From positions 608,001 to 672,000 of the forward strand of contig CAVOVB010000001.1 in NCBI GenBank assembly GCA_963699755.1: 64,000 nucleotides of DNA, in the 5' to 3' direction. The translations under genes were made by a program, and so were the position numbers. The number at the start of each line of letters is the position of its first letter. The first letter of the stretch is position 1. The DNA comes from an uncultured delta proteobacterium. GTDB taxonomy: Bacteria; Myxococcota_A; Polyangia; Polyangiales; Houyiibacteriaceae. A model generated the notes under the pieces. It did no database searches. It saw nothing but the letters and a program-made list of their open reading frames with translations, and was not told the origin of the DNA. This document shows, one piece after another, positions 1-64,000 of this stretch.

Positions 1-387
1 TTCAAGAAGATCCACGCGACACACCATCGAATTATGACCCCCTGGGCGATTACCGGTCACTACATGCACCCGGTGGAGCTCGTGCTGACCGGGACGGTGA
101 TGCTAGCCGGCCCGATCCTCGTCGGCGCGCACGTCGTGACCCTTTACATCTGGATCGTGCTCCGCGAGTGGGAGGCCGCCGAGGGCCACTCGGGCTACGA
201 CTTCCCCTGGAGCCCCACCCACCTGATCCCCTTCAGCGACGGCGCCACCCACCACGACTTCCACCACGCAAAAGTCAAAGGCAACTACGCGGGCTTCTTC
301 CCCTGGACCGATGCGGCCTTCGGCACGATGTGCGCTGGCTACGCCGCTCACCTGGAAAAACGGAGGAAGCTGAAGGCAGCGGCGTAA
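1..387 (+). CDS. Sterol desaturase / fatty acid hydroxylase family protein (5' partial)
   Basis: Frame 1 is open from base 1: FKKIHATHH ... HPVE ... GHSGYDFPW ... HHDFHH ... GNY; His-box pattern of the family. Confidence 0.85.
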   Translation, partial: FKKIHATHHRIMTPWAITGHYMHPVELVLTGTVMLAGPILVGAHVVTLYIWIVLREWEAAEGHSGYDFPWSPTHLIPFSDGATHHDFHHAKVKGNYAGFFPWTDAAFGTMCAGYAAHLEKRRKLKAAA

Positions 388-489
388 GAACCGGGGCGCG
401 GAAAAAACGCGTCACGGGGTTCCATCGAACGGCTCGGCTTCGGTTGTGGGGGTGTACAAGTGTCGCTGTTCGGCTTTGCTGCCGCGGAT

Positions 490-725
490 GTTAGGGGACG
501 GGTCTTGGGCGGGTTGCCTGGTCAGGTTTAGCTACAGCGCCCGCCCACCCCCACCCGTAATCCTCCCTGGAGCGGCAATCGCTTCGCTCTGCCTTGCCGG
601 CGCATTCGCGCCGGGCTTCGCCCTTCGGGCTCGCGCTGCCGCCTGCCGTTTGGGAGCCGGGTTCGCCCTGTCTCCGTACGGAGGGGCGCCGGCGAACGCG
701 ATGGGGGGGTTTGGCGGCGCCCCAG
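490..725. repeat. Structured GC-rich intergenic region (nested hairpins, REP-like) between convergent genes
   Basis: Inverted repeats tgggcggg/cccgccca, gcggca/tgccgc, ccggcgc-attc-gcgccgg, gccc-ttc-gggc. Confidence 0.45.
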
Positions 726-731
726 TTGCCT

Positions 732-1958
732 CTACTGCACCTCTTTCCGCTTCTTGATATCGAGCGCGGCCCGGATCCCCTTCTCGCGGATCACTTTCAG
801 CTTCAGCCCCGTCTCGGTGAGCTTGAAAAATCGCTTCCCGTACTTCCGAAGCTTCTTCTTGTCGATCTCAAAGCCGAGCCCCGGGCGCCGGAACGGCGGC
901 AGCATGCCGTTCTTGTTCGGCAGAATCGGGTCGATGATGCCTTCGCGGAGCTCTGGAATCCAGGACGGTTCTTCGAGCGGGTACTCCAGTGGGTGGCTGT
1001 TCTTTCGATCGGCCAACGCCATGTTCCAATTCACGTAGAAGCCGATGCCGTTGGTCCAGGTGTGTGGCGAGTAGATGCGATCGTGCTCGTGGCAGGCGTC
1101 GATGACCTTTTTCACCTGGGCCATGCCACCCGCGAAGCAGGCGTCCGGCTGGTAGATGTCCAGGCAATCCTTTTCGAACATGATCTTGATCTCGTCCCAG
1201 CCGTGGTTGAGCTCGGCCCCGGCGATCTTCACGCTCGAGGCCTTTTTCAAAGCCGCAAGCCCGTCGTAGTCGTGCCAGTCGAGCGGCTCTTCGAGCCAGG
1301 AGATCCCGTTGTCGTGACAGGCAGCGGCGAAGTCGCTTGCTCGCTTCAAATCCCAGGCCGGCACGCGATCGACGATCGACACCAGCCAGCCCTGATTTGC
1401 ATCGACGCCGAGCGCGAGGTCCTCACCTATTCCTTTTCGCACGACTTCGATCTGACGGATGTCCTCGGCGAGGTGAGGACTCTTCACCCTGAGCTTGGCC
1501 GTGCGGTAGCCGCGCTCCATCATCCGAAGCAGCTCGTCCACGCGCTGCTCGGGCGGATGCACCTCACCGGTCGAGAGGTAAACCGGAAGCGGACGCGGCG
1601 TCCCGCCGAAGAGCTCGTAGACAGGCTTGCCTTCGGCCTTGCCCTTGATGTCCCAGCAAGCCGCCTCCAACCAGAAGTTCCGCCACCCGAGAAAACCAGC
1701 CTGCTTCAGCAGGTCCTGCACCCGATCGATGTCGGTCGGGTCGCTGCCTAGCAGGTATCCACCGAGGAGGTCTCCGAGGCCCTGCCGCTCCTTGCCCATC
1801 GACTGCCCAGCCGCGTAGCCCTCGATCCCGTCCTCGGTGACGAGCTTCGCGAGCGTGAAGCGATTGTGCGTCTGCGGGTATCCCGGGATCCACGACGGCC
1901 AGAAGGTCTGACGAAGCGGAACCGAGACGTGAAAGAGCTCGATGGAAGCGATGCGCAT
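732..1958 (-). CDS. Mandelate racemase/muconate lactonizing enzyme family (enolase superfamily)
   Basis: ACWDIKGK, KLR, LGVDANQGW, WLEEPL, IAGAE, YQPD, SPH motifs. Confidence 0.9.
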   Translation of the reverse strand: MRIASIELFHVSVPLRQTFWPSWIPGYPQTHNRFTLAKLVTEDGIEGYAAGQSMGKERQGLGDLLGGYLLGSDPTDIDRVQDLLKQAGFLGWRNFWLEAACWDIKGKAEGKPVYELFGGTPRPLPVYLSTGEVHPPEQRVDELLRMMERGYRTAKLRVKSPHLAEDIRQIEVVRKGIGEDLALGVDANQGWLVSIVDRVPAWDLKRASDFAAACHDNGISWLEEPLDWHDYDGLAALKKASSVKIAGAELNHGWDEIKIMFEKDCLDIYQPDACFAGGMAQVKKVIDACHEHDRIYSPHTWTNGIGFYVNWNMALADRKNSHPLEYPLEEPSWIPELREGIIDPILPNKNGMLPPFRRPGLGFEIDKKKLRKYGKRFFKLTETGLKLKVIREKGIRAALDIKKRKEVQ

Positions 1959-1975
1959 CTTCGCTACGCTCTCAA

Positions 1976-3352
1976 TCAGGCCGCCGTTGAAGGGATTTCG
2001 GGGGTGTCGATTGCAGCGATTGCCGCGTCGACGTCCTCCTGGCTGAGCTGATGCCGATGCAGCTTGCCCGAAAAGTAGGCCTCGTACGAGGACATGTCGA
2101 AGTGACCGTGACCGCAGAGGTTGAAGAGGATGACGCGCTTCTTCCCCTCTTGCTGGGCCTGTTTCGCCTGGCGAATCGCCGAAGCGATCGCGTGGTTGGC
2201 TTCGGGCGCTGGGATGATGCCCTCCGCACGCGCGAAGAGCACCCCCGCTTCGAAGCTCTCGATCTGATCGACCGCCTCGGCGTCGATCAGCTTGTCGTGA
2301 AGAAGCTGGCTGACCAGCGCGCCGGCGCCATGATAGCGCAAGCCGCCCGCATGGATCTTCGCCGGCACGAAGTTGTGTCCGAGGGTGTACATCGGAATCA
2401 GAGGCGTCATACCGATGCTGTCACCGAAGTCGTAGCGGAACACGCCGCGCGTGAGCTTCGGGCAGGACGTCGGCTCGCTCGCCAAGCAGCGGATGTTCGT
2501 CCCCTCTGCGAAATTCATCCGAAGGAACGGAAAGCTCAGGCCTGCGAAGTTCGAGCCTCCACCAAAGGGCGCGATCACGACGTCGGGGAGCTCGCCCGCT
2601 TTTTCCATCTGCTTGACCGCCTCTTGTCCGACGACAGTCTGGTGCGTCAGCACGTGGTTGAGCACGCTGCCAAGAGAGTACTTCGTGTCCGGGTCGGTCG
2701 CCGCGCGCTCCACCGCTTCGGAAATCGCGATGCCGAGACTTCCGGGCGAATCGGGATCCTCGGCGAGAATCTTCCGACCGGCTTCGGTCCTGGGGCTCGG
2801 CGAGGGAAACACCTCCGCGCCCCAGGTATTCATCATGAGCTTCCGGTAAGGCTTCTGATCGTAGCTGATGCGCACCATGTAGACTTCGCAACCTACGCCG
2901 AAGTGCTGACAGGCGAAGCTCAACGCGCTTCCCCACTGCCCGGCGCCCGTCTCGGTCGTGATCCGCTTCACGCCCTCCTGCTTGTTGTAGTACGCCTGCG
3001 CAACCGCCGTGTTCGGCTTGTGCGACCCGGCCGGGCTCCCACCTTCGTACTTGTAGTAAATGTGCGCCGGTGTATCGAGCGCCTTTTCGAGCGAGCGGGC
3101 TCGGTACAAGGGAGACGGACGCCACTGCGTGTAGAGCTGCCTCACCTCCTCGGGAATCGGAATCCAACGCTCTTGGCTCACCTCCTGCTCGATCAGAGCC
3201 ATCGGAAAAAGCGGTGCCAAGGCCTCGGGGCCGATGGGCTCCTGGGTTGCCGGATTGAGCGGCGGCAACGGCTTGTTCGGCATGTCCGCTACGATATTGT
3301 ACCAACGCTCAGGGATTTCATTCTCTTCGAGAGTGATCTTGGTTTGCTTCAT
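1976..3352 (-). CDS. trpB2: TrpB-like PLP-dependent enzyme (TrpB2)
   Basis: [44 protein letters not shown]-terminal IPERWYNI. Confidence 0.93.
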
Positions 3353-3424
3353 GGCGTCGCGGAGCCTACCAGCGCTTTGCGTCCCAGACGACCCCTAGCT
3401 AGCCGAGAAAGGCGCTTTGGCCCG

Positions 3425-4726
3425 ATGACCGACTCCCAGCCAGCCCAGCTCAGCCGATCCCTTGGATTTTGGGCGCTCGTCTTCTACGGCGTAGGGGACA
3501 TCCTAGGCGCCGGGATCTATGCCCTGGTCGGAAAAGTGGCAGGCGTCGCCGGAAGCGCGAGCTGGGCGGCCTTTGGCGTCGCGCTCTTGGTCGCGGGCCT
3601 CACCGCCCTCACCTACGCCGAGCTCGGCGGCCGCTTCCCGCGAAGCGCCGGCGAGTCGTTCTTCACCGAGCAAGCGTTCGGTCGCCCTGGCCTGGCGCTC
3701 CTAGTTGGCTGGATCGTTCTCTGTTCTGGAATCCTCTCGCTGGCCACGGTCTCGGTCGCCTTCGGCGGCTACATGAGCGGGCTGGTTCCCTGGCTTCCAC
3801 CATCGCTCACCGTCGTCGGCATTCTCCTCTTGCTGGCGGCGATCAACTTCCGAGGCATACGAGAGTCGTCGACCACGAACATCGTCGCCACCATGGTCGA
3901 GCTGACGGGCCTGCTGATCGTGATTGTGGTCGGCGCCGTCTTTCTAGGGCGCACGCCCGACGCAAGCATCGCACAAACCATCGAAGCGGGCCGCACCGTC
4001 GGTTGGACGGAGATCGCATCTGGCGCGGCCCTCGGCTTCTTCGCCTTCATCGGCTTCGAAGACATGGTCAACGTCGCCGAAGAGGTGAGGGATCCAGAGC
4101 GCAACATGCCTCGTGCGATCCTGATTGCGCTTTGCGTCACGGGTTTGGTCTATTTACTGGTCGTCGTAGTCGCAACAAGTGTCGTCGCGCCGGCCGTGTT
4201 GGCCGACTCCGAAGCGCCCCTTCTCTCCGTGGTGCGTCGAGCCACCGACGTCGTTCCCGACCGACTGTTCACCTTGATCGCTCTCTTTGCAGTCGCCAAC
4301 ACTGGCTTGCTGAACTTCATCATGGGCTCCCGCCTGATCTACGGCATGTCGCGTCAGGGGCTGCTGCCTGCAGCGCTCGGCAAGGTGCACCTCAAACGCC
4401 GCACGCCGCACCTCGCGATCCTCTCGGTACTGGCAGTCGCGCTCGTCTTGGCGCTCTCGGGCACGCTTACCTATCTGGCAGGCACGACCAGCCTGCTATT
4501 GCTTCTGGTTTTCTTTACCATCAACGTCTCCCTCGTCACGATCAAGCGGCGCGATCGCGAGGCGCTGCGCACATTTTGCGCGCCTCGGCTGGTTCCGATC
4601 GCAGGCGCTCTGAGCTGCCTCGGGTTGATGCCGTTCGTGCCCACAGGATCGCTCCTAACGGCCGGAATCATCCTCGGCTTGGGTGCGAGTCTGGTTGCGG
4701 TACGCGGCGAGCGCCGGTCCGCCTAG
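3425..4726 (+). CDS. APC family amino acid permease
   Basis: ATG at 3425; GDILGAGIY, YAELGGRFPRSAGE, FFAFIGFEDMVNVAEE; about 12 TM segments. Confidence 0.92.
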   Translation: MTDSQPAQLSRSLGFWALVFYGVGDILGAGIYALVGKVAGVAGSASWAAFGVALLVAGLTALTYAELGGRFPRSAGESFFTEQAFGRPGLALLVGWIVLCSGILSLATVSVAFGGYMSGLVPWLPPSLTVVGILLLLAAINFRGIRESSTTNIVATMVELTGLLIVIVVGAVFLGRTPDASIAQTIEAGRTVGWTEIASGAALGFFAFIGFEDMVNVAEEVRDPERNMPRAILIALCVTGLVYLLVVVVATSVVAPAVLADSEAPLLSVVRRATDVVPDRLFTLIALFAVANTGLLNFIMGSRLIYGMSRQGLLPAALGKVHLKRRTPHLAILSVLAVALVLALSGTLTYLAGTTSLLLLLVFFTINVSLVTIKRRDREALRTFCAPRLVPIAGALSCLGLMPFVPTGSLLTAGIILGLGASLVAVRGERRSA

Positions 4727-4998
4727 TCGCCCTTGGGCTTCGGCCTCTCGGGCGGAAGCGAGGGCCGAAACTCAGCTTGTCGCAGGTCGATAATCACGAT
4801 GACCAGGAACAGCGCGAATGATAGCGTGCCAATACCTTGGCCGACCGACATTGCCATCATGACGGGAATCCAACCCTGGTCGAAAAGAGACCAGCTCATC
4901 AGCGCCAGGGCGATCAGGCCGAGCACGCAGGCGTATACCATCAGTCGCGACCGGGAAGCCGTATCGAGGAACTTCTCGATCTTGGCTCGAGCGTTCAT
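4723..4998 (-). CDS. Small two-TM membrane protein, translationally coupled to the NapC-like gene
   Basis: 91 aa, two hydrophobic helices; ATGA overlap with the upstream gene. Confidence 0.7.
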   Translation of the reverse strand: MNARAKIEKFLDTASRSRLMVYACVLGLIALALMSWSLFDQGWIPVMMAMSVGQGIGTLSFALFLVIVIIDLRQAEFRPSLPPERPKPKGD

Positions 4999-5672
4999 CC
5001 GCCCTCCGGCGCTGGGGCCTGGAGCGCCGAATGAGCCGCGGCCTCCGATGGAGTTTCCTCGCCCGATTTGCTAAAAGGATGCGCGTATCCGTGGCAGCCG
5101 GCGCTGGCACAACTCGTTTGGTCGGTGCGCAGGTCGTCGAGAAGTCCGTTATGGTCCGCCACTTCGTTCCATACCTTGCCGGTCGTACTGTGACACTGCA
5201 TGCAGTTGTCGTTCTTGAAGGGTCGCGCGATGTGAATCTTCTCGATGACCTCGTCCCGGTCGTACCACATCCACTCGGAGACGAACTTGTACACGTGGCC
5301 CATGCCCCCGAGCTTGGTCATGGCGTAGCCGAACATCCCATAGTCCTTGTGGCAGACGTAGCAGCTCTCACCCCCGAACTTGTGGGTGCGAGAGTGAATC
5401 GCGGCGAGCGATTCGCTGCTCGGGTCGTTGGCGTCCTCGATCCACATGTCCATCGTGTGGCAGCTTCCGCAGAACCCTTGACGCTCGGTTGCGGCGAAGC
5501 CCTCCAGGTTGCCAATCATGGCAACCATGATGGGCAGCACGCCCACGCCAAGCAGCATCACCGACTTGCCCGCCGCATCGAGAGGCGGCCTCTTGACCAG
5601 GTAATAGAGCATGATGCTGGCCGCAACGACGGCACAAGCGAAAGCGATCCAAGACAGCGGCGATACGTGCAT
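4995..5672 (-). CDS. NapC/NirT family membrane tetraheme cytochrome c (quinol dehydrogenase)
   Basis: N-terminal TMs; FCGSCHTM, CYVCH, CMQCH, CASAGCH. Confidence 0.85.
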   Translation of the reverse strand: MHVSPLSWIAFACAVVAASIMLYYLVKRPPLDAAGKSVMLLGVGVLPIMVAMIGNLEGFAATERQGFCGSCHTMDMWIEDANDPSSESLAAIHSRTHKFGGESCYVCHKDYGMFGYAMTKLGGMGHVYKFVSEWMWYDRDEVIEKIHIARPFKNDNCMQCHSTTGKVWNEVADHNGLLDDLRTDQTSCASAGCHGYAHPFSKSGEETPSEAAAHSALQAPAPEGG

Positions 5673-6995
5673 GATTCAAGGGGCTCGTCACGTCCGTGGC
5701 GGTTCGAGCCCGATGAACATGATCCACGATCGGGTCGCAGTGCAAGTGGGCAGATCAGCCGCTCGAAGCATTGGCGGGTCGGCCTTGCCGCGGCCCTTGC
5801 ACTGACCATCCTAGCACCCTTTTCTCCGGCACTTGCCCAGCCCCACAGCGTGGGCGTCGAGGGCTGGGGGCAGCTCGACCCCAACGTCGGGCTGATCGTC
5901 GTCGAGGCGTCCACGCGCAAGTATCCGTACGTCGACGCCGAAGCGCTGATCTGGGGGGGAGCCGGATCGCCTCAGTACGGCCTGCGTGACAATGAATTCA
6001 CCTTCGAGGCGCTCGTGGCGACGATCAAAGTGAGGGATCCAAAGGGGATCAGCGACGCCAGACTGGGCCGGTTCATCCTTGCAACGGGCGCGGTGCGCGC
6101 CCAGCACGTCGATGGCGGGCATTTGATCCTGCGCGCGCCCTCCAAGACCCACTTCGAATTCTTCGGTGGGGTGCCCGTCGACGGGAACATCGAAGGCCGC
6201 AGCTACGACTGGATAGCAGGGGGCCGGGTCTCCCAGGGGCTCGGCAAAATTGGGGTCCTCGGCGGCTCGTACTACAACCGGTACAACGCCGGTCAGCGCT
6301 CCGATGAAGAGGTCGGGGTCGATTTCTCGCTACGAGCCGCGAGCTGGCTCGACATGGCGGCCAAGTTCTCGTGGGAGATCGTGAACCCGGGCCTTGCCGA
6401 AGTGCTTGCGACCATTTCTTCGCAAACCAACAATCGGAAGTTTCGCGCCGAAGTTTTCGCGAGCAAGCGCAACGTCACCCGCCTCCTGCAACAGACCTCG
6501 CTGTTCACCGTGCTCGGGGACCCGGGAATCTTCGCGACCGGCGCAAATCTCTTCTGGCGTGCTGCGCCACGGCTCGACTTGACAGTGGAAGGGGCCGGGC
6601 GGCAGGCAGAAGACCAATGGGGCTGGAGCGGGTACCTGCGTGGGCTCCTCCGCACCGACGACGAAGGCAAGGGGAGCGTCCTCGGTGAGCTGCGGCGCAT
6701 GCAAGTCGCCACGGCTCGCTGGACGGGGATCCGCCTCGCTTCGGTCATCCAGCTCTTCGAGGACGTCCAGCAGAGCGTGGGCCTGATGCCTGAATTCGAG
6801 GTCATCATTCCCGATGACCGCAACTCCATGACTGGCAGGGCCTGGCCCTGGGGTCGGCTCGCGCTCCGATACCGGCACCAAAGCGGTTGGTCCTTCGCGG
6901 CGGCGGCCGAAGCGAGCGCCAACCAGGTCCAACGACTCGACGTGCGAGGGCTGGCGCGCGTCGCTTTTCAGCGTACTTGGCACGGTCAGCAATGA
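5667..6995 (+). CDS. Putative outer-membrane beta-barrel (porin) of a porin-cytochrome complex; start uncertain
   Basis: Signal peptide ...LAAALALTILAPFSPALA-Q; alternating amphipathic strands rich in G/R/aromatics; ATGA overlap with the next cytochrome; nearest upstream GTG/ATG start found is GTG 5667. Confidence 0.65.
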   Translation: MHDSRGSSRPWRFEPDEHDPRSGRSASGQISRSKHWRVGLAAALALTILAPFSPALAQPHSVGVEGWGQLDPNVGLIVVEASTRKYPYVDAEALIWGGAGSPQYGLRDNEFTFEALVATIKVRDPKGISDARLGRFILATGAVRAQHVDGGHLILRAPSKTHFEFFGGVPVDGNIEGRSYDWIAGGRVSQGLGKIGVLGGSYYNRYNAGQRSDEEVGVDFSLRAASWLDMAAKFSWEIVNPGLAEVLATISSQTNNRKFRAEVFASKRNVTRLLQQTSLFTVLGDPGIFATGANLFWRAAPRLDLTVEGAGRQAEDQWGWSGYLRGLLRTDDEGKGSVLGELRRMQVATARWTGIRLASVIQLFEDVQQSVGLMPEFEVIIPDDRNSMTGRAWPWGRLALRYRHQSGWSFAAAAEASANQVQRLDVRGLARVAFQRTWHGQQ

Positions 6996-8050
6996 AACAG
7001 ATCGTCGCCATCGCAGCCCTGATCCTGCTTGCCGCCTGGTCGGGAGCCTGCGCCAAGATGCTCGGCCTCGATCGAGAAGAACAGGACCACCCTTTTGAGC
7101 ATCGCGCGCACGTCATCGAGGGCATCAATTGCTTGGAATGTCACGGGGGGATTCAAGAGACTGGAGACACCGGACCGTTACATTTTCCGACGACCGCAGA
7201 CTGCGTCGAATGTCACGAGGAACCCCACAATCCAGATACTTGCTCCGACTGCCATGGGCGCGCGAGAAATCGTCAGGCGGCAGAAATGGCTCGCAAGCAT
7301 CTGCGCTTCTCGCATCTGACGCACAGCGAAGAAGGCGCCGGTGACTGCGTGCGATGTCACGTCAACGTGACCAGCAATTCCGACTACGTTCGGGTCAAGC
7401 ATCCGACGTGCTTTAGCTGTCACGCGCACAAAGGCCAATGGGACACACGTGACTGCGGTGGTTGTCACGTCGATCTGCCCGGCGAGATGGCTCCGCCCGA
7501 GAGCCACGTCATCCACGACGGCAACTTCCTGCGCGAGCACGGCGTGCAGGCGAACGCGCAGGGCGACCTCTGCACCGCTTGCCACACCCAGCGCCAATGC
7601 GCCGCCTGCCACGGCGTGACCGTGCCCACGATCCCCTCACGATTTCGTTTTGATGACCCTATGCGGGATTCGATGCACCGCGCGAACTTCATCTCGGTCC
7701 ATGACCAGCAGGCCGTCGCCGACCCCGCGCAGTGCATCGTCTGTCACAGCGAGCTCTTCTGCGTCGACTGCCACACGAGGTTGGGAATCTCAGGCCAGAA
7801 TCCGGTTCGCGGGAATCCGCATCCGCCCGGCTGGTCGGGCCCGCCGGGCTCGTCGAATACCCATGGGCAAGCGGCCCGCCTCGACCCGCTCTCTTGCGCG
7901 AGCTGCCACGGCGGCGCCGGCGAGACCCTCTGCGTGAGCTGCCATCAGGTCGGCGGACCAGGGGGCAATCCACATCCGCCGGGCTTCAATAGCCGCTTGA
8001 GCAAAGCCAACGATCTCCCGTGTCGGCTCTGCCATATCGGAGGACTATGA
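6992..8050 (+). CDS. Multiheme cytochrome c, 13 CxxCH, probable lipoprotein
   Basis: MKQIVAIAALILLAAWSGAC signal; 13 CxxCH counted. Confidence 0.92.
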   Translation: MKQIVAIAALILLAAWSGACAKMLGLDREEQDHPFEHRAHVIEGINCLECHGGIQETGDTGPLHFPTTADCVECHEEPHNPDTCSDCHGRARNRQAAEMARKHLRFSHLTHSEEGAGDCVRCHVNVTSNSDYVRVKHPTCFSCHAHKGQWDTRDCGGCHVDLPGEMAPPESHVIHDGNFLREHGVQANAQGDLCTACHTQRQCAACHGVTVPTIPSRFRFDDPMRDSMHRANFISVHDQQAVADPAQCIVCHSELFCVDCHTRLGISGQNPVRGNPHPPGWSGPPGSSNTHGQAARLDPLSCASCHGGAGETLCVSCHQVGGPGGNPHPPGFNSRLSKANDLPCRLCHIGGL

Positions 8051-9561
8051 AGCGAGCCGCCATCCTCGTCGGGATCTTCGCCGCGCTCGGAGTCGTGGCC
8101 GGCTTTCTCGTTGCGAGGCTCAGCACCGACGTCTTCCCGACGATGAAAGAACAACGCAATGCCGGGCCCACCCGGACGGTGCCGAAAAACTGGCCCCAAG
8201 TTCGCCTGTCTCCGGGGCACTCTCAGCACATCATCAACGAACGGGTCAAATGCGACGAATGTCATGACCCCGCCGACGAGACCTTTCGGGCTCCCGACAC
8301 CGGGGTATGCACCCAATGCCACGAAGAGCAGGCGTCGTTGGCGCACGTCAACCTCGATGGCACGCCGATGGACTGTTACACCTGCCACATCTTCGGCGCG
8401 GAACCCGAAGTGTTCGGGCGATGGCACTGCACGCGCTGCCACGGGCCGTTCCAAAGCGATGGCATGGAAGGCCTCGCCATGCACAACACCGTGCCATGCG
8501 AGACCTGCCACAACCCGCATAAGGCCATCGACGAGACGATTCGTGAGTGCGGCGAGTGCCATGAGAAGATGAATCTGCAGCATGGCCAAACGAAACTCAG
8601 CGGAACATGCGCCGATTGCCATGGAGGGCATCAACTCGCTACCGATGCAGCGTCGTGTTTGAGCTGCCACGCGACGAAGTCGCCGATCGTTCCTGCTTCT
8701 GCGACCTTTGGAGGGGGACATGATTCATGCGCAGACTGCCACAAGGCTCATGCGTTTTCGGCAGAGAGCGCACTGCGGTGCAACTCCTGCCACGCGGGCG
8801 TGCGCGTGCTTGCGCAGAGCTCCGCGCCGGAGCACCGCGATTGCACGAGCTGTCATTCACCCCACGACGTGCGCGCAGCGGGAGATCAGTCCTGCAAGGG
8901 GTGCCATCGAGATGTGGCTTCGACCCATGCCGCACAGAGCACCAAGGACTGCGTCGGATGCCACGAGCCGCATCCGCAGCGTGTCGCGCAAATCGCGCTG
9001 CAGTGCTCGAGGTGCCACGAGGAGGCTAGCTCGGAGCGAGCGTTTCACGCCGGAAACATTCCCTGCACCGGTTGCCACGAGCCCCATCGATTCGACCTCA
9101 GCGGCCTCAGCGATCGCGCCCTGTGCAGGCGGTGCCACGTCGCTCAGGTTCGTCTAACCCGTCGAAATTTGGGGCATTCCAGCTGCTCGGGCTGCCATCA
9201 GGGAACGGTGCACGAGCCCGCTGGAGTTCTGACCTGCGGCAGCTGTCACGAAGAGAAGCTCGCGCGAAGCCCGGCTGGCCACCGTGAGTGCGCGTCGTGC
9301 CACGAGCCGCACGGCGGCACGGTCTCGGCACAAACCAGTTGCACGGGATGCCACAAGGTTGCGCAGCTACCGGGGCTGCACCGCCTGGCCGACGTGCCGA
9401 TCGGTGAGGGCCACACTAAGTGCGCGGCTTGTCACGACATTCACGAATTGAAGGTTCGCGCCGGCCGCGCAGACTGCATGACCTGCCATGAGGACGTCGC
9501 CGATCACCAACCCGATGCCAAGGTCTGCACGGGATGCCATACATTCATCCGCGCCCGTTAG
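8047..9561 (+). CDS. Multiheme cytochrome c, 23 CxxCH, N-terminal membrane anchor/signal
   Basis: ATG 8047 overlaps the upstream TGA; 23 CxxCH in 504 aa. Confidence 0.93.
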   Translation: MKRAAILVGIFAALGVVAGFLVARLSTDVFPTMKEQRNAGPTRTVPKNWPQVRLSPGHSQHIINERVKCDECHDPADETFRAPDTGVCTQCHEEQASLAHVNLDGTPMDCYTCHIFGAEPEVFGRWHCTRCHGPFQSDGMEGLAMHNTVPCETCHNPHKAIDETIRECGECHEKMNLQHGQTKLSGTCADCHGGHQLATDAASCLSCHATKSPIVPASATFGGGHDSCADCHKAHAFSAESALRCNSCHAGVRVLAQSSAPEHRDCTSCHSPHDVRAAGDQSCKGCHRDVASTHAAQSTKDCVGCHEPHPQRVAQIALQCSRCHEEASSERAFHAGNIPCTGCHEPHRFDLSGLSDRALCRRCHVAQVRLTRRNLGHSSCSGCHQGTVHEPAGVLTCGSCHEEKLARSPAGHRECASCHEPHGGTVSAQTSCTGCHKVAQLPGLHRLADVPIGEGHTKCAACHDIHELKVRAGRADCMTCHEDVADHQPDAKVCTGCHTFIRAR

Positions 9562-10803
9562 TCAAAACGGAGGCAGCGTTCGAATCTTGATCGCGACGCC
9601 GAGCGTGAGAATGAGAAGTAGCAGCGTGCTGATTGCAAGCCCCCGGCGTCGGCCATCGAACGCTCGCAGCTGCGCGTATCCCACCTCCAATGCGGCCGCT
9701 TGGTTCTGGGAGATTTCGGAGACTTTTTCCTCCATCACGGGCTTCGAGAACGCATGAATCAAGGTGCGGGCCTGAAGGAGGCCCTGCCGCGCTGCCTGCT
9801 CGTAATCCTCTGCTTCGGTGACGTCCATGCCCTTCGTCTCGGCTTCGGCGAGCAAGTCATCGATCTCGTCGAAAGATCGTCGAACTGAACCGAGCGTATC
9901 GGCGTAGTAAAGTGCGAGATCCGATCCTTCATCACCGGTTTCGTGGCACTTGCGGCACGCGCCATCAGGCTCGTCGGCGAGCCAGTCGTCGGACACATGC
10001 GTGATGAGGTGCTTTCCGTGACATGCCACGCAGTCGGCAAGCGATTTCTCCTTGAAGTCCGGGGCCAAGGGACTCCCTAGAAACAGCTCGGCGTTGTAGC
10101 TGTGGCACGTGCCGCAGATGTTGCTGATCGCATCGATCGACGGAGGAGCCGCGCCGTGGTTGCCGTGGCAGTCATTGCAGGCCGGTGCCCCGCGCACGTC
10201 GTGCTTCTCGAGGAGCGCCTTTCCATGGACGCTCTGGGTGTACTCTTCGTATTGATCGGTTGGAATGTCGAAATCGCTCATGTACTCCGCGTCAGCGTGG
10301 CAATGCGCGCATGTCGCCGGAACGTTCTCGGCATAGACCGGCGACTTGGCATCGTTGACTTCCCGCACTCCATGGGCGTGATGGCAGCTCACGCACTGGG
10401 CCACTCGAGTTTCTCCCTTGGCGAGAAGCTTTCCATGCACGCTTGTCCTGTACTTCTCGAGCTGATCGATCGGCAAGAGCGGCTTGCGCGCCTTCATGTA
10501 CCCGATATCAGCGTGACAGCCGCCGCACGAGAGGACGATTTCTTGCGCAGAAAGTGTGCCACGATAGTTGGTGCCGCGACGTTTGGCGAGATGACTGTCC
10601 CCCTGCGTCGGATCGCCGCCGTGACATGCATCGCATCCAATTCCGGCATGCGCATGGACATCGTCCTGCCATAGCTCAGCCACCCCGTCATCGGTGGTGA
10701 GATGGCATTCCAGGCACTTGCCTCCAGGAAGCTCCTCGGCGCTTGCGCTCGAAGCAAGTGCGACAGACAACACGATCAGAGCGGAGACAAAAACGTTCTT
10801 CAT
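9562..10803 (-). CDS. Nonaheme cytochrome c with C-terminal coiled coil and TM anchor (cytochrome c subunit of the bc-type complex)
   Basis: Signal MKNVFVSALIVLSVALASSASA; 9 CxxCH; repeated YxxSVHGK; C-terminal hydrophobic helix. Confidence 0.9.
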   Translation of the reverse strand: MKNVFVSALIVLSVALASSASAEELPGGKCLECHLTTDDGVAELWQDDVHAHAGIGCDACHGGDPTQGDSHLAKRRGTNYRGTLSAQEIVLSCGGCHADIGYMKARKPLLPIDQLEKYRTSVHGKLLAKGETRVAQCVSCHHAHGVREVNDAKSPVYAENVPATCAHCHADAEYMSDFDIPTDQYEEYTQSVHGKALLEKHDVRGAPACNDCHGNHGAAPPSIDAISNICGTCHSYNAELFLGSPLAPDFKEKSLADCVACHGKHLITHVSDDWLADEPDGACRKCHETGDEGSDLALYYADTLGSVRRSFDEIDDLLAEAETKGMDVTEAEDYEQAARQGLLQARTLIHAFSKPVMEEKVSEISQNQAAALEVGYAQLRAFDGRRRGLAISTLLLLILTLGVAIKIRTLPPF

Positions 10804-11885
10804 GCGAAGTGCCCCCGATAGGTCATGATCGAGAGGAACAACAGTGCGGCGATGCCCGCAATCATGACGATGGTGGTGACCCGGCGACTCCGCCCTGTGT
10901 CGATCCACGGAACCAAGCACCAGAGGAGCCCGCCAAACGAAATCATCAGCAGCCCGAGCTTTTCTCCTTCAATCGGCCCGACATGGGCGGGCATGTATTT
11001 GAGAAACTCGAAGGTGGCGAGGAAGTACCACTCGGGCTTGATGCCCGCAGGAGCGGGAGCAAAGGGGTCGGCCTCGACGCCGAGCTCGGCGGGAAAGAAC
11101 ACGGCCAAAGCCGCCAACACGTTCAGCGTGATCAACCAGAACAGCAGCTCGCGCATGAAGAAGTGCGGGAAAAACGGCATCGTCTTCCGGCGGTCTGGCT
11201 GCGTTTCCCATACCTGCGGCTCGTGGATCCCCTGAAGCTGGATGAAGAAGAGATGGCCCGCGACGAAAAGGGTCAGCAACGCCGGAAAGAGGGCTACGTG
11301 AAGTGCGAAGAAACGGGGCAGCGTCGAACCCGTGACGTCTTCGCTACCACGCAGCACGTACATGATGGGCTTACCGATCAACGGGACGACCCCGACGATG
11401 TCGGTGCCCACTTTCGTTGCAAAAAAGGCGAGCTCGTTCCATGGCAAAAGATAGCCGCTGAACCCGAAGCCGAACAGAATCACGAGGAGCACGATCCCGG
11501 AGAGCCAGGTGAGCTCACGCGGCTTTCGATACGCGCGCATGAAGAACACGCTGAACATGTGGATGCACGCAGAGAGGATCATCAGGTTCGCCGACCAGGC
11601 ATGCACCGATCGAATGAGCCAGCCAAACGGAACCTTGGCGGAAATGAATCGCACGCTCTCGAAAGCCGTGTCGGCGCTTCCCTTGTAGTAGAACATCAAC
11701 ATGATTCCCGTTCCCACCTGAATGAGGAACAGAAAGAGCGTGATGCCACCGAAGTAGTACCAAAACGCGCCCCTGCCGACCGGCACGGTCTTGTGCTTGG
11801 CCCACTCCTGAAACTGCGCGATGGGGTAGCGGTCTTTTGCCCAGCCGAAGAAGGAACGCTTAGGATTTCTGGGTGACATAGACAT
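10800..11885 (-). CDS. Cytochrome b subunit of a Rieske/cytochrome b complex
   Basis: GWLIRSVHAWSAN, HMFSVF, GYLLPW, RFFALHV, PEWY motif. Confidence 0.93.
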   Translation of the reverse strand: MSMSPRNPKRSFFGWAKDRYPIAQFQEWAKHKTVPVGRGAFWYYFGGITLFLFLIQVGTGIMLMFYYKGSADTAFESVRFISAKVPFGWLIRSVHAWSANLMILSACIHMFSVFFMRAYRKPRELTWLSGIVLLVILFGFGFSGYLLPWNELAFFATKVGTDIVGVVPLIGKPIMYVLRGSEDVTGSTLPRFFALHVALFPALLTLFVAGHLFFIQLQGIHEPQVWETQPDRRKTMPFFPHFFMRELLFWLITLNVLAALAVFFPAELGVEADPFAPAPAGIKPEWYFLATFEFLKYMPAHVGPIEGEKLGLLMISFGGLLWCLVPWIDTGRSRRVTTIVMIAGIAALLFLSIMTYRGHFA

Positions 11886-12291
11886 CGTCCCCCTGCGTGT
11901 GCACTTCGAGGGCGTCCAGCGGCCGCGGCGGCGGGCCCGACACGTTGGTTCCGTTCAAGTCATAGACCCCGTTGTGACAGGCACACCAGATGTCCTCTTT
12001 CTCGGAGCGGTACTGCACCGTGCAATCGAGGTGGGTGCACTGGGCGAGATATGCAGCGAAGTTACCGTCGGGTCGGCGCACCAGAAGGGCCGGCTTTCGG
12101 CCAAACTTGAACACCTTCCCCGAGTTCGGCTCCATTTCCGTGAGCGTCGTTGCCTTCACCGAAGAAACCGCCGCTTCTTGCTCAGGGGGCGGGCTCAAGA
12201 AACGAAGCACCGGATAGATGACCGAACCAAGCCAGGCGAAGGTGCTTCCCCCGAGAAACCAATTGAGAATCGACCGCCGGTCAAACTTCAT
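11860..12291 (-). CDS. Rieske [2Fe-2S] subunit
   Basis: Tat-like DRRSIL, CTHLDC, CACHNGVYD, GPPPRPL. Confidence 0.93.
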   Translation of the reverse strand: MKFDRRSILNWFLGGSTFAWLGSVIYPVLRFLSPPPEQEAAVSSVKATTLTEMEPNSGKVFKFGRKPALLVRRPDGNFAAYLAQCTHLDCTVQYRSEKEDIWCACHNGVYDLNGTNVSGPPPRPLDALEVHTQGDDVYVTQKS

Positions 12292-12353
12292 CAGGCTCGC
12301 CTCTCCGCCAACTGCGGCCGAGCCTATCGGATTTCGCGACCGAATCGCAACGA

Positions 12354-13415
12354 TTATCGAAACGCGTCGACGCGTCCGTTGATATGCGGAGCTTCGATGG
12401 TCAGCCGAGTACCGGCGGCGTTGATGCCCACGTGGCAGTTGTTGCATGCGATCTTCGCGTGGCCCACCGGCGGATTCTGGTGGCAGGAGTTGCACTCCAG
12501 TGCGAGCCCCTCTTCATCCCAAGCGACGACAGGCGTGGTGCCACCGCGCACATGGCAGCTGGTGGCGCAGACACGGGTCTCGGGATCGTAGCTCGCGTCG
12601 GGTCCCCAGGCGGGCTGGAAGACCACGTCGATGTCACCGTTGGCGTGGCGTCCGCCGAGCATCGAGTAGTCCTCCCCGAAGTGGCACGCCTGGCAGTCGA
12701 GGCCGCGCGGGTTGTTCGCTGAGGACTGCACGTGAGGCGCATGAGCGTAGCCCGCGGGTGGCCCAGGAAAGTAGCACTGGTCTCGCGGCGGATAGGGACG
12801 CAGGCCATCTCCGTGGCAGGTTCCGCACGCCATGACACCACCCGGTACGTCGTGACAATCGGTGCAATCGGTGGCGCCAGGCGGGTAGATGGTCACCTCC
12901 TCGACCGGCGCCGGTGACCCCGCATGACAAAGACCACAAGCATCAGTCCGCTCGGAGTCGATGATGGGCTGCCAGTCGGTCTCTCCCAGGTAGCTGCCGT
13001 GCCAATCGGCGGCACGCGGATCGGTCCACTGGCCAGGGTGGGTGCTTCTCGCATCGGGAAAAGCGCCGTCGCTGACCCAGGTCCTCAGGGTAAACGCATC
13101 GTCGGCATCGAGCAGGTCCGAGTGACTCGGCTCCTGAAGCACGGCGAGGATCGGCGCCATCTGATCAGGCGGCGAGGTCGCCGGCTGCCCTTCGGGGTCG
13201 GGGATACATCGGATGGTCGTGAAATAGTCCTCGACCCGATAGTCAGCTTCCGCGCCTGGGCCGCTGTGGCACCCCAAGCAGCGCTCTTGGAGAATCGGAT
13301 TTACATCCGCAAACACGACCGGCGGTTGGTCGCGATCGCGCGCCTCGTTGCAGCCAAGAACCGCAACGTTGAACCACACGAGCCCGGCAAGCCAAACGCT
13401 CGTCCCGCCCCTCAT
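12354..13415 (-). CDS. Multiheme cytochrome c lipoprotein (7 CxxCH + CX3CH)
   Basis: Lipobox VLGC; ATGA overlap with the upstream gene; CATSCH; ends HINGRVD. Confidence 0.88.
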   Translation of the reverse strand: MRGGTSVWLAGLVWFNVAVLGCNEARDRDQPPVVFADVNPILQERCLGCHSGPGAEADYRVEDYFTTIRCIPDPEGQPATSPPDQMAPILAVLQEPSHSDLLDADDAFTLRTWVSDGAFPDARSTHPGQWTDPRAADWHGSYLGETDWQPIIDSERTDACGLCHAGSPAPVEEVTIYPPGATDCTDCHDVPGGVMACGTCHGDGLRPYPPRDQCYFPGPPAGYAHAPHVQSSANNPRGLDCQACHFGEDYSMLGGRHANGDIDVVFQPAWGPDASYDPETRVCATSCHVRGGTTPVVAWDEEGLALECNSCHQNPPVGHAKIACNNCHVGINAAGTRLTIEAPHINGRVDAFR

Positions 13416-15499
13416 GGCGCGGGGGGGTTGGGCAGTAGGTTGGCATGGCAGGTGCCGCACGCGTTGGTGAAAGCGACAGGCTGCTCAAGCGGCTCACCAA
13501 CCTCCCGCCAACGGGTCATCGTCAACCGATGGCTCGCGATGTCGTTCCAGAAGTACTGGACGGGCAGCGATACGCTCGAGCCTGGATCGAAAAGCGCGGG
13601 CACTCCTGCGCCGGAGCGGGCGGTCGGCACCAGATGGCAGTCGGCGCAGAGGAGCCCGAATCCGGTGTGGACCGTATTGCCGGTCGCGAATTGGACGTGA
13701 GCATCCAAGTTGCCCGATTCCGCCAAATCGCTGTGGCAGGTGGTGCACAGAGCGTTGGGATTGCCCGAGGTGTCCGTGGAAGCGATGTCGGCATCGTTGG
13801 CGTGCGGGCTGTGGCAGTTCGTGCAAGATACGAGCCTGGATCCGTTTCGGTAGTGCTTCGATTCTAGGTGTCCGGAGTACTGCTGATAGTCCGCCCGCGG
13901 GTCGCCTGAGGCATAGAAGTCATCCGGCGCGCCGCTGACGCGCGACGTATGAAGGAGGGCGAAATCGCGACGGCGGATACCGGCCGGCGGCATCTCGTCA
14001 TCGGCCGAGAGCGGCAACCCGGTCATGCCCCCACCGATGCCGAGGGGTCGCGAGTGGCAGGTTCCGCAAAGCGCCGCCCGGCGACCCGGAGTCAAGAGCC
14101 CGGGGGACACCATGAACCTGCCATTCGGGCTTGGCGTCAGATGGTCCGAACCCGGGCCGTGACACGACTCGCAGCCGACGTTGATGAGCTCCAGCCTACC
14201 GTCGCCGTCATAATCAAACGCACCAGCCGAATCGACGACGGCGCTCGCAGACCAACCGTCCGCCTCGCTACCGCTCAGATCGTAGCCCGTGAAGTGACAG
14301 CCCGCACAGTTGTTGTCGAAAGACTCGCCTGAGGGAGGTGAGAAGTCCGGATCACGAAGTAGGTCGGAGCTGAAGTCGTACCAAAGGTCGGATCGGTAGT
14401 CGCGCCAGGGCCAGTCATTCGAGCTGCCGTTGCCCGGAAGGCTCCCGTTGTCGAAGTCGCCCTCGTAGTTGTATTGCATGGGGAGCAGGAAGTAACTGAG
14501 GCTGCCGTCCCTGTTGCTCCGGCGCGCTAGATACTGTTGCGTGCCCAAGGCTCCTCCGTAGGTGAGGACGACATCGTAGCTATGCGTGGGCTGCGCGTTG
14601 ACGAGATTCTCTACTTCAATGAAGTAGGCGCCGATCGCGCCGACCGGCTTGTTTGAGTCCCGCCGCAAGTCGATTCGAAATCTCGTGCTTGAGCCCGGAT
14701 CCTGAATCTGCACCTTGCAGCTCGACGGATCGGCATGCGTCGAGGCCGACGCATCGCAATCGTAGTAGTAGAGGGACGTGCCCGCCTCGAACGCCGCCAA
14801 TCCGGCATAGAAACCAGGCCAAGGCTCGACGTCTTGCAAAATCGAGGGCGCACCTGGTACCTGAAGGCCTACGTTGTGCGCGGTTCGGGAGGTGGTGTTG
14901 AGGGCATGACAGCCCAAACAGGTCGATGAGCCGACGTAGGTTGCTCGCTCGCTCGGCTGAGGGCTCACGCGGATGTCCAGCTGCATGCCGATCAGTGACG
15001 CAGTATCGATGGCGACGCTGCTGTTGTCACCGCCTGGCAAGTGCACGCTGTCATCCTCCGCGGGTGTCCAAACGACGAAGTAATTTCCCTCGGGAAGCGT
15101 TTCGAACCGGTATTCGCCGGATTCGTCGACCGCGGCCTGCTCGTAGTCTGCGCCGGCGTCGAGGAGGTCTTCGATCGGTTCGTCGACTTCGAGCATCGCA
15201 GTCGCCTCCGGCGACAAGGAGATATCGATCCGCGTCTCCGACAGCGCCTCGACGTCGCTTGCAGGCACGAGGTAGACAGTGCCGCCGGGCACCGGGAGCA
15301 TGCTCGGCTCCATGACCCGGCCCACCAAGCCCTCCAGCTCGGGATCGATCCCAGCGTCCGGCGTCGCTCCTGGAGGCCCTTGTGGCCCCTCCGGGCCCTC
15401 TGGCCCTTGCTCGCCCGTGTCACCCTTGCAGGCGCCGATCATGAGACATGTGCAGACGAGAAGCGGGAGCCACGAGAACCGTGAGATGGAAAGCATCAT
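13412..15499 (-). CDS. Octaheme cytochrome c lipoprotein with collagen-like G-X-Y stretch and beta-sandwich N-domain
   Basis: IGAC lipobox; GEQGPEGPEGPQGPPG; YVGSSTCLGCH, VGCESCHGPGS; 8 CxxCH. Confidence 0.88.
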   Translation of the reverse strand: MMLSISRFSWLPLLVCTCLMIGACKGDTGEQGPEGPEGPQGPPGATPDAGIDPELEGLVGRVMEPSMLPVPGGTVYLVPASDVEALSETRIDISLSPEATAMLEVDEPIEDLLDAGADYEQAAVDESGEYRFETLPEGNYFVVWTPAEDDSVHLPGGDNSSVAIDTASLIGMQLDIRVSPQPSERATYVGSSTCLGCHALNTTSRTAHNVGLQVPGAPSILQDVEPWPGFYAGLAAFEAGTSLYYYDCDASASTHADPSSCKVQIQDPGSSTRFRIDLRRDSNKPVGAIGAYFIEVENLVNAQPTHSYDVVLTYGGALGTQQYLARRSNRDGSLSYFLLPMQYNYEGDFDNGSLPGNGSSNDWPWRDYRSDLWYDFSSDLLRDPDFSPPSGESFDNNCAGCHFTGYDLSGSEADGWSASAVVDSAGAFDYDGDGRLELINVGCESCHGPGSDHLTPSPNGRFMVSPGLLTPGRRAALCGTCHSRPLGIGGGMTGLPLSADDEMPPAGIRRRDFALLHTSRVSGAPDDFYASGDPRADYQQYSGHLESKHYRNGSRLVSCTNCHSPHANDADIASTDTSGNPNALCTTCHSDLAESGNLDAHVQFATGNTVHTGFGLLCADCHLVPTARSGAGVPALFDPGSSVSLPVQYFWNDIASHRLTMTRWREVGEPLEQPVAFTNACGTCHANLLPNPPAP

Positions 15500-15590
15500 C
15501 CGGATAATATGCAACCGGGGCAGGCCTTCAAGCGAAGACATGCCCCGGACCGCTGTTTCTGGGCTTCGATGGCCCTATGCGTCCCGCTGG

Positions 15591-18134
15591 CTAAGGCCGA
15601 GTGACGCTCGGTGTCCCACCCATTTTGACGATGGAATCGACGAGGATCTGCTTGATGTAGGCCCCGTTGTGTATGTACGCGCCTGGGTCCTTCGCGGCCA
15701 CCTGGTAGTTGTAGGCCGCGGTCAGCATGTCGAAGTCGAAGTCGAGGTATCGGTTGGGATAAATCGCTGGCACGCCACCCTTGAACCAGTATGGGTAGGC
15801 GACCGGGTCGTACTGCACCGGCGAGTCCTTGGGCAGCCCCGTAGAGGGATTGCCCGTTGTGGCGTACGCCTGGATCGCTGCCAGCAGCTCGGCTTTCAGG
15901 GTCTCAATGTCTTCGAAGTTCGTGTTCAGCGAGCCGCTCATCGTTGGGAAGCTGCTGCCAATGTGGCAGCCGTTGCAGTCCGCGACCTTGGGCAAGAAGG
16001 TATGCTTCTTGTCCTGGGCGTCGTCGGCGTTCATGTGACAGCCGATACAATCGATGAGACCCGCAGCAATCGGCAGCTGCGTGTGTGTAAGGAAGCGGTT
16101 CTTACCGAGGTAGCTCTCTCCCTCATACTGGTATCCACCCCGCACATCGTTGCCGAAGAAGGTCGCCCCGACGGCATAGTAGTGGATATTGATGAAGCTG
16201 TAGGAATCGTAATCCTCGTTCTCACCGTTTGGCACCGCTGCATTCACACTATCGGTCGAGGCATTGCCCTGGTGACAGGTGATGCAGATGTTGCTGGCGT
16301 TGTTGAGCGTAGCTGTCTCGCCAGACGGAAACGCGACCGGTTCGAGCCGTGGGTTGGTGCCGACGGCGGCATAGCGCGTCTCCGCGTTGGCGAAGAGGTT
16401 CGGATCGTTGTGACAGGATGTGCAACCCACCGCAGTCAAGGGCAGCTGGGGAGTCAGTGACCCACCCATCGCGTAGATGCCGAAGCCGTTGGCGTTGTGG
16501 CACTTCGTGCACGTGGCCTCCACCTCGAGCTCCGGATCCCAGTGACGGAAGACCTCGGAGCCGGAGTCGCCATGGCCGCTGATCTGCCATTGCTCGGTCT
16601 TGGAGGCCGATCCAATGGCCGAGCCGTCGAGCGTCAGGTTGCCTCGACCGATCACCGGGACGGCGGAGGTTCCACCGAGGTCCACGATCGAATCGTACAG
16701 GATTTGCTGGAGGTAGGTCCCGTTGTGGATGAACCCATTCGGGTCTTCCTGGGTGACCTGGTAGTTGTACGCAGCAGAAAGAAGGGCTGCATCGAAGTCT
16801 TCGTACGCGTTGGAGCGGCCACAAGCCATCCCGTTGTCGTAGCAGAATCGGCCGTCATAGATGATGGGCTCTCCGATGACGGTGTCTGCGTAGTCTTGGA
16901 TCTCCGCATAGAGCTCTGCCTGCAGTGCCTGAATGTTGTCGTAGTTCCGCTTGGGCGAGCCGTCGAGCGTCTGGAAGCTCGTGCCGCCGTGGCAGTCGAT
17001 GCAGGTGTCGACAGCCGGGATCCAGGTGTGATTCTCGCCGTTCTCGGCGTTGGTCATGTGACAGCCCTCGCAGGTCGACAGATCATCGGGGTGCGATGGG
17101 AAGGTGTTGCGGGTGACGTACTCGTTGCCCTCGTACTGATACCCTGGATTGGCTTCACTTCCGAACAAGCTTGCAGCCGCGCCAAAGTGGTGGATGCTGA
17201 CGGCCTCGTACGGCCCTGGGCCCGCGTCGATCTCCTGCTGCACTGACCTGCCGGACTCACGCCCCTGGTGACAGACCAGGCACATGTTGCTGCTGCCAAA
17301 GAGTGAGAGGTGCGCATCTTCGGGGAGCTCGTCCACGGGAAACTGCACGGGCTCGAGCGCAGCGAAGGACGGGTTATAGTAGCTCGAGGGCGAGCCGGTG
17401 TGGCAAGCCACACACTCGAGACCAAGTGACGGCGCGTTGGCTTGAGTCACCAGACCGTCAGGCGCATAGTCGAGGAAACCCGCCGCGGAGTGGCACTGGG
17501 CGCAACCGGTGGAAACGGGGCCCGGATCAAAGCGACGCCACGTTCCTGCTGTCAAGTCGCCGTGTCCGCTCGTTGCCCACTGCTCGTAGATCTCGGACGC
17601 GGGTCCACTGGCTAGGGTGTAGCCTTCGGACTCCTCGCCTGTGTCTGCGGGAGAGGGAGCACCGCCGGCGCCACCTGCACCGCCCGCGCCGGAGGCGATC
17701 GCTCTAAACTTCAGCACTGTGGTCTCGGTGAGCGTGATCGGCCCGGCGTACGCTGGGCTCGGGTTGTCAGGGTCTGCAGGGTCGACGTCCGTGAGATCGG
17801 TGGTGAAGTAAATGGTCGCGCCAGCGCTCTCGGGTCCGCTGGCGATCAGCCTGACCGTGATGTTTGGATCGAACGTCCTCCCGGAGGGATCCGCATTGAC
17901 GCAGAGGTCTTCCACGCACGCGGGGATGCTGCCGCCCGTGCCGCCCGTGCCGCCTTCGCCGCCGCCGCCGCTACCCGCAGAGCCACCGCTACCCGCGGAG
18001 CCACCGCTTCCTGCGGAGCCGCCGCTTCCCGCAGCGCCGCCGCCGTCGTCGGAGCTACAACCCATCACTGCGACCGTGAACGACAACATCGCGAACAACA
18101 CGCAACGCGAAACCAAAGACTTATTCATTTGCAT
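15591..18134 (-). CDS. Decaheme outer-surface lipoprotein cytochrome, tandem 5-heme modules (OmcB/polyheme-like)
   Basis: VMGC lipobox, (AGSGGS)n linker, Fn3/CHB_HEX_C-like IYFTTD...YAGPITL; two repeats each ending AAYNYQ...DPxx(F/Y)IHNGxY..QIL.DSI. Confidence 0.88.
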   Translation of the reverse strand: MQMNKSLVSRCVLFAMLSFTVAVMGCSSDDGGGAAGSGGSAGSGGSAGSGGSAGSGGGGEGGTGGTGGSIPACVEDLCVNADPSGRTFDPNITVRLIASGPESAGATIYFTTDLTDVDPADPDNPSPAYAGPITLTETTVLKFRAIASGAGGAGGAGGAPSPADTGEESEGYTLASGPASEIYEQWATSGHGDLTAGTWRRFDPGPVSTGCAQCHSAAGFLDYAPDGLVTQANAPSLGLECVACHTGSPSSYYNPSFAALEPVQFPVDELPEDAHLSLFGSSNMCLVCHQGRESGRSVQQEIDAGPGPYEAVSIHHFGAAASLFGSEANPGYQYEGNEYVTRNTFPSHPDDLSTCEGCHMTNAENGENHTWIPAVDTCIDCHGGTSFQTLDGSPKRNYDNIQALQAELYAEIQDYADTVIGEPIIYDGRFCYDNGMACGRSNAYEDFDAALLSAAYNYQVTQEDPNGFIHNGTYLQQILYDSIVDLGGTSAVPVIGRGNLTLDGSAIGSASKTEQWQISGHGDSGSEVFRHWDPELEVEATCTKCHNANGFGIYAMGGSLTPQLPLTAVGCTSCHNDPNLFANAETRYAAVGTNPRLEPVAFPSGETATLNNASNICITCHQGNASTDSVNAAVPNGENEDYDSYSFINIHYYAVGATFFGNDVRGGYQYEGESYLGKNRFLTHTQLPIAAGLIDCIGCHMNADDAQDKKHTFLPKVADCNGCHIGSSFPTMSGSLNTNFEDIETLKAELLAAIQAYATTGNPSTGLPKDSPVQYDPVAYPYWFKGGVPAIYPNRYLDFDFDMLTAAYNYQVAAKDPGAYIHNGAYIKQILVDSIVKMGGTPSVTRP

Positions 18135-18254
18135 GGCCCTCTCACCAATCTCCACCCGATGCTGGACGTGCTGATTCTGTACAATTCGCACGAGAAATCA
18201 AAGGATTGTCACTGAAAAACGTTTTCAACAACCGATACCGATCGCTGCCTTCAC

Positions 18255-18277
18255 GTGCGCGCAAAATCTGCGCGCAC
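18255..18277. promoter_or_regulatory. Perfect 9-bp inverted repeat in the leader of the cytochrome operon (operator or RNA hairpin)
   Basis: gtgcgcgca-aaatc-tgcgcgcac. Confidence 0.5.
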
Positions 18278-18350
18278 AAACTTATTATGCGCGTCGTACT
18301 TGCGGCGTCGGCAGACATCATCTGGGAATCCTCATCTGGTGCGCTTGCTA

Positions 18351-18366
18351 TGCAAGCGCGGTACCA
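18351..18366 (-). promoter_or_regulatory. Putative sigma54 -24/-12 promoter for the multiheme operon
   Basis: Minus strand TGGTACCGCGCTTGCA (GG-N10-GC). Confidence 0.6.
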
Positions 18367-18377
18367 AGTTGAAGCGC

Positions 18378-18902
18378 TCACTCCTGGTCGACGACGCCCA
18401 CTGCAACCGGTGCGTCGAGCGCGTCGACGCATGCACGGTCGATCAGGCTACGCATGACATGCATCTGTTCAGCGCCGAGACCCTGACCGATCAAGGTCGC
18501 TCCGTACACGAAACCGAAAAGCGCGACCGACGCGGGCACGATCCAAAACGCCCAGGGCGACTGACCCAGCGTCAGCTGAACGATGCCGTACGAGAATCCG
18601 CCGAGCGCAGCGATCGCCAGCAAAATGTAGACGCCCATGAACATCGTCCAGACGTTTGGATGCGGCGAAAAGCGGCCGCGAATCGCCGAGCCGTCCGGCT
18701 CGTCTTCGACTTCGAGGTTGAGATACGGTGACCAAAACGTACGCTCTCCGTCGCGCATCAAGACGACCGCATGTTTCTGAAAGACCTGACCACGCAGCGA
18801 GCCCGGGGCGTTTTGAAGCTGCGATTTCAGCGCGCCGAGCCAGCGCTCACGCTCCACTGGGAGCTGTAGCTCGAACCGAGGTCGCATGCGTGGGGGCGCC
18901 AT
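18378..18902 (-). CDS. Hypothetical membrane protein (2 TM)
   Basis: 174 aa ORF; FWSPYL, GRFSPHPNVWT then two hydrophobic helices. Confidence 0.75.
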   Translation of the reverse strand: MAPPRMRPRFELQLPVERERWLGALKSQLQNAPGSLRGQVFQKHAVVLMRDGERTFWSPYLNLEVEDEPDGSAIRGRFSPHPNVWTMFMGVYILLAIAALGGFSYGIVQLTLGQSPWAFWIVPASVALFGFVYGATLIGQGLGAEQMHVMRSLIDRACVDALDAPVAVGVVDQE

Positions 18903-18977
18903 ACGGGTGAGGATACCGGATTCATTCTCCGAACCGACGCGAAAAAAATGCGCGTGATCGCTGGCCTTCGCTCGAGG

Positions 18978-20717
18978 TCACGCCGGTGGTGGCGCGGAGG
19001 ATGGGAACACCACTTGGGACGGCGTCATGAATGGGCGCTTCTCGATGTCGACCTGCCGCTCGGGGAAGAAGTCTTCGAAGCAGAGCTTGCTGGTCGTGCG
19101 CAACTGGTCGGCAACGACCTCCGCCATCGAAGTGTCGAGGAGCATTCCCTGCTCGGCCAGGTCTCCCCGGAGCCGATGGCAAAGCTGGTCGATTCGTTGC
19201 AGCGCCGATAGATAGGAGCCGCGCCAGATCTCGAGATACGGCCGGTGGTCCATCGGGTTGGTCGAGAGCAAGCGGCGCAAGGTGTTCGACGGGAGAAAGG
19301 TGTACGAGCTGACCTCAGGATGTTTTCGAAGCGTGGCGTTGCGCGCTCGTTCGAAGCGAGTGAACGTAATGGTCCGAATGTCTTGGTCGATGTTGTAGAG
19401 CACGCCACGTCGATGGGCGACGCCCGGAAGCTTGGACACGTACGGAACGAATGGATCCAAGGTCATGACGAGCGTCGCATTTCGTTGGATCGCTTCGACG
19501 AAGTTGGAGGTTCGGGTGATCGCGCCGTCTTCGTAGTAGCGGCCCTCGATGGGCACGGACGAGAACGCTGGGTTGACGCTGAGCGAAGCTTGAACGGCCT
19601 TGCTGATCGGGACGTGGTCGTAGCCTTCGGAGCCGAACAGGACGTGCGATCGGGCGTCTTGATCGGACGCACCGACGTAGAGCTCGATCGGAAGCTTTCG
19701 AAAGTCGTTGGTGCTGCCGGCCATCTCTATGATCCGGCGCAGGATTACCTCGAATTCGGCGGAGTGAAACGGAGCACCGACCAGGCTCGTATACTCGAGA
19801 AAGAGCTTCTCGGCGGTGTCTTCCCCACGCCCTCGAACGCTATCCCAGAAGGCGCGAAGGGCAGTCTTGGCCGCGCTCGTCATGCGCCAGCGCATGTCCT
19901 GGTGATTGAAGTGCGAGAGGCGCAGGAGGCTCAGCGACAGCGGCGGGACGCGACCACCCTGCTCGTTCGCGATGCCGGCCATCAGCTCGTCGGGCGTGTA
20001 GCCAACCGAGAGAAGGCTCGTGACCACGGCGCCGGCACTGATGCCGAACATCATGTCGAAGTCGTTGACGCCGCAGTTGGTGAGGCAGTCGTCGATGCAC
20101 TTGAGCACGCCCATCTCATAATAGATACCAGTGATGCCTCCGCCCGACGCGCAGATCGCGGTCTTGCCAATGCGACGCGAGCTGGTGAGCTCGTCAGCGG
20201 TGCGAAGGATCTGCTCGGCGAAGCGCTCGTCGCTCGACCAGGCGGGAACGTCCTCCTGAAAAGCTTGCCGAACGACGTAGCGGACGCCTATGGCGCCGAG
20301 CTCGATGATCAGATCGTCGAGACGCTTGGCATCCGGACCCGACACCAAAACGACGATGCGGTGAAAGCCGTACCGTTGCTCGACGTCCTCGTCGTGGTCG
20401 AGCTCCCTCAAGAGCTGGCGAATCTCGGCGACGCGGTTTTCGAAGTTCTCGCACCAGCGAAGATCGACGAGCAACAGATTCACATAGGCGGATCGAAGTG
20501 CGCCGGTGGCACCTAGGGTGTCCCAGACGGGCACGAATTCGAGCTCGTGGCCTCGGATTCGAATCACGGGGTAGAGGTCGGACCGGACACGCTCGGCTCG
20601 GGGAGTAGCGCCCATGTCGTTGATGAGCGATTCGAAGCACTGCAGGCCCGAGCCGACGTAGAGCACGCGTTTGCGCGTTTTGCCTGGCTCATACTGGCAG
20701 GGGGCATCACGAGTCAT
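18978..20717 (-). CDS. Patatin-like phospholipase with N-terminal receiver-like domain
   Basis: SGGGITG, GISAG nucleophile elbow, YEDGA. Confidence 0.85.
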   Translation of the reverse strand: MTRDAPCQYEPGKTRKRVLYVGSGLQCFESLINDMGATPRAERVRSDLYPVIRIRGHELEFVPVWDTLGATGALRSAYVNLLLVDLRWCENFENRVAEIRQLLRELDHDEDVEQRYGFHRIVVLVSGPDAKRLDDLIIELGAIGVRYVVRQAFQEDVPAWSSDERFAEQILRTADELTSSRRIGKTAICASGGGITGIYYEMGVLKCIDDCLTNCGVNDFDMMFGISAGAVVTSLLSVGYTPDELMAGIANEQGGRVPPLSLSLLRLSHFNHQDMRWRMTSAAKTALRAFWDSVRGRGEDTAEKLFLEYTSLVGAPFHSAEFEVILRRIIEMAGSTNDFRKLPIELYVGASDQDARSHVLFGSEGYDHVPISKAVQASLSVNPAFSSVPIEGRYYEDGAITRTSNFVEAIQRNATLVMTLDPFVPYVSKLPGVAHRRGVLYNIDQDIRTITFTRFERARNATLRKHPEVSSYTFLPSNTLRRLLSTNPMDHRPYLEIWRGSYLSALQRIDQLCHRLRGDLAEQGMLLDTSMAEVVADQLRTTSKLCFEDFFPERQVDIEKRPFMTPSQVVFPSSAPPPA

Positions 20718-20725
20718 GAGAGGAG

Positions 20726-21058
20726 TCAGCTCTTCGGGGGTAGCGACCTGGCATAGGACAAACCCTGCTCTAGCCAGGCCTCGAGGCTAGGCGCCGGCCG
20801 GATACCGCGCGGGCCGACATATACCATGCCTTTCATCGGTCGGCCCGTGAAGTCCATCGCGCGTGCACCGGGCTTCTTCAGAGCCGCGTCGTACGCCTCG
20901 GGCCCCACACGCACCATCAGCTCGTCGCCGATGATCCCGCAGGCCATGTGCCCATTCACCAAGAACGCCAGCCCACCGAACATCTTCTTTTCGCCTATGC
21001 CGCGCCGACGTTTCAGGAGCTCACGTACTCGCTCAGCGAGCTTCTCGTCGTATGCCAT
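20726..21058 (-). CDS. TfoX/Sxy N-terminal domain protein
   Basis: MAYDEKLAERVR, EKKMFGGLAF, MDFTGRPMKGMVYV. Confidence 0.9.
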   Translation of the reverse strand: MAYDEKLAERVRELLKRRRGIGEKKMFGGLAFLVNGHMACGIIGDELMVRVGPEAYDAALKKPGARAMDFTGRPMKGMVYVGPRGIRPAPSLEAWLEQGLSYARSLPPKS

Positions 21059-21062
21059 GGGC

Positions 21063-22550
21063 TCAGATGTACTTGATGCTGAGGTCGATGAGGAGCTGCT
21101 TGAACTTGGTGAATGGCGCCGTCATCAGATCGATCCCACTGAGGGGCAACCACTGCTTGAGCACGCCGCGTGCGTTCGAGAACGCCTCGAAGCCGAAGAA
21201 ACCGTGGCCCTTGCCTATGCCGCTATTGTTGGAGCCGCCGAAGGGCAGATCGCTGTTGAAGAAGTGGATCGCGTTGTGATTGATGCAAGTGCCACCCGCG
21301 CGGGTGCTGGAGATGATCTGGTCGATGTTCCGTTTGTTCTTGCTGTAGATGTAGAGCGCGAGTGGCTTTTCCTTCGAATTGATCATCTCGATCGGCTCGT
21401 CGAGCGACGAGTAGCCGTACACCGGAAGCATGGGCCCAAAGATCTCCTCGGTCATCAGGTCCGATCTCGGATCGACGTCGGTCAACACGGTCGGCTCGAT
21501 GTAGTCCTCGCTGCCTTCGGTGCCGCCGCCGTAGGCCAGCGTGGCGCCCCGCTGCTTGGCGTCCTCGAGATATTTGGAGAGCCGTTGGTAGTGTCTGTGG
21601 TTGACGATCCGTGCGTAGGAGTCCGAGCGTCGCGCGTCGAGCCCATAGAAGTCCTCTATGTTTTTTTTGAGCTTCTCCAGAAACTCTTCCTTTTTGCTCT
21701 CGTGCACGAACAGATAGTCGGGAGCGATGCAGATCTGACCGTTGTTGGTGAATTTGGCCCAAGCGATACGCTTCGCGGCAACGTCGAGGTTTGCGGTTTC
21801 GTCGACGATGGTGGGCGACTTGCCACCAAGCTCGAGCGTCACCGAGCAGAGATGCTTCGCGGCCGCCTCCATCACGACCTTGCCGATCGCCGGGGCGCCC
21901 GTGAAAAAGATGTGATTGAACGGCTGGCTCAGAAGAGCGGTCGAAGTTTCGACACCGCCTTCGATGACTGCGACTTCGCTTTCGTCGAAGACAGATTCGA
22001 TGATCTTTCTGGTGAGCGCGGAGGCGTGAGGCGTGTGTTCGGAGGGTTTGATCACGACCGTGTTCCCGGCCGCAAGCGCGGTCACGAGGGGACCAAAGGT
22101 TAGAGTGATGGGGAAGTTCCAAGGGGCGATAATCAACACAACGCCTTTGGGCTCGTAGTGAATGTAGGAGCGCGTCCCCAGCAGCATCAGGGGCGTCTTG
22201 ACTCGGTGCGGGCGCGTCCATTTCGAAAGGTGGCGCACCGTGTGCTTGATCTCGCTGGTGACCGGAAGGATCTCGGTCAGGTCGACCTCGCTCGGATTCT
22301 TTCGAAAATCCGAATAGAGCGCATCGCGAATCTCCTGCCTGTGGGCCAGCACCGCTTTGCCGAGCCGCTTCAGCTTCTCCTTGCGCTCCCGCGCGGTGCT
22401 CCGGGCGATCGCGTATTGTCGACCTCGTTGAAGTGCGAAAATCCGCTCGACCTCAGCTGTGTTGGAGTCGATTCCACGCTCTATTCCTGAAGCCTGATGG
22501 GCGCCGTTGCGGCTCACCTCGGTGCTGACCGGAGCTGGGGACTGCGACAT
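21063..22550 (-). CDS. Aldehyde dehydrogenase (ALDH3/fatty aldehyde type)
   Basis: IAPWNFP, FTG, LELGGKSP, GQICIAPDY, EEIFGP, PFGG. Confidence 0.95.
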   Translation of the reverse strand: MSQSPAPVSTEVSRNGAHQASGIERGIDSNTAEVERIFALQRGRQYAIARSTARERKEKLKRLGKAVLAHRQEIRDALYSDFRKNPSEVDLTEILPVTSEIKHTVRHLSKWTRPHRVKTPLMLLGTRSYIHYEPKGVVLIIAPWNFPITLTFGPLVTALAAGNTVVIKPSEHTPHASALTRKIIESVFDESEVAVIEGGVETSTALLSQPFNHIFFTGAPAIGKVVMEAAAKHLCSVTLELGGKSPTIVDETANLDVAAKRIAWAKFTNNGQICIAPDYLFVHESKKEEFLEKLKKNIEDFYGLDARRSDSYARIVNHRHYQRLSKYLEDAKQRGATLAYGGGTEGSEDYIEPTVLTDVDPRSDLMTEEIFGPMLPVYGYSSLDEPIEMINSKEKPLALYIYSKNKRNIDQIISSTRAGGTCINHNAIHFFNSDLPFGGSNNSGIGKGHGFFGFEAFSNARGVLKQWLPLSGIDLMTAPFTKFKQLLIDLSIKYI

Positions 22551-22641
22551 GTTCTGAACCTTCTGTGAGGAGGGGTAGGCCCGAGTGATGCGACTCGGAT
22601 TTGAGGGTGATCAAGAGGATGATTGGCGGCGCTTCAGATTG

Positions 22642-22876
22642 TCAAGCAGCGACCTCTGCGGCGATCTTCTCCGATACTTCCCAGAGCTTGGCGGCCATCT
22701 CTTCATCCCGGCCGTGCGTGCTCGACTCGTCGCAGCCCGCGAAATACTTGCCCGACAGCCCTTGGACTTCCGGATGGACGGCGAGATGGCACAGCGTCGC
22801 CCGTTACGTCCTCGGCGCTGCTTCCATCGCCAAATCCGCTCGGACCCTTGCCCTTGAACATCGAGAGTAGGGACAT
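22642..22876 (-). pseudogene. Internally deleted SDR (retinol dehydrogenase/WWOX-like) remnant
   Basis: N-terminus MSLLSMFKGKGPSGFGDGSSAEDVTG joined out of frame to C-terminus LAVHPEVQGLSGKYFAGC...DEEMAAKLWEVSEKI; catalytic core absent. Confidence 0.7.
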
Positions 22877-22893
22877 GCTCGGTTTTCTAGCGC

Positions 22894-24291
22894 TCAGTAG
22901 AACCCGGTACAAGCGTCGACGTCGATGCAGTTCTGGAGCGCGCAATCCGAGCACTCTTGGGAGCCTGCGTCCGCCAAACAAGGCGAGAGGCAGAAGGCCG
23001 TCGAGCAGGCGGCGATGGAGCCGTAGCAGCCCGTGCAGGCGGTCGAAAGCCCACTTTGGTCGCTGATGCACTCAGCAATGCAGGTGCCGAGCGCGTTGCG
23101 CGTCGTCTCCGAGCGATCGCCGAGCACGGCCACGATCTCGGCACCGCAGGCACTCTGCGGACAGCCGGCGGCAAGCATTCCCACGATTGCGGGCCCGCTC
23201 TGCTCATCGGTTGCCAGTGCCTCGAGCGCGGCCTGGTCGGCATCGTTCAAGCACTGGTCCAAGGGCGTTGGGATGACCCCGGCGCCACCCGTGCCACCGC
23301 TACCGCCTGCCCCGCCCCGGAGGGTTTCGCTCACGATGAAGGCCTGGACCCCGCCAAACCGGAACATCGTGCTGAACGAAGTGCAGAGGCCGCTGCTTTC
23401 GTCGTAGTCGCCGTCTGCAAGCTCGGCCATCGCTACCTCGAACTCATCGATCGTGAAGTTCGCGGCATTGTCGTTGTCGGTCGTCGGCACGCCGATGATG
23501 TCTCGAATGTTGGCCACGTCCCAGTAGCCGGAGACCGTTCCCTCGAAGGCGTCGTCTCGGAGCTCGACCCTCAGCCAACTATCGTGAAGCAAGAGCTCAT
23601 CGCGCACGATCATGATGTCAATCGGAAAAAGGAGATCGAGCGGGCCAGCTACCAGTACGCCGTCGACCACGGCCCCCTCGACCGAGCCGCTGTGATATCG
23701 GGAGTCGGGGTGAATGCCCAGCGTGGCGCCAGGCAAGACCGAGTTGTCTGTACCGAGCGCGGGCGCGTCCTCACTGCTGAAGATCTGCACGCGAACCTCG
23801 TCGTCGTTCCGAGGGTCGTCGAGGCCCTCGACCTGCAGAAGAATCGTCATCGAGCCGTTCTTGACCGCCCCTGCGATGACACCGTCGACCAGTTGCCCTT
23901 CATGAAAGCCGCCGAAAACCGGCTTTCCGTCTTCGCGGAGCGCTTCGTTGCGAATGATTTCGAGAAAGCCGTAGTCGACGCCGGGGACCTGCGCCCGGCT
24001 CGTCCAGTCGTCGTGAGCGCACTCATCGCTTCCCGGCGCGTCGCTGCTCGAGACACGGCCGTCGAGATCAAAGCCATCGATGCCGGCCGCAGGGTCCTCG
24101 GGGTAGTAGAAGCCAAACGAGGACGCCACGAAGCCGAGGCCGGGCAGGACTTCTGGCCCCGCTGCTTCGTTTGTGCCACCGCTCCCAACGCTGTTGGGTG
24201 CCGATGAGGTGTCGCCGCCGCAGCCGAACAAGAACACGCCAACGGCCGAAGCGACGACACATTGGACTGCGTTGGTGACGCGCTTGTTCAC
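22894..24291 (-). CDS. Hypothetical lipoprotein with Cys-rich C-terminal domain
   Basis: LFGC lipobox, GFDLDG, Gly linker, many CxxC/CxxxC at the C-terminus. Confidence 0.8.
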   Translation of the reverse strand: MNKRVTNAVQCVVASAVGVFLFGCGGDTSSAPNSVGSGGTNEAAGPEVLPGLGFVASSFGFYYPEDPAAGIDGFDLDGRVSSSDAPGSDECAHDDWTSRAQVPGVDYGFLEIIRNEALREDGKPVFGGFHEGQLVDGVIAGAVKNGSMTILLQVEGLDDPRNDDEVRVQIFSSEDAPALGTDNSVLPGATLGIHPDSRYHSGSVEGAVVDGVLVAGPLDLLFPIDIMIVRDELLLHDSWLRVELRDDAFEGTVSGYWDVANIRDIIGVPTTDNDNAANFTIDEFEVAMAELADGDYDESSGLCTSFSTMFRFGGVQAFIVSETLRGGAGGSGGTGGAGVIPTPLDQCLNDADQAALEALATDEQSGPAIVGMLAAGCPQSACGAEIVAVLGDRSETTRNALGTCIAECISDQSGLSTACTGCYGSIAACSTAFCLSPCLADAGSQECSDCALQNCIDVDACTGFY

Positions 24292-24300
24292 GGCCGTTCC

Positions 24301-25164
24301 TTAGTTGAGCTTGTCACAGGTCATGAGAGCATTGCTCGCCACGGGTGAAACCGCGACGTACCCGTTGAAAAACGCTTCGACATCGTTGGGAGGGGCAGTC
24401 ACCTCGGATTCGCAGTCTTGCGGGCCGCCAATGATAGGCCAGTCGTTCGGATTCTCGGTGGCCAGGGGCACCTCGAGAGTGCCCCGAATCGAGCCCGTTT
24501 CGCAGCTGGGGATGTTGATGCTGCTGATGTTCTCGACGGAGGCGTTGCCGGCGAGGAGTGAAGCCCGATTGGCCTGCAACCAGACCAAGACTGCGGCGAC
24601 CCCGGCCTCGTAGTCGAGGGGCCCATCCCCGGCGACCCCGCCCTGTGAGGCGGCCAATGCCGGAACACCAAGGCACGCGGCGGTTTTCGCTGCTCCGACG
24701 GTGCCCGAAAGACCAGATGCCAGAAGGGTCTGTCCGATCGGGATGGCGCCGAGGTTCTGGCCTTCGTTGATGCCGGACAGAACGACGTGAGGAGCCGCGT
24801 CAGTGAAGAGGTTCTCGAGCGCATAGATGACCGAATCGGCGGGGGTACCTTCCACTGCAGTTGCGGGATAGCCGCTTGCGGTCGTGGCTTGTGTGGCCTG
24901 AAGCGGAGGCGGGCTGGTCGAGTCGCCCGTGCCGCTCTGGTCCATCGCGGGTGCGGAAACGGTGAGCACGATGCCGGGGTCGTCTCTCAAAGCTTCGACG
25001 ATCGCATCGATGCCCTCCGCGCCCACGCCGTCATCGTTGGTCACCAGAACGCGGATAGGAGCGGCGGGAGCTTGGTCTGAATCGCTGCTGCAGGCGAGGA
25101 GCAAGGTCATCGTGACGCTCAGAGCAATAAAAAGCACGAGCGATAATCGTTCAATTCCAACCAT
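24301..25164 (-). CDS. surE: SurE-family 5'/3'-nucleotidase, predicted lipoprotein
   Basis: VLVTNDDG, DQSG, GTPAD, SGINEGQNLG, SGTVGAA; LLAC lipobox. Confidence 0.88.
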   Translation of the reverse strand: MVGIERLSLVLFIALSVTMTLLLACSSDSDQAPAAPIRVLVTNDDGVGAEGIDAIVEALRDDPGIVLTVSAPAMDQSGTGDSTSPPPLQATQATTASGYPATAVEGTPADSVIYALENLFTDAAPHVVLSGINEGQNLGAIPIGQTLLASGLSGTVGAAKTAACLGVPALAASQGGVAGDGPLDYEAGVAAVLVWLQANRASLLAGNASVENISSINIPSCETGSIRGTLEVPLATENPNDWPIIGGPQDCESEVTAPPNDVEAFFNGYVAVSPVASNALMTCDKLN

Positions 25165-25522
25165 GCACGCGATACTAGAAACAAGCCCTGGCGAGCGCAA
25201 TAGGCGCCAGATGCGGAGATGGGAACCAGGCCAACCAGGGCAGATCTGATCTGGGTCGCTTGCCGGGAGAATTAGGGGAGGAATGGCTCAGCAGAGCGTT
25301 GCAAGCCGAGCTGAGTGGTCACGACAGCAGTGACCAGGTCATCGCGATGCTCAGCGAGTCATTCGGTGACGCCCATCGACACATCAGGGTGGGCGAGCAC
25401 GTCGTGGCGGCGGAGCCCGATGGAAGGCCGCTCGGACCGCTAATTCCGAGAAATACAGCGGAAACAGCCCCGGACCTTCGTTGCCCGAGAGCAAGAGTCG
25501 GGCTAGAACACGCAGTGAATTT

Positions 25523-26815
25523 ATGAGTACAAAAGCAAAGCTCGACTACGACAACACCAACTACGAGATGCCAATCGTCGAAGGCTCTTACGACGAACGC
25601 GCGATCGACATTCGCAGGCTACGTAAGGACACCGGCCTCATCACCCTCGACTCTGGGTTCATGAACACCGGGGCAACCGAAAGCCAAATCACCTATATCA
25701 ACGGTGAAGAGGGGATTCTGCTCTACCGCGGCTACCCCATCGAGCAGCTGGCAGAGCATTCGTCGTTCACCGAGACGAGCTACCTGCTCATCTATGGTGA
25801 GCTTCCCACGCAGACGCAACTCGACGACTTTTCCGAGATGCTGACCTATCACAGCATGATCCATGAAGACATGCGCCATTTCTTCGACGGCTTTCCGTCA
25901 CGTGCACATCCGATGGCGATCTTGTCGTCGATGGTGAGCGCGCTATCCGCGTACTATCCGGACAGCCTCGAACCGGACTCTCACAACATCACGCACATTG
26001 CCCGACTCCTTTCGAAGCTTCGTACCATCGCCGCATTCAGCTTTCAGAAGGGCCAGGGGCGACCGGTCGCCTACCCGAAGAACAGCCTCGGCTACTGCGC
26101 GAACTTCCTCTACATGATGTTTTCCCATCCTGCCGAGCCCACGTACGAGCCCGACCCAGAGATGGTCAAGGCGCTCAACGTGTTGTTGATCCTGCACGCC
26201 GATCACGAGCAGAACTGCTCGACGTCGACCGTCCGTCTCGTCGGATCGAGCCAGGCAAACTTGTATGCGGCGATCAGCGCGGGCATCTCGGCCCTCTGGG
26301 GGCCGTTGCACGGTGGAGCCAACCAGGCCGTCATCGAAATGCTGAACGAGATCCGGAATGAAGGCGGCGACTGCAACGCGTTCATGGAGCACGTGAAGAA
26401 CCGCGAACGACGATTGATGGGCTTTGGGCACCGCGTGTACAAGAACTTCGACCCACGCGCGACGATCCTCAAGAAGTACGCAGACCGTCTGTTGAGCCAT
26501 CTGAAGATCGAAGACCCGCTCTTCGACATCGCGCGGCAGCTCGAAGAGGTCGCGCTCTCCGACGACTACTTCATCAAACGCAAGCTCTACCCCAACGTGG
26601 ATTTCTACAGCGGCATCCTCTATCGTGCGATGGGCATCCCGACCGATATGTTCACTGTGCTCTTCGCGCTGGGGCGAATCCCAGGGTGGATCGCGCACTG
26701 GAAAGAGATGATGGAAGACCCGGACGTTCGTATCGGACGTCCCCGCCAGATCTACACCGGCGCGACGCGGCGCGACTACGTGCCTCGAGAAAGCCGCCTG
26801 CCCCCGGCGCCCTAA
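25523..26815 (+). CDS. gltA: Citrate synthase (type II)
   Basis: LHADHEQNCST, WGPLHGGAN, MGFGHRVYKNFDPRA, YPNVDFYSG. Confidence 0.97.
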   Translation: MSTKAKLDYDNTNYEMPIVEGSYDERAIDIRRLRKDTGLITLDSGFMNTGATESQITYINGEEGILLYRGYPIEQLAEHSSFTETSYLLIYGELPTQTQLDDFSEMLTYHSMIHEDMRHFFDGFPSRAHPMAILSSMVSALSAYYPDSLEPDSHNITHIARLLSKLRTIAAFSFQKGQGRPVAYPKNSLGYCANFLYMMFSHPAEPTYEPDPEMVKALNVLLILHADHEQNCSTSTVRLVGSSQANLYAAISAGISALWGPLHGGANQAVIEMLNEIRNEGGDCNAFMEHVKNRERRLMGFGHRVYKNFDPRATILKKYADRLLSHLKIEDPLFDIARQLEEVALSDDYFIKRKLYPNVDFYSGILYRAMGIPTDMFTVLFALGRIPGWIAHWKEMMEDPDVRIGRPRQIYTGATRRDYVPRESRLPPAP

Positions 26816-26830
26816 CGACTCGGGGAGCGC

Positions 26831-27262
26831 TTAGGGCATGTTGAAGACGTAGCTCTTCTCTTCGACTCGTCGGCTAATCCTCCAGCCGGCCCCGGTTCGT
26901 CGATATTCGTCCACGTACCAGAGGCCGCACATGAAGATGTGCGTCTTGCCGTCGGGCATCGAAATCTCTTGGGGGTTGAAGCACATGACGCGACCCGTCG
27001 CCTTGTCGCCATCGACCCGGATCTGGGCGTTGGCGTTGAGGTGTTGATGGTTGGGAAACATGCCCATCACTTGATGCAGAAACGCGATGATCTCGTCGCG
27101 GCCGCCGACCGGCGCCCCGAATGCGCTGTAGTCGATGTGTGCATCCTCGGTGAAGACCTTTCGAAGGTCGTCAAACCGCTTCTGATCGATGATGGAAGAG
27201 TAGTCGTAGATGAGGTCCTGGATCTCGAGACGGTCGGAGATCTCCTGCAGTGACAAGGTCAT
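26831..27262 (-). CDS. NTF2-like / SnoaL-like protein
   Basis: ISDRLEIQDL, FTEDAHIDY, YVDEYRRT..GWRI. Confidence 0.9.
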   Translation of the reverse strand: MTLSLQEISDRLEIQDLIYDYSSIIDQKRFDDLRKVFTEDAHIDYSAFGAPVGGRDEIIAFLHQVMGMFPNHQHLNANAQIRVDGDKATGRVMCFNPQEISMPDGKTHIFMCGLWYVDEYRRTGAGWRISRRVEEKSYVFNMP

Positions 27263-27388
27263 CGATGCTCCTTTTTCTTGGGCTCCAAAGCTGAGAGTAG
27301 ACCTCGAGCATTGGGCCGCAAGATGGCGGACTGAGAACCACTTCCGATCGCGCGCCCGAGCTCCTATACTCGGAGCGCGACCGGGGAG

Positions 27389-28180
27389 ATGGCTATGAAG
27401 GCACTTCTCTTCGACATGGACGGTGTGCTCTATCAGGGTGATCGGGTCATCAAGGGCGCGGTGGAAACTCTACACTGGTGCGAGCAGCGCGGAATTCCGC
27501 ATCTGTTCGTGACCAACACGAGCTCCAAGCCGAGACGGGCTCTGGTCGAGCGCCTCTCGGCCATGGGGTTGTCGGTATCGGCAGAAGAGGTCTTCGCGCC
27601 GCCCGTTGCTGCGCACGAGTACCTGACTGCGAAGAAGGCAACGCCCGCCGCACTCTTCGTTCGCGCGCCGACGCGAGAAGACTTTGAAGGGCTCGAGGTC
27701 GTCGGCGATTCGGATGAGCAGGGTGCACGGAGCGTGGTCATCGGCGACATTGGTGAGGCATGGGACTTTCGCACTTTGAATCGTGCGTTTCGTCTTCTGA
27801 TGGCAGAGCCACGGCCGGTGTTGATCGCGCTCGGGATGTCGCGGTATGCGCAGGGCGAGGACGGGCTGGTCTTGGATGTCGCGCCATTCGTCAAGGCCCT
27901 CGAGCACGCGGCAGACTGCGAGGCGGTCGTCATGGGAAAGCCGGCGAAGCATTTCTTCGATGCCGCGATTCGCAAGCTCGGGACGACCGCGGCCGAGACT
28001 GTCATGGTCGGCGATGATATTTGGAGCGACGTGGCGGGGGCACAAGCAGCCGGGCTCGCTGGGGTTTTGGTCCGGACAGGCAAATTTCGACCCGCAAACC
28101 TCGAAGGAGACCTCCGGCCAGATGCTGTTCTGGATTCTGTGGCCGATCTGCCTCGATGGTGGGAGAATCAGCATTGCTGA
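27389..28180 (+). CDS. HAD-IIA hydrolase (LHPP-like)
   Basis: FDMDGVLY, VTNTS, MGKP, MVGDDIWSDVAGA, VRTGKFR. Confidence 0.92.
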   Translation: MAMKALLFDMDGVLYQGDRVIKGAVETLHWCEQRGIPHLFVTNTSSKPRRALVERLSAMGLSVSAEEVFAPPVAAHEYLTAKKATPAALFVRAPTREDFEGLEVVGDSDEQGARSVVIGDIGEAWDFRTLNRAFRLLMAEPRPVLIALGMSRYAQGEDGLVLDVAPFVKALEHAADCEAVVMGKPAKHFFDAAIRKLGTTAAETVMVGDDIWSDVAGAQAAGLAGVLVRTGKFRPANLEGDLRPDAVLDSVADLPRWWENQHC

Positions 28181-29238
28181 TGAGTGAACCCTTCAACGCA
28201 AGCCTCAAGGCACACGAGCTCCCCCGCGAGACCCTCGTCGACTTGTGGCATCGGACCGTGCAGGCTCACGAAAAGCTATTCGAGACCTGGTTTGCAGCTG
28301 TTCGTGAGAAGTACGGAGAAGACCTGGCGAATGCGGTAGCGCGCCGCGGCTGGCCGCTCACAGACACCGGCGCGACCCCGAAGGAGCTCTTCTTGGACGA
28401 TTTGAGATTCATCGTCGCGGCAACCGAGCTCAAGCCCGACATGCTCACCGTCGCCGTTCGGGACCAAGCCGAAACCCCTGCGGAGCTATCGAGCGGCCGC
28501 TCTTGGTTCCAGCTGCTCGTGTCGGCTTCGCGCCTGTCGAGCGGCTGGGCAAAGTCCTCCACAGGGAGGCCCGCCTGGGTGGGCAGTCCGGGCCGTCTTC
28601 GCGGCTTTGCGCGGGGCAAAGGTATCGACCTCGGGTTCAAGGTGCTTTTGAAGGCGTGGCAGGTGTCGCAGGGCACGCGGGTCTCTGAGATCGACATCGA
28701 GGCTTTCGAACAGAAGGTGGCGAGCGTCTACGACGAAAAGACTCTTGCGCTCTTGTGGAACTACGCCGCGCTTGCGTACATGCTCGGTACCGACCGTTGG
28801 TACACCGGCATACGTGACCGCTACGGGTACGACGCTGCGCAGAAGCTCGAGAAAGACGTGTGGATCGATCGCGGCGCCGCCGAGCACGACCTGCGCATTG
28901 GGCAGGAGGCAATGGGAGTGACCAGTGACGATGTTGAAGGCTTGCTTCGTAGCTTCCAGTTCGCGCCGGGCGAGGTGGGCATCCTGGACGTCGAGTTCGA
29001 GCTGGTCGACGAGAACCACGGGATCATGACACACCGCGCCTGCCCTGCCCTGGATCGCTTCGAGCACTTCGACGACGTCCGACTCAAACACTGCTGCGAC
29101 ATCTGCATTGCGGGCATGCCGATCTCCGGCGAGATGCTCAACCCGAAAATCGAGTGTAAGCCCTTGAAGCTCCCGCCCCGTGTCGACGCAAATGACATCG
29201 CGTGTCGCTGGGAGTACCGCTTACGCGATCAGTCCTGA
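28180..29238 (+). CDS. DUF6125-like protein with duplicated N-terminal module
   Basis: W(F/Y)xx(V/I)R(E/D)(K/R)YG occurs twice; C-terminal CP...CC..C...NPKIEC..LPP....CRWEY. Confidence 0.6.
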   Translation: MSEPFNASLKAHELPRETLVDLWHRTVQAHEKLFETWFAAVREKYGEDLANAVARRGWPLTDTGATPKELFLDDLRFIVAATELKPDMLTVAVRDQAETPAELSSGRSWFQLLVSASRLSSGWAKSSTGRPAWVGSPGRLRGFARGKGIDLGFKVLLKAWQVSQGTRVSEIDIEAFEQKVASVYDEKTLALLWNYAALAYMLGTDRWYTGIRDRYGYDAAQKLEKDVWIDRGAAEHDLRIGQEAMGVTSDDVEGLLRSFQFAPGEVGILDVEFELVDENHGIMTHRACPALDRFEHFDDVRLKHCCDICIAGMPISGEMLNPKIECKPLKLPPRVDANDIACRWEYRLRDQS

Positions 29239-29381
29239 AGGGCGAGCCGAGCGGCGCTCTGGCTTTCGGCGAGCTCGAGGAGCTTGCCGAGCGCGATGGA
29301 ACAACCGGGCCCCGGGCTCGTCGCAGAGGAAGAATCTCTCCCAGGTCGCGACGGGAACAGGATAGGCTCCGCGGAATTGTC

Positions 29382-30302
29382 ATGAAACGACCTTCATTCC
29401 GATTGTCATTGTTCGTGCTTCTCGGCGGAGCGCTCATCGCAACGCCATCTGGAGCTCGCGCCGAAGAAGGCCAAGAAACCAAACCGGCGCCAGCCATGTT
29501 TGATGCGTCGTATCCGGTGCGCTTTGCCCGTAGACCTTTGGTCCTGAATGAGGGAATGGTTCGGGCCGACGGCCGGGTCACCGTGGGAGGCGTGTTCGGG
29601 CCGGGCACGTTTTCCTCGCTAGACATCGGCGGAGCGGTGAGTCCAACGGAGAGTCTCGAGGTGGGCCTGAGCGCCGAGCTCACGGGAGCGATCCCCTCTC
29701 CGGGCGGCAACGCCTTGCTCAGCGTCATCTTCTCGCCAAGCGCAAGCTACGGCGACATCCCCATCTACGCCCGCTATCAATACGCTCAATCGAAGACAGC
29801 CCTTGCCGCGGTCGACCTCGTTTTGGTCTTGCCAAGCAACACTGATTTCTCGCTCACCGCTGGCGCACCGCTTCGTATCTTGGAGCTCTTTGGCCTGTTC
29901 ACGATGGACATGAACATCAACGTTCGTTACAGGAACGGCGACAAATACGCTAGCTTCATCTCGAGCCCATCGAAGAATACCGCTGATTTCACGTTCTCGG
30001 GAGCGAGCATCACCAACATCACGGACAAAGGCTACATCGAGATCGGCGGAGGCGTCGGGCTGGTCAACGTCGGAGGCGGAGACGGCGCCAGGAACGTGGT
30101 GGAGCTCCCGTTTTTCCTAGGCGGCGGATATACCTACAAAGGCAAGATTTTGGCCGATATTTTCGCCCAGTTTGGTTGGCAACCCTTGATGATCGCCAAC
30201 GGACCTCCGAACGTGGACACGTTTAGCGTCGGCGAAACCTGGTACGTCACCGTCGGTGCGACAGTCCACACCAAGGCGCTTTTCGGCAAGAGCAAGCAGT
30301 AG
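29382..30302 (+). CDS. Secreted / outer-membrane beta-rich hypothetical protein
   Basis: Signal peptide ending ARA; YP..FARRPLVL; amphipathic strands. Confidence 0.7.
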   Translation: MKRPSFRLSLFVLLGGALIATPSGARAEEGQETKPAPAMFDASYPVRFARRPLVLNEGMVRADGRVTVGGVFGPGTFSSLDIGGAVSPTESLEVGLSAELTGAIPSPGGNALLSVIFSPSASYGDIPIYARYQYAQSKTALAAVDLVLVLPSNTDFSLTAGAPLRILELFGLFTMDMNINVRYRNGDKYASFISSPSKNTADFTFSGASITNITDKGYIEIGGGVGLVNVGGGDGARNVVELPFFLGGGYTYKGKILADIFAQFGWQPLMIANGPPNVDTFSVGETWYVTVGATVHTKALFGKSKQ

Positions 30303-30303
30303 C

Positions 30304-32322
30304 TCAAACCTCGGTTGCGCCGAGTCGCTCGAGCAAGGCCTTTGTCATGTCGGCGACTTCTTGCCGCCCGAGCTCACGACTTTCACTGCTTTCGTAGCTT
30401 TCCGTATCGGCGTCGGGAAGGCCCTGCAAAAAGCGGCTCGGTGTGATCTTGATGATACGTCCGCGTGCAACGCGATCCCTGTGCCGCGTGAGGTAAAGAA
30501 GGTCGCGCGCCCGGGTGATGCCGACATAGAACAAGCGTCGTTCCTCTTCGAGATCGGTCACCGAAGCATCGGTGATCTTTGGGTCAGTGGTCCGTGCATG
30601 GGGCAACACGCCTTCCACGCAGCCAATCAGAAACACGACGGAGAACTCGAGCCCCTTCGCGGAATGCAATGAAGATAGCGTCACTTGCCCGCCTTGCGCT
30701 TCGGGCTCCTCGGGGTCGGTAGAATCGAGCGCAATGTGGTGCAGGAGCCGCTGCAGGCCTTCGCGGTCGGCATCGCCGCGGGCCTCGAGTCTCGCGATGC
30801 TACGGACTAGGAAGTCGATGTTGGCGCGCATTCGTTTCGCGTCGGGGCTCTGGGCCGCGTCGTCCTGCAGCATGCCGACCCCCCGCAGCAATGAGCTGGC
30901 CGTATCGGCGAGCCGAGCCGCCTGGAATCCCTTGCCTGCCCTTTCGATCGCTTCACTCAAGCGTACTGCCGCGGCTTCGGCGCGGTCGGAAAGCGGCTCG
31001 ATGCTCCCTGCGTTCTGCAAGGCCCGAAAAAGACTCATCCGATGCGCTTCTGCATAGTCGACGATGTGGCGAATAGACTGCGCGCCAAGGCCCCTCGGTG
31101 GAGTGTTCACGATCCGTCGAAGCGAGAGCTCGTCGCGCGGATTCAAGGCAACACGCATGTACGCGATGCCGTCCTTGATCTCCTTGCGATCGAAGAACTT
31201 TGTTCCCCCGAAAACGCGGTACGCGATCCCGGCGATGCGGAGCTCTTCTTCGAGCAGCTTGGCCTGCGTGTTGGAACGGTAGAGCACCGCAATCTCACAC
31301 GGGTCGGTGCCTTCTCTTTGGAGCTTCCCGATCTCGGAGGCGACGAACTTCGCTTCCTCTTGGGGCTCGGGAAGCGCGCAGAGGCGCACGGGCGGCCCAA
31401 CTTCGCGCACGGGCTTCAAGAACTTGGCATAGGGCCGCTTGCTCGCTTGCTCGATCGCCGCGTTGGCGACGTTCAAAATCGAGGCATGTGACCGATAATT
31501 CTCCTCTAGCTTCTTGACGACTGCCCCGGGAAAGTGCTTCTCGAAATCGAGAATGTTGTCGACGCAAGCGCCGCGCCAGCCGTAGATCGACTGGTCGTCA
31601 TCGCCGACCACACAGACGTTCCCGCGCTCGTTCGCTAGGAGGCGAACGAGCGCTAGCTGCGCCAGATTGGTGTCCTGGAACTCGTCGACGAGTATGTGTG
31701 CGAACCGCCCACGCCACTTGCGCCGAACCCCAGGTCGTTCGCGCAGCAGTGAGACCGGCTTGACGACCAAGTCGTCGAAATCGACGGCGTGCATTTGTTC
31801 GAGAGCGGCGTCATAGGCGCCATAGATGCTGGCGGCGGTTTGGTCGTACTCGTCGGCCTTGGCCCGCACCTCCCCGGGCTTGAGCATCGCGTTTTTCCAA
31901 AGCGAGATTCGAGAAAGGATGGCCTGCGCATCGAGCCGTCGGTCCGCTATCGCCTCAGTTCGAAGAAGCTCCCGAACGACGCCGAGACTGTCACCCTGAT
32001 CGAAAATCGTGAAACGCGAGCCCAGGCCCAGCTCCTTCGCCTCCTGGCGGACGAATCGCACCCCGAAGCTATGAAAGGTCGACAGCCAGAGCTCATTCGC
32101 CGTCTGCGACCCGATCATCTCGCCCAGTCGATCGCGCATCTCGTTGGCGGCTTTGTTGGTGAAAGTCACCGCCAAGATCGCTTCCGCGGGGACTCCGCTC
32201 GCTAGCAATCGGGCGATACGAGCGGTGATGACGCGGGTCTTTCCGGAGCCGGCGCCGGCCAGAACCAGTAAGGGCCCTTCGTCGTGCTCCACCGCCGCGC
32301 GCTGCTGTGCATTGAGTCGCAA
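30304..32322 (-). CDS. UvrD/Rep/PcrA family ATP-dependent DNA helicase
   Basis: AGAGSGKT, TFTNKAA, VDEFQD, VGDDDQSIYGWRG, HSAKGLEF, EERRLFYVGITRA. Confidence 0.95.
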   Translation of the reverse strand: MRLNAQQRAAVEHDEGPLLVLAGAGSGKTRVITARIARLLASGVPAEAILAVTFTNKAANEMRDRLGEMIGSQTANELWLSTFHSFGVRFVRQEAKELGLGSRFTIFDQGDSLGVVRELLRTEAIADRRLDAQAILSRISLWKNAMLKPGEVRAKADEYDQTAASIYGAYDAALEQMHAVDFDDLVVKPVSLLRERPGVRRKWRGRFAHILVDEFQDTNLAQLALVRLLANERGNVCVVGDDDQSIYGWRGACVDNILDFEKHFPGAVVKKLEENYRSHASILNVANAAIEQASKRPYAKFLKPVREVGPPVRLCALPEPQEEAKFVASEIGKLQREGTDPCEIAVLYRSNTQAKLLEEELRIAGIAYRVFGGTKFFDRKEIKDGIAYMRVALNPRDELSLRRIVNTPPRGLGAQSIRHIVDYAEAHRMSLFRALQNAGSIEPLSDRAEAAAVRLSEAIERAGKGFQAARLADTASSLLRGVGMLQDDAAQSPDAKRMRANIDFLVRSIARLEARGDADREGLQRLLHHIALDSTDPEEPEAQGGQVTLSSLHSAKGLEFSVVFLIGCVEGVLPHARTTDPKITDASVTDLEEERRLFYVGITRARDLLYLTRHRDRVARGRIIKITPSRFLQGLPDADTESYESSESRELGRQEVADMTKALLERLGATEV

Positions 32323-32475
32323 GGTTGCCCGAGGTAGCCCGGCAGGCGCTCTAGTTCAAGGCAATAGGGCCAATCGTTCTCGCTTGCCATGGTCACGTCA
32401 AACAATGGTAGAAATCGTGCGATGCGAGTGCGACGGCGACCGTTTGTCTACCCGGCCGGAGCTCCGAAGTAGATC

Positions 32476-32940
32476 ATGGGTGAGGAAATCGAACGCAAGT
32501 TCCTCGTTGCCGGAGACGGTTGGCGCGACGGGGCGGAAGCAACGAGGTATCGGCAGGGCTTTCTCGCGACTGAGCCCGAGCGGACGGTCCGTGTTCGGCT
32601 GGCCGGCCCGCGCGGCTCGATCACCATCAAGGGCAAGACCGTCAGCGCACGTAGAGAAGAGTTCGAGTACGAGATCCCAGCGTCCGACGCCCAGCGGATG
32701 CTCGACACCTTGTGCAAGAAGCCGCTGATCGAGAAGGTTCGCCATACCCTCCCCGTCGGACGACACGTATGGGAAATCGACGTCTTCGAGGGCGAGAACG
32801 CCGGCCTAGTCGTCGCCGAAATCGAGCTTGAGAGCGAAGATGAAGCGTTCGACAAACCGGATTGGCTGGCCGAGGAAGTCACCGACGACCCCCGCTACTT
32901 CAACTCCAACTTGGTCGCCAGGCCGTACCGAGCTTGGTAG
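32476..32940 (+). CDS. CYTH domain protein
   Basis: EIERKFL, VRVR, EFEYEI, WEIDVFEG, AEIEL. Confidence 0.93.
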   Translation: MGEEIERKFLVAGDGWRDGAEATRYRQGFLATEPERTVRVRLAGPRGSITIKGKTVSARREEFEYEIPASDAQRMLDTLCKKPLIEKVRHTLPVGRHVWEIDVFEGENAGLVVAEIELESEDEAFDKPDWLAEEVTDDPRYFNSNLVARPYRAW

Positions 32941-33045
32941 GTCGCTCCGGCTTCAGAAATCGGGCTCGGGAGCAGGCCCGAATCGCCTTTCGCTGGACAG
33001 GGGGTTAGGGACACCAGGTATCCTGGATGCTAAAATGCGTTTTTC

Positions 33046-33540
33046 GTGACTTCCGATCCCCCAGCCGACCTGCCCGACTGGTCGCGCGAGACGCCGCGCA
33101 GCCTCTGGGATCCGAGCCGCAGACTTCTCCAGACGATCCGGAAGTATCAGGCCTGGGACAAGCGACGAGGTCTAGTCGCGCGCCTGATGATGAAGGTCTG
33201 GGGGCTTCAACACCGATTCTGGTCGGTCGTCACCGCATCCGAGATTCCCCTGGGTTGCAAGATCGCAGGGGGCCTTTTGCTCCCGCACCCAAACGGGATC
33301 GTGATCCACCCGGACAGCCAAATCGGCCCGAACTGCTTGATCTTTCAACAGGTCACCTTGGGCACCCGGGGAGAGACAGGCGCTCCGGTGATCGGGGGTC
33401 GCGTCGACGTTGGTGCCGGCGCACGCCTACTTGGAGACATCGTGATTGGCGACTACAGCAAGGTCGGCGCCAACGCGGTCGTCATTTCATCGTTCCCGGC
33501 GGGCTCGGTGCTCAGCGGCATTCCCGCCCGGCAAATCTGA
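33046..33540 (+). CDS. Serine acetyltransferase-like hexapeptide protein
   Basis: LPHPNGIVIH, IFQQVTLG, VGAGA, VGANAVV, GIPAR. Confidence 0.85.
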   Translation: MTSDPPADLPDWSRETPRSLWDPSRRLLQTIRKYQAWDKRRGLVARLMMKVWGLQHRFWSVVTASEIPLGCKIAGGLLLPHPNGIVIHPDSQIGPNCLIFQQVTLGTRGETGAPVIGGRVDVGAGARLLGDIVIGDYSKVGANAVVISSFPAGSVLSGIPARQI

Positions 33541-33557
33541 TGCGCTAGGCTTCGACC

Positions 33558-34013
33558 ATGCTGCTCCCACCATGCGGTCTCTATCGAACGACCCGACCGA
33601 TCGGAACGGTCGACGCCGGTCGGCTGGTCTATTTCCACAACCACGGAAACCCAGGTCCGGGCCTCTATCTTCCCAAGGAATGGCGCTTCAACCGGGCACA
33701 GTTCGAGGAGAACGGCCAGGTGTTGGGCGACGCAGGTCTGGCCCGGTTTCTACAACCACTTCCCGCCGAAGGTTTCTATCGAGTGGCCGAGTCGTTTTAT
33801 TGCTGTGAAAAGCGGTGCCGGCTCTTCGAGCAGGACGCCTTGCTGCAGCTTGGATACAATGCGGACGCCGAACCCATTCTCTTCGTTCCGGAGCTGGTCG
33901 ATTCGATGTTTGCCATCCCCGCAAAGGGTTGGAAAACGACACCCGAACTGTTCAGCAAGATGCAAGCCCTGCGAGTGCCCGTGACCAAACGGGACACGCT
34001 ACCGCCGCAATAG
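33558..34013 (+). CDS. Hypothetical protein
   Basis: 151 aa ORF; LVYFHNHGNPGPG, CCEKRC, LQLGYN. Confidence 0.75.
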   Translation: MLLPPCGLYRTTRPIGTVDAGRLVYFHNHGNPGPGLYLPKEWRFNRAQFEENGQVLGDAGLARFLQPLPAEGFYRVAESFYCCEKRCRLFEQDALLQLGYNADAEPILFVPELVDSMFAIPAKGWKTTPELFSKMQALRVPVTKRDTLPPQ

Positions 34014-34071
34014 CATCTGAAATTGAGCTAGGGGCTGTCGCGAGGTAGCCTTCCTGCGCTAGAGTCCGGGC

Positions 34072-35259
34072 ATGAGCACTATTGGGATTCTAACGGGTGG
34101 CGGCGATGTACCGGGTCTCAACCCGGCCATTCGCGCTGTCACGATTCGCGCACTGAGAGAGGGCCACCGCGTCATCGGCATCCGTCGAGGTTGGGCCGGC
34201 CTAGTGGACATCGTTCCCGACAAAGACGCGGACAACCGCTTGTGCGTTCAGGTTCTGACCGAGGACATCGTCGACAGGGCAGGACGGACCGGCGGCACAT
34301 TCCTGCACAGCTCCAGAACTCGCCCGAGCACCTTGCCCAAAGATCTCGTGCCGCCACATCTTCAAGACAAGTATCAAGACGACGTCAACGACATCACCGA
34401 TGAAGTGCTGAAGAACCTCGACTTCCTCGGCATCGATTGCCTGATTCCGATCGGCGGTGACGATACGCTCAGCTACGGTGCCCACCTGCATCAACGCGGC
34501 GTGCCCGTCGTTGCGATCCCTAAAACCATGGACAACGACGTCCCCGGCACCGACTACTGCATCGGGTTCAGCACCTGCGTCACGCGAACCATCGAGCTGA
34601 CGCACAAGTTGCGCACCTCCGCCGGGTCGCACGAGCGCTTCCTCGTCATCGAGGTCTTCGGTCGATACGCGGGGTATACGGCTCTGTTGCCGAGCATGGC
34701 CGGCGCTGCCAGTCGATGCGTGATACCGGAGTATCCTTTCGACATGGAGCGGCTCACCGAGCTGATGGTCTACGACCGCAACCGAAACCCCAGCAACTAC
34801 TCGGTCGTTCTCGTCTCGGAAGGGGCGACGATCGCCGGCGATTCCGACATGTCGTTCGAGGGCGAAGAAGTGGATATGTTCGGCCACCGAAAGCTCGGCG
34901 GCATCGGCGACCGCGTTGCAAACGGGCTCAAGCAGCTCTCCCCAAAGTACAACGATGGCCGGCGCGTGAACGTAGTGAGCCAGCGGCTAGGATACCTGGT
35001 TCGCTCCGGCAACCCCGATGCGCTCGACTCGATTGCACCGATGGCATTCGGAAACCTCGCCTTGGATTTGGTCACCTCCGGCACTTCAGGTCGGCTGGTC
35101 TCCGTCCACGATGGCCGCTACGGCAGCGTCCCTTTGGAAACCATCGTCGGTGCCAAGAAGGTCGTCGACGTCGAAAAGTACTACGACCCCGGGCGCATGC
35201 GTCCGAAATACAAGTCCTTCGCTGGACTCCCGCTGTTCATCATGACCAGCGACATCTAG
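34072..35259 (+). CDS. 6-phosphofructokinase, probably PPi-dependent
   Basis: TGGGDVPGLN, GGDDTL, PKTMDND, EVFGR, LGYLVRSG. Confidence 0.92.
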   Translation: MSTIGILTGGGDVPGLNPAIRAVTIRALREGHRVIGIRRGWAGLVDIVPDKDADNRLCVQVLTEDIVDRAGRTGGTFLHSSRTRPSTLPKDLVPPHLQDKYQDDVNDITDEVLKNLDFLGIDCLIPIGGDDTLSYGAHLHQRGVPVVAIPKTMDNDVPGTDYCIGFSTCVTRTIELTHKLRTSAGSHERFLVIEVFGRYAGYTALLPSMAGAASRCVIPEYPFDMERLTELMVYDRNRNPSNYSVVLVSEGATIAGDSDMSFEGEEVDMFGHRKLGGIGDRVANGLKQLSPKYNDGRRVNVVSQRLGYLVRSGNPDALDSIAPMAFGNLALDLVTSGTSGRLVSVHDGRYGSVPLETIVGAKKVVDVEKYYDPGRMRPKYKSFAGLPLFIMTSDI

Positions 35260-35261
35260 AC

Positions 35262-36833
35262 TCATCGGCGGGTCGCGGTCCCATATCCTGGGATGCGAAT
35301 CATCGCGGGCGGCGTTTCCAGCTCCGGCACGTAGACGATGCCACCTGGAAGGTGCGAGACTCTGACCAAGGTCGCGTCGAGCTCCTCGCTCTGACCCGAG
35401 GCGTCGACCCAGTCGACGGTGAGGCTCTCGCCGAGAGGTGGGTCCTCGACCCAGAGCGTGTTGCCAATGGCGAGCTTGCCGTCGATCTCGATGATGACAG
35501 GCCGGAGGGCGAGCGGGGTCTCAGCTCGCTTGAGCGAGGCCGCGGACGGGGCCGTCACCGCGATGAGTCGCTCATAGAGCAAGGCATAGTTGTAGTCACT
35601 GATCCAGACGGGGCCGCAGTAGCCCATCACGTCACGATGTTGAGTATCGACGAGCTGCTGCGCCGCGATGTCGAAACCGAGCACACCAATCCCGCCGTCA
35701 ACATATGGGAAGTCGGGATCTGCGCCTGATGCTCCGCCGCAGGGTGCATGATAAAGTCCTAGGGTGTGCCCGATCTCGTGCACAAAGGTGCCCACTCCAT
35801 CCTCGTAGAGTAGGCCGATGGCAGCGCGGCTGAACGCGTCACCCGCGCCCGGTACAGGACCAAGGCCGGCAACGCAGCCCTGCGAACAGAAGTCGGCCGC
35901 ATCATCGCTCGGGCGAACCGCGCAATAATAATAGGTGTTCGCGCTCGCACCATCGTTGGCACGAAGCGAGAGGCACTCACTGAGAAGATCAGACCAGCCC
36001 TCGCCATCCGCCCCAATCTGGCGATCGAAGTCGAGAGGAGTCTGACGAATCGAGACCTCCAAATCGACGAGCGGAAACATGCCATACATTCGCTCCGTGA
36101 AGCGCGCGACGGTTGCTGCATCGATGTTCGGCGTACGGTTGGAGCCATCCGTTTGATAGACAACGGGCACCAATACGATTCGAAACGGCCCCGGGGGCGC
36201 CTCGGCGCCGAGTGACTGAGTATTCGAAGCGGGATACCGCGACCCGCTGACGGCGCCCGCGTAGCTCTCACAGGGCTCGAGCTCCAGAAGCTCGAGCGAA
36301 AAGGTAGCGTTCTCAGCCAGCTCGCCCCGTGCAATTGGGAAGTTGATCGTGCTAGCGAGATCCCCTGCACTGGACGCGTCGGTAACGCGCTTCTGAACGG
36401 CCTTCGTCGTTCCGCCGAGCGTGAGCCTTGCGACGATCTCGCGCGCCTCCCACCCGGCTTGCGGCTCGACGAAGACACGGAGCACGCCGTCCCGAGAGGC
36501 GACGACGGGCGTCTGTTGGTTGCTCGCGAGCACGCCTTGGTCCGCGACGAGAACCGACACGCCTTGGTTGATAGAGACGTCGCTGATCCGCAGTGACCGC
36601 GCAGGCAGTGGAGCCGCCGTCGCAGGATCGCAGACGGGGGGCGGTGGCACGCTTCCGTCCGGCGTCAAATCTGCGACGGGGTCATCCTCGAGACCAGCAT
36701 CCAGGCCGCTGCGTGGCGGTGCCGGGTCGGCGAGCTCAGACGAGTCTACCTCGCCACCTTCTCCAATCACACCGGTGCATCCCGAGAGCAGCAGAGCGCA
36801 GAACGCTAGCTTCGAACTGATCTCGAGCTGCAT
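35262..36833 (-). CDS. Lipoprotein zinc metallopeptidase (metzincin/M66-like)
   Basis: LSGC lipobox; HEIGHTLGLYH; Met-turn DVMGYC. Confidence 0.85.
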   Translation of the reverse strand: MQLEISSKLAFCALLLSGCTGVIGEGGEVDSSELADPAPPRSGLDAGLEDDPVADLTPDGSVPPPPVCDPATAAPLPARSLRISDVSINQGVSVLVADQGVLASNQQTPVVASRDGVLRVFVEPQAGWEAREIVARLTLGGTTKAVQKRVTDASSAGDLASTINFPIARGELAENATFSLELLELEPCESYAGAVSGSRYPASNTQSLGAEAPPGPFRIVLVPVVYQTDGSNRTPNIDAATVARFTERMYGMFPLVDLEVSIRQTPLDFDRQIGADGEGWSDLLSECLSLRANDGASANTYYYCAVRPSDDAADFCSQGCVAGLGPVPGAGDAFSRAAIGLLYEDGVGTFVHEIGHTLGLYHAPCGGASGADPDFPYVDGGIGVLGFDIAAQQLVDTQHRDVMGYCGPVWISDYNYALLYERLIAVTAPSAASLKRAETPLALRPVIIEIDGKLAIGNTLWVEDPPLGESLTVDWVDASGQSEELDATLVRVSHLPGGIVYVPELETPPAMIRIPGYGTATRR

Positions 36834-36932
36834 CTATCCAAGCTAGAGCGCAGGGGCCCTCGTGGCTGTAATTGTTTGTGACGCGTCGAAAAGACGGTCC
36901 ATTTTTCAGGTGTTTTGGGCTAGATCTGGGGA

Positions 36933-38635
36933 TCAGAGGGCGTCGCAGACTTCCCTCGGGACGCAGCTCCGAGTGCCCAGGCCGATGTCGCAGCATGCCA
37001 AGTCTACGCCGGGGATGGTCAGACAGTCGCCGTCGTCTACGCACGTGCCATCGATCGGACCAATATCGCCGCTGCAGATCGAACCCGTGTCCTCGCTCGC
37101 GCCGGTACAGGCCTCGAGCACCTGCTGCTCCGCAGCGGTGAGCGTGATGGTCTCGTCGTTTGGACATACGATGGTGATGTCGGAGGTTTCGGAGTCCGTC
37201 ACGAACTGGAAGGTCTCGTCGTTCTGGTTGGTGAAGTTCAGGATGACGTCGGTGTCTGCGGAGGCCAGGTCGAGCATGCTCGTGCCACAAACCACCCCGT
37301 CTGCATTGATGAACTGGCTGTTGCCGCCCAAGCTCGTCTCGATCCGCGCGCCATTTTCGTATGTGATGCCGCTGAGACTGAACATGCAGCTGCCCTGTGG
37401 GTTCCAGCACAAGAAGATGTCGCCAAAGCCCTCGGCACAGGTCCCGCTAAAGGTCGAGGCCGTCTGCACGTTGTCACAGGTCACCACGATCCCATCGGGT
37501 AAGACGACCACGCCGCGACGAATCGTGAACGTTCCCACGTCCGTGCAGCGGGTATCGCCGGGCGTTGGGGGTACGTCCGTGTCCTCACTGCCCGACGTCA
37601 CTTCTCGAATCTCGCCGCCTTCGTTATCATGTGAAACCGAGACGGAAACTTGGGAGCTTTTGCGGACCGCCAGATAGAACCGGCCACCCTCGACCGTCGA
37701 AGCGCTCGAGCTGCCAAAATAGTCGAGGCCTTTTGCGTCGACCTCAGCCCCTTCGATGGGATCGCCGTTCTCGTCGACCGCCACGCCGGTGATGCACGTC
37801 GCTTCCGCCGTCTTGTCCGCGTTCCACGCCGACATGTGGCTGATTTCACCAACATACGTGTTGCTCACTGGGTCGAGTGTCGCAGTGCCCTCCTCGACCC
37901 ATTGACCCGTCCCTTCGTCGAGGCTCCACAGCGGAATCGTCGCGGGAAGCTCGCCCGGCTCAATGCCGGCCGGCGCCGGAATGCGAATCTCAAGAGTCTC
38001 CCCAGGGGCCACCTGCAACTCGTCTTCGCCTTGCATGATCGTGACATCGACCATGCCGAAAGACTCGAGCAGTGAGACATCGCCCGTTGAACGCCCCTCG
38101 AAGCTGCCCGTCAACGCTTGCACCTCGTCACTCACGGACGGATCGACCGGCGTAAGGTGCACGTCGACCATCCCCGTCACGGAGGCACCACCGGGACTAC
38201 TCAGGGCACCCGGATCGATCATGACGGTCGCATTGCGCGAACCCGATACCATCCCGCCCGTATCCGCGTTCACAGGCGTCGCCGCCGCTCGTTCTCGAAG
38301 GGTGACGTGCGATGCAGTGGGAGAACCGTCGGCGATCGTAACCTTGCGAACCGTCGGCAGGTACCCGTCTGCCGCGAAGCTGGCTACCGCCGGACCGCTG
38401 CTCGTCTGGATCGCGAACTCACCTTTGCTGTCGGTCGTTGCGGAGACTCCGTTCACTTCGACAGTCACCCCGGCGATCGGACCGGAGGCCCCTTCGATAG
38501 TGCCGAAGAGCCCTGTCTTCAGCGTATTTGTGCTGCTGTCGCCACCCCCATCGCTGTCCTCACCGCAACTTGCGACGGACGCGACCAAGACCAAGGCCAA
38601 GAGGAATAACGATCTGCAAGTCGAGTAGCCTTCAT
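36933..38635 (-). CDS. Lipoprotein with carboxypeptidase-regulatory-like beta domains and Cys-rich tail; start uncertain (possible 5' frameshift)
   Basis: VASC lipobox; LESFGM, IPLWSLDE..GQWVEEG, HMSAWNAD; nearest ATG (38635) is out of frame. Confidence 0.7.
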
Positions 38636-38916
38636 GCCCGTGTTTCTCATACGCTTCCGAAACACGCAAGATTTGGCCGATCGACGACTGTGTTCGAGCG
38701 AGTGCACGACGTTCCCAGGAGCCGGAAGCAAGCAAGGAAGAAACCACCTGTTGTCAGGATGTCGAACGCACGGTCGATCCAGGTGCTCGCCAGCCGCTTC
38801 GCGCAGGACGCGGCGGCGAGAGCTCGGCCGAAAGAAAGCCGATCCGGCCCTTAATCCGTTTCTCCGCTGCCGGCGTAGGCCGAACAGAACCGGCAGTCAG
38901 CCCAGCGGAGAAAAAG

Positions 38917-39468
38917 ATGGACCTCAAGCTCAACACGACCGTTCGCCAAGCCGCTCTCACCGTTTTCGCCGCGTTGATCGTGCTCACGTCCGGCTGCGGA
39001 GACGGCTTCCTCCTCGATGGAACCGGCATTCTCAACGCGGCTCTTTCCAAGCAGCTGAGGGAACGTATGGGCAGTGCCGAGGTCGACGTGCTCGAATACA
39101 CGGTCTGCAAAGTCGAAGGCACCAGGGACTCCACAGCCGGCTGTGAGGGAGTCTCGGGCACCGGAATCGAAGTCTTCGTCGACGGCAAGAGCGTCATCTT
39201 CGACTTCTCCAACGTCGCGAAGAGCGGCAAGATCTCCGAGACGGGCTTCGAAGGCTATGTTCTGTCCATGACCGAGCATTCCCGCGTTCCGCCCATCCTC
39301 GAAGCGGTAGTCGATGCTGCCAAGTCCCGGATCAGCTCCCCAAATATCGACGTTCGATTTGACGATGAGAACGTCGCAGTGAACTTCCAGGGCCTCGACT
39401 ACGATGACAGCACCTTCATCAAGGTCGACCTGGTCTTCGATGACGCTACTTGCACATCCTCTCCCTGA
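38917..39468 (+). CDS. Hypothetical lipoprotein
   Basis: RBS ggag; TSGC lipobox; followed by a hairpin. Confidence 0.75.
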   Translation: MDLKLNTTVRQAALTVFAALIVLTSGCGDGFLLDGTGILNAALSKQLRERMGSAEVDVLEYTVCKVEGTRDSTAGCEGVSGTGIEVFVDGKSVIFDFSNVAKSGKISETGFEGYVLSMTEHSRVPPILEAVVDAAKSRISSPNIDVRFDDENVAVNFQGLDYDDSTFIKVDLVFDDATCTSSP

Positions 39469-39475
39469 TGAATCA

Positions 39476-39505
39476 GAAAGCCCGTCTCTCTCGAGACGGG
39501 CTTTC
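39476..39505. terminator. 13-bp hairpin between convergent genes
   Basis: gaaagcccgtctc-tctc-gagacgggctttc. Confidence 0.75.
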
Positions 39506-39555
39506 ATCATTCGGGCGATGGCTGACCCTGCCAGAGAGCAGCCCCTGCAGTTGCA

Positions 39556-39819
39556 TTAGCCGGAATTGCGACGGCGCCGATGCCGCAGACGGATCGGCCC
39601 CCAGTCGTCGGGGTCGTCATCGATTTCCTCGTCGTCGGTCCAGGACCCGTCGACCCGCGGCTCGTCCTCCGAGTCCAGGAGGAGCGGCTCCCAGTCGTTC
39701 AGGCTGTCTTCCGAAGGTTGGCAATTGGGGTCTGCCCAGGGATCTTCCTCGAACCAGTCCATTTCGCTGCGACGTCGGTGAAGCCGACCGCGCCTCGTTC
39801 CCTCGCTTCGCATAGGCAT
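39556..39819 (-). CDS. Small acidic Trp/Asp-rich protein with Arg-rich ends
   Basis: GGGAGG RBS 6 nt before the ATG; upstream sigma54 motif; MPMRSEG...DWFEEDPW...RHRRRRNSG. Confidence 0.6.
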   Translation of the reverse strand: MPMRSEGTRRGRLHRRRSEMDWFEEDPWADPNCQPSEDSLNDWEPLLLDSEDEPRVDGSWTDDEEIDDDPDDWGPIRLRHRRRRNSG

Positions 39820-39865
39820 CTGAAACCTCCCTTTCTCCAAGGCTAGTACCGGGTGAAAATCCGGG

Positions 39866-39881
39866 AGCACGTTTCGTGCCA
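39866..39881 (-). promoter_or_regulatory. Putative sigma54 promoter
   Basis: TGGCACGAAACGTGCT (GG-N10-GC). Confidence 0.7.
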
Positions 39882-40065
39882 CCGACTACCGGCACGTCTC
39901 ATGCCCGTCTTCGGCTCGTCTTTCCGCGAACGCGCTGCTTGCGACTGGTGCCCATAGTGCAGAAGCTGCACTGGCAAGCTTCCGGGTTCGATGCAGCTTC
40001 TGCGCTCTGGTTTCGGGGGCTCCGGGTTCCCCTTTCCGCCGCCAGAACACGGGGGATCGAGGGAC

Positions 40066-40081
40066 GGGCACAGTGCTTGCT
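40066..40081 (+). promoter_or_regulatory. Putative sigma54 promoter
   Basis: GGGCACAGTGCTTGCT (GG-N10-GC). Confidence 0.6.
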
Positions 40082-40094
40082 TCCGATCGAAGCC

Positions 40095-40337
40095 ATGAAG
40101 AGTGCAATCACCGACGTCATCGCTCCCGAGGTGATCCGAGAAATCCGTCTCGAAATCGAGGTGCTGCTGGAGACAGCTGAGAACATACAGGCGGGCCTCG
40201 AGACCGGGCGATTCGACGAGGTGGCTCGGAACGCAGCAGAGCTGGGTCAGGTCGTGCGCAGGCACGTTCTTCTCGTGAATGGCATCCTCGATGTCCTCAG
40301 CCCCGACGATATTTCAGCCCCCGGAGAAGCTCGATAG
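40095..40337 (+). CDS. Small helical hypothetical protein (80 aa)
   Basis: MKSAITDVIAPEVIREIRLEIE...; amphipathic helices; just downstream of a sigma54 motif. Confidence 0.55.
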   Translation: MKSAITDVIAPEVIREIRLEIEVLLETAENIQAGLETGRFDEVARNAAELGQVVRRHVLLVNGILDVLSPDDISAPGEAR

Positions 40338-40353
40338 CACCTAGAGCCGATTC

Positions 40354-41748
40354 TCATTTCTCGCGCGCCGACGAGGCGCGCGTGGCGAGCCCCCACTCCT
40401 GGAGCCGGTACTGAATCGTTCGTTTGCTCACACCCAGAATCCTGGCTGCCTTCGTCGGCGACCCCCCGACGGCTTCGAGCGTCCGCATGATGGTGTACCG
40501 TTCGACTTCGGCCAAGGTCACCCCCGGAACCAGCAGGCTCAGCGGCTCGACCTCGCGGTCCGGTGGCTCGATGGCTAGATCTTCGGTGCCGATGAGATCG
40601 CTCTCGCAGAGCACCACCGCCTGCTCGATAGCGTGTTGAAGCTCCCGCACGTTCCCCGGCCAGGGGTAAGCAAGCAGAGCGTCTCGGGCGCGCGGGGTGA
40701 AGCCGCGCACCTGCTTGGCATTCTCGTCTGCGTAGAGGCGGAGGAAATGGTCGGCGAGCAGCGGGATGTCGCTCGGCCGCGCACGAATCGGAGGAACGTC
40801 GAGGACGACCACCTTGAGGCGGAAATAAAGATCTTCTCTGAACTTTCCGTCATCGACCAGCGTTCTGAGGTCCTGGTTGGTCGCGGCGACGACTCTTACG
40901 TTCACCGTGACGGTCTCATTGCCTCCGACGCGCTCGAATTCTCGCTCCTGCAGGAATCGAAGCAGCTTCAGCTGAACCGAGAGTGGCATCTCGCTCAGCT
41001 CGTCGAGAAAGAGTGTGCCACCCTCTGCCTGCTCAAATCGCCCACTCCTGCGTGTGATGGCTCCGGTGAAGGCTCCCCTCTCATGCCCGAAAAGCTCGGA
41101 TTCGAGGACGCTCTCGGCCAGGGCCGCACAGTTCAGTCGAACTAGGGGCCCATCGCTTCTGAGCGAGTGCTCGTGAATTGCCTTTGCGATCAGCTCCTTC
41201 CCTGTCCCCGTTTCGCCTTGAATCAGCACCGTCGAGCGGCTCTGCGCAGCTTGGAGCATGCGATTGAGAAGGCGCTGCATCGTCGGGTGAGCGCCTATGA
41301 TGTGATCCAGACGCGTCGTCGGCAGGGCGACGGCAACCTCGGACCGAGCGTCGATCGCATCCCTGGCGTGGATCGGCTTGTCCATGGAGCGCTCGACGAC
41401 GAGGGCCAACGCGTCCGGTCGGATGGGCCGGGTGAGGCAGCGGTCGGCGCCGTGCTGCATGGCCTTCACGGCGGTGTCCGTCGAACCCGACTCGCCTATC
41501 GCGATGAAGGAGGCTGACGGAAGGATCGCTCTGGCCTGCCGAAGGAATCTGTATCCGTCGATTCCGTCGAGATCGAGCTCGACGAGCACCACATCGGGGA
41601 CTGACCGCTCCAGCAGGTCGAGAGCCTCCGCCGCGTCAGCGGCAGTGTCGACCACGTGACCCATCGCGACAAGCTCGTCCCGCAGCTCCGCTTGAATCTT
41701 CCCGTCGCTTTCTACGACCAGGATACGGCCAGTGTGCTCTCGAGTCAC
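40354..41748 (-). CDS. Sigma54-dependent transcriptional activator (NtrC/AtoC-like) with atypical receiver
   Basis: [38 protein letters not shown], Fis-type HTH; GTG start inferred. Confidence 0.93.
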
Positions 41749-41843
41749 GGCGCAAGAATGGCCTGGCCGTGACGCCGCGTCCACGGGTCGCGCAACCGGG
41801 AACTGCTCGCCACGCACCCCGTGCGCCCTGGCAACCTAAACGA

Positions 41844-42455
41844 TCACCCGGAATGCGCCTGAGCGGATGCGCTGCTCGCGCAGAGCTCCCGGACGGAACG
41901 GTACCCTTCACCCCATCTCGCGTAGCGCTCCACCTCGGTCGCCGTCACCGAGTCGACGAGAGACCAGAGCGGCTGTTCGACGAGCTCAACTAGCTCGAGG
42001 GCAGCCTTGATTTGCTCATCCCAAACGTGGCAGAGCTGATTGAGGTCTCCGGCTTGGACGTGACCACGGCAAGGGACCCTGGAGCACAAGAGCTTCATGG
42101 GTTCTGAGAGGTTGAACATGCCGTATTCGTCCGTGATCTGTTCCCCGATTTCGATGTCGCGTATCGCGATTTCGAAGCCGTAGGCCGTGCTCATGGTGTT
42201 GCACTGGCAACAATGGTTCACGTACTTGGCATGGTCCCAGCTCACGATTCGAGTGCCGCGCGAGTCGATATACGAGTAGCGCTCGATAGGTTCACGCAGC
42301 GCGGGATCTTCGAGGCGTGGATCGTCGGGGCGAACCTCGACTTCGAGCGGGTCCCAAACATAGGTGATGGTTCCCTTCGGTAAGCGTGCGGTCGCGAAGA
42401 CGCCGTATCCGAGCTGGGTGTCGATGTGTCGAAGCTCCGTCGATGGATGAATCAT
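41844..42455 (-). CDS. SET domain protein
   Basis: GYGVFA, YVNHCC..N, IRDI..GEQIT.EYG, post-SET CxxxxCRG. Confidence 0.88.
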   Translation of the reverse strand: MIHPSTELRHIDTQLGYGVFATARLPKGTITYVWDPLEVEVRPDDPRLEDPALREPIERYSYIDSRGTRIVSWDHAKYVNHCCQCNTMSTAYGFEIAIRDIEIGEQITDEYGMFNLSEPMKLLCSRVPCRGHVQAGDLNQLCHVWDEQIKAALELVELVEQPLWSLVDSVTATEVERYARWGEGYRSVRELCASSASAQAHSG

Positions 42456-42489
42456 GGCTCTCGTTCAGGTCTGAGTGAGACGAGCGCCA

Positions 42490-42759
42490 TCAGTCGTCCG
42501 CGCTGCGTGTGCGTTTCCGAGGTGAGCAGCTCGCTGTAAGGCGTTGCCCGTCGAGGTCATAGCCGTCGAGCTCCTCCGCGGCACGGAGGGCATCATCCAG
42601 ATCCTCGTAGTCGACAATTGCGCTGCTTCCAGCTGTGCTCTGGTCTTGGTCGAGCAGCATTTCGGCGTCAGAGACCTCGCCGAAGGGTTCGCAAAGATCC
42701 AAGAGGTCATCCTCGTCAAAATGACTTGGAAGCCCCTCGATGTAGAGACGCGCCGTCAT
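42490..42759 (-). CDS. RRM-fold RNA-binding protein (degenerate, acidic)
   Basis: LYIEGLP (RNP2), PFGEV, A.EELDGYDLDGQRL. Confidence 0.8.
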   Translation of the reverse strand: MTARLYIEGLPSHFDEDDLLDLCEPFGEVSDAEMLLDQDQSTAGSSAIVDYEDLDDALRAAEELDGYDLDGQRLTASCSPRKRTRSADD

Positions 42760-42796
42760 GTTCGCCTATCAGTAGAACGTACAGCGAGCACAGAAG

Positions 42797-42812
42797 TGCA
42801 CGATCGGTGCCA
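42797..42812 (-). promoter_or_regulatory. Putative sigma54 promoter for the RRM-SET genes
   Basis: TGGCACCGATCGTGCA (GG-N10-GC). Confidence 0.65.
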
Positions 42813-42979
42813 AGCCGGACCATGGGCGTGACGCGAGGAAAAGCGTGGCCCGCCGAACTACGAGTGCAAGTCTTGCCCTAGTCCATCGTGCAAGAACTGC
42901 ACTTACCGCTCTTCCTCGCGTTCCTGGGCCCCTGCGCAAGCTCGCGGGCCGACCGGCGTGGCAAGCGAAGAGGCCCCAA

Positions 42980-43014
42980 AGAAAGAAGCCCCGCTTCTTT
43001 CGAAACGGGGCTTC
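42980..43014 (-). terminator. Rho-independent terminator after 5S rRNA
   Basis: gaagccccg...cggggcttc followed by tttcttt on the minus strand. Confidence 0.8.
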
Positions 43015-43018
43015 ATAA

Positions 43019-43135
<117 letters not shown>

Positions 43136-43270
43136 TCCGTAGAAAGTTTCTCTGTGCCGCTTCTGTGAAGCGGAATCAGAAGCAAGTTCGAGAGTCCGTG
43201 TTGATGGATGTTCTCGAGCTCTTCCTTCCAACCCTGATCTCAAGCCACGCACGAAACGTGTCTTAGAAAG

Positions 43271-46275
<3,005 letters not shown>

Positions 46276-46323
46276 TTTTCCTAAGACGCATTTCGTCTTC
46301 GAGCTCGATAAATGAGCGATCCG

Positions 46324-46393
46324 CCGCTTACCTCCTCGTCGCTCCGCTGCGAGGTACAAGAGTACCTCTCACTTCGCTCCTGCGGGGGCGCTG
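46324..46393 (+). repeat. REP-like ~70 bp element, copy 1
   Basis: gcttacctcctcgtcgctccgctgcGAGGTACaagaGTACCTCtcacttcgctcctgcggggg. Confidence 0.7.
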
Positions 46394-46717
46394 GCGCCTC
46401 GCACATTTCTCTTCACTCGAAGGTGTTGGCAGCGCCGACCGCGAATAGTCGGAATACCAACGCGTGGTCTGTCACGACGGAAAGTCTTGATGACAGACCA
46501 CCTCGTAACTCGAGACCAGGGTTCGAAAGAAGAGCCTGGTCACAGCTACGGCTAGAAAGAGAAAATTTCTACAGATATTCAGTTGTCAAAGATGCGAGAA
46601 ATCAAGCTAGTCAACTCGATTGCTCGGGTCGATGGCGCGCCTTGTACGCTGCCGACCGAAGAAATCAAGCGTGGGTCCTCACGGAGGTCTTGGCAAGTCC
46701 CGAAGGCCCTCCCCATC

Positions 46718-46793
46718 TGGTGGAGCTGAGGGGGCTCGAACCCCTGACCCCCGGCTTGCAAAGCCGGTGCTCTCCCAACTGAGCTACAACCCC
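46718..46793 (-). tRNA. tRNA-Ala (TGC)
   Basis: GGGGTTGTAGCTCAGTTGGGAGAGC...TTTGCAA...GTTCGAG...CCACCA cloverleaf. Confidence 0.97.
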
Positions 46794-46822
46794 TTGGCTT
46801 TCGCTCCATATCCGGCACCTGG

Positions 46823-46892
46823 CCGGCTTATTGCCATCGTTGCCTCGCTGCGAGGTACCTATGTACCTCTCACTTCGCTCCTCAGGCAAACG
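46823..46892 (+). repeat. REP-like element, copy 2
   Basis: cggcttatt...cgctgcGAGGTACctatGTACCTCtcacttcgctcct. Confidence 0.65.
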
Positions 46893-46971
46893 TTCGCCCA
46901 TGCACCGAATCTGAAGCGAAATCCGATTCTTAGAAGTGCATGTCCAGCGCAGGATTTATGCGTCAGGTCCA

Positions 46972-47040
46972 AGCGCCCCCGCAGACCCGGAGTGAGAGCT
47001 ACGAAGGTAGCTCGCGGCGGAGGGTCGAGGAGGTAAGCCG
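46972..47040 (-). repeat. REP-like element, copy 3 (inverted)
   Basis: Reverse complement: cggcttacctcctcgaccctccgccgcGAGCTACcttcGTAGCTCtcactccgggtctgcggggg. Confidence 0.7.
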
Positions 47041-47062
47041 GAGCTGGCGCAAAAAGACAAGC

Positions 47063-47139
<77 letters not shown>

Positions 47140-47154
47140 GTGTATTCTCGCAAA

Positions 47155-47165
47155 CTGTCAAAGAG
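47155..47165 (-). promoter_or_regulatory. boxA-like antitermination site (second copy at about 46583-46592)
   Basis: ctctttgacag; second copy atctttgacaa before the 23S. Confidence 0.6.
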
Positions 47166-47276
47166 AGTCAGAACTGGTTTCCGCGAACCGTTTTCGAAGC
47201 TCGTCGAGGCCTAAACCTCGATAACTACTTCGTTTTGTTGGTTCCGTCCCCCGTCCTCAGGCTCAAACGGACGGCT

Positions 47277-47305
47277 TCTTTAGCGGCCTTCCCCAAACTG
47301 GTCAA
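47277..47305 (-). promoter_or_regulatory. Putative sigma70 promoter of the tRNA-23S-5S unit
   Basis: TTGACC-17 nt-TAAAGA, T-rich upstream segment. Confidence 0.65.
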
Positions 47306-47478
47306 GGACTTTCAAACAACAAAGTGCGAGAAGCCTGGAAGACTGGTTTTCGTTGCGTTTCGCGCGCGGGCTGTCGCCAACTTGATCCCGGGAATCACCG
47401 AGTTTCCGCACAGCCCGTCCGCATTCGTGGAGTCACTGCCAAGCGTCTAAAATCATGGAGGAAAGGTCTGCTGAGGAT

Positions 47479-48558
47479 CTATTTGGGCGCGGGTAGCGCC
47501 GGAGCTCGAAGGAGGCGTGCGCGATAGTAGGAGAGGCAGCGGCTCATTGCCTCTTCCGGGGTGACGATCGGTTCGTATCCGAAGTCCCGAGTCGCTGCGG
47601 CGCTGCTCGCACTGTGCGAGATCGCGAGCTTTCGAATTTCGTGTGGTGCGAAGAAGGGTGACGGCAAACCGAGACGGAAGTGCAGATACTGCCATAGGCG
47701 CATGAAGCCGAGCACGGGCTTGTACGGGAGGTTGAGCTTGGGGATCTTGTAGCCGAGTCCTTCGATCAGCGGCCGCATGAACTCGAACATCGGCAGCGGG
47801 CGAGTGTCGCCGACGAAATAGGCTTTGCCGCAAACCGGGCTACCGGGGACCAGACGCTTTGCCACGAGAATCTCAGCATGCACGAGGTTGTCGATGTAGA
47901 TGTGGTCGTGCAGCGCGCCCGGAAAGCCGATGGTCGCGACCAGTCGGCCCTTGGTGACCTGCTCGAACATCTCGTCGAGCATCAGGTTCTTGCCAGGACC
48001 GTAGATCCCGTCGGGACGCAAGGAGGTAGTGAGCAGCCCATGTTGGCCATTCGCGGCGAGCACGCGCTTCTCGCCTTCGATCTTGGTCTCGGTGTAGAGG
48101 CAGCTCATGTTCGTCGCGTAGGGCGTGTCCTCGTCCATATCGGTGTTCGCCTCGGAGTTGAAGCAGACATCGATCGAGCTCGTGTGGACGAAGCGGCTGA
48201 CGCCGTGCGCGTGACAGGCGCGGATCAGATTTTCCACGCCACCCACGTTCGCATTGAAAGCCGAGCGTCTGTAGCTTTCGGACACCGCGCTCCCGCCAAG
48301 CAAGGCAAGCAGGGCTGCCGTGTGAAATACGGTATCGATGCCCTCGCAGGCTTCCATCATCCGCTCCGCGTCTTCGATGTCGCCTCGGAAAATTTCGAGC
48401 TTCGGGTGCTCGAGCTCGAGCGGCGTATTCCGGATGACCGCGCGAACAAAGTGGCCCTCGTCGAGGAGCGCTCGAACCAGGTTGCTACCAAGGAAACCTG
48501 CCGCGCCGGTGACGAGACAGGTTCCGAGATGGTCGAGGGGTTCGTTGGAGCGCACCAT
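47479..48558 (-). CDS. 3-beta-hydroxysteroid dehydrogenase family (extended SDR)
   Basis: TGAAGFLG, VFHTAA, HTSSIDV, YTETK, LRPDGIYGPG, YIDNLVHA. Confidence 0.88.
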   Translation of the reverse strand: MVRSNEPLDHLGTCLVTGAAGFLGSNLVRALLDEGHFVRAVIRNTPLELEHPKLEIFRGDIEDAERMMEACEGIDTVFHTAALLALLGGSAVSESYRRSAFNANVGGVENLIRACHAHGVSRFVHTSSIDVCFNSEANTDMDEDTPYATNMSCLYTETKIEGEKRVLAANGQHGLLTTSLRPDGIYGPGKNLMLDEMFEQVTKGRLVATIGFPGALHDHIYIDNLVHAEILVAKRLVPGSPVCGKAYFVGDTRPLPMFEFMRPLIEGLGYKIPKLNLPYKPVLGFMRLWQYLHFRLGLPSPFFAPHEIRKLAISHSASSAAATRDFGYEPIVTPEEAMSRCLSYYRARLLRAPALPAPK

Positions 48559-48574
48559 GAGCCGGATTGGAGCA

Positions 48575-48935
48575 CGCCCTTGCCGAGGATCAAATCCGCC
48601 GCCCTTTCCGCGACGGCGACGACCGGCCAGTGGGTATTGCCGGAGGGAATCAGCGGAAAGATCGACGCATCGGCGAGGCGTAGGCCTTCGATGCGGTGTA
48701 CCCGGAGCTCACGGCCCACGACGGCCTCGGGTTCGGTCTTGTAGAGCTTGGCGACCCTCTCGTCGTGCATCAGCTGTGTGAAGCCGATGGGCACCTTGAT
48801 GAGCGGGCTACTGTCGCTTCCTCGCGCTTCCAAGAGGAGGACGCTGAGCTAGGGATCGGCCGAAAGCCGGTTTGCCAGAAGGCAGCCTGCGGAGCCGCCG
48901 ACGACAACAATGTAATCGAAGTCATCGTTGGACAT
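48575..48935 (-). pseudogene. Internally deleted GMC oxidoreductase remnant
   Basis: [36 protein letters not shown]...TEP fused in frame to EAVVGRELRVHRIEGLRLADASIFP.IPSGNT...AERAADLI; internal TAG. Confidence 0.85.
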
Positions 48936-49000
48936 GCTTGACCCTATATGTAACGTTCGTTATATCGCTGCAACTCTATGACCCCCAGGAGAGAAGCCAG

Positions 49001-49801
49001 ATGTCGGAGCCCCATTTCCTCTACGAGAAGCGCGGACACCTCGCGATTTGTACTTTCAACCGACCGGAGAAAAAGAACGCGCTGAGCATCGAGATGCTGG
49101 TCCGCATGGCGGACGCCTGGGACGAAGCAGACGGGGACGGCGATGTGCGGGCGATCATCCTCACCGGCAGCGGCGGCGTCTTCTGCTCGGGCAGTGACCT
49201 TGGTTCCATGAGGTCGGGCAAGTGGGACGCGGACGACCAATGGCTGATCCGCATGAAGAACGACCCGGACATTCATTGGAAAGCCCTTCTTCGCCACTAC
49301 CTGACGAAGAAGCCTCTGATCGCAGCGGTCGAAGGATACGCGCTGGCCGGTGGCACCGAGATCCTGCAAGGCACCGACATTCGCGTCGCGGGAGAAGGTG
49401 CGGTGTTCGGGGTGACCGAAGTTCAGCTCGGCTTATTCCCGCTGGGAGGTTCGAGCGTGCGCCTTCGACGGCAGATCCCTTACACCATTGCTGCCGAGAT
49501 GTTGCTCGCGGGCCGGCGACTCAGCGCGGAAGAGGCCCTCCACTACGGGCTCATCGGCCACCTCGTGCCCAAGGGGCAAGCGCTCGACAAGGCCCTGGAG
49601 ATAGGCGAAGGGGTCGCGGCCAACGGCCCGGTTGCGGTCCGTGCCGTCAAGCAGTCTCTGATCGAGAACGATGGCATTCCCGCGAAAGAAGCCCTCGCCC
49701 GATCGCTCGAGATCGGACAACCCGTCTTCAAGACGAAAGACGCAATCGAAGGCCCCACGGCATTCATGGAAAAGCGCAAGCCTGTCTTTCAGGGCTCTTG
49801 A
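49001..49801 (+). CDS. Enoyl-CoA hydratase/crotonase family
   Basis: NRPEKKNAL, FCSGSDL, AAVEGYALAGGTE, TEVQLGLFP, AFMEKRKPVF. Confidence 0.93.
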   Translation: MSEPHFLYEKRGHLAICTFNRPEKKNALSIEMLVRMADAWDEADGDGDVRAIILTGSGGVFCSGSDLGSMRSGKWDADDQWLIRMKNDPDIHWKALLRHYLTKKPLIAAVEGYALAGGTEILQGTDIRVAGEGAVFGVTEVQLGLFPLGGSSVRLRRQIPYTIAAEMLLAGRRLSAEEALHYGLIGHLVPKGQALDKALEIGEGVAANGPVAVRAVKQSLIENDGIPAKEALARSLEIGQPVFKTKDAIEGPTAFMEKRKPVFQGS

Positions 49802-50436
49802 TGGCCCGAGCCGAACCAGCGCAACGCGACGGAAGCACGCGGGAGGTGATCCTCGAGACCGCGGAACGTCTGTTTGCAGAGCGCGGCTTCGCGGCGACGA
49901 GCGTACGTGACATCGTGGGCGAAGCAGGGACCTCGGCGCCGAGCCTCTACCACTTCTTCGGCAGCAAGGAGAACCTGCTCGTCGAGTTGATCGATGACCG
50001 GCATGCTGCCTATTGCGACGAGCTCGAAGCGGAGCTGGCCTTGGCCGAGACCCCGTTCGAAGTCTCTCAGCGCTTCGTGAAGTTCGTGCTCAGCAGCATG
50101 ACGAAGAGGCCAACGACCGCGAAATTCTTGCTGGGAATCATGTTTGGACCTCGGCAGAACATTCCCGAAGACATCGTCGGTGAAACGCTGATGCGATCAC
50201 AGCTCATCGTGCAGGTCCGGCTACGAAAGGTCAGTGAAGGGCTTTCGACGCAGCGCATCGATTTCGCGCGGATGATGCTGCTCGGAATGGTGACGCCTGC
50301 AATCCTGCTCTTTCTCACCTCGGACGTGCAATCGTTTTCCCCGAAGCTGCCGGGCTGCATCGCACATCGGGTCGTCGACATGTTGACGGACGCTCACCCC
50401 ATCTGTGCTTGGCCGAGCGTGGACGTCGATGGCTGA
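49801..50436 (+). CDS. TetR family transcriptional regulator
   Basis: ILETAERLFAERGFAATSVRDI...SLYHFFGSKENL. Confidence 0.92.
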   Translation: MARAEPAQRDGSTREVILETAERLFAERGFAATSVRDIVGEAGTSAPSLYHFFGSKENLLVELIDDRHAAYCDELEAELALAETPFEVSQRFVKFVLSSMTKRPTTAKFLLGIMFGPRQNIPEDIVGETLMRSQLIVQVRLRKVSEGLSTQRIDFARMMLLGMVTPAILLFLTSDVQSFSPKLPGCIAHRVVDMLTDAHPICAWPSVDVDG

Positions 50437-51331
50437 GGCGGTGAGCAACGCGATCACCGCCGAGCCCCTGCGCTTCGAGCTCCCGAACGGCTTGTCGATC
50501 GCTGCCGATGCCTATGGCGATCCAAGCTGTCAGCCGGTTCTCTTCCTGCACGGCGGAGGTCAAACCCGGCATGCCTGGGGCAACAGCGCGGAAGCGGTAG
50601 CGCGGCACGGCTTCTATGCGATCTGCATGGATCACCGCGGCCATGGCGAGAGCAGCTGGGCGGGCCGAGGCGAGTATCGCGTCTTCCACTTCGTCGAGGA
50701 CCTGCAACATGTCATCTCGCAACTAAGCGACAGGCCAATCTTGGTGGGCGCATCCCTCGGCGGCATCGCCTCTCTGCTCGCGGAAACCGAGCAAGAGCAG
50801 TCTGTCGCCAAGGCTCTGATTCTCGTCGACGTGACACCTCGCCTCGAAACCGAAGGCGTCGATCGAATCATCGGCTTCATGAAAGATGGAACCTCCGGCT
50901 TCGAGTCGCTCGAAGAGGTCGCCGAGTCGATCGCGAGGTACCTTCCACACCGAAGGCGGCCGAAAGACCTTTCCGGCCTGGCGAAGAACCTCCGCCTCGG
51001 AGAGGACGGGCGCTACTACTGGCATTGGGATCCGGACATGCTGAAGGCCTGGGAGCCGAATCAATCCAGCGACGAAGACGATCGTGAGCTCAAGGAACGG
51101 CTGCAAGAGGTCCGACGCATCGACATCCCTACCTTGCTGATCCGCGGGCGCCTGAGCGACTTGGTCTCGACAGAAACCGCCGCAGAGTTCCTCGAGATGG
51201 TGCCGCACGCGGAGTACGTCGACTTGGCGGACGCCCATCACATGGTCGCCGGTGACCGAAACGACGCCTTCACCGAAAGCGTGACCGCGTTTCTAGTTCG
51301 GCACTTCGGGTCTGGGAGCGAGCAAGCATGA
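50429..51331 (+). CDS. Alpha/beta hydrolase
   Basis: LHGGGQT, DHRGHG, GASLGG, HMVAGD. Confidence 0.92.
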   Translation: MAEAVSNAITAEPLRFELPNGLSIAADAYGDPSCQPVLFLHGGGQTRHAWGNSAEAVARHGFYAICMDHRGHGESSWAGRGEYRVFHFVEDLQHVISQLSDRPILVGASLGGIASLLAETEQEQSVAKALILVDVTPRLETEGVDRIIGFMKDGTSGFESLEEVAESIARYLPHRRRPKDLSGLAKNLRLGEDGRYYWHWDPDMLKAWEPNQSSDEDDRELKERLQEVRRIDIPTLLIRGRLSDLVSTETAAEFLEMVPHAEYVDLADAHHMVAGDRNDAFTESVTAFLVRHFGSGSEQA

Positions 51332-52182
51332 GCGTTCGAACCGCATTTGTGACTGGAGCAGCAACCGGCATCGGCAAGTCGCTGATCGAAAAGCTCGATC
51401 GCGAGGGCTGGCGTTGCTTCGCAGGCTACAACCGTCAAGCGCCCGACGCCCTTCTCGCAGCCTGCAGCGAGCACACGCGAGCCGTCCCGTGTAACGTGAC
51501 CGACAGCGCGAGCGTGAAGGCAGCCCTCGATGAGATCGGGGAGGCGATCGGCGATGGCCCACTCGACTTGCTGGTCAACAATGCTGCGACCACGGGCGGC
51601 GCCGGAGGCGGCGTGGAAAACGTGGACATCGATCATTTCAAGCACCTCTTCGAGGTCAACTTCTGGGGACCGCTCCGCGTCACCCAAGCCGCCATGCCGT
51701 TGATTCGTCGAAGCAAGCACGGGCGCATCATCAATGTGGGTTCGGCCTCGCAGTACCTCACCATCCCCATGGGCTGTTCGTATCCGGTCACCAAGTCCGC
51801 GCTGAAACGGCTGACACAAGCGCTTCGCATCGAGATGAAACCGTTTGGCGTTCAGGTCACCTGCGTCGAACCCGGCGGGGTGAAGACGCCAATGATGGAC
51901 ATCAGCGAAGAGCAGGAAGCGCAGCTCTGGGCCTCCTTTCCGGAGCACCTGCTTGCGCAGTACAAGGCGCAGTTCAAGTTCCCCGGCGACGCAATCGCGT
52001 CCAGGTTTCCTCTATGGACGGCAGAGAAGTTCGCCGACCGCCTCTACCGCGAGGTGATCGACGCCAAGAAGCTCAAGGTCAACTACGTCATTGGCCCGGG
52101 CGTCTGGCTGCTCCCAGTGATGGAACGCGCCCTCCCGGACTCCCTTCGCGAGAAGATCTTCGAGCGAATGTTCGAGCGCTGA
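51328..52182 (+). CDS. Short-chain dehydrogenase/reductase
   Basis: TGAATGIG, LVNNA, YPVTK, VEPG. Confidence 0.92.
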   Translation: MSVRTAFVTGAATGIGKSLIEKLDREGWRCFAGYNRQAPDALLAACSEHTRAVPCNVTDSASVKAALDEIGEAIGDGPLDLLVNNAATTGGAGGGVENVDIDHFKHLFEVNFWGPLRVTQAAMPLIRRSKHGRIINVGSASQYLTIPMGCSYPVTKSALKRLTQALRIEMKPFGVQVTCVEPGGVKTPMMDISEEQEAQLWASFPEHLLAQYKAQFKFPGDAIASRFPLWTAEKFADRLYREVIDAKKLKVNYVIGPGVWLLPVMERALPDSLREKIFERMFER

Positions 52183-52199
52183 CCGCCGGGCAAGAGGGG

Positions 52200-52392
52200 C
52201 CATGGCGACCTCGAGCCTGCCCGCGGCCTTCCGCAGGGGCGACCTAGACCATGGGCCGAGCCGCTCGTTCTCTTCCCAATGGAAGAAGAGCTCCTCGGGA
52301 TTGCACTTTGCAACCATTGTGGATTGGACGCGAAGTGGCGCCGTATCGAAGAAATCGAGGGCAACCGGTTCGAGCTCGTGCACCTTGATCAT
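52200..52392 (-). pseudogene. Possible SRPBCC/polyketide cyclase family remnant
   Basis: MIKVHELEPVALDFFDTAPLRVQSTMVAKCNPEELF resembles an SRPBCC N-terminus and runs directly into a C-terminal-like helix (LGPWSRSPLRKAAGRLE). Confidence 0.4.
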
Positions 52393-52499
52393 GAGGCCGG
52401 AAGTATGCGGCAATCCGGGATTCCCGCACATGGCGCTGACCCCGCGCAGACCAGAGCGGGCGGATTGAAACCATACCGGCGCGGTCTATATGAGAGCAC

Positions 52500-53330
52500 A
52501 TGACGAAGAAGAGAGCGCTGGTCACCGGAGCCGGAGGCGGACTTGGTCGCGCAACGGTGGAACGGCTGGTCGCGGGCGGTTGGAAGGTGTTTGCCGCCGA
52601 CATCAGCGAGGAAATGCTGCGGAGCTCGATGCACGATCCCGACGTCGTTCCCGTCGTCATGGATGTGACGAGTCAGGGGAGCATCCAGGGCGCCTACGAC
52701 GCCGTGGCGAGCCAAACCGACCGCCTCGATGGCATCGTCAACTTTGCCGGCGTCATTGGCGTGGGCTCCCTGACCGACATTCCCGAAGAGCGACTCTCGC
52801 GCATCCTCGACATCAACGTGATGGGCACGTATCGGGTCAACAAGACGTTCCTTCCGCTGGTCGAAGCCGCCAAGGGCCGCATCGTGAACCTCAGCTCGGA
52901 GACGGGCTGGCAGAGCGCAGCGCCGTTCAACGGCCCCTATGCGATGAGCAAGCACGCAATCGAGGCCTATTCGACCGCGCTGCGCCGCGAGCTCGCGCTC
53001 CTCGACATCAAGGTCGTCACCATTCAGCCCGGGGCCTTCCGGACCAACATGGTTGCAGGCATCGAAGACGCCTTCACCGCGGCGGAAGCCGAAACGCCGA
53101 GGTTCGCTCGAGTCCTTCGTAAGCTCAAAACGCTGGCCGGCAAAGAGATCGAATCAGCACGCGACCCCGACATCCTAGCTCAGGTCATCGAAACCGCGCT
53201 CACGTCGAAACGACCAAAGCCGATCTACTCGGTGAAGCCAGACCGACTGCGGTCGACGATCGAGAAGCTTCCGCTGCGCGCGGCCGATGGCCTCTATCTC
53301 GCCGTCTTACGTCGGGCGCACAAGGGGTAG
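52500..53330 (+). CDS. Short-chain dehydrogenase/reductase
   Basis: TGAGGGLG, VNFAG, NLSS, YAMSK, IQPG. Confidence 0.93.
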   Translation: MTKKRALVTGAGGGLGRATVERLVAGGWKVFAADISEEMLRSSMHDPDVVPVVMDVTSQGSIQGAYDAVASQTDRLDGIVNFAGVIGVGSLTDIPEERLSRILDINVMGTYRVNKTFLPLVEAAKGRIVNLSSETGWQSAAPFNGPYAMSKHAIEAYSTALRRELALLDIKVVTIQPGAFRTNMVAGIEDAFTAAEAETPRFARVLRKLKTLAGKEIESARDPDILAQVIETALTSKRPKPIYSVKPDRLRSTIEKLPLRAADGLYLAVLRRAHKG

Positions 53331-53335
53331 CTGCG

Positions 53336-53833
53336 ATGACGACCGACATCGTGAAGATCAAGCCCAGGCCCCAAGGGCTCGACAAGCCCTATGTGGGCAA
53401 GATCATCAAGACCATGTCGACCGTGCATCTCGCGCTCTACCGATGGACCGGTGGCCTGCTCGGGTCGAAGTGGCGCGTCGGCAGTGCCTTTCCCTGGGGC
53501 ATTCCGGTGCTCTTGCTGACCACAGTCGGACGCAAGAGCGGTCTGCCGCGGACTTTGCCGCTGCTCTTCATCGAAGAAGGCAAGAAGATCATCGTCGTGG
53601 CTTCGAAAGGCGGGCTTCCCGGCGACCCACTCTGGTACAAGAACCTCGTCGCCAACCCGGAATGTGAAGTTCAGATCAAGCGCCGCAAGATGAAGATGAG
53701 GGCGCGCACGGCGGCTCCGGAGGAGCGTGAAGACCTTTGGCCGAAGCTCGTCGCCCACTACCCCGATTTCGCCAGCTACGCGACCTGGACCAATCGGACC
53801 ATCCCAGTGGTGATTCTCGAGCGGGCTGGCTGA
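53336..53833 (+). CDS. Deazaflavin (F420H2)-dependent nitroreductase family (Ddn-like)
   Basis: LLLTTVGRKSG.PR, VASKGG...P.WYKNLVANP, Y...TNRTIPVVILE. Confidence 0.9.
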   Translation: MTTDIVKIKPRPQGLDKPYVGKIIKTMSTVHLALYRWTGGLLGSKWRVGSAFPWGIPVLLLTTVGRKSGLPRTLPLLFIEEGKKIIVVASKGGLPGDPLWYKNLVANPECEVQIKRRKMKMRARTAAPEEREDLWPKLVAHYPDFASYATWTNRTIPVVILERAG

Positions 53834-53835
53834 AT

Positions 53836-54144
53836 TCAATCTTCGCAGACTTTCAGCGTGACTTGCGTCTCGGCTCCGCCAACTAGCTTGGTCTGGCAAC
53901 AGAGCCGCACCTTGTCAGGAGTGTTACCGAAGATTTCGAGCACTTCGAGCTCGAGCTCCTCTGCTATCGAGAGGACCTCGCCGCCCTCGACGACTTCGAC
54001 CCGGCATGTCCCACAGGTGGCCGCGCGGCATGAATATGGAACGTCCGCTGCCGGGTTCGCGTCGGTGATGTCCATGATCGCTTCGCCCGGCGCGGCGTCC
54101 ACCTCGAAACCGGAGGGTTCGAATCGTACTCGAATCGTGCTCAT
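53836..54144 (-). CDS. [2Fe-2S] ferredoxin
   Basis: SCRAATCGTC...RLCCQ; overlaps the P450 stop codon. Confidence 0.9.
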   Translation of the reverse strand: MSTIRVRFEPSGFEVDAAPGEAIMDITDANPAADVPYSCRAATCGTCRVEVVEGGEVLSIAEELELEVLEIFGNTPDKVRLCCQTKLVGGAETQVTLKVCED

Positions 54145-55373
54145 GCTCTGATGTGGATCGGGATCTTCATGAAGCCACGAGTAAATGCCGATTGCCGTCG
54201 CTCGGCGCGGTCCCAGTCGATTTCGAAGTGCTCGCCGATACGTGAGCCCATCTCTTCGAAATAGATGCGAATCATCATTCGCGCGACGTGCGCGCCGATG
54301 CAAAAGTGTGGGCCCTGTGCAAAGGACAGGTGACGGTCGATTTTGCGGTGGATGTCCAGCTCGTCCGCGTTGTCACCCCAGTGACGCGGATCACGGTTGC
54401 CGGAGGCGTACAGGTTGTGGACCTTGCTGCCGGCGGGAATCGTCGTGCCATGGAGCTCGACGTCTTCGGTGGTCGTGCGCGAAAGCCCCTGGACGACCGA
54501 TTCGATCCGGAGCAACTCTTCGATCGCGTTCGGGATGAGCGCGGGATCTGCCAAGAGCTCGCGGTGCTGATCGGGGTAATCGTGCAGAAACTTCATCGAG
54601 TTGCCGATTAGGTTGGTCGTCGTGTCGTTGCCACCGGCGATCATGACGAAGCAGAAGCCCAGGATGTCCCAGTCGGTCAGCGTCTCGCCATCGACTTCGG
54701 CCTGGGTGAGCTTGCTGATCATGTCGTCCGTCGGATGGGCCCGGCGCGCCTGGCACATGGCGCCAAAGTAGGTGACCAGCCCCTGGACCGCCCCAATCGC
54801 CTGCTGAATATCGAGGGCGAAGTCCGCAGAGGCCGAGGTGATGCCGTCGGACCAGGGGTCGAATTTCTCGCGGTCCTCGGGCGGCACGCCGAGGATGTTG
54901 GCAACCACCATCGTCGGCAGCGGAGACGCTATGGCCTCGATCAAATCGACCTCTTCTCCATCGGCCGACTTCTCTTTCATGGCTTCGACGCCGTCGATCA
55001 CGAACTGGCGGACGGTCGGTTCGAGCTCCTTCACGGTGTCGGGCGTGAACGCTTTGGTGATCAAGCGCCGAAGCCTCGTGTGGTCCGGCGGATCCATCAT
55101 GATGAAGGTTGGTGGAATGCCGAGCTGACTTATCTCGTCCTTGGCCGGCGTGAGGCCCTGGGCGGACGAGAAGGTCTGTGGCTTGCGGAGTGCGTGAAAG
55201 ATGTCGTCGTACCGAGACAAGGCGTAGAAATCCATCCGCGCGTTGTAGTGAACCGGATGCTCATCCCGAAGACGCTCGTAGAACGGATAGGGATCGGCGA
55301 TCAGCTCCGGGTTGAACGGATCGTAGATCGGATCGTATTGGATGCATTCTCCCTTTGTCGCCGAGTCATCCAT
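54141..55373 (-). CDS. Cytochrome P450
   Basis: DPPDHTRLR, AGGNDTT, EELLR, FAQGPHFCIG. Confidence 0.95.
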   Translation of the reverse strand: MDDSATKGECIQYDPIYDPFNPELIADPYPFYERLRDEHPVHYNARMDFYALSRYDDIFHALRKPQTFSSAQGLTPAKDEISQLGIPPTFIMMDPPDHTRLRRLITKAFTPDTVKELEPTVRQFVIDGVEAMKEKSADGEEVDLIEAIASPLPTMVVANILGVPPEDREKFDPWSDGITSASADFALDIQQAIGAVQGLVTYFGAMCQARRAHPTDDMISKLTQAEVDGETLTDWDILGFCFVMIAGGNDTTTNLIGNSMKFLHDYPDQHRELLADPALIPNAIEELLRIESVVQGLSRTTTEDVELHGTTIPAGSKVHNLYASGNRDPRHWGDNADELDIHRKIDRHLSFAQGPHFCIGAHVARMMIRIYFEEMGSRIGEHFEIDWDRAERRQSAFTRGFMKIPIHIRA

Positions 55374-55446
55374 CTGGTCACGCTCCTCAAACAGCCTGGC
55401 TGAGTTTGGCTGGGGAAGGATGGGGGCTCAAGGACTGTGGCCAAAA

Positions 55447-55480
55447 GAAACCGGCGCTAGTCGAGGACCAGCGCCGGTTC
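55447..55480. terminator. Hairpin, probable terminator
   Basis: aaccggcgct...agcgccggtt. Confidence 0.6.
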
Positions 55481-55508
55481 TTCATCTCGCTTGCGTTGTG
55501 CTGAAACG

Positions 55509-55845
55509 TTAGCCAGCACCGCCGGCGCCACCAGCACCGCCAGCACCACCGCCGCAGCTTGCGAACGCCTCGCCGCATTCACTTTGGATGCACTGGTCAC
55601 AGTCATCACCCGGCGTGGGCGGGCCCGCACAGGGGCCAGGCGGGTCTGCCAACCGGAGCCGGCTCGCCGCTTTCGATAGCCGCCAGGTCATCCGTATTGT
55701 CGCAGGCTGGCGGAATCACCTGAGGAGCGCCGCCCGATCCCGCTGAACCGCCTGCCCCGGCAGTGCCGCCATTGTTTTCGTCTTCGCTGCGGCCGAACGA
55801 GGCGACAGCCAAAGAAAGGCCAATCATCATTACTCTACCAACCAT
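55509..55845 (-). pseudogene. Degenerate Cys-rich lipoprotein (frameshifted, lipobox Cys lost)
   Basis: Strong RBS ggggagg; signal ends FGRSED instead of FGC; Gly linker and CDNTDDLAA continue in another frame as CAG...CDQCIQSECG...C. Confidence 0.5.
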
Positions 55846-55991
55846 AATTACCTCCCCTAATTTAGGTATAGAGAACACGTAGCCTCCTTTTGGAGGCCGC
55901 GCGCGCCGAGTGCTTGGTCGGCTGCCTAACCGCACGGAAATGCACCTCTTGTGGTGGAGCGCTCTGTAGCGGCAGCCGCGTAAAGTACGTG

Positions 55992-57287
55992 TCATGTATC
56001 AAGTGAGAAGCGACTCTCGCCCCGAGGGATTCGGGTGCTGATGCGGCGGATGATCTCGGGCCAGTAGGCTGTATCCAGGGCAAAGAAGGGCTTGCCGGAG
56101 TTCATCAGCGCGACGGAGATGTCCCGCTCAGGATCGGCCCAGGCGAGGATATTGCTCAAGCCCAGATGGCCGAACGCCTTGCCCGCGCGGAAGCCGTAGA
56201 GGCCGAGGGGCTCGGTCCCGAGCATGAAGCCCATCGAATAGGACATCGGCAAGAGGATCATCCGGTCGACCTGGCCCGGTGTCTGCGGTTTGACGGCTCT
56301 GCGAACGGTAGCCTCTGAAAAGACGCGCGTGCCATCGAGCTCGCCGCCCGCGACGAGAAGCTCAAAGAAGCGGCCGATGTCGTTCGTCGTGCCAAAGAGG
56401 TTTGCCGACGGAATGATGCCAGTGCGGAAACGGGGATCGTTGGAAAGCTCGACCAGCTCTTCGACTGAGATACCGAGCGACCTCTTGAAGATATCTCTGA
56501 GTGGCCAGATCAATTTGGGCCCGGTGCATGCATCGAGCGCTGCGTCGGCGAGCCGCTCTTCGGGCAACCCATAATTTAAATAGCCGATTCGGAGCGGTTC
56601 CGATATCTCCCGCTGCAAGAACGCGCGAATATCGCGGCCCGTGATGCGCTGTATGAGCTCGGCGAAGATGAAACCGCTGGTGACTGCATGATAAGCGGGC
56701 ACTGTCCCCGGTCGGTAACTAGGTTCGAGCTCGTAAATCATTTCCAAGATTCGCTGCGGGTCTTGCAACATGTTTAGGTCGGCAGCGTCGGTAGGCGCGG
56801 CTGGAATGCCGCCACGATGTGTCAGCAAGTCGCGGATCGTGATCCGCCCTTTTCGTTTCCGCGCGAACTCCGGAATGAACGTGGCCACCGGTTCATCGAC
56901 GTGAAGTAGCTCGCGCTCGGCGAGCAGGTGAATGAGCATCGCTGTCACGGCCTTCGAGCCGGAAAAGAAATTGAAGAGGGTTCTCGTCGTGGCGGGGACG
57001 AGCTCTGCATCTTTGGGATCGTTGGGTGCGTTGCCGCGTGCATGCCCGATGACGCGGTCGAGGACGACCTCACCGCGCCGCCGGATGCAGAGCCCGAGCG
57101 CGGGGTGAAATCCAGTTCGATAGAAGTCGACGACGGCGCTCCAGATCGACTCGATGTCTTCGCGGCGCAGGCCGACCGAGGCCGGATCGACCTCTGCGGA
57201 ACCCCGGGAGGTCACGTCATCGGGAACGAACACGCGAACGCGCCTCGACGACAAACCCCGGATCTTCAAGCCTCTCAGTCGTTCCAT
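55992..57287 (-). CDS. Serine hydrolase, beta-lactamase family esterase
   Basis: FSGSK, LLTHRGG, AYHAVT, FGHLG, WADP. Confidence 0.9.
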   Translation of the reverse strand: MERLRGLKIRGLSSRRVRVFVPDDVTSRGSAEVDPASVGLRREDIESIWSAVVDFYRTGFHPALGLCIRRRGEVVLDRVIGHARGNAPNDPKDAELVPATTRTLFNFFSGSKAVTAMLIHLLAERELLHVDEPVATFIPEFARKRKGRITIRDLLTHRGGIPAAPTDAADLNMLQDPQRILEMIYELEPSYRPGTVPAYHAVTSGFIFAELIQRITGRDIRAFLQREISEPLRIGYLNYGLPEERLADAALDACTGPKLIWPLRDIFKRSLGISVEELVELSNDPRFRTGIIPSANLFGTTNDIGRFFELLVAGGELDGTRVFSEATVRRAVKPQTPGQVDRMILLPMSYSMGFMLGTEPLGLYGFRAGKAFGHLGLSNILAWADPERDISVALMNSGKPFFALDTAYWPEIIRRISTRIPRGESRFSLDT

Positions 57288-57295
57288 CGCGAAAG

Positions 57296-58672
57296 CTAAC
57301 GGAACCGCACTTCTGCCTGCATCCCGCGTTCGCCCGGATGCATCGAGAGCTCGGTGACGAAGTCCGGCTCGAAGCCCTCGCAGAGGTTCGGTTCAACGCG
57401 CTGGACCAGCGTGGCGAGGATCATCCGCATCTCCATCATGGCGAACTGCTTGCCTATACAGACGCGCGGCCCCCCGGCGAACGGAACATAGGCACCGCGG
57501 GGCAGGCGCCGCTCAAACTCACGGGTCCAGCGCTCCGGCCGAAACTCCATTGGGTCGTCGTAGTACTTGCGGTTACGACCCATCGCGATGTGGCTGATGG
57601 TGATGGTCTGGCCCTTCTTGATCTCGTAGCCCTCGATGACCAGGTCCCGCTGCGCTTGGCGGGCGTACGCCCATACCGAGGGCAGCAGCCGAAGGGACTC
57701 CTTCACGACCATCTCGAGGTATGGAAGGTTTGGAAGGTCTTCGACCTCGGTACCCCTGCCATTTAGGACGCGGCGGAGCTCTTCGCGCAGCTTGGCGAGC
57801 TCGTTCCGATTCTTCGCCAAGAGGTACCAGGTCCAGGTCAGCGCATGCGCCGTCGTCTCGTGCCCCGCGAAGATCAAAGTCATCGCCTCGTCGCGAAGCT
57901 GCTTGTCAGACATCCGTCCTTGCTCGTCTTCGACGAACACCATGTGCGAAAAGAGGTCGCCGCGATCCTTCTCGTTGCTCAGGCGCTCCTGATGCGCGTG
58001 CTCGATGATCGCTTCGATCTTCGCGATCGCGCGCTTCTTTCGCCGATTCTCCCTGCTGGGCCACCAGTCGGGCCGCGGGAGCATCTTGTCGGCGTCCGTC
58101 ACCAGGATCTCGCTGATATCAGCCAGGGCGTCCCGAATCGTCGCGGAGTCACCCTCCCCGATGTCGATGTCGAACAAGGTGTCGGCGACCACCTCGAGGG
58201 CAAGCGCGTTGAGCTCGAGGCGCATGTCTCTGCGTTCGCCCTCTTTCCATCGATTGAGCATTCGCTCCGTGAATGCGACCATCGTCGGCGCGTAGGCGTC
58301 CACGCGCTTCTTGTGGAAACCAGGCAGGATGAGCTTGTGCTGTCGCTTCCAGGACTCTCCGTCGTTCGGCACCAGGCCGTTTCCGAGAAACGGCTTCCAC
58401 ATCATCTTGATGTAGTCCGGCTTGTAGAAGTCCGCCCAGTGCGTGACGTTGATCGCGTAGACCACGGCGGGATCGCGCACAAACACGAGGTCACGCAGCA
58501 AGGCGCGAGAGACGAATACGTCACCGTACTCGGCATGGCCGTCGATCAGGAAGCCCGAGCGATCGTGTGCCAGGTCCATCAAGCATCCCCAAAACCAATG
58601 CCCCTTCATCCGGGGGATCGCCCTGCTGGGAACTGAGCTAGGGCTGGCCTGCGCTGCGGCTTCGGCGGTCAC
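57296..58672 (-). CDS. Cytochrome P450
   Basis: AGHETT, KESLR, FRPERW, PFAGGPRVCIG. Confidence 0.95.
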   Translation of the reverse strand: MTAEAAAQASPSSVPSRAIPRMKGHWFWGCLMDLAHDRSGFLIDGHAEYGDVFVSRALLRDLVFVRDPAVVYAINVTHWADFYKPDYIKMMWKPFLGNGLVPNDGESWKRQHKLILPGFHKKRVDAYAPTMVAFTERMLNRWKEGERRDMRLELNALALEVVADTLFDIDIGEGDSATIRDALADISEILVTDADKMLPRPDWWPSRENRRKKRAIAKIEAIIEHAHQERLSNEKDRGDLFSHMVFVEDEQGRMSDKQLRDEAMTLIFAGHETTAHALTWTWYLLAKNRNELAKLREELRRVLNGRGTEVEDLPNLPYLEMVVKESLRLLPSVWAYARQAQRDLVIEGYEIKKGQTITISHIAMGRNRKYYDDPMEFRPERWTREFERRLPRGAYVPFAGGPRVCIGKQFAMMEMRMILATLVQRVEPNLCEGFEPDFVTELSMHPGERGMQAEVRFR

Positions 58673-58872
58673 GTAGTTCGTCTCATCCTCGCTTATCTGT
58701 TTGTAAACCTAGGGTGGAGGCGTTCGCAACCAGTTCCTTCGCCACAATTTCGGGCCCGCCCTCGAGAAGCGACGGAAACGGCTATATCAGAGTCGAGCCT
58801 CTGGCTTCCGACGCGGCAGCATTGGGCTGCAACGCCCTTTACGCGGGCATCGGGGCCGACTATACGATTCGT

Positions 58873-59352
58873 ATGAAGAATCTTTCTCTTGGGCTGGTCC
58901 TGCTTTTGAGCGCGGGCTTCGTCGTGATCGGCTGCGGCAGCAGCGATGGCGCAGTGAGCGCTTGCGAAGGCGGTCAGGTCGATTGCGACGGGGTCTGTAT
59001 CGATCCCATCGCGCCGACGCTCGCAGCGATTCAGTCGGAGATTTTCGAGGGCCGCGGCTGCGCCGCGAGCACATGTCACGATGCCGACCAACCAGAAGCG
59101 AGTCTAGACCTGAGCTCCGCGGCAGAGTCTGGAATGAACCTCATCGGCGTCAACTCGGTACAACTCACACAAGTCCTGCGCGTCGACCCAGGCGATAGCA
59201 ACGCATCATACCTGATGAACAAGATCCTAGGCGAAGGCATGGCCCTCGGGACGCTTCGGATGCCGTTTAACATCGGGGGGGACGTGGTCCTATGCGAACC
59301 GGAGATCAGCGCGATTCGTCAGTGGATCGACGACGGCGCGCCCGTGAACTGA
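58873..59352 (+). CDS. Lipoprotein with one atypical heme motif (CX4CH) and distal Met
   Basis: VIGC lipobox; CAASTCH; VDPGDSNASYL; RMP; IRQWIDDGA. Confidence 0.7.
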   Translation: MKNLSLGLVLLLSAGFVVIGCGSSDGAVSACEGGQVDCDGVCIDPIAPTLAAIQSEIFEGRGCAASTCHDADQPEASLDLSSAAESGMNLIGVNSVQLTQVLRVDPGDSNASYLMNKILGEGMALGTLRMPFNIGGDVVLCEPEISAIRQWIDDGAPVN

Positions 59353-59434
59353 CCCGAGCATCGAAACCCGAGGAAACGGGCGCTCGCCTTCCGGAAGGAG
59401 ATGCGCGCGCGCCAAAGCGCGTTATGATCGCGCC

Positions 59435-59824
59435 ATGACCGCCATCGATGAGCTGGGCAAAGCCCGATACGTGAACCTCGAAACCTTCCGAAAGAACGGA
59501 ACGGGCGTGCAAACGCCGGTCTGGGTGGGCCGCGATCGGAACGAGCTGGTGATTTTCACGAACGGCGACTCGTACAAGGTGAAGCGATTGCGGCGAAACC
59601 CGAAGATCCGAATCGCGGCCTGTAATGTCCGCGGCGGGTTGAAAGGTCCTTGGCACGAAGGCACGGCGCGGCTCGTCGAGGACGAAGCGGAGAAACAATC
59701 GGTTCTCCAGGCGCTCCGCAAGAAGTATGGCTGGCAAATGATGTTGGCCGACTGGGGCGGACGGCTCCGCGGCTCGAAGAAGAATTGGGCCTTCATCGCG
59801 GTTCGACTCGACGGCAATGAATAA
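59435..59824 (+). CDS. PPOX-class F420-dependent oxidoreductase family
   Basis: YVNLETFRKNGTGVQTPVW, KVKRLRRNP, KKYG. Confidence 0.9.
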   Translation: MTAIDELGKARYVNLETFRKNGTGVQTPVWVGRDRNELVIFTNGDSYKVKRLRRNPKIRIAACNVRGGLKGPWHEGTARLVEDEAEKQSVLQALRKKYGWQMMLADWGGRLRGSKKNWAFIAVRLDGNE

Positions 59825-60893
59825 GGTCCTCCCCCCCAAGGTCCGAACCGTCATGCGGCTCCTCCTATTTCTTCTGCTCGCTTCTGGAATTCCTGGGTTT
59901 GCCCTCGCGCAAGACGCGGCCGAGGGAGACGACGTTCGCTCCGCGGACGAGATCCCCGAAGACATGCCCGCGCCGCCGGAGGATGCGCCGCCTGCCGAAG
60001 CGCCGGCCGTCGACGGGACCGATGAACGACCTCCTCATCCCGAGACACCCGAGCCACTCGAAGAACAGCAACCCTCTGCGGATCTCCTTGCGAAGACTTC
60101 GTATCATTGGTTACCCGGGCACTGGATATGGACGGGAGAGCAGTTCGAATGGAAGAGCGGTGAGTGGATCTACAAGGTCAAGGACATGATCTTGGTGCCG
60201 CCGCGCTGGGAATGGGACGGCAAGCAGTGGGTGTTCTACGATGCAGGCTGGGCGAAGCCGGGAACGAAGAAGGCCGTCTACAGCGCGACGTCCGCTCCTG
60301 GAGGTCCCGACGTGGCAGCCAATGCGGAGCAGGCGCCGGCCGCCACGACCCAAGAGCCTGTTCACCAAGTCTCGACGACAACCGTCTACGTCTGGACGGG
60401 CGTGTACGTTCCGCCGCTGATTCTCTTTCCGATTTGGCACCCTTGGTATCACTATCACTGGTATCACAGGTACCCGGCGTATCGGCGGCCGCCCGCGTAC
60501 CGTAGCGCGCGCTATCACTACTCGTACACTCACCGACCTGCATACCGCCCTCCGCCGCAGGCCCGCCCTCCGGGCCATGGCGGCAGGCCGCCGAGCACTG
60601 GGCGACCCCCGAATCAAGGCGGCAGGCCACCGAGCAGCGCTAGGCCACCCAACCAAGGGGGTGGCTCCCGGCCGGAGACCAAGCCAGGCAACCGTCCGTC
60701 GCAGCAACCTGCGACGAGGCCTTCCCAGCAGCCTTCGGCCAGACCAGCGCAGCAGCCCTCGGCCAGGCCAGCTCAGCGGCCTTCGACAAGACCGGCGCAG
60801 CAGCCGAGCACCAGACCCTCAACCCAGCCTTCCAATCGCGGAAGCAGCGGCCGTCGGAGCGGCGGCGGCCGACGAGGTGGCGGCCGCCGCTAA
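59817..60893 (+). CDS. Secreted protein with YXWGXW-like repeats and Pro/Arg-rich repeat tail
   Basis: WLPGHWIW, VPPRWEW; (RPSQQPSA)n-type repeats. Confidence 0.8.
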   Translation: MNKVLPPKVRTVMRLLLFLLLASGIPGFALAQDAAEGDDVRSADEIPEDMPAPPEDAPPAEAPAVDGTDERPPHPETPEPLEEQQPSADLLAKTSYHWLPGHWIWTGEQFEWKSGEWIYKVKDMILVPPRWEWDGKQWVFYDAGWAKPGTKKAVYSATSAPGGPDVAANAEQAPAATTQEPVHQVSTTTVYVWTGVYVPPLILFPIWHPWYHYHWYHRYPAYRRPPAYRSARYHYSYTHRPAYRPPPQARPPGHGGRPPSTGRPPNQGGRPPSSARPPNQGGGSRPETKPGNRPSQQPATRPSQQPSARPAQQPSARPAQRPSTRPAQQPSTRPSTQPSNRGSSGRRSGGGRRGGGRR

Positions 60894-60903
60894 CCGAGCG
60901 CGA

Positions 60904-61659
60904 CTAGTCCCGCCGCCGAACCAGGACGCCGGCGTAGGGCGCCAACCACCATTGGGAGGCTCCGAAGAAGTTGCCCTTGCCGGTGAAGGAGTACTGGAAG
61001 CCGACGTCGATGTAGACGCCGCTTTTTTTAACCTCGAAACCAAGCCCAGCCTTGCCGGTGAACCCCGGAGTGAAGCGGTACACGGAGTACTCGCTGCAGT
61101 ACCAGTAGCCACAGCCAACGGCAGTCTCCGCAAAGTTCCAGAAGTTCATGTCGAAGGAGCCCGTGATATACGGAAGGACGACCTTGAGGTCCGGAACCTG
61201 AAAGCGAACCTCGGGGAGCGAGAGGTAAATGCGGGTTAGCGGGCGGCGTCCGGACAAGATGGTCCCACCGACGTTCACACCATTCAAGTCGATAGGCATC
61301 CATTGCAGACCCACGTCACCACCGATGACGAACCAACCAAAGTCTGCGCCGCCGAAGAAAAAGATGTTGGCGCCGGGACGAACGACGTCGCGGGGCACGT
61401 CGAGGGCGATCGGAACGCCGATCCCAAGCGACCAAGTGAAGCCCACGTCGAGACCTTTCTGCTGATCTGCTTCTTGAAGGGCCGGATACGGGGTCGTGGA
61501 GACCATTTGGTCCGGTGGGGCCGGCGGCGGTGCGGGCGCAGCAGTGGCACCGGTGTAGCCACCTTCCTGTGTTGATGGGTCCCACTGGGCGGATGCAAGC
61601 GTGGCGGGCAGCCAAAGCGCGATCAGAAGCGCCGTCGATCGTAATCCAGTCATCCTCAT
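60904..61659 (-). CDS. Outer-membrane beta-barrel-like protein
   Basis: RBS ggagg; signal peptide ASA-Q; about 8 amphipathic strands. Confidence 0.7.
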   Translation of the reverse strand: MRMTGLRSTALLIALWLPATLASAQWDPSTQEGGYTGATAAPAPPPAPPDQMVSTTPYPALQEADQQKGLDVGFTWSLGIGVPIALDVPRDVVRPGANIFFFGGADFGWFVIGGDVGLQWMPIDLNGVNVGGTILSGRRPLTRIYLSLPEVRFQVPDLKVVLPYITGSFDMNFWNFAETAVGCGYWYCSEYSVYRFTPGFTGKAGLGFEVKKSGVYIDVGFQYSFTGKGNFFGASQWWLAPYAGVLVRRRD

Positions 61660-61811
61660 TTCAACCTCCGCGGTCGACAGGACCCTATAGCGAGAAGCAA
61701 CTATATTCAACGCCCCAAGCCGCCTTGAGCGCCTATGAGACTTCGACTAGGCCTTGCGTTTGCTCGGGGTCGGTCGGCAGGCCCCTCGATCGAGTTCCAA
61801 GGGATTTTATT

Positions 61812-63539
61812 ATGCAAATTGAAGCGCAACGCCGTCAGCTACAGCTGACCGCGACTTTCTTGATCACGGTGACGCTCGGTTCACTCTTGCCGCTGTCAAC
61901 ACTGGGGCAGGACACCCCGTCCGCAGAGCAGAAGGGCGCTTCGGGCCAGATCCAAGAGCTGGTGGCCGACCTGAAGCAACGCGGTGCGGTTCTCAACCAG
62001 CTGCAGCGAAGGGTCGAAGAAGATCCGGATGGGGCCGCCTCGGCGATGCTCGAGAAGGAGATTTCGGACCGTAGGGCTCGATACCGACGGGACGTCGCAA
62101 AGCTCGTGCAGCTCGTCGTCGACGCAGAGGACGCAGGAGCCGAAGCCGCGCAAGGTCGCTCGACTGCGACCGAACTTCTCCAAAGAGACGCGCGCGCGAT
62201 GCGCGAAAAGCTAGAAGAGACCGGGAGGGCGTCCGTCGCGCTGGTCGATGTCGCGGCCAAAGGCACCCTAGACGAAGCGCAAAAGGCGCGCAGCGAGCTC
62301 AGTCGAAGACTTTCGACTTCAAGCCGCTTGATCAAGTACCTGGATACGAACATCGACCAGCAGGAGATGCTCGGTCTCGACGTGAAAGCGGACATCGAAT
62401 ACCTCGTCGCGCATCTCCAGCTCCGCGCTGACATGACCGCCGGAGTGCTGCAGAGCACCAAGGCAGAGATCGACGAGATCGCCGCAGGCGCTGGGGCGGA
62501 CGCGGATGCCGAGGCGCAGAAGCAGCTGGCTTCCCTGAAGAAGCAACGAGACGCGCTCGCCGAAAGCCAACGCGTAAACGTCCAATTAATGGACGAATAC
62601 GGGCTCGAGACCGCCCAGCTCAGGCAGGGGATCATCGTCGCGACGGGGAAGCTCTCGCAGGATATCTTCGACAAGGACGTTGCTTCAGGCCTCGTGGAAT
62701 CATGGTTTGCCAATGCTAGCGATTGGTTTCGGAGCAACGGGGCGTCTCTCGTCTTTCAGGTGCTGGCGTTCGTGTTGGTGCTGTTCGCGTTCTTCATCGC
62801 AGCGCGGATCGGGCGAGGGCTGATGCGGCGCGCCATTGACCGCTCGAACCTCGACGTGTCGAGCTTAGCAAGGGAATTCTTTATCAAGATGACGGGACGA
62901 CTGATCCTGCTCTTCGGGTTCATCATCGCGATTGCGCAGCTCGGGGTCGAAGTCGCCCCCTTGCTCGCCGGCCTTGGCATCGCGGGCTTCATCATCGGCT
63001 TCGCCTTGCAAGACACGCTATCGAACTTCGCATCCGGGATGATGATTCTCGTATACCGTCCGTTTGATGTAGGCGACGTCGTCGAGGCAGGCGGCGTCAC
63101 GGGCAAGGTCAACAAGATGAACCTGGTGTCCACCATGGTACTGACGTTTGACAACCAGCTGCTGGTCGTGCCGAACAAGCAGATCTGGGGAGGCGTCATT
63201 CGCAACGTCACCCATCAAGACACGCGGCGCGTGGACATGACGTTTGGCATCGGATACTCCGATGACGTTCCCAAAGCCGAGAAGGTGCTAGCCGAGATCG
63301 TCGCGAGGCACGACAAAGTGCTGAAGGATCCGGAGCCCGTCATCCGACTGAACGAGCTCGGCGACTCTTCGGTGAACTTCATCGTCCGACCTTGGGCGAA
63401 AACCAGTGACTACTGGGAAGTCTATTGGGACATCACGAGGGCGGTGAAACAACGGTTCGACGAAGAAGGTATTTCGATTCCGTTTCCGCAGCGCGATGTG
63501 CACATCTATCGCGAAGATGGCGACGGCGGTGAGGCCTAG
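61812..63539 (+). CDS. MscS-family mechanosensitive channel with periplasmic coiled-coil extension
   Basis: GFALQDTLSNFASG, RPFDVGD, VPN, DSSVN, ISIPFPQRDVH. Confidence 0.92.
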   Translation: MQIEAQRRQLQLTATFLITVTLGSLLPLSTLGQDTPSAEQKGASGQIQELVADLKQRGAVLNQLQRRVEEDPDGAASAMLEKEISDRRARYRRDVAKLVQLVVDAEDAGAEAAQGRSTATELLQRDARAMREKLEETGRASVALVDVAAKGTLDEAQKARSELSRRLSTSSRLIKYLDTNIDQQEMLGLDVKADIEYLVAHLQLRADMTAGVLQSTKAEIDEIAAGAGADADAEAQKQLASLKKQRDALAESQRVNVQLMDEYGLETAQLRQGIIVATGKLSQDIFDKDVASGLVESWFANASDWFRSNGASLVFQVLAFVLVLFAFFIAARIGRGLMRRAIDRSNLDVSSLAREFFIKMTGRLILLFGFIIAIAQLGVEVAPLLAGLGIAGFIIGFALQDTLSNFASGMMILVYRPFDVGDVVEAGGVTGKVNKMNLVSTMVLTFDNQLLVVPNKQIWGGVIRNVTHQDTRRVDMTFGIGYSDDVPKAEKVLAEIVARHDKVLKDPEPVIRLNELGDSSVNFIVRPWAKTSDYWEVYWDITRAVKQRFDEEGISIPFPQRDVHIYREDGDGGEA

Positions 63540-64000
63540 CTCCCTTTGTTCGTCTTCCGGCGCTGGCGTTCGCCGAACCAGAGAAACGGCTTGAGCATTT
63601 TGAGACTGAGCTCCGGGAACGGGCGCATGGCGTGGGCCAGGACGCCGCGCGACTGCGGCACGGTGACCGCGAGCCTGGGCTTGTCGACCAGGTCGAGGAC
63701 GACGCCTGCCACCTCTTCGACCGTCAGAAGCTTTGGTGCGGCGAAGACGAGGCCCGCCTGCTCGTTGCCGCGCTGACTGCTCACCATATCGGTGTCGATT
63801 CCGTCCGGGCAAACCGCGCTCACCTTGATGGGCAACCTGGCGCGCTCGATGTCACCCGCGAGCGAGATCGTGAACCCCAAGACGGCTTGCTTGGTCGCTC
63901 CATAGATGGCCAGACCCGGGACCGGCGTGATCGATGAAAGCGAAGCGATGTTGATCAAATGGCCGCCGCCATCGCGCATGGCCGCGATGGCCGCGCGGGC
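63536..64000 (-). CDS. Short-chain dehydrogenase/reductase (5' partial)
   Basis: INIAS, YGATK, VCPD; runs off the window end. Confidence 0.88.
   Translation of the reverse strand, partial: ARAAIAAMRDGGGHLINIASLSSITPVPGLAIYGATKQAVLGFTISLAGDIERARLPIKVSAVCPDGIDTDMVSSQRGNEQAGLVFAAPKLLTVEEVAGVVLDLVDKPRLAVTVPQSRGVLAHAMRPFPELSLKMLKPFLWFGERQRRKTNKGS

Follow-up and report, generated by a model that had tools for sequence, protein, structure and literature searches.

Does the run of multiheme cytochrome genes in an uncultured Polyangiales bacterium encode a path for electrons from the quinone pool to the outside of the cell? The genes occupy positions 4723 to 18366 of the window, which is the whole 64,000-nucleotide stretch of DNA that was analysed. 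A sequence-only reading of this DNA had proposed seven c-type cytochromes with about 75 hemes, and an exact recount of motifs agrees. The seven proteins carry 73 CxxCH motifs plus CX4CH and CX3CH (three plus CX4CH, 13, 23, nine, seven plus CX3CH, eight, and 10). A six-frame count over the region also gives 73 CxxCH motifs, compared to a mean of 0.73 (maximum of 2) in 60 base shuffles, and two such motifs are present in the 45.6 kb downstream. We consider it probable that this locus encodes a conduit that moves electrons outward, from menaquinol to acceptors outside the cell, with a 13-heme lipoprotein presumably held across the outer membrane by a predicted 22-strand barrel.

The organization of the cluster is more divided than was first proposed. 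As that reading had it, most of the genes are joined by overlaps, since at six of the 10 gene junctions two genes of one strand overlap (five times by 4 nt and once by 20 nt). However, the other junctions are one 6-nt head-to-head overlap, one gapless tail-to-tail junction, and two gaps of 62 and 91 nt, and the genes form three transcription units on both strands rather than a single operon. The Rieske, cytochrome b, and NapC/NirT genes that had been recognized each score above their own Pfam cutoffs. A 654-aa open reading frame beginning at position 5031 was dismissed; its front part is antisense to napC. No published description of the locus was found in a literature search conducted mostly without subscription papers, and the supplements of one bioRxiv preprint may list such genes.

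The gene previously called beta-barrel-like (5667..6995, plus strand) encodes a protein with a long signal peptide, and its AlphaFold2 model is that of a predicted outer-membrane barrel with 22 strands and no plug (pLDDT 91, pTM 0.82). Its start overlaps that of napC head-to-head by 6 nt, and the start frame is kept in 33 of 35 sequences. The fold matches are beta-barrel membrane proteins, of which ushers and TonB-dependent transporters are the best (5-13% identity), and MtrB is among these generic matches (Z 16.1). Searches of the ESM Atlas with the barrel matched only unnamed Myxococcota clusters, and PDB searches with single sequences gave no meaningful relative for the barrel, the 10-heme protein, or the NapC protein. 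No NCBIfam model scores above cutoff and no MtrB family match was found for the 108 barrel members. Because the barrel also passes no Pfam cutoff, annotation misses the putative conduit.

The 13-heme gene (6992..8050, plus strand) overlaps the barrel stop codon and encodes a 352-aa lipoprotein. A homologue with 12 to 14 hemes lies directly downstream of the barrel in all 36 hand-picked distant Myxococcota loci, and the pair is the invariant core of the cluster. The lipid-anchor Cys is kept in at least 90% of 130 sequences, and many distal His residues are invariant. This conservation and the adjacency of the two genes suggest that the 13-heme lipoprotein is likely the wire inside the predicted barrel. 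Its predicted model, made without hemes, is of moderate quality (pLDDT 77, pTM 0.52), and a Foldseek search with it returned no match at an E value of 0.001 or better (the best, ActA, is at 0.065).

Two quinol-linked modules could feed this core. The first is a NapC/NrfH-type tetraheme quinol dehydrogenase (4995..5672, minus strand; three CxxCH plus CX4CH) that scores above the PF03264 cutoff and is core in the genus. It has the features of its family, namely a membrane anchor of two N-terminal helices, four hemes, a CxxCHxM first motif, and the quinol-site Lys. In a profile match to NrfH (2j7a), the Met49 and Lys82 positions are kept and Asp89 is replaced by an invariant His; we take these three positions to have a role in the quinol site. 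Overlapping this gene is one for a 91-aa protein (4723..4998, minus strand) with two predicted membrane helices, no His, and no known family, which travels with the NapC/NrfH gene (in eight of 10 distant loci that carry the latter).

The second module is a cassette of three minus-strand genes that move together. These encode a 9-heme cytochrome c with a signal peptide and a C-terminal membrane anchor (9562..10803), an unsplit cytochrome b with eight predicted helices (10800..11879), and a Rieske [2Fe-2S] protein (11860..12291). As in other Rieske/cytochrome b complexes, the four heme-ligand His residues (93/107 and 194/209), the PEWY motif, the Rieske boxes, and a twin-arginine signal are all present. 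Box II lacks the Ser that marks high-potential Rieske proteins, and its absence would suggest a lower potential. MenB is present in the genome and the futalosine marker was not found there. Taken with MenB, this Rieske box suggests that the quinone pool is of low potential, which would favour outward flow.

The earlier proposal of two inner-membrane entry points holds for this genome, but the second of them is an optional part and such an arrangement has precedents. The cytochrome b is the only match to its family in the genome. Of the 54 other genus genomes, 16 have a close orthologue, and none of nine barrel-negative genus genomes has one, although these are kin and so not independent. Among known systems, the mtr cluster of Rhodoferax ferrireducens, with two cymA genes and mtrH, has more than one quinol-linked entry, and Geobacter uses several (ImcH, CbcL, and CbcBA) that are tuned to acceptor potential. 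The second entry here differs in being a Rieske/cytochrome b complex that is gained or lost as a cassette. Among the 36 distant loci, 10 carry NapC/NrfH and two carry Rieske and cytochrome b genes, and 24 have neither module within the interval examined, which counts against the conduit.

Between the inner membrane and the core pair, a 23-heme cytochrome (8047..9561, plus strand) with an N-terminal hydrophobic helix and 22 aa per heme is likely a periplasmic wire anchored in the inner membrane; homologues occur in 14 of the 36 distant loci. Three minus-strand genes encode further lipoproteins. The first (12354..13415; seven CxxCH plus CX3CH) has a conserved lipobox, exceeds the cutoff of the CxxxxCH/CxxCH domain family (TIGR01904), and has homologues in 18 of the 36 distant loci. 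The second (13412..15499; 695 aa, eight hemes, and a collagen-like linker) is a distant relative of the surface reductase OcwA by profile match to PDB 6I5B (E 4e-6), and in the ESM Atlas it matched generic multiheme clusters. The third (15591..18134; 847 aa, 10 hemes, and a Gly/Ser linker) consists of two pentaheme modules, its halves being 39% identical, and has a weak NrfA match. The module of this 10-heme protein may resemble the C-terminal part of Geobacter OmcB.

This 10-heme protein is a candidate surface reductase. Its own score is 57 bits against an OmcA/MtrC cutoff of 209, which counts against the conduit. In relatives, however, OmcA/MtrC-family genes either take the place of this gene or stand beside it. 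Of 16 large cytochromes tested from this slot in related loci, 11 exceed the cutoff, two of these being from the same genus, and one of the 11 matches the structures of MtrF, OmcA, and MtrC. These genes support a role in extracellular electron transfer. We infer a surface location for the 8-, 8-, and 10-heme lipoproteins, and sorting signals, read by a rule from a different class, count against it. None of the four lipoproteins has at +7 the Ala that is a mark of matrix export in M. xanthus, and the 695-aa protein has, in nine of 14 orthologues, a Lys at +2, which is associated with retention in the inner membrane.

The barrel model, the invariant barrel/13-heme adjacency, and the OmcA/MtrC-family genes in related loci together back the porin-cytochrome conduit that the sequence-only reading had proposed. 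In such a conduit, the NrfH-type tetraheme protein would oxidise menaquinol, the membrane-anchored 23-heme protein would bridge the periplasm, and the barrel/13-heme complex would carry electrons across the outer membrane. At the far end, the three lipoproteins may be interchangeable terminal reductases that act on Fe(III) or Mn(IV) oxides, humics, or other cells. For acceptors of higher potential, the optional Rieske/cytochrome b/9-heme complex could be a second entry that also pumps protons.

That reading had also found no match to MtrCAB or OmabcB. In gene content this is correct, but the core pair agrees with Pcc systems as they have been described. Pcc porins have 18-22 predicted strands and an adjacent 5-14-heme cytochrome (Shi et al. 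2014, PMC4245776); here there are 22 strands in the model and an adjoining 13-heme gene, whose product is a lipoprotein. Group IV of these, Adeh_3391/Adeh_3392 of Anaeromyxobacter, pairs a porin with a 12-14-heme cytochrome of 338-344 aa (PMC4245776) and belongs to the same phylum, a likeness in size that is drawn from the published description. The cluster appears to work like Pcc systems. Among the 120 matches listed, most of them nameless, no protein is named Anaeromyxobacter. Anaeromyxobacter Pcc clusters are reported to have no outer-membrane cytochrome gene (PMC4245776), whereas here the core is linked to three heme lipoproteins that are putatively at the surface, the 23-heme protein, and quinol enzymes.

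Other systems share individual parts. Shewanella MtrCAB/CymA likewise has a NapC/NrfH-family quinol dehydrogenase and a barrel with an inserted wire, as we propose here, and genes of the OmcA/MtrC family sit in the lipoprotein position in relatives, with no MtrC member in the window. However, MtrB has 28 predicted strands, and its partner is a decaheme MtrA/DmsE protein rather than a 13-heme lipoprotein without a TIGR03508 match. In PCC3 systems (He et al. 2017, PMC5566968), the porins have up to 42 strands, the periplasmic cytochrome has a median of 21 hemes, the inner membrane contains a five-helix protein with two HX13H motifs, and a path across the whole envelope has been proposed. A porin, a very heme-rich cytochrome (23 hemes here), and such a proposed path are shared, but the 42-strand porin and the five-helix protein are absent, the only unassigned membrane protein, of 91 aa, having two helices and no His.

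The genome encodes ACIII, an aa3-type oxidase, two further heme-copper oxidases, and NO reductases; NirS was not found. The organism is therefore no obligate metal reducer, a point against the conduit. The neighbouring genes do not point to aerobic lipid chemistry as had been suggested: P450 genes lie 36-40 kb from the cluster and a fatty-acid-hydroxylase-family fragment is 4.3 kb off, and a link to P450/sterol genes was dismissed on distance. Two estuary metatranscriptome runs gave small shares (0.06-0.07). Their contigs, from relatives mostly less than 95% identical, cover 28 of 30 and 26 of 30 bins with flanking genes included. This coverage does not establish transcription, a ranking of the genes, or the habitat.

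The same anatomy would serve electrons moving in either direction. Fe(II) minerals, reduced humics, or conductive partners might feed the quinone pool or terminal oxidases, possibly with the Rieske/cytochrome b complex reversed; CymA-type proteins function both ways, and the heme-copper oxidases and NO reductases offer electron sinks. We regard such an inward or two-way conduit as unlikely, given that the swappable partners resemble known terminal reductases (OmcA/MtrC and OcwA) and that the quinone pool would favour outward flow. Less likely still is that the cluster reduces a soluble compound at the envelope, or stores charge as redox conditions swing, instead of serving mineral respiration. 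This would follow the example of Geobacter extHIJKLMNOPQS, which also combines a porin, multiheme cytochromes, Rieske, and cytochrome b, and which affects selenite and tellurite but is dispensable for Fe(III) citrate reduction (Jahan et al. 2018, PMC5877670), a precedent that counts against an outward conduit.

Some 75 hemes would give storage capacity, and the 10- and 8-heme proteins have weak NrfA/OcwA-family similarity. However, the locus has no rhodanese gene (ExtH) and the barrel is without an NCBIfam match above cutoff. The strict barrel/13-heme pairing and MtrC-family partners also suit a wire better than a solute channel. In comparison with the Geobacter cluster, the ExtP, ExtQ, and ExtM models all score below cutoff, and the cytochrome b is one chain instead of a split ExtP/ExtQ (201 bits against the ExtP cutoff of 290). 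That the three units are mere neighbours with no common pathway, the barrel serving export or anchoring, seems highly improbable. Genes on both strands and the usher and TonB-dependent transporter matches would fit, but those matches are generic at such low identity, and across families the units remain linked despite rearrangements, all running in one direction in loci L097-L102.

If the outward conduit that we favour does conduct, it is carried by most species of this uncultured Polyangiales genus (45 of the 54 other genomes have the barrel) and by many other Myxococcota (74 of 301 in a phylum draw), which would widen the candidate Fe, Mn, or humic respirers beyond Anaeromyxobacter. A bolder possibility, which we lean against, sees in the barrel/13-heme pair a Myxococcota porin-cytochrome family that spans the phylum, is undescribed, and stands apart from the published Pcc groups. 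In this genus it would form a hard-wired menaquinol-to-surface wire, with the only Rieske/cytochrome b of the genome dedicated to proton pumping during mineral respiration. Were this true, facultative respirers of metals or humics would have been overlooked in a lineage treated as aerobic heterotrophs. In its modularity, the locus also amounts to a natural experiment, with a fixed barrel/13-heme core and exchangeable quinol enzymes and surface cytochromes, and it offers a way to test whether extra energy can be conserved by a Rieske/cytochrome b complex in extracellular respiration.

The seven cytochromes of the locus carry 3 CxxCH motifs plus one CX4CH, 13, 23, 9, 7 plus one CX3CH, 8, and 10 heme motifs, giving a total of 73 CxxCH. 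Sixty base shuffles of window positions 4723 to 18366 produced a mean of 0.73 such motifs by chance, against which the heme content claimed in the sequence-only reading stands, and the 45.6 kb downstream of the locus hold two. The genes form three units on both strands: a 91-aa membrane protein and napC (minus strand); the barrel, 13-heme, and 23-heme genes (plus strand); and the 10-, 8-, and 8-heme, Rieske, cytochrome b, and 9-heme genes (minus strand), which converge on the 23-heme gene. Same-strand overlaps occur at 6 of 10 gene junctions, in agreement with the earlier description of genes mostly joined by overlapping stop and start codons. The two P450 genes once taken as neighbors pointing to aerobic lipid chemistry lie 36-40 kb from the locus, and the proposed link is not supported. 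Separately, window positions 42500-47400 show lower GC (53-57%) and strong skew without a long ORF, and may represent an RNA operon or inserted DNA.

An AlphaFold model of the barrel, built on a 108-sequence alignment, is a plugless barrel of 22 strands (pLDDT 91, pTM 0.82), in line with the beta-barrel-like gene of the sequence-only reading. Fold searches matched ushers, TonB-dependent transporters, porins, and MtrB, with sequence identities of 5-13%, and the fold is therefore generic. No convincing Pfam or NCBIfam match was found among the 108 members scanned (best E 0.001). The sole usual start codon of the barrel gene is at 5667, and there the barrel and napC starts share 6 nt in a head-to-head overlap. 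Of 35 distinct sequences, 33 have this codon in frame with the mature barrel without intervening stops, across seven different in-frame lengths (one further locus without the motif is left out of this count). Therefore, the divergent promoters have no intergenic DNA. A conserved promoter-like motif oriented toward napC lies within the signal region of the barrel (window 5667-5840).

The barrel is present in 45 of the 54 other genomes of the genus and in 74 of 301 genomes drawn from the phylum (E 1e-12; the draw includes 13 genus members). A 12-14-heme homologue directly follows it in all 36 distant loci, which were hand-picked to favor long contigs and to represent a spread of families (20 from one search and 16 from the phylum draw). 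NapC/NrfH is near the barrel in 10 of these hand-picked loci and Rieske plus cytochrome b in 2, with none having both. Relatives matched with the 13-heme protein (41 loci) are MAGs and, where a taxon is given, mostly Polyangiales, Myxococcales, Sandaracinaceae, or delta proteobacterium. Of the two inner-membrane entries claimed earlier, both are encoded in the window, but the Rieske/cytochrome b entry is optional: a closely related orthologue of the window's cytochrome b (79-94% identity) occurs in at least 16 of the 54 genus genomes (15 full, 1 fragment), a lower bound because contigs are broken. Of the full orthologues, 11 share a contig with the barrel and lie no more than ~6 kb from it, three sit on separate short contigs, and the last is elsewhere, adjoining a fragment of the 23-heme gene; none was found in the nine barrel-negative genus genomes. 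Among loci spanning the 23-heme/8-heme junction, the cassette of Rieske, cytochrome b, and 9-heme genes is there in nine, moved in one, and absent in nine. On a 23-row tree with a midpoint root, this label changes four times and the deepest genus row carries the cassette, a pattern consistent with a single gain followed by three losses.

Other arrangements were also observed. Two loci from other families (L109:6336-11545 and L105:5388-10469) have a different Rieske/cytochrome b set co-directional with the barrel and 13-heme genes and lack a NapC gene; one of these sets is fused to a monoheme cytochrome c. Another barrel/13-heme locus (L115:4650-13247) is near apparent NiFe-hydrogenase and rhodanese-like lipoprotein genes, as read from translations alone. 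Five loci (L125, L126, L127, L129, and L131) carry divergent barrel/13-heme pairs and lack any further multiheme gene within 20 kb, a minimal form.

In strand and heme numbers, the core pair fits the published Pcc systems: Shi et al. 2014 (PMC4245776) report 18-22 strands for Pcc porins and, for the Anaeromyxobacter partner cytochromes, 12-14 hemes in 338-344 aa, and cite Adeh_3392 as more abundant on Mn(IV). PCC3 (PMC5566968) has a barrel of another size and a different membrane partner. Passages on R. ferrireducens (PMC6295460) provide a precedent for two entry types within one cluster, and those on Geobacter ext (PMC5877670) for a porin, Rieske, and cytochrome b together. The term "electron transfer" is absent from the main text, as available, of a 2026 Myxococcota survey (10.64898/2026.07.10.737566), and "Myxococc" from the available text of PMC12545173. 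Our literature searches found no published description of the locus.

The cytochrome b has four ligand His residues and PEWY, and the genome has a single match to it. Box II of the Rieske protein lacks the Ser that we take to mark high-potential proteins. A search with the NapC profile found NrfH 2j7a (E 4e-5); of the residues with a role in NrfH, the positions of Met49 and Lys82 do not vary, and His takes the place of Asp89. In the 13-heme protein, the lipid-anchor Cys and many distal His are kept across 130 sequences. The 23-heme protein carries a hydrophobic helix at its N terminus and averages 22 residues per heme. The 10-heme protein consists of two tandem copies of a pentaheme module, which are 39% identical, and has a weak NrfA match. 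The profile of the 695-aa protein, one of two 8-heme lipoproteins, matches 6I5B (E 4e-6), identified in portions of PMC6703420 as the surface reductase OcwA.

The strongest functional clue is the presence of OmcA/MtrC-family proteins in the lipoprotein slot of relatives. Among 16 large cytochromes from related loci, chosen as not or barely matching the window's 10-heme protein, 11 pass the OmcA/MtrC cutoff (2 of them from the same genus), 3 fall below it, and 2 have no match; one passing protein matches MtrF, OmcA, UndA, and MtrC structures. Thus, known surface metal reductases fill the slot taken in the window by other lipoproteins. Set against this, the window's own 10-heme protein is under the MtrC cutoff in the family model scan. 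Lipoprotein rules from M. xanthus, a different class from the host, place Ala at +7 in matrix proteins (excerpts of PMC3222651); none of the four heme lipoproteins has +7 Ala, and among 14 orthologues of the 695-aa protein, 9 have the +2 Lys that is linked to inner-membrane retention.

The porin-cytochrome locus is real, conserved, and modular, and we give very little credence to the reading that its genes are unrelated neighbors. An outward path is probable: menaquinol electrons would enter via the NrfH-type protein, the 23-heme wire would carry them on to the barrel/13-heme pair, and that pair would hand them to the lipoprotein reductases. Inward or two-way flow through the same components is unlikely, and a role with soluble acceptors or in storage is somewhat less likely still. 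For the outward path, the cassette may be an added Q-cycle entry suited to acceptors of higher potential; the analogy is with Geobacter, where electron entries depend on potential (PMC13591261).

The host presumably belongs to Houyiibacteriaceae, a family that earlier went by the name SG8-38. The source genome (9% contamination) has a second multiheme cluster of 10, 20, 8, and 29 hemes, which also includes an FAD/4Fe-4S oxidoreductase and unassigned genes (L080:3034-12722 and L081:4341-11517); a second, fragmented copy of this cluster on C1 is possibly strain contamination. A stand-alone 8-heme protein with TPR repeats is also encoded (L083:5062-7443). The genome encodes MenB, three cytochrome c assembly genes, five COX1-family genes (two adjoining NorC-like genes), and alternative complex III immediately upstream of an aa3-type oxidase operon (L082:4586-16515). 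This gene content suggests that the host is a facultative respirer that uses menaquinone.
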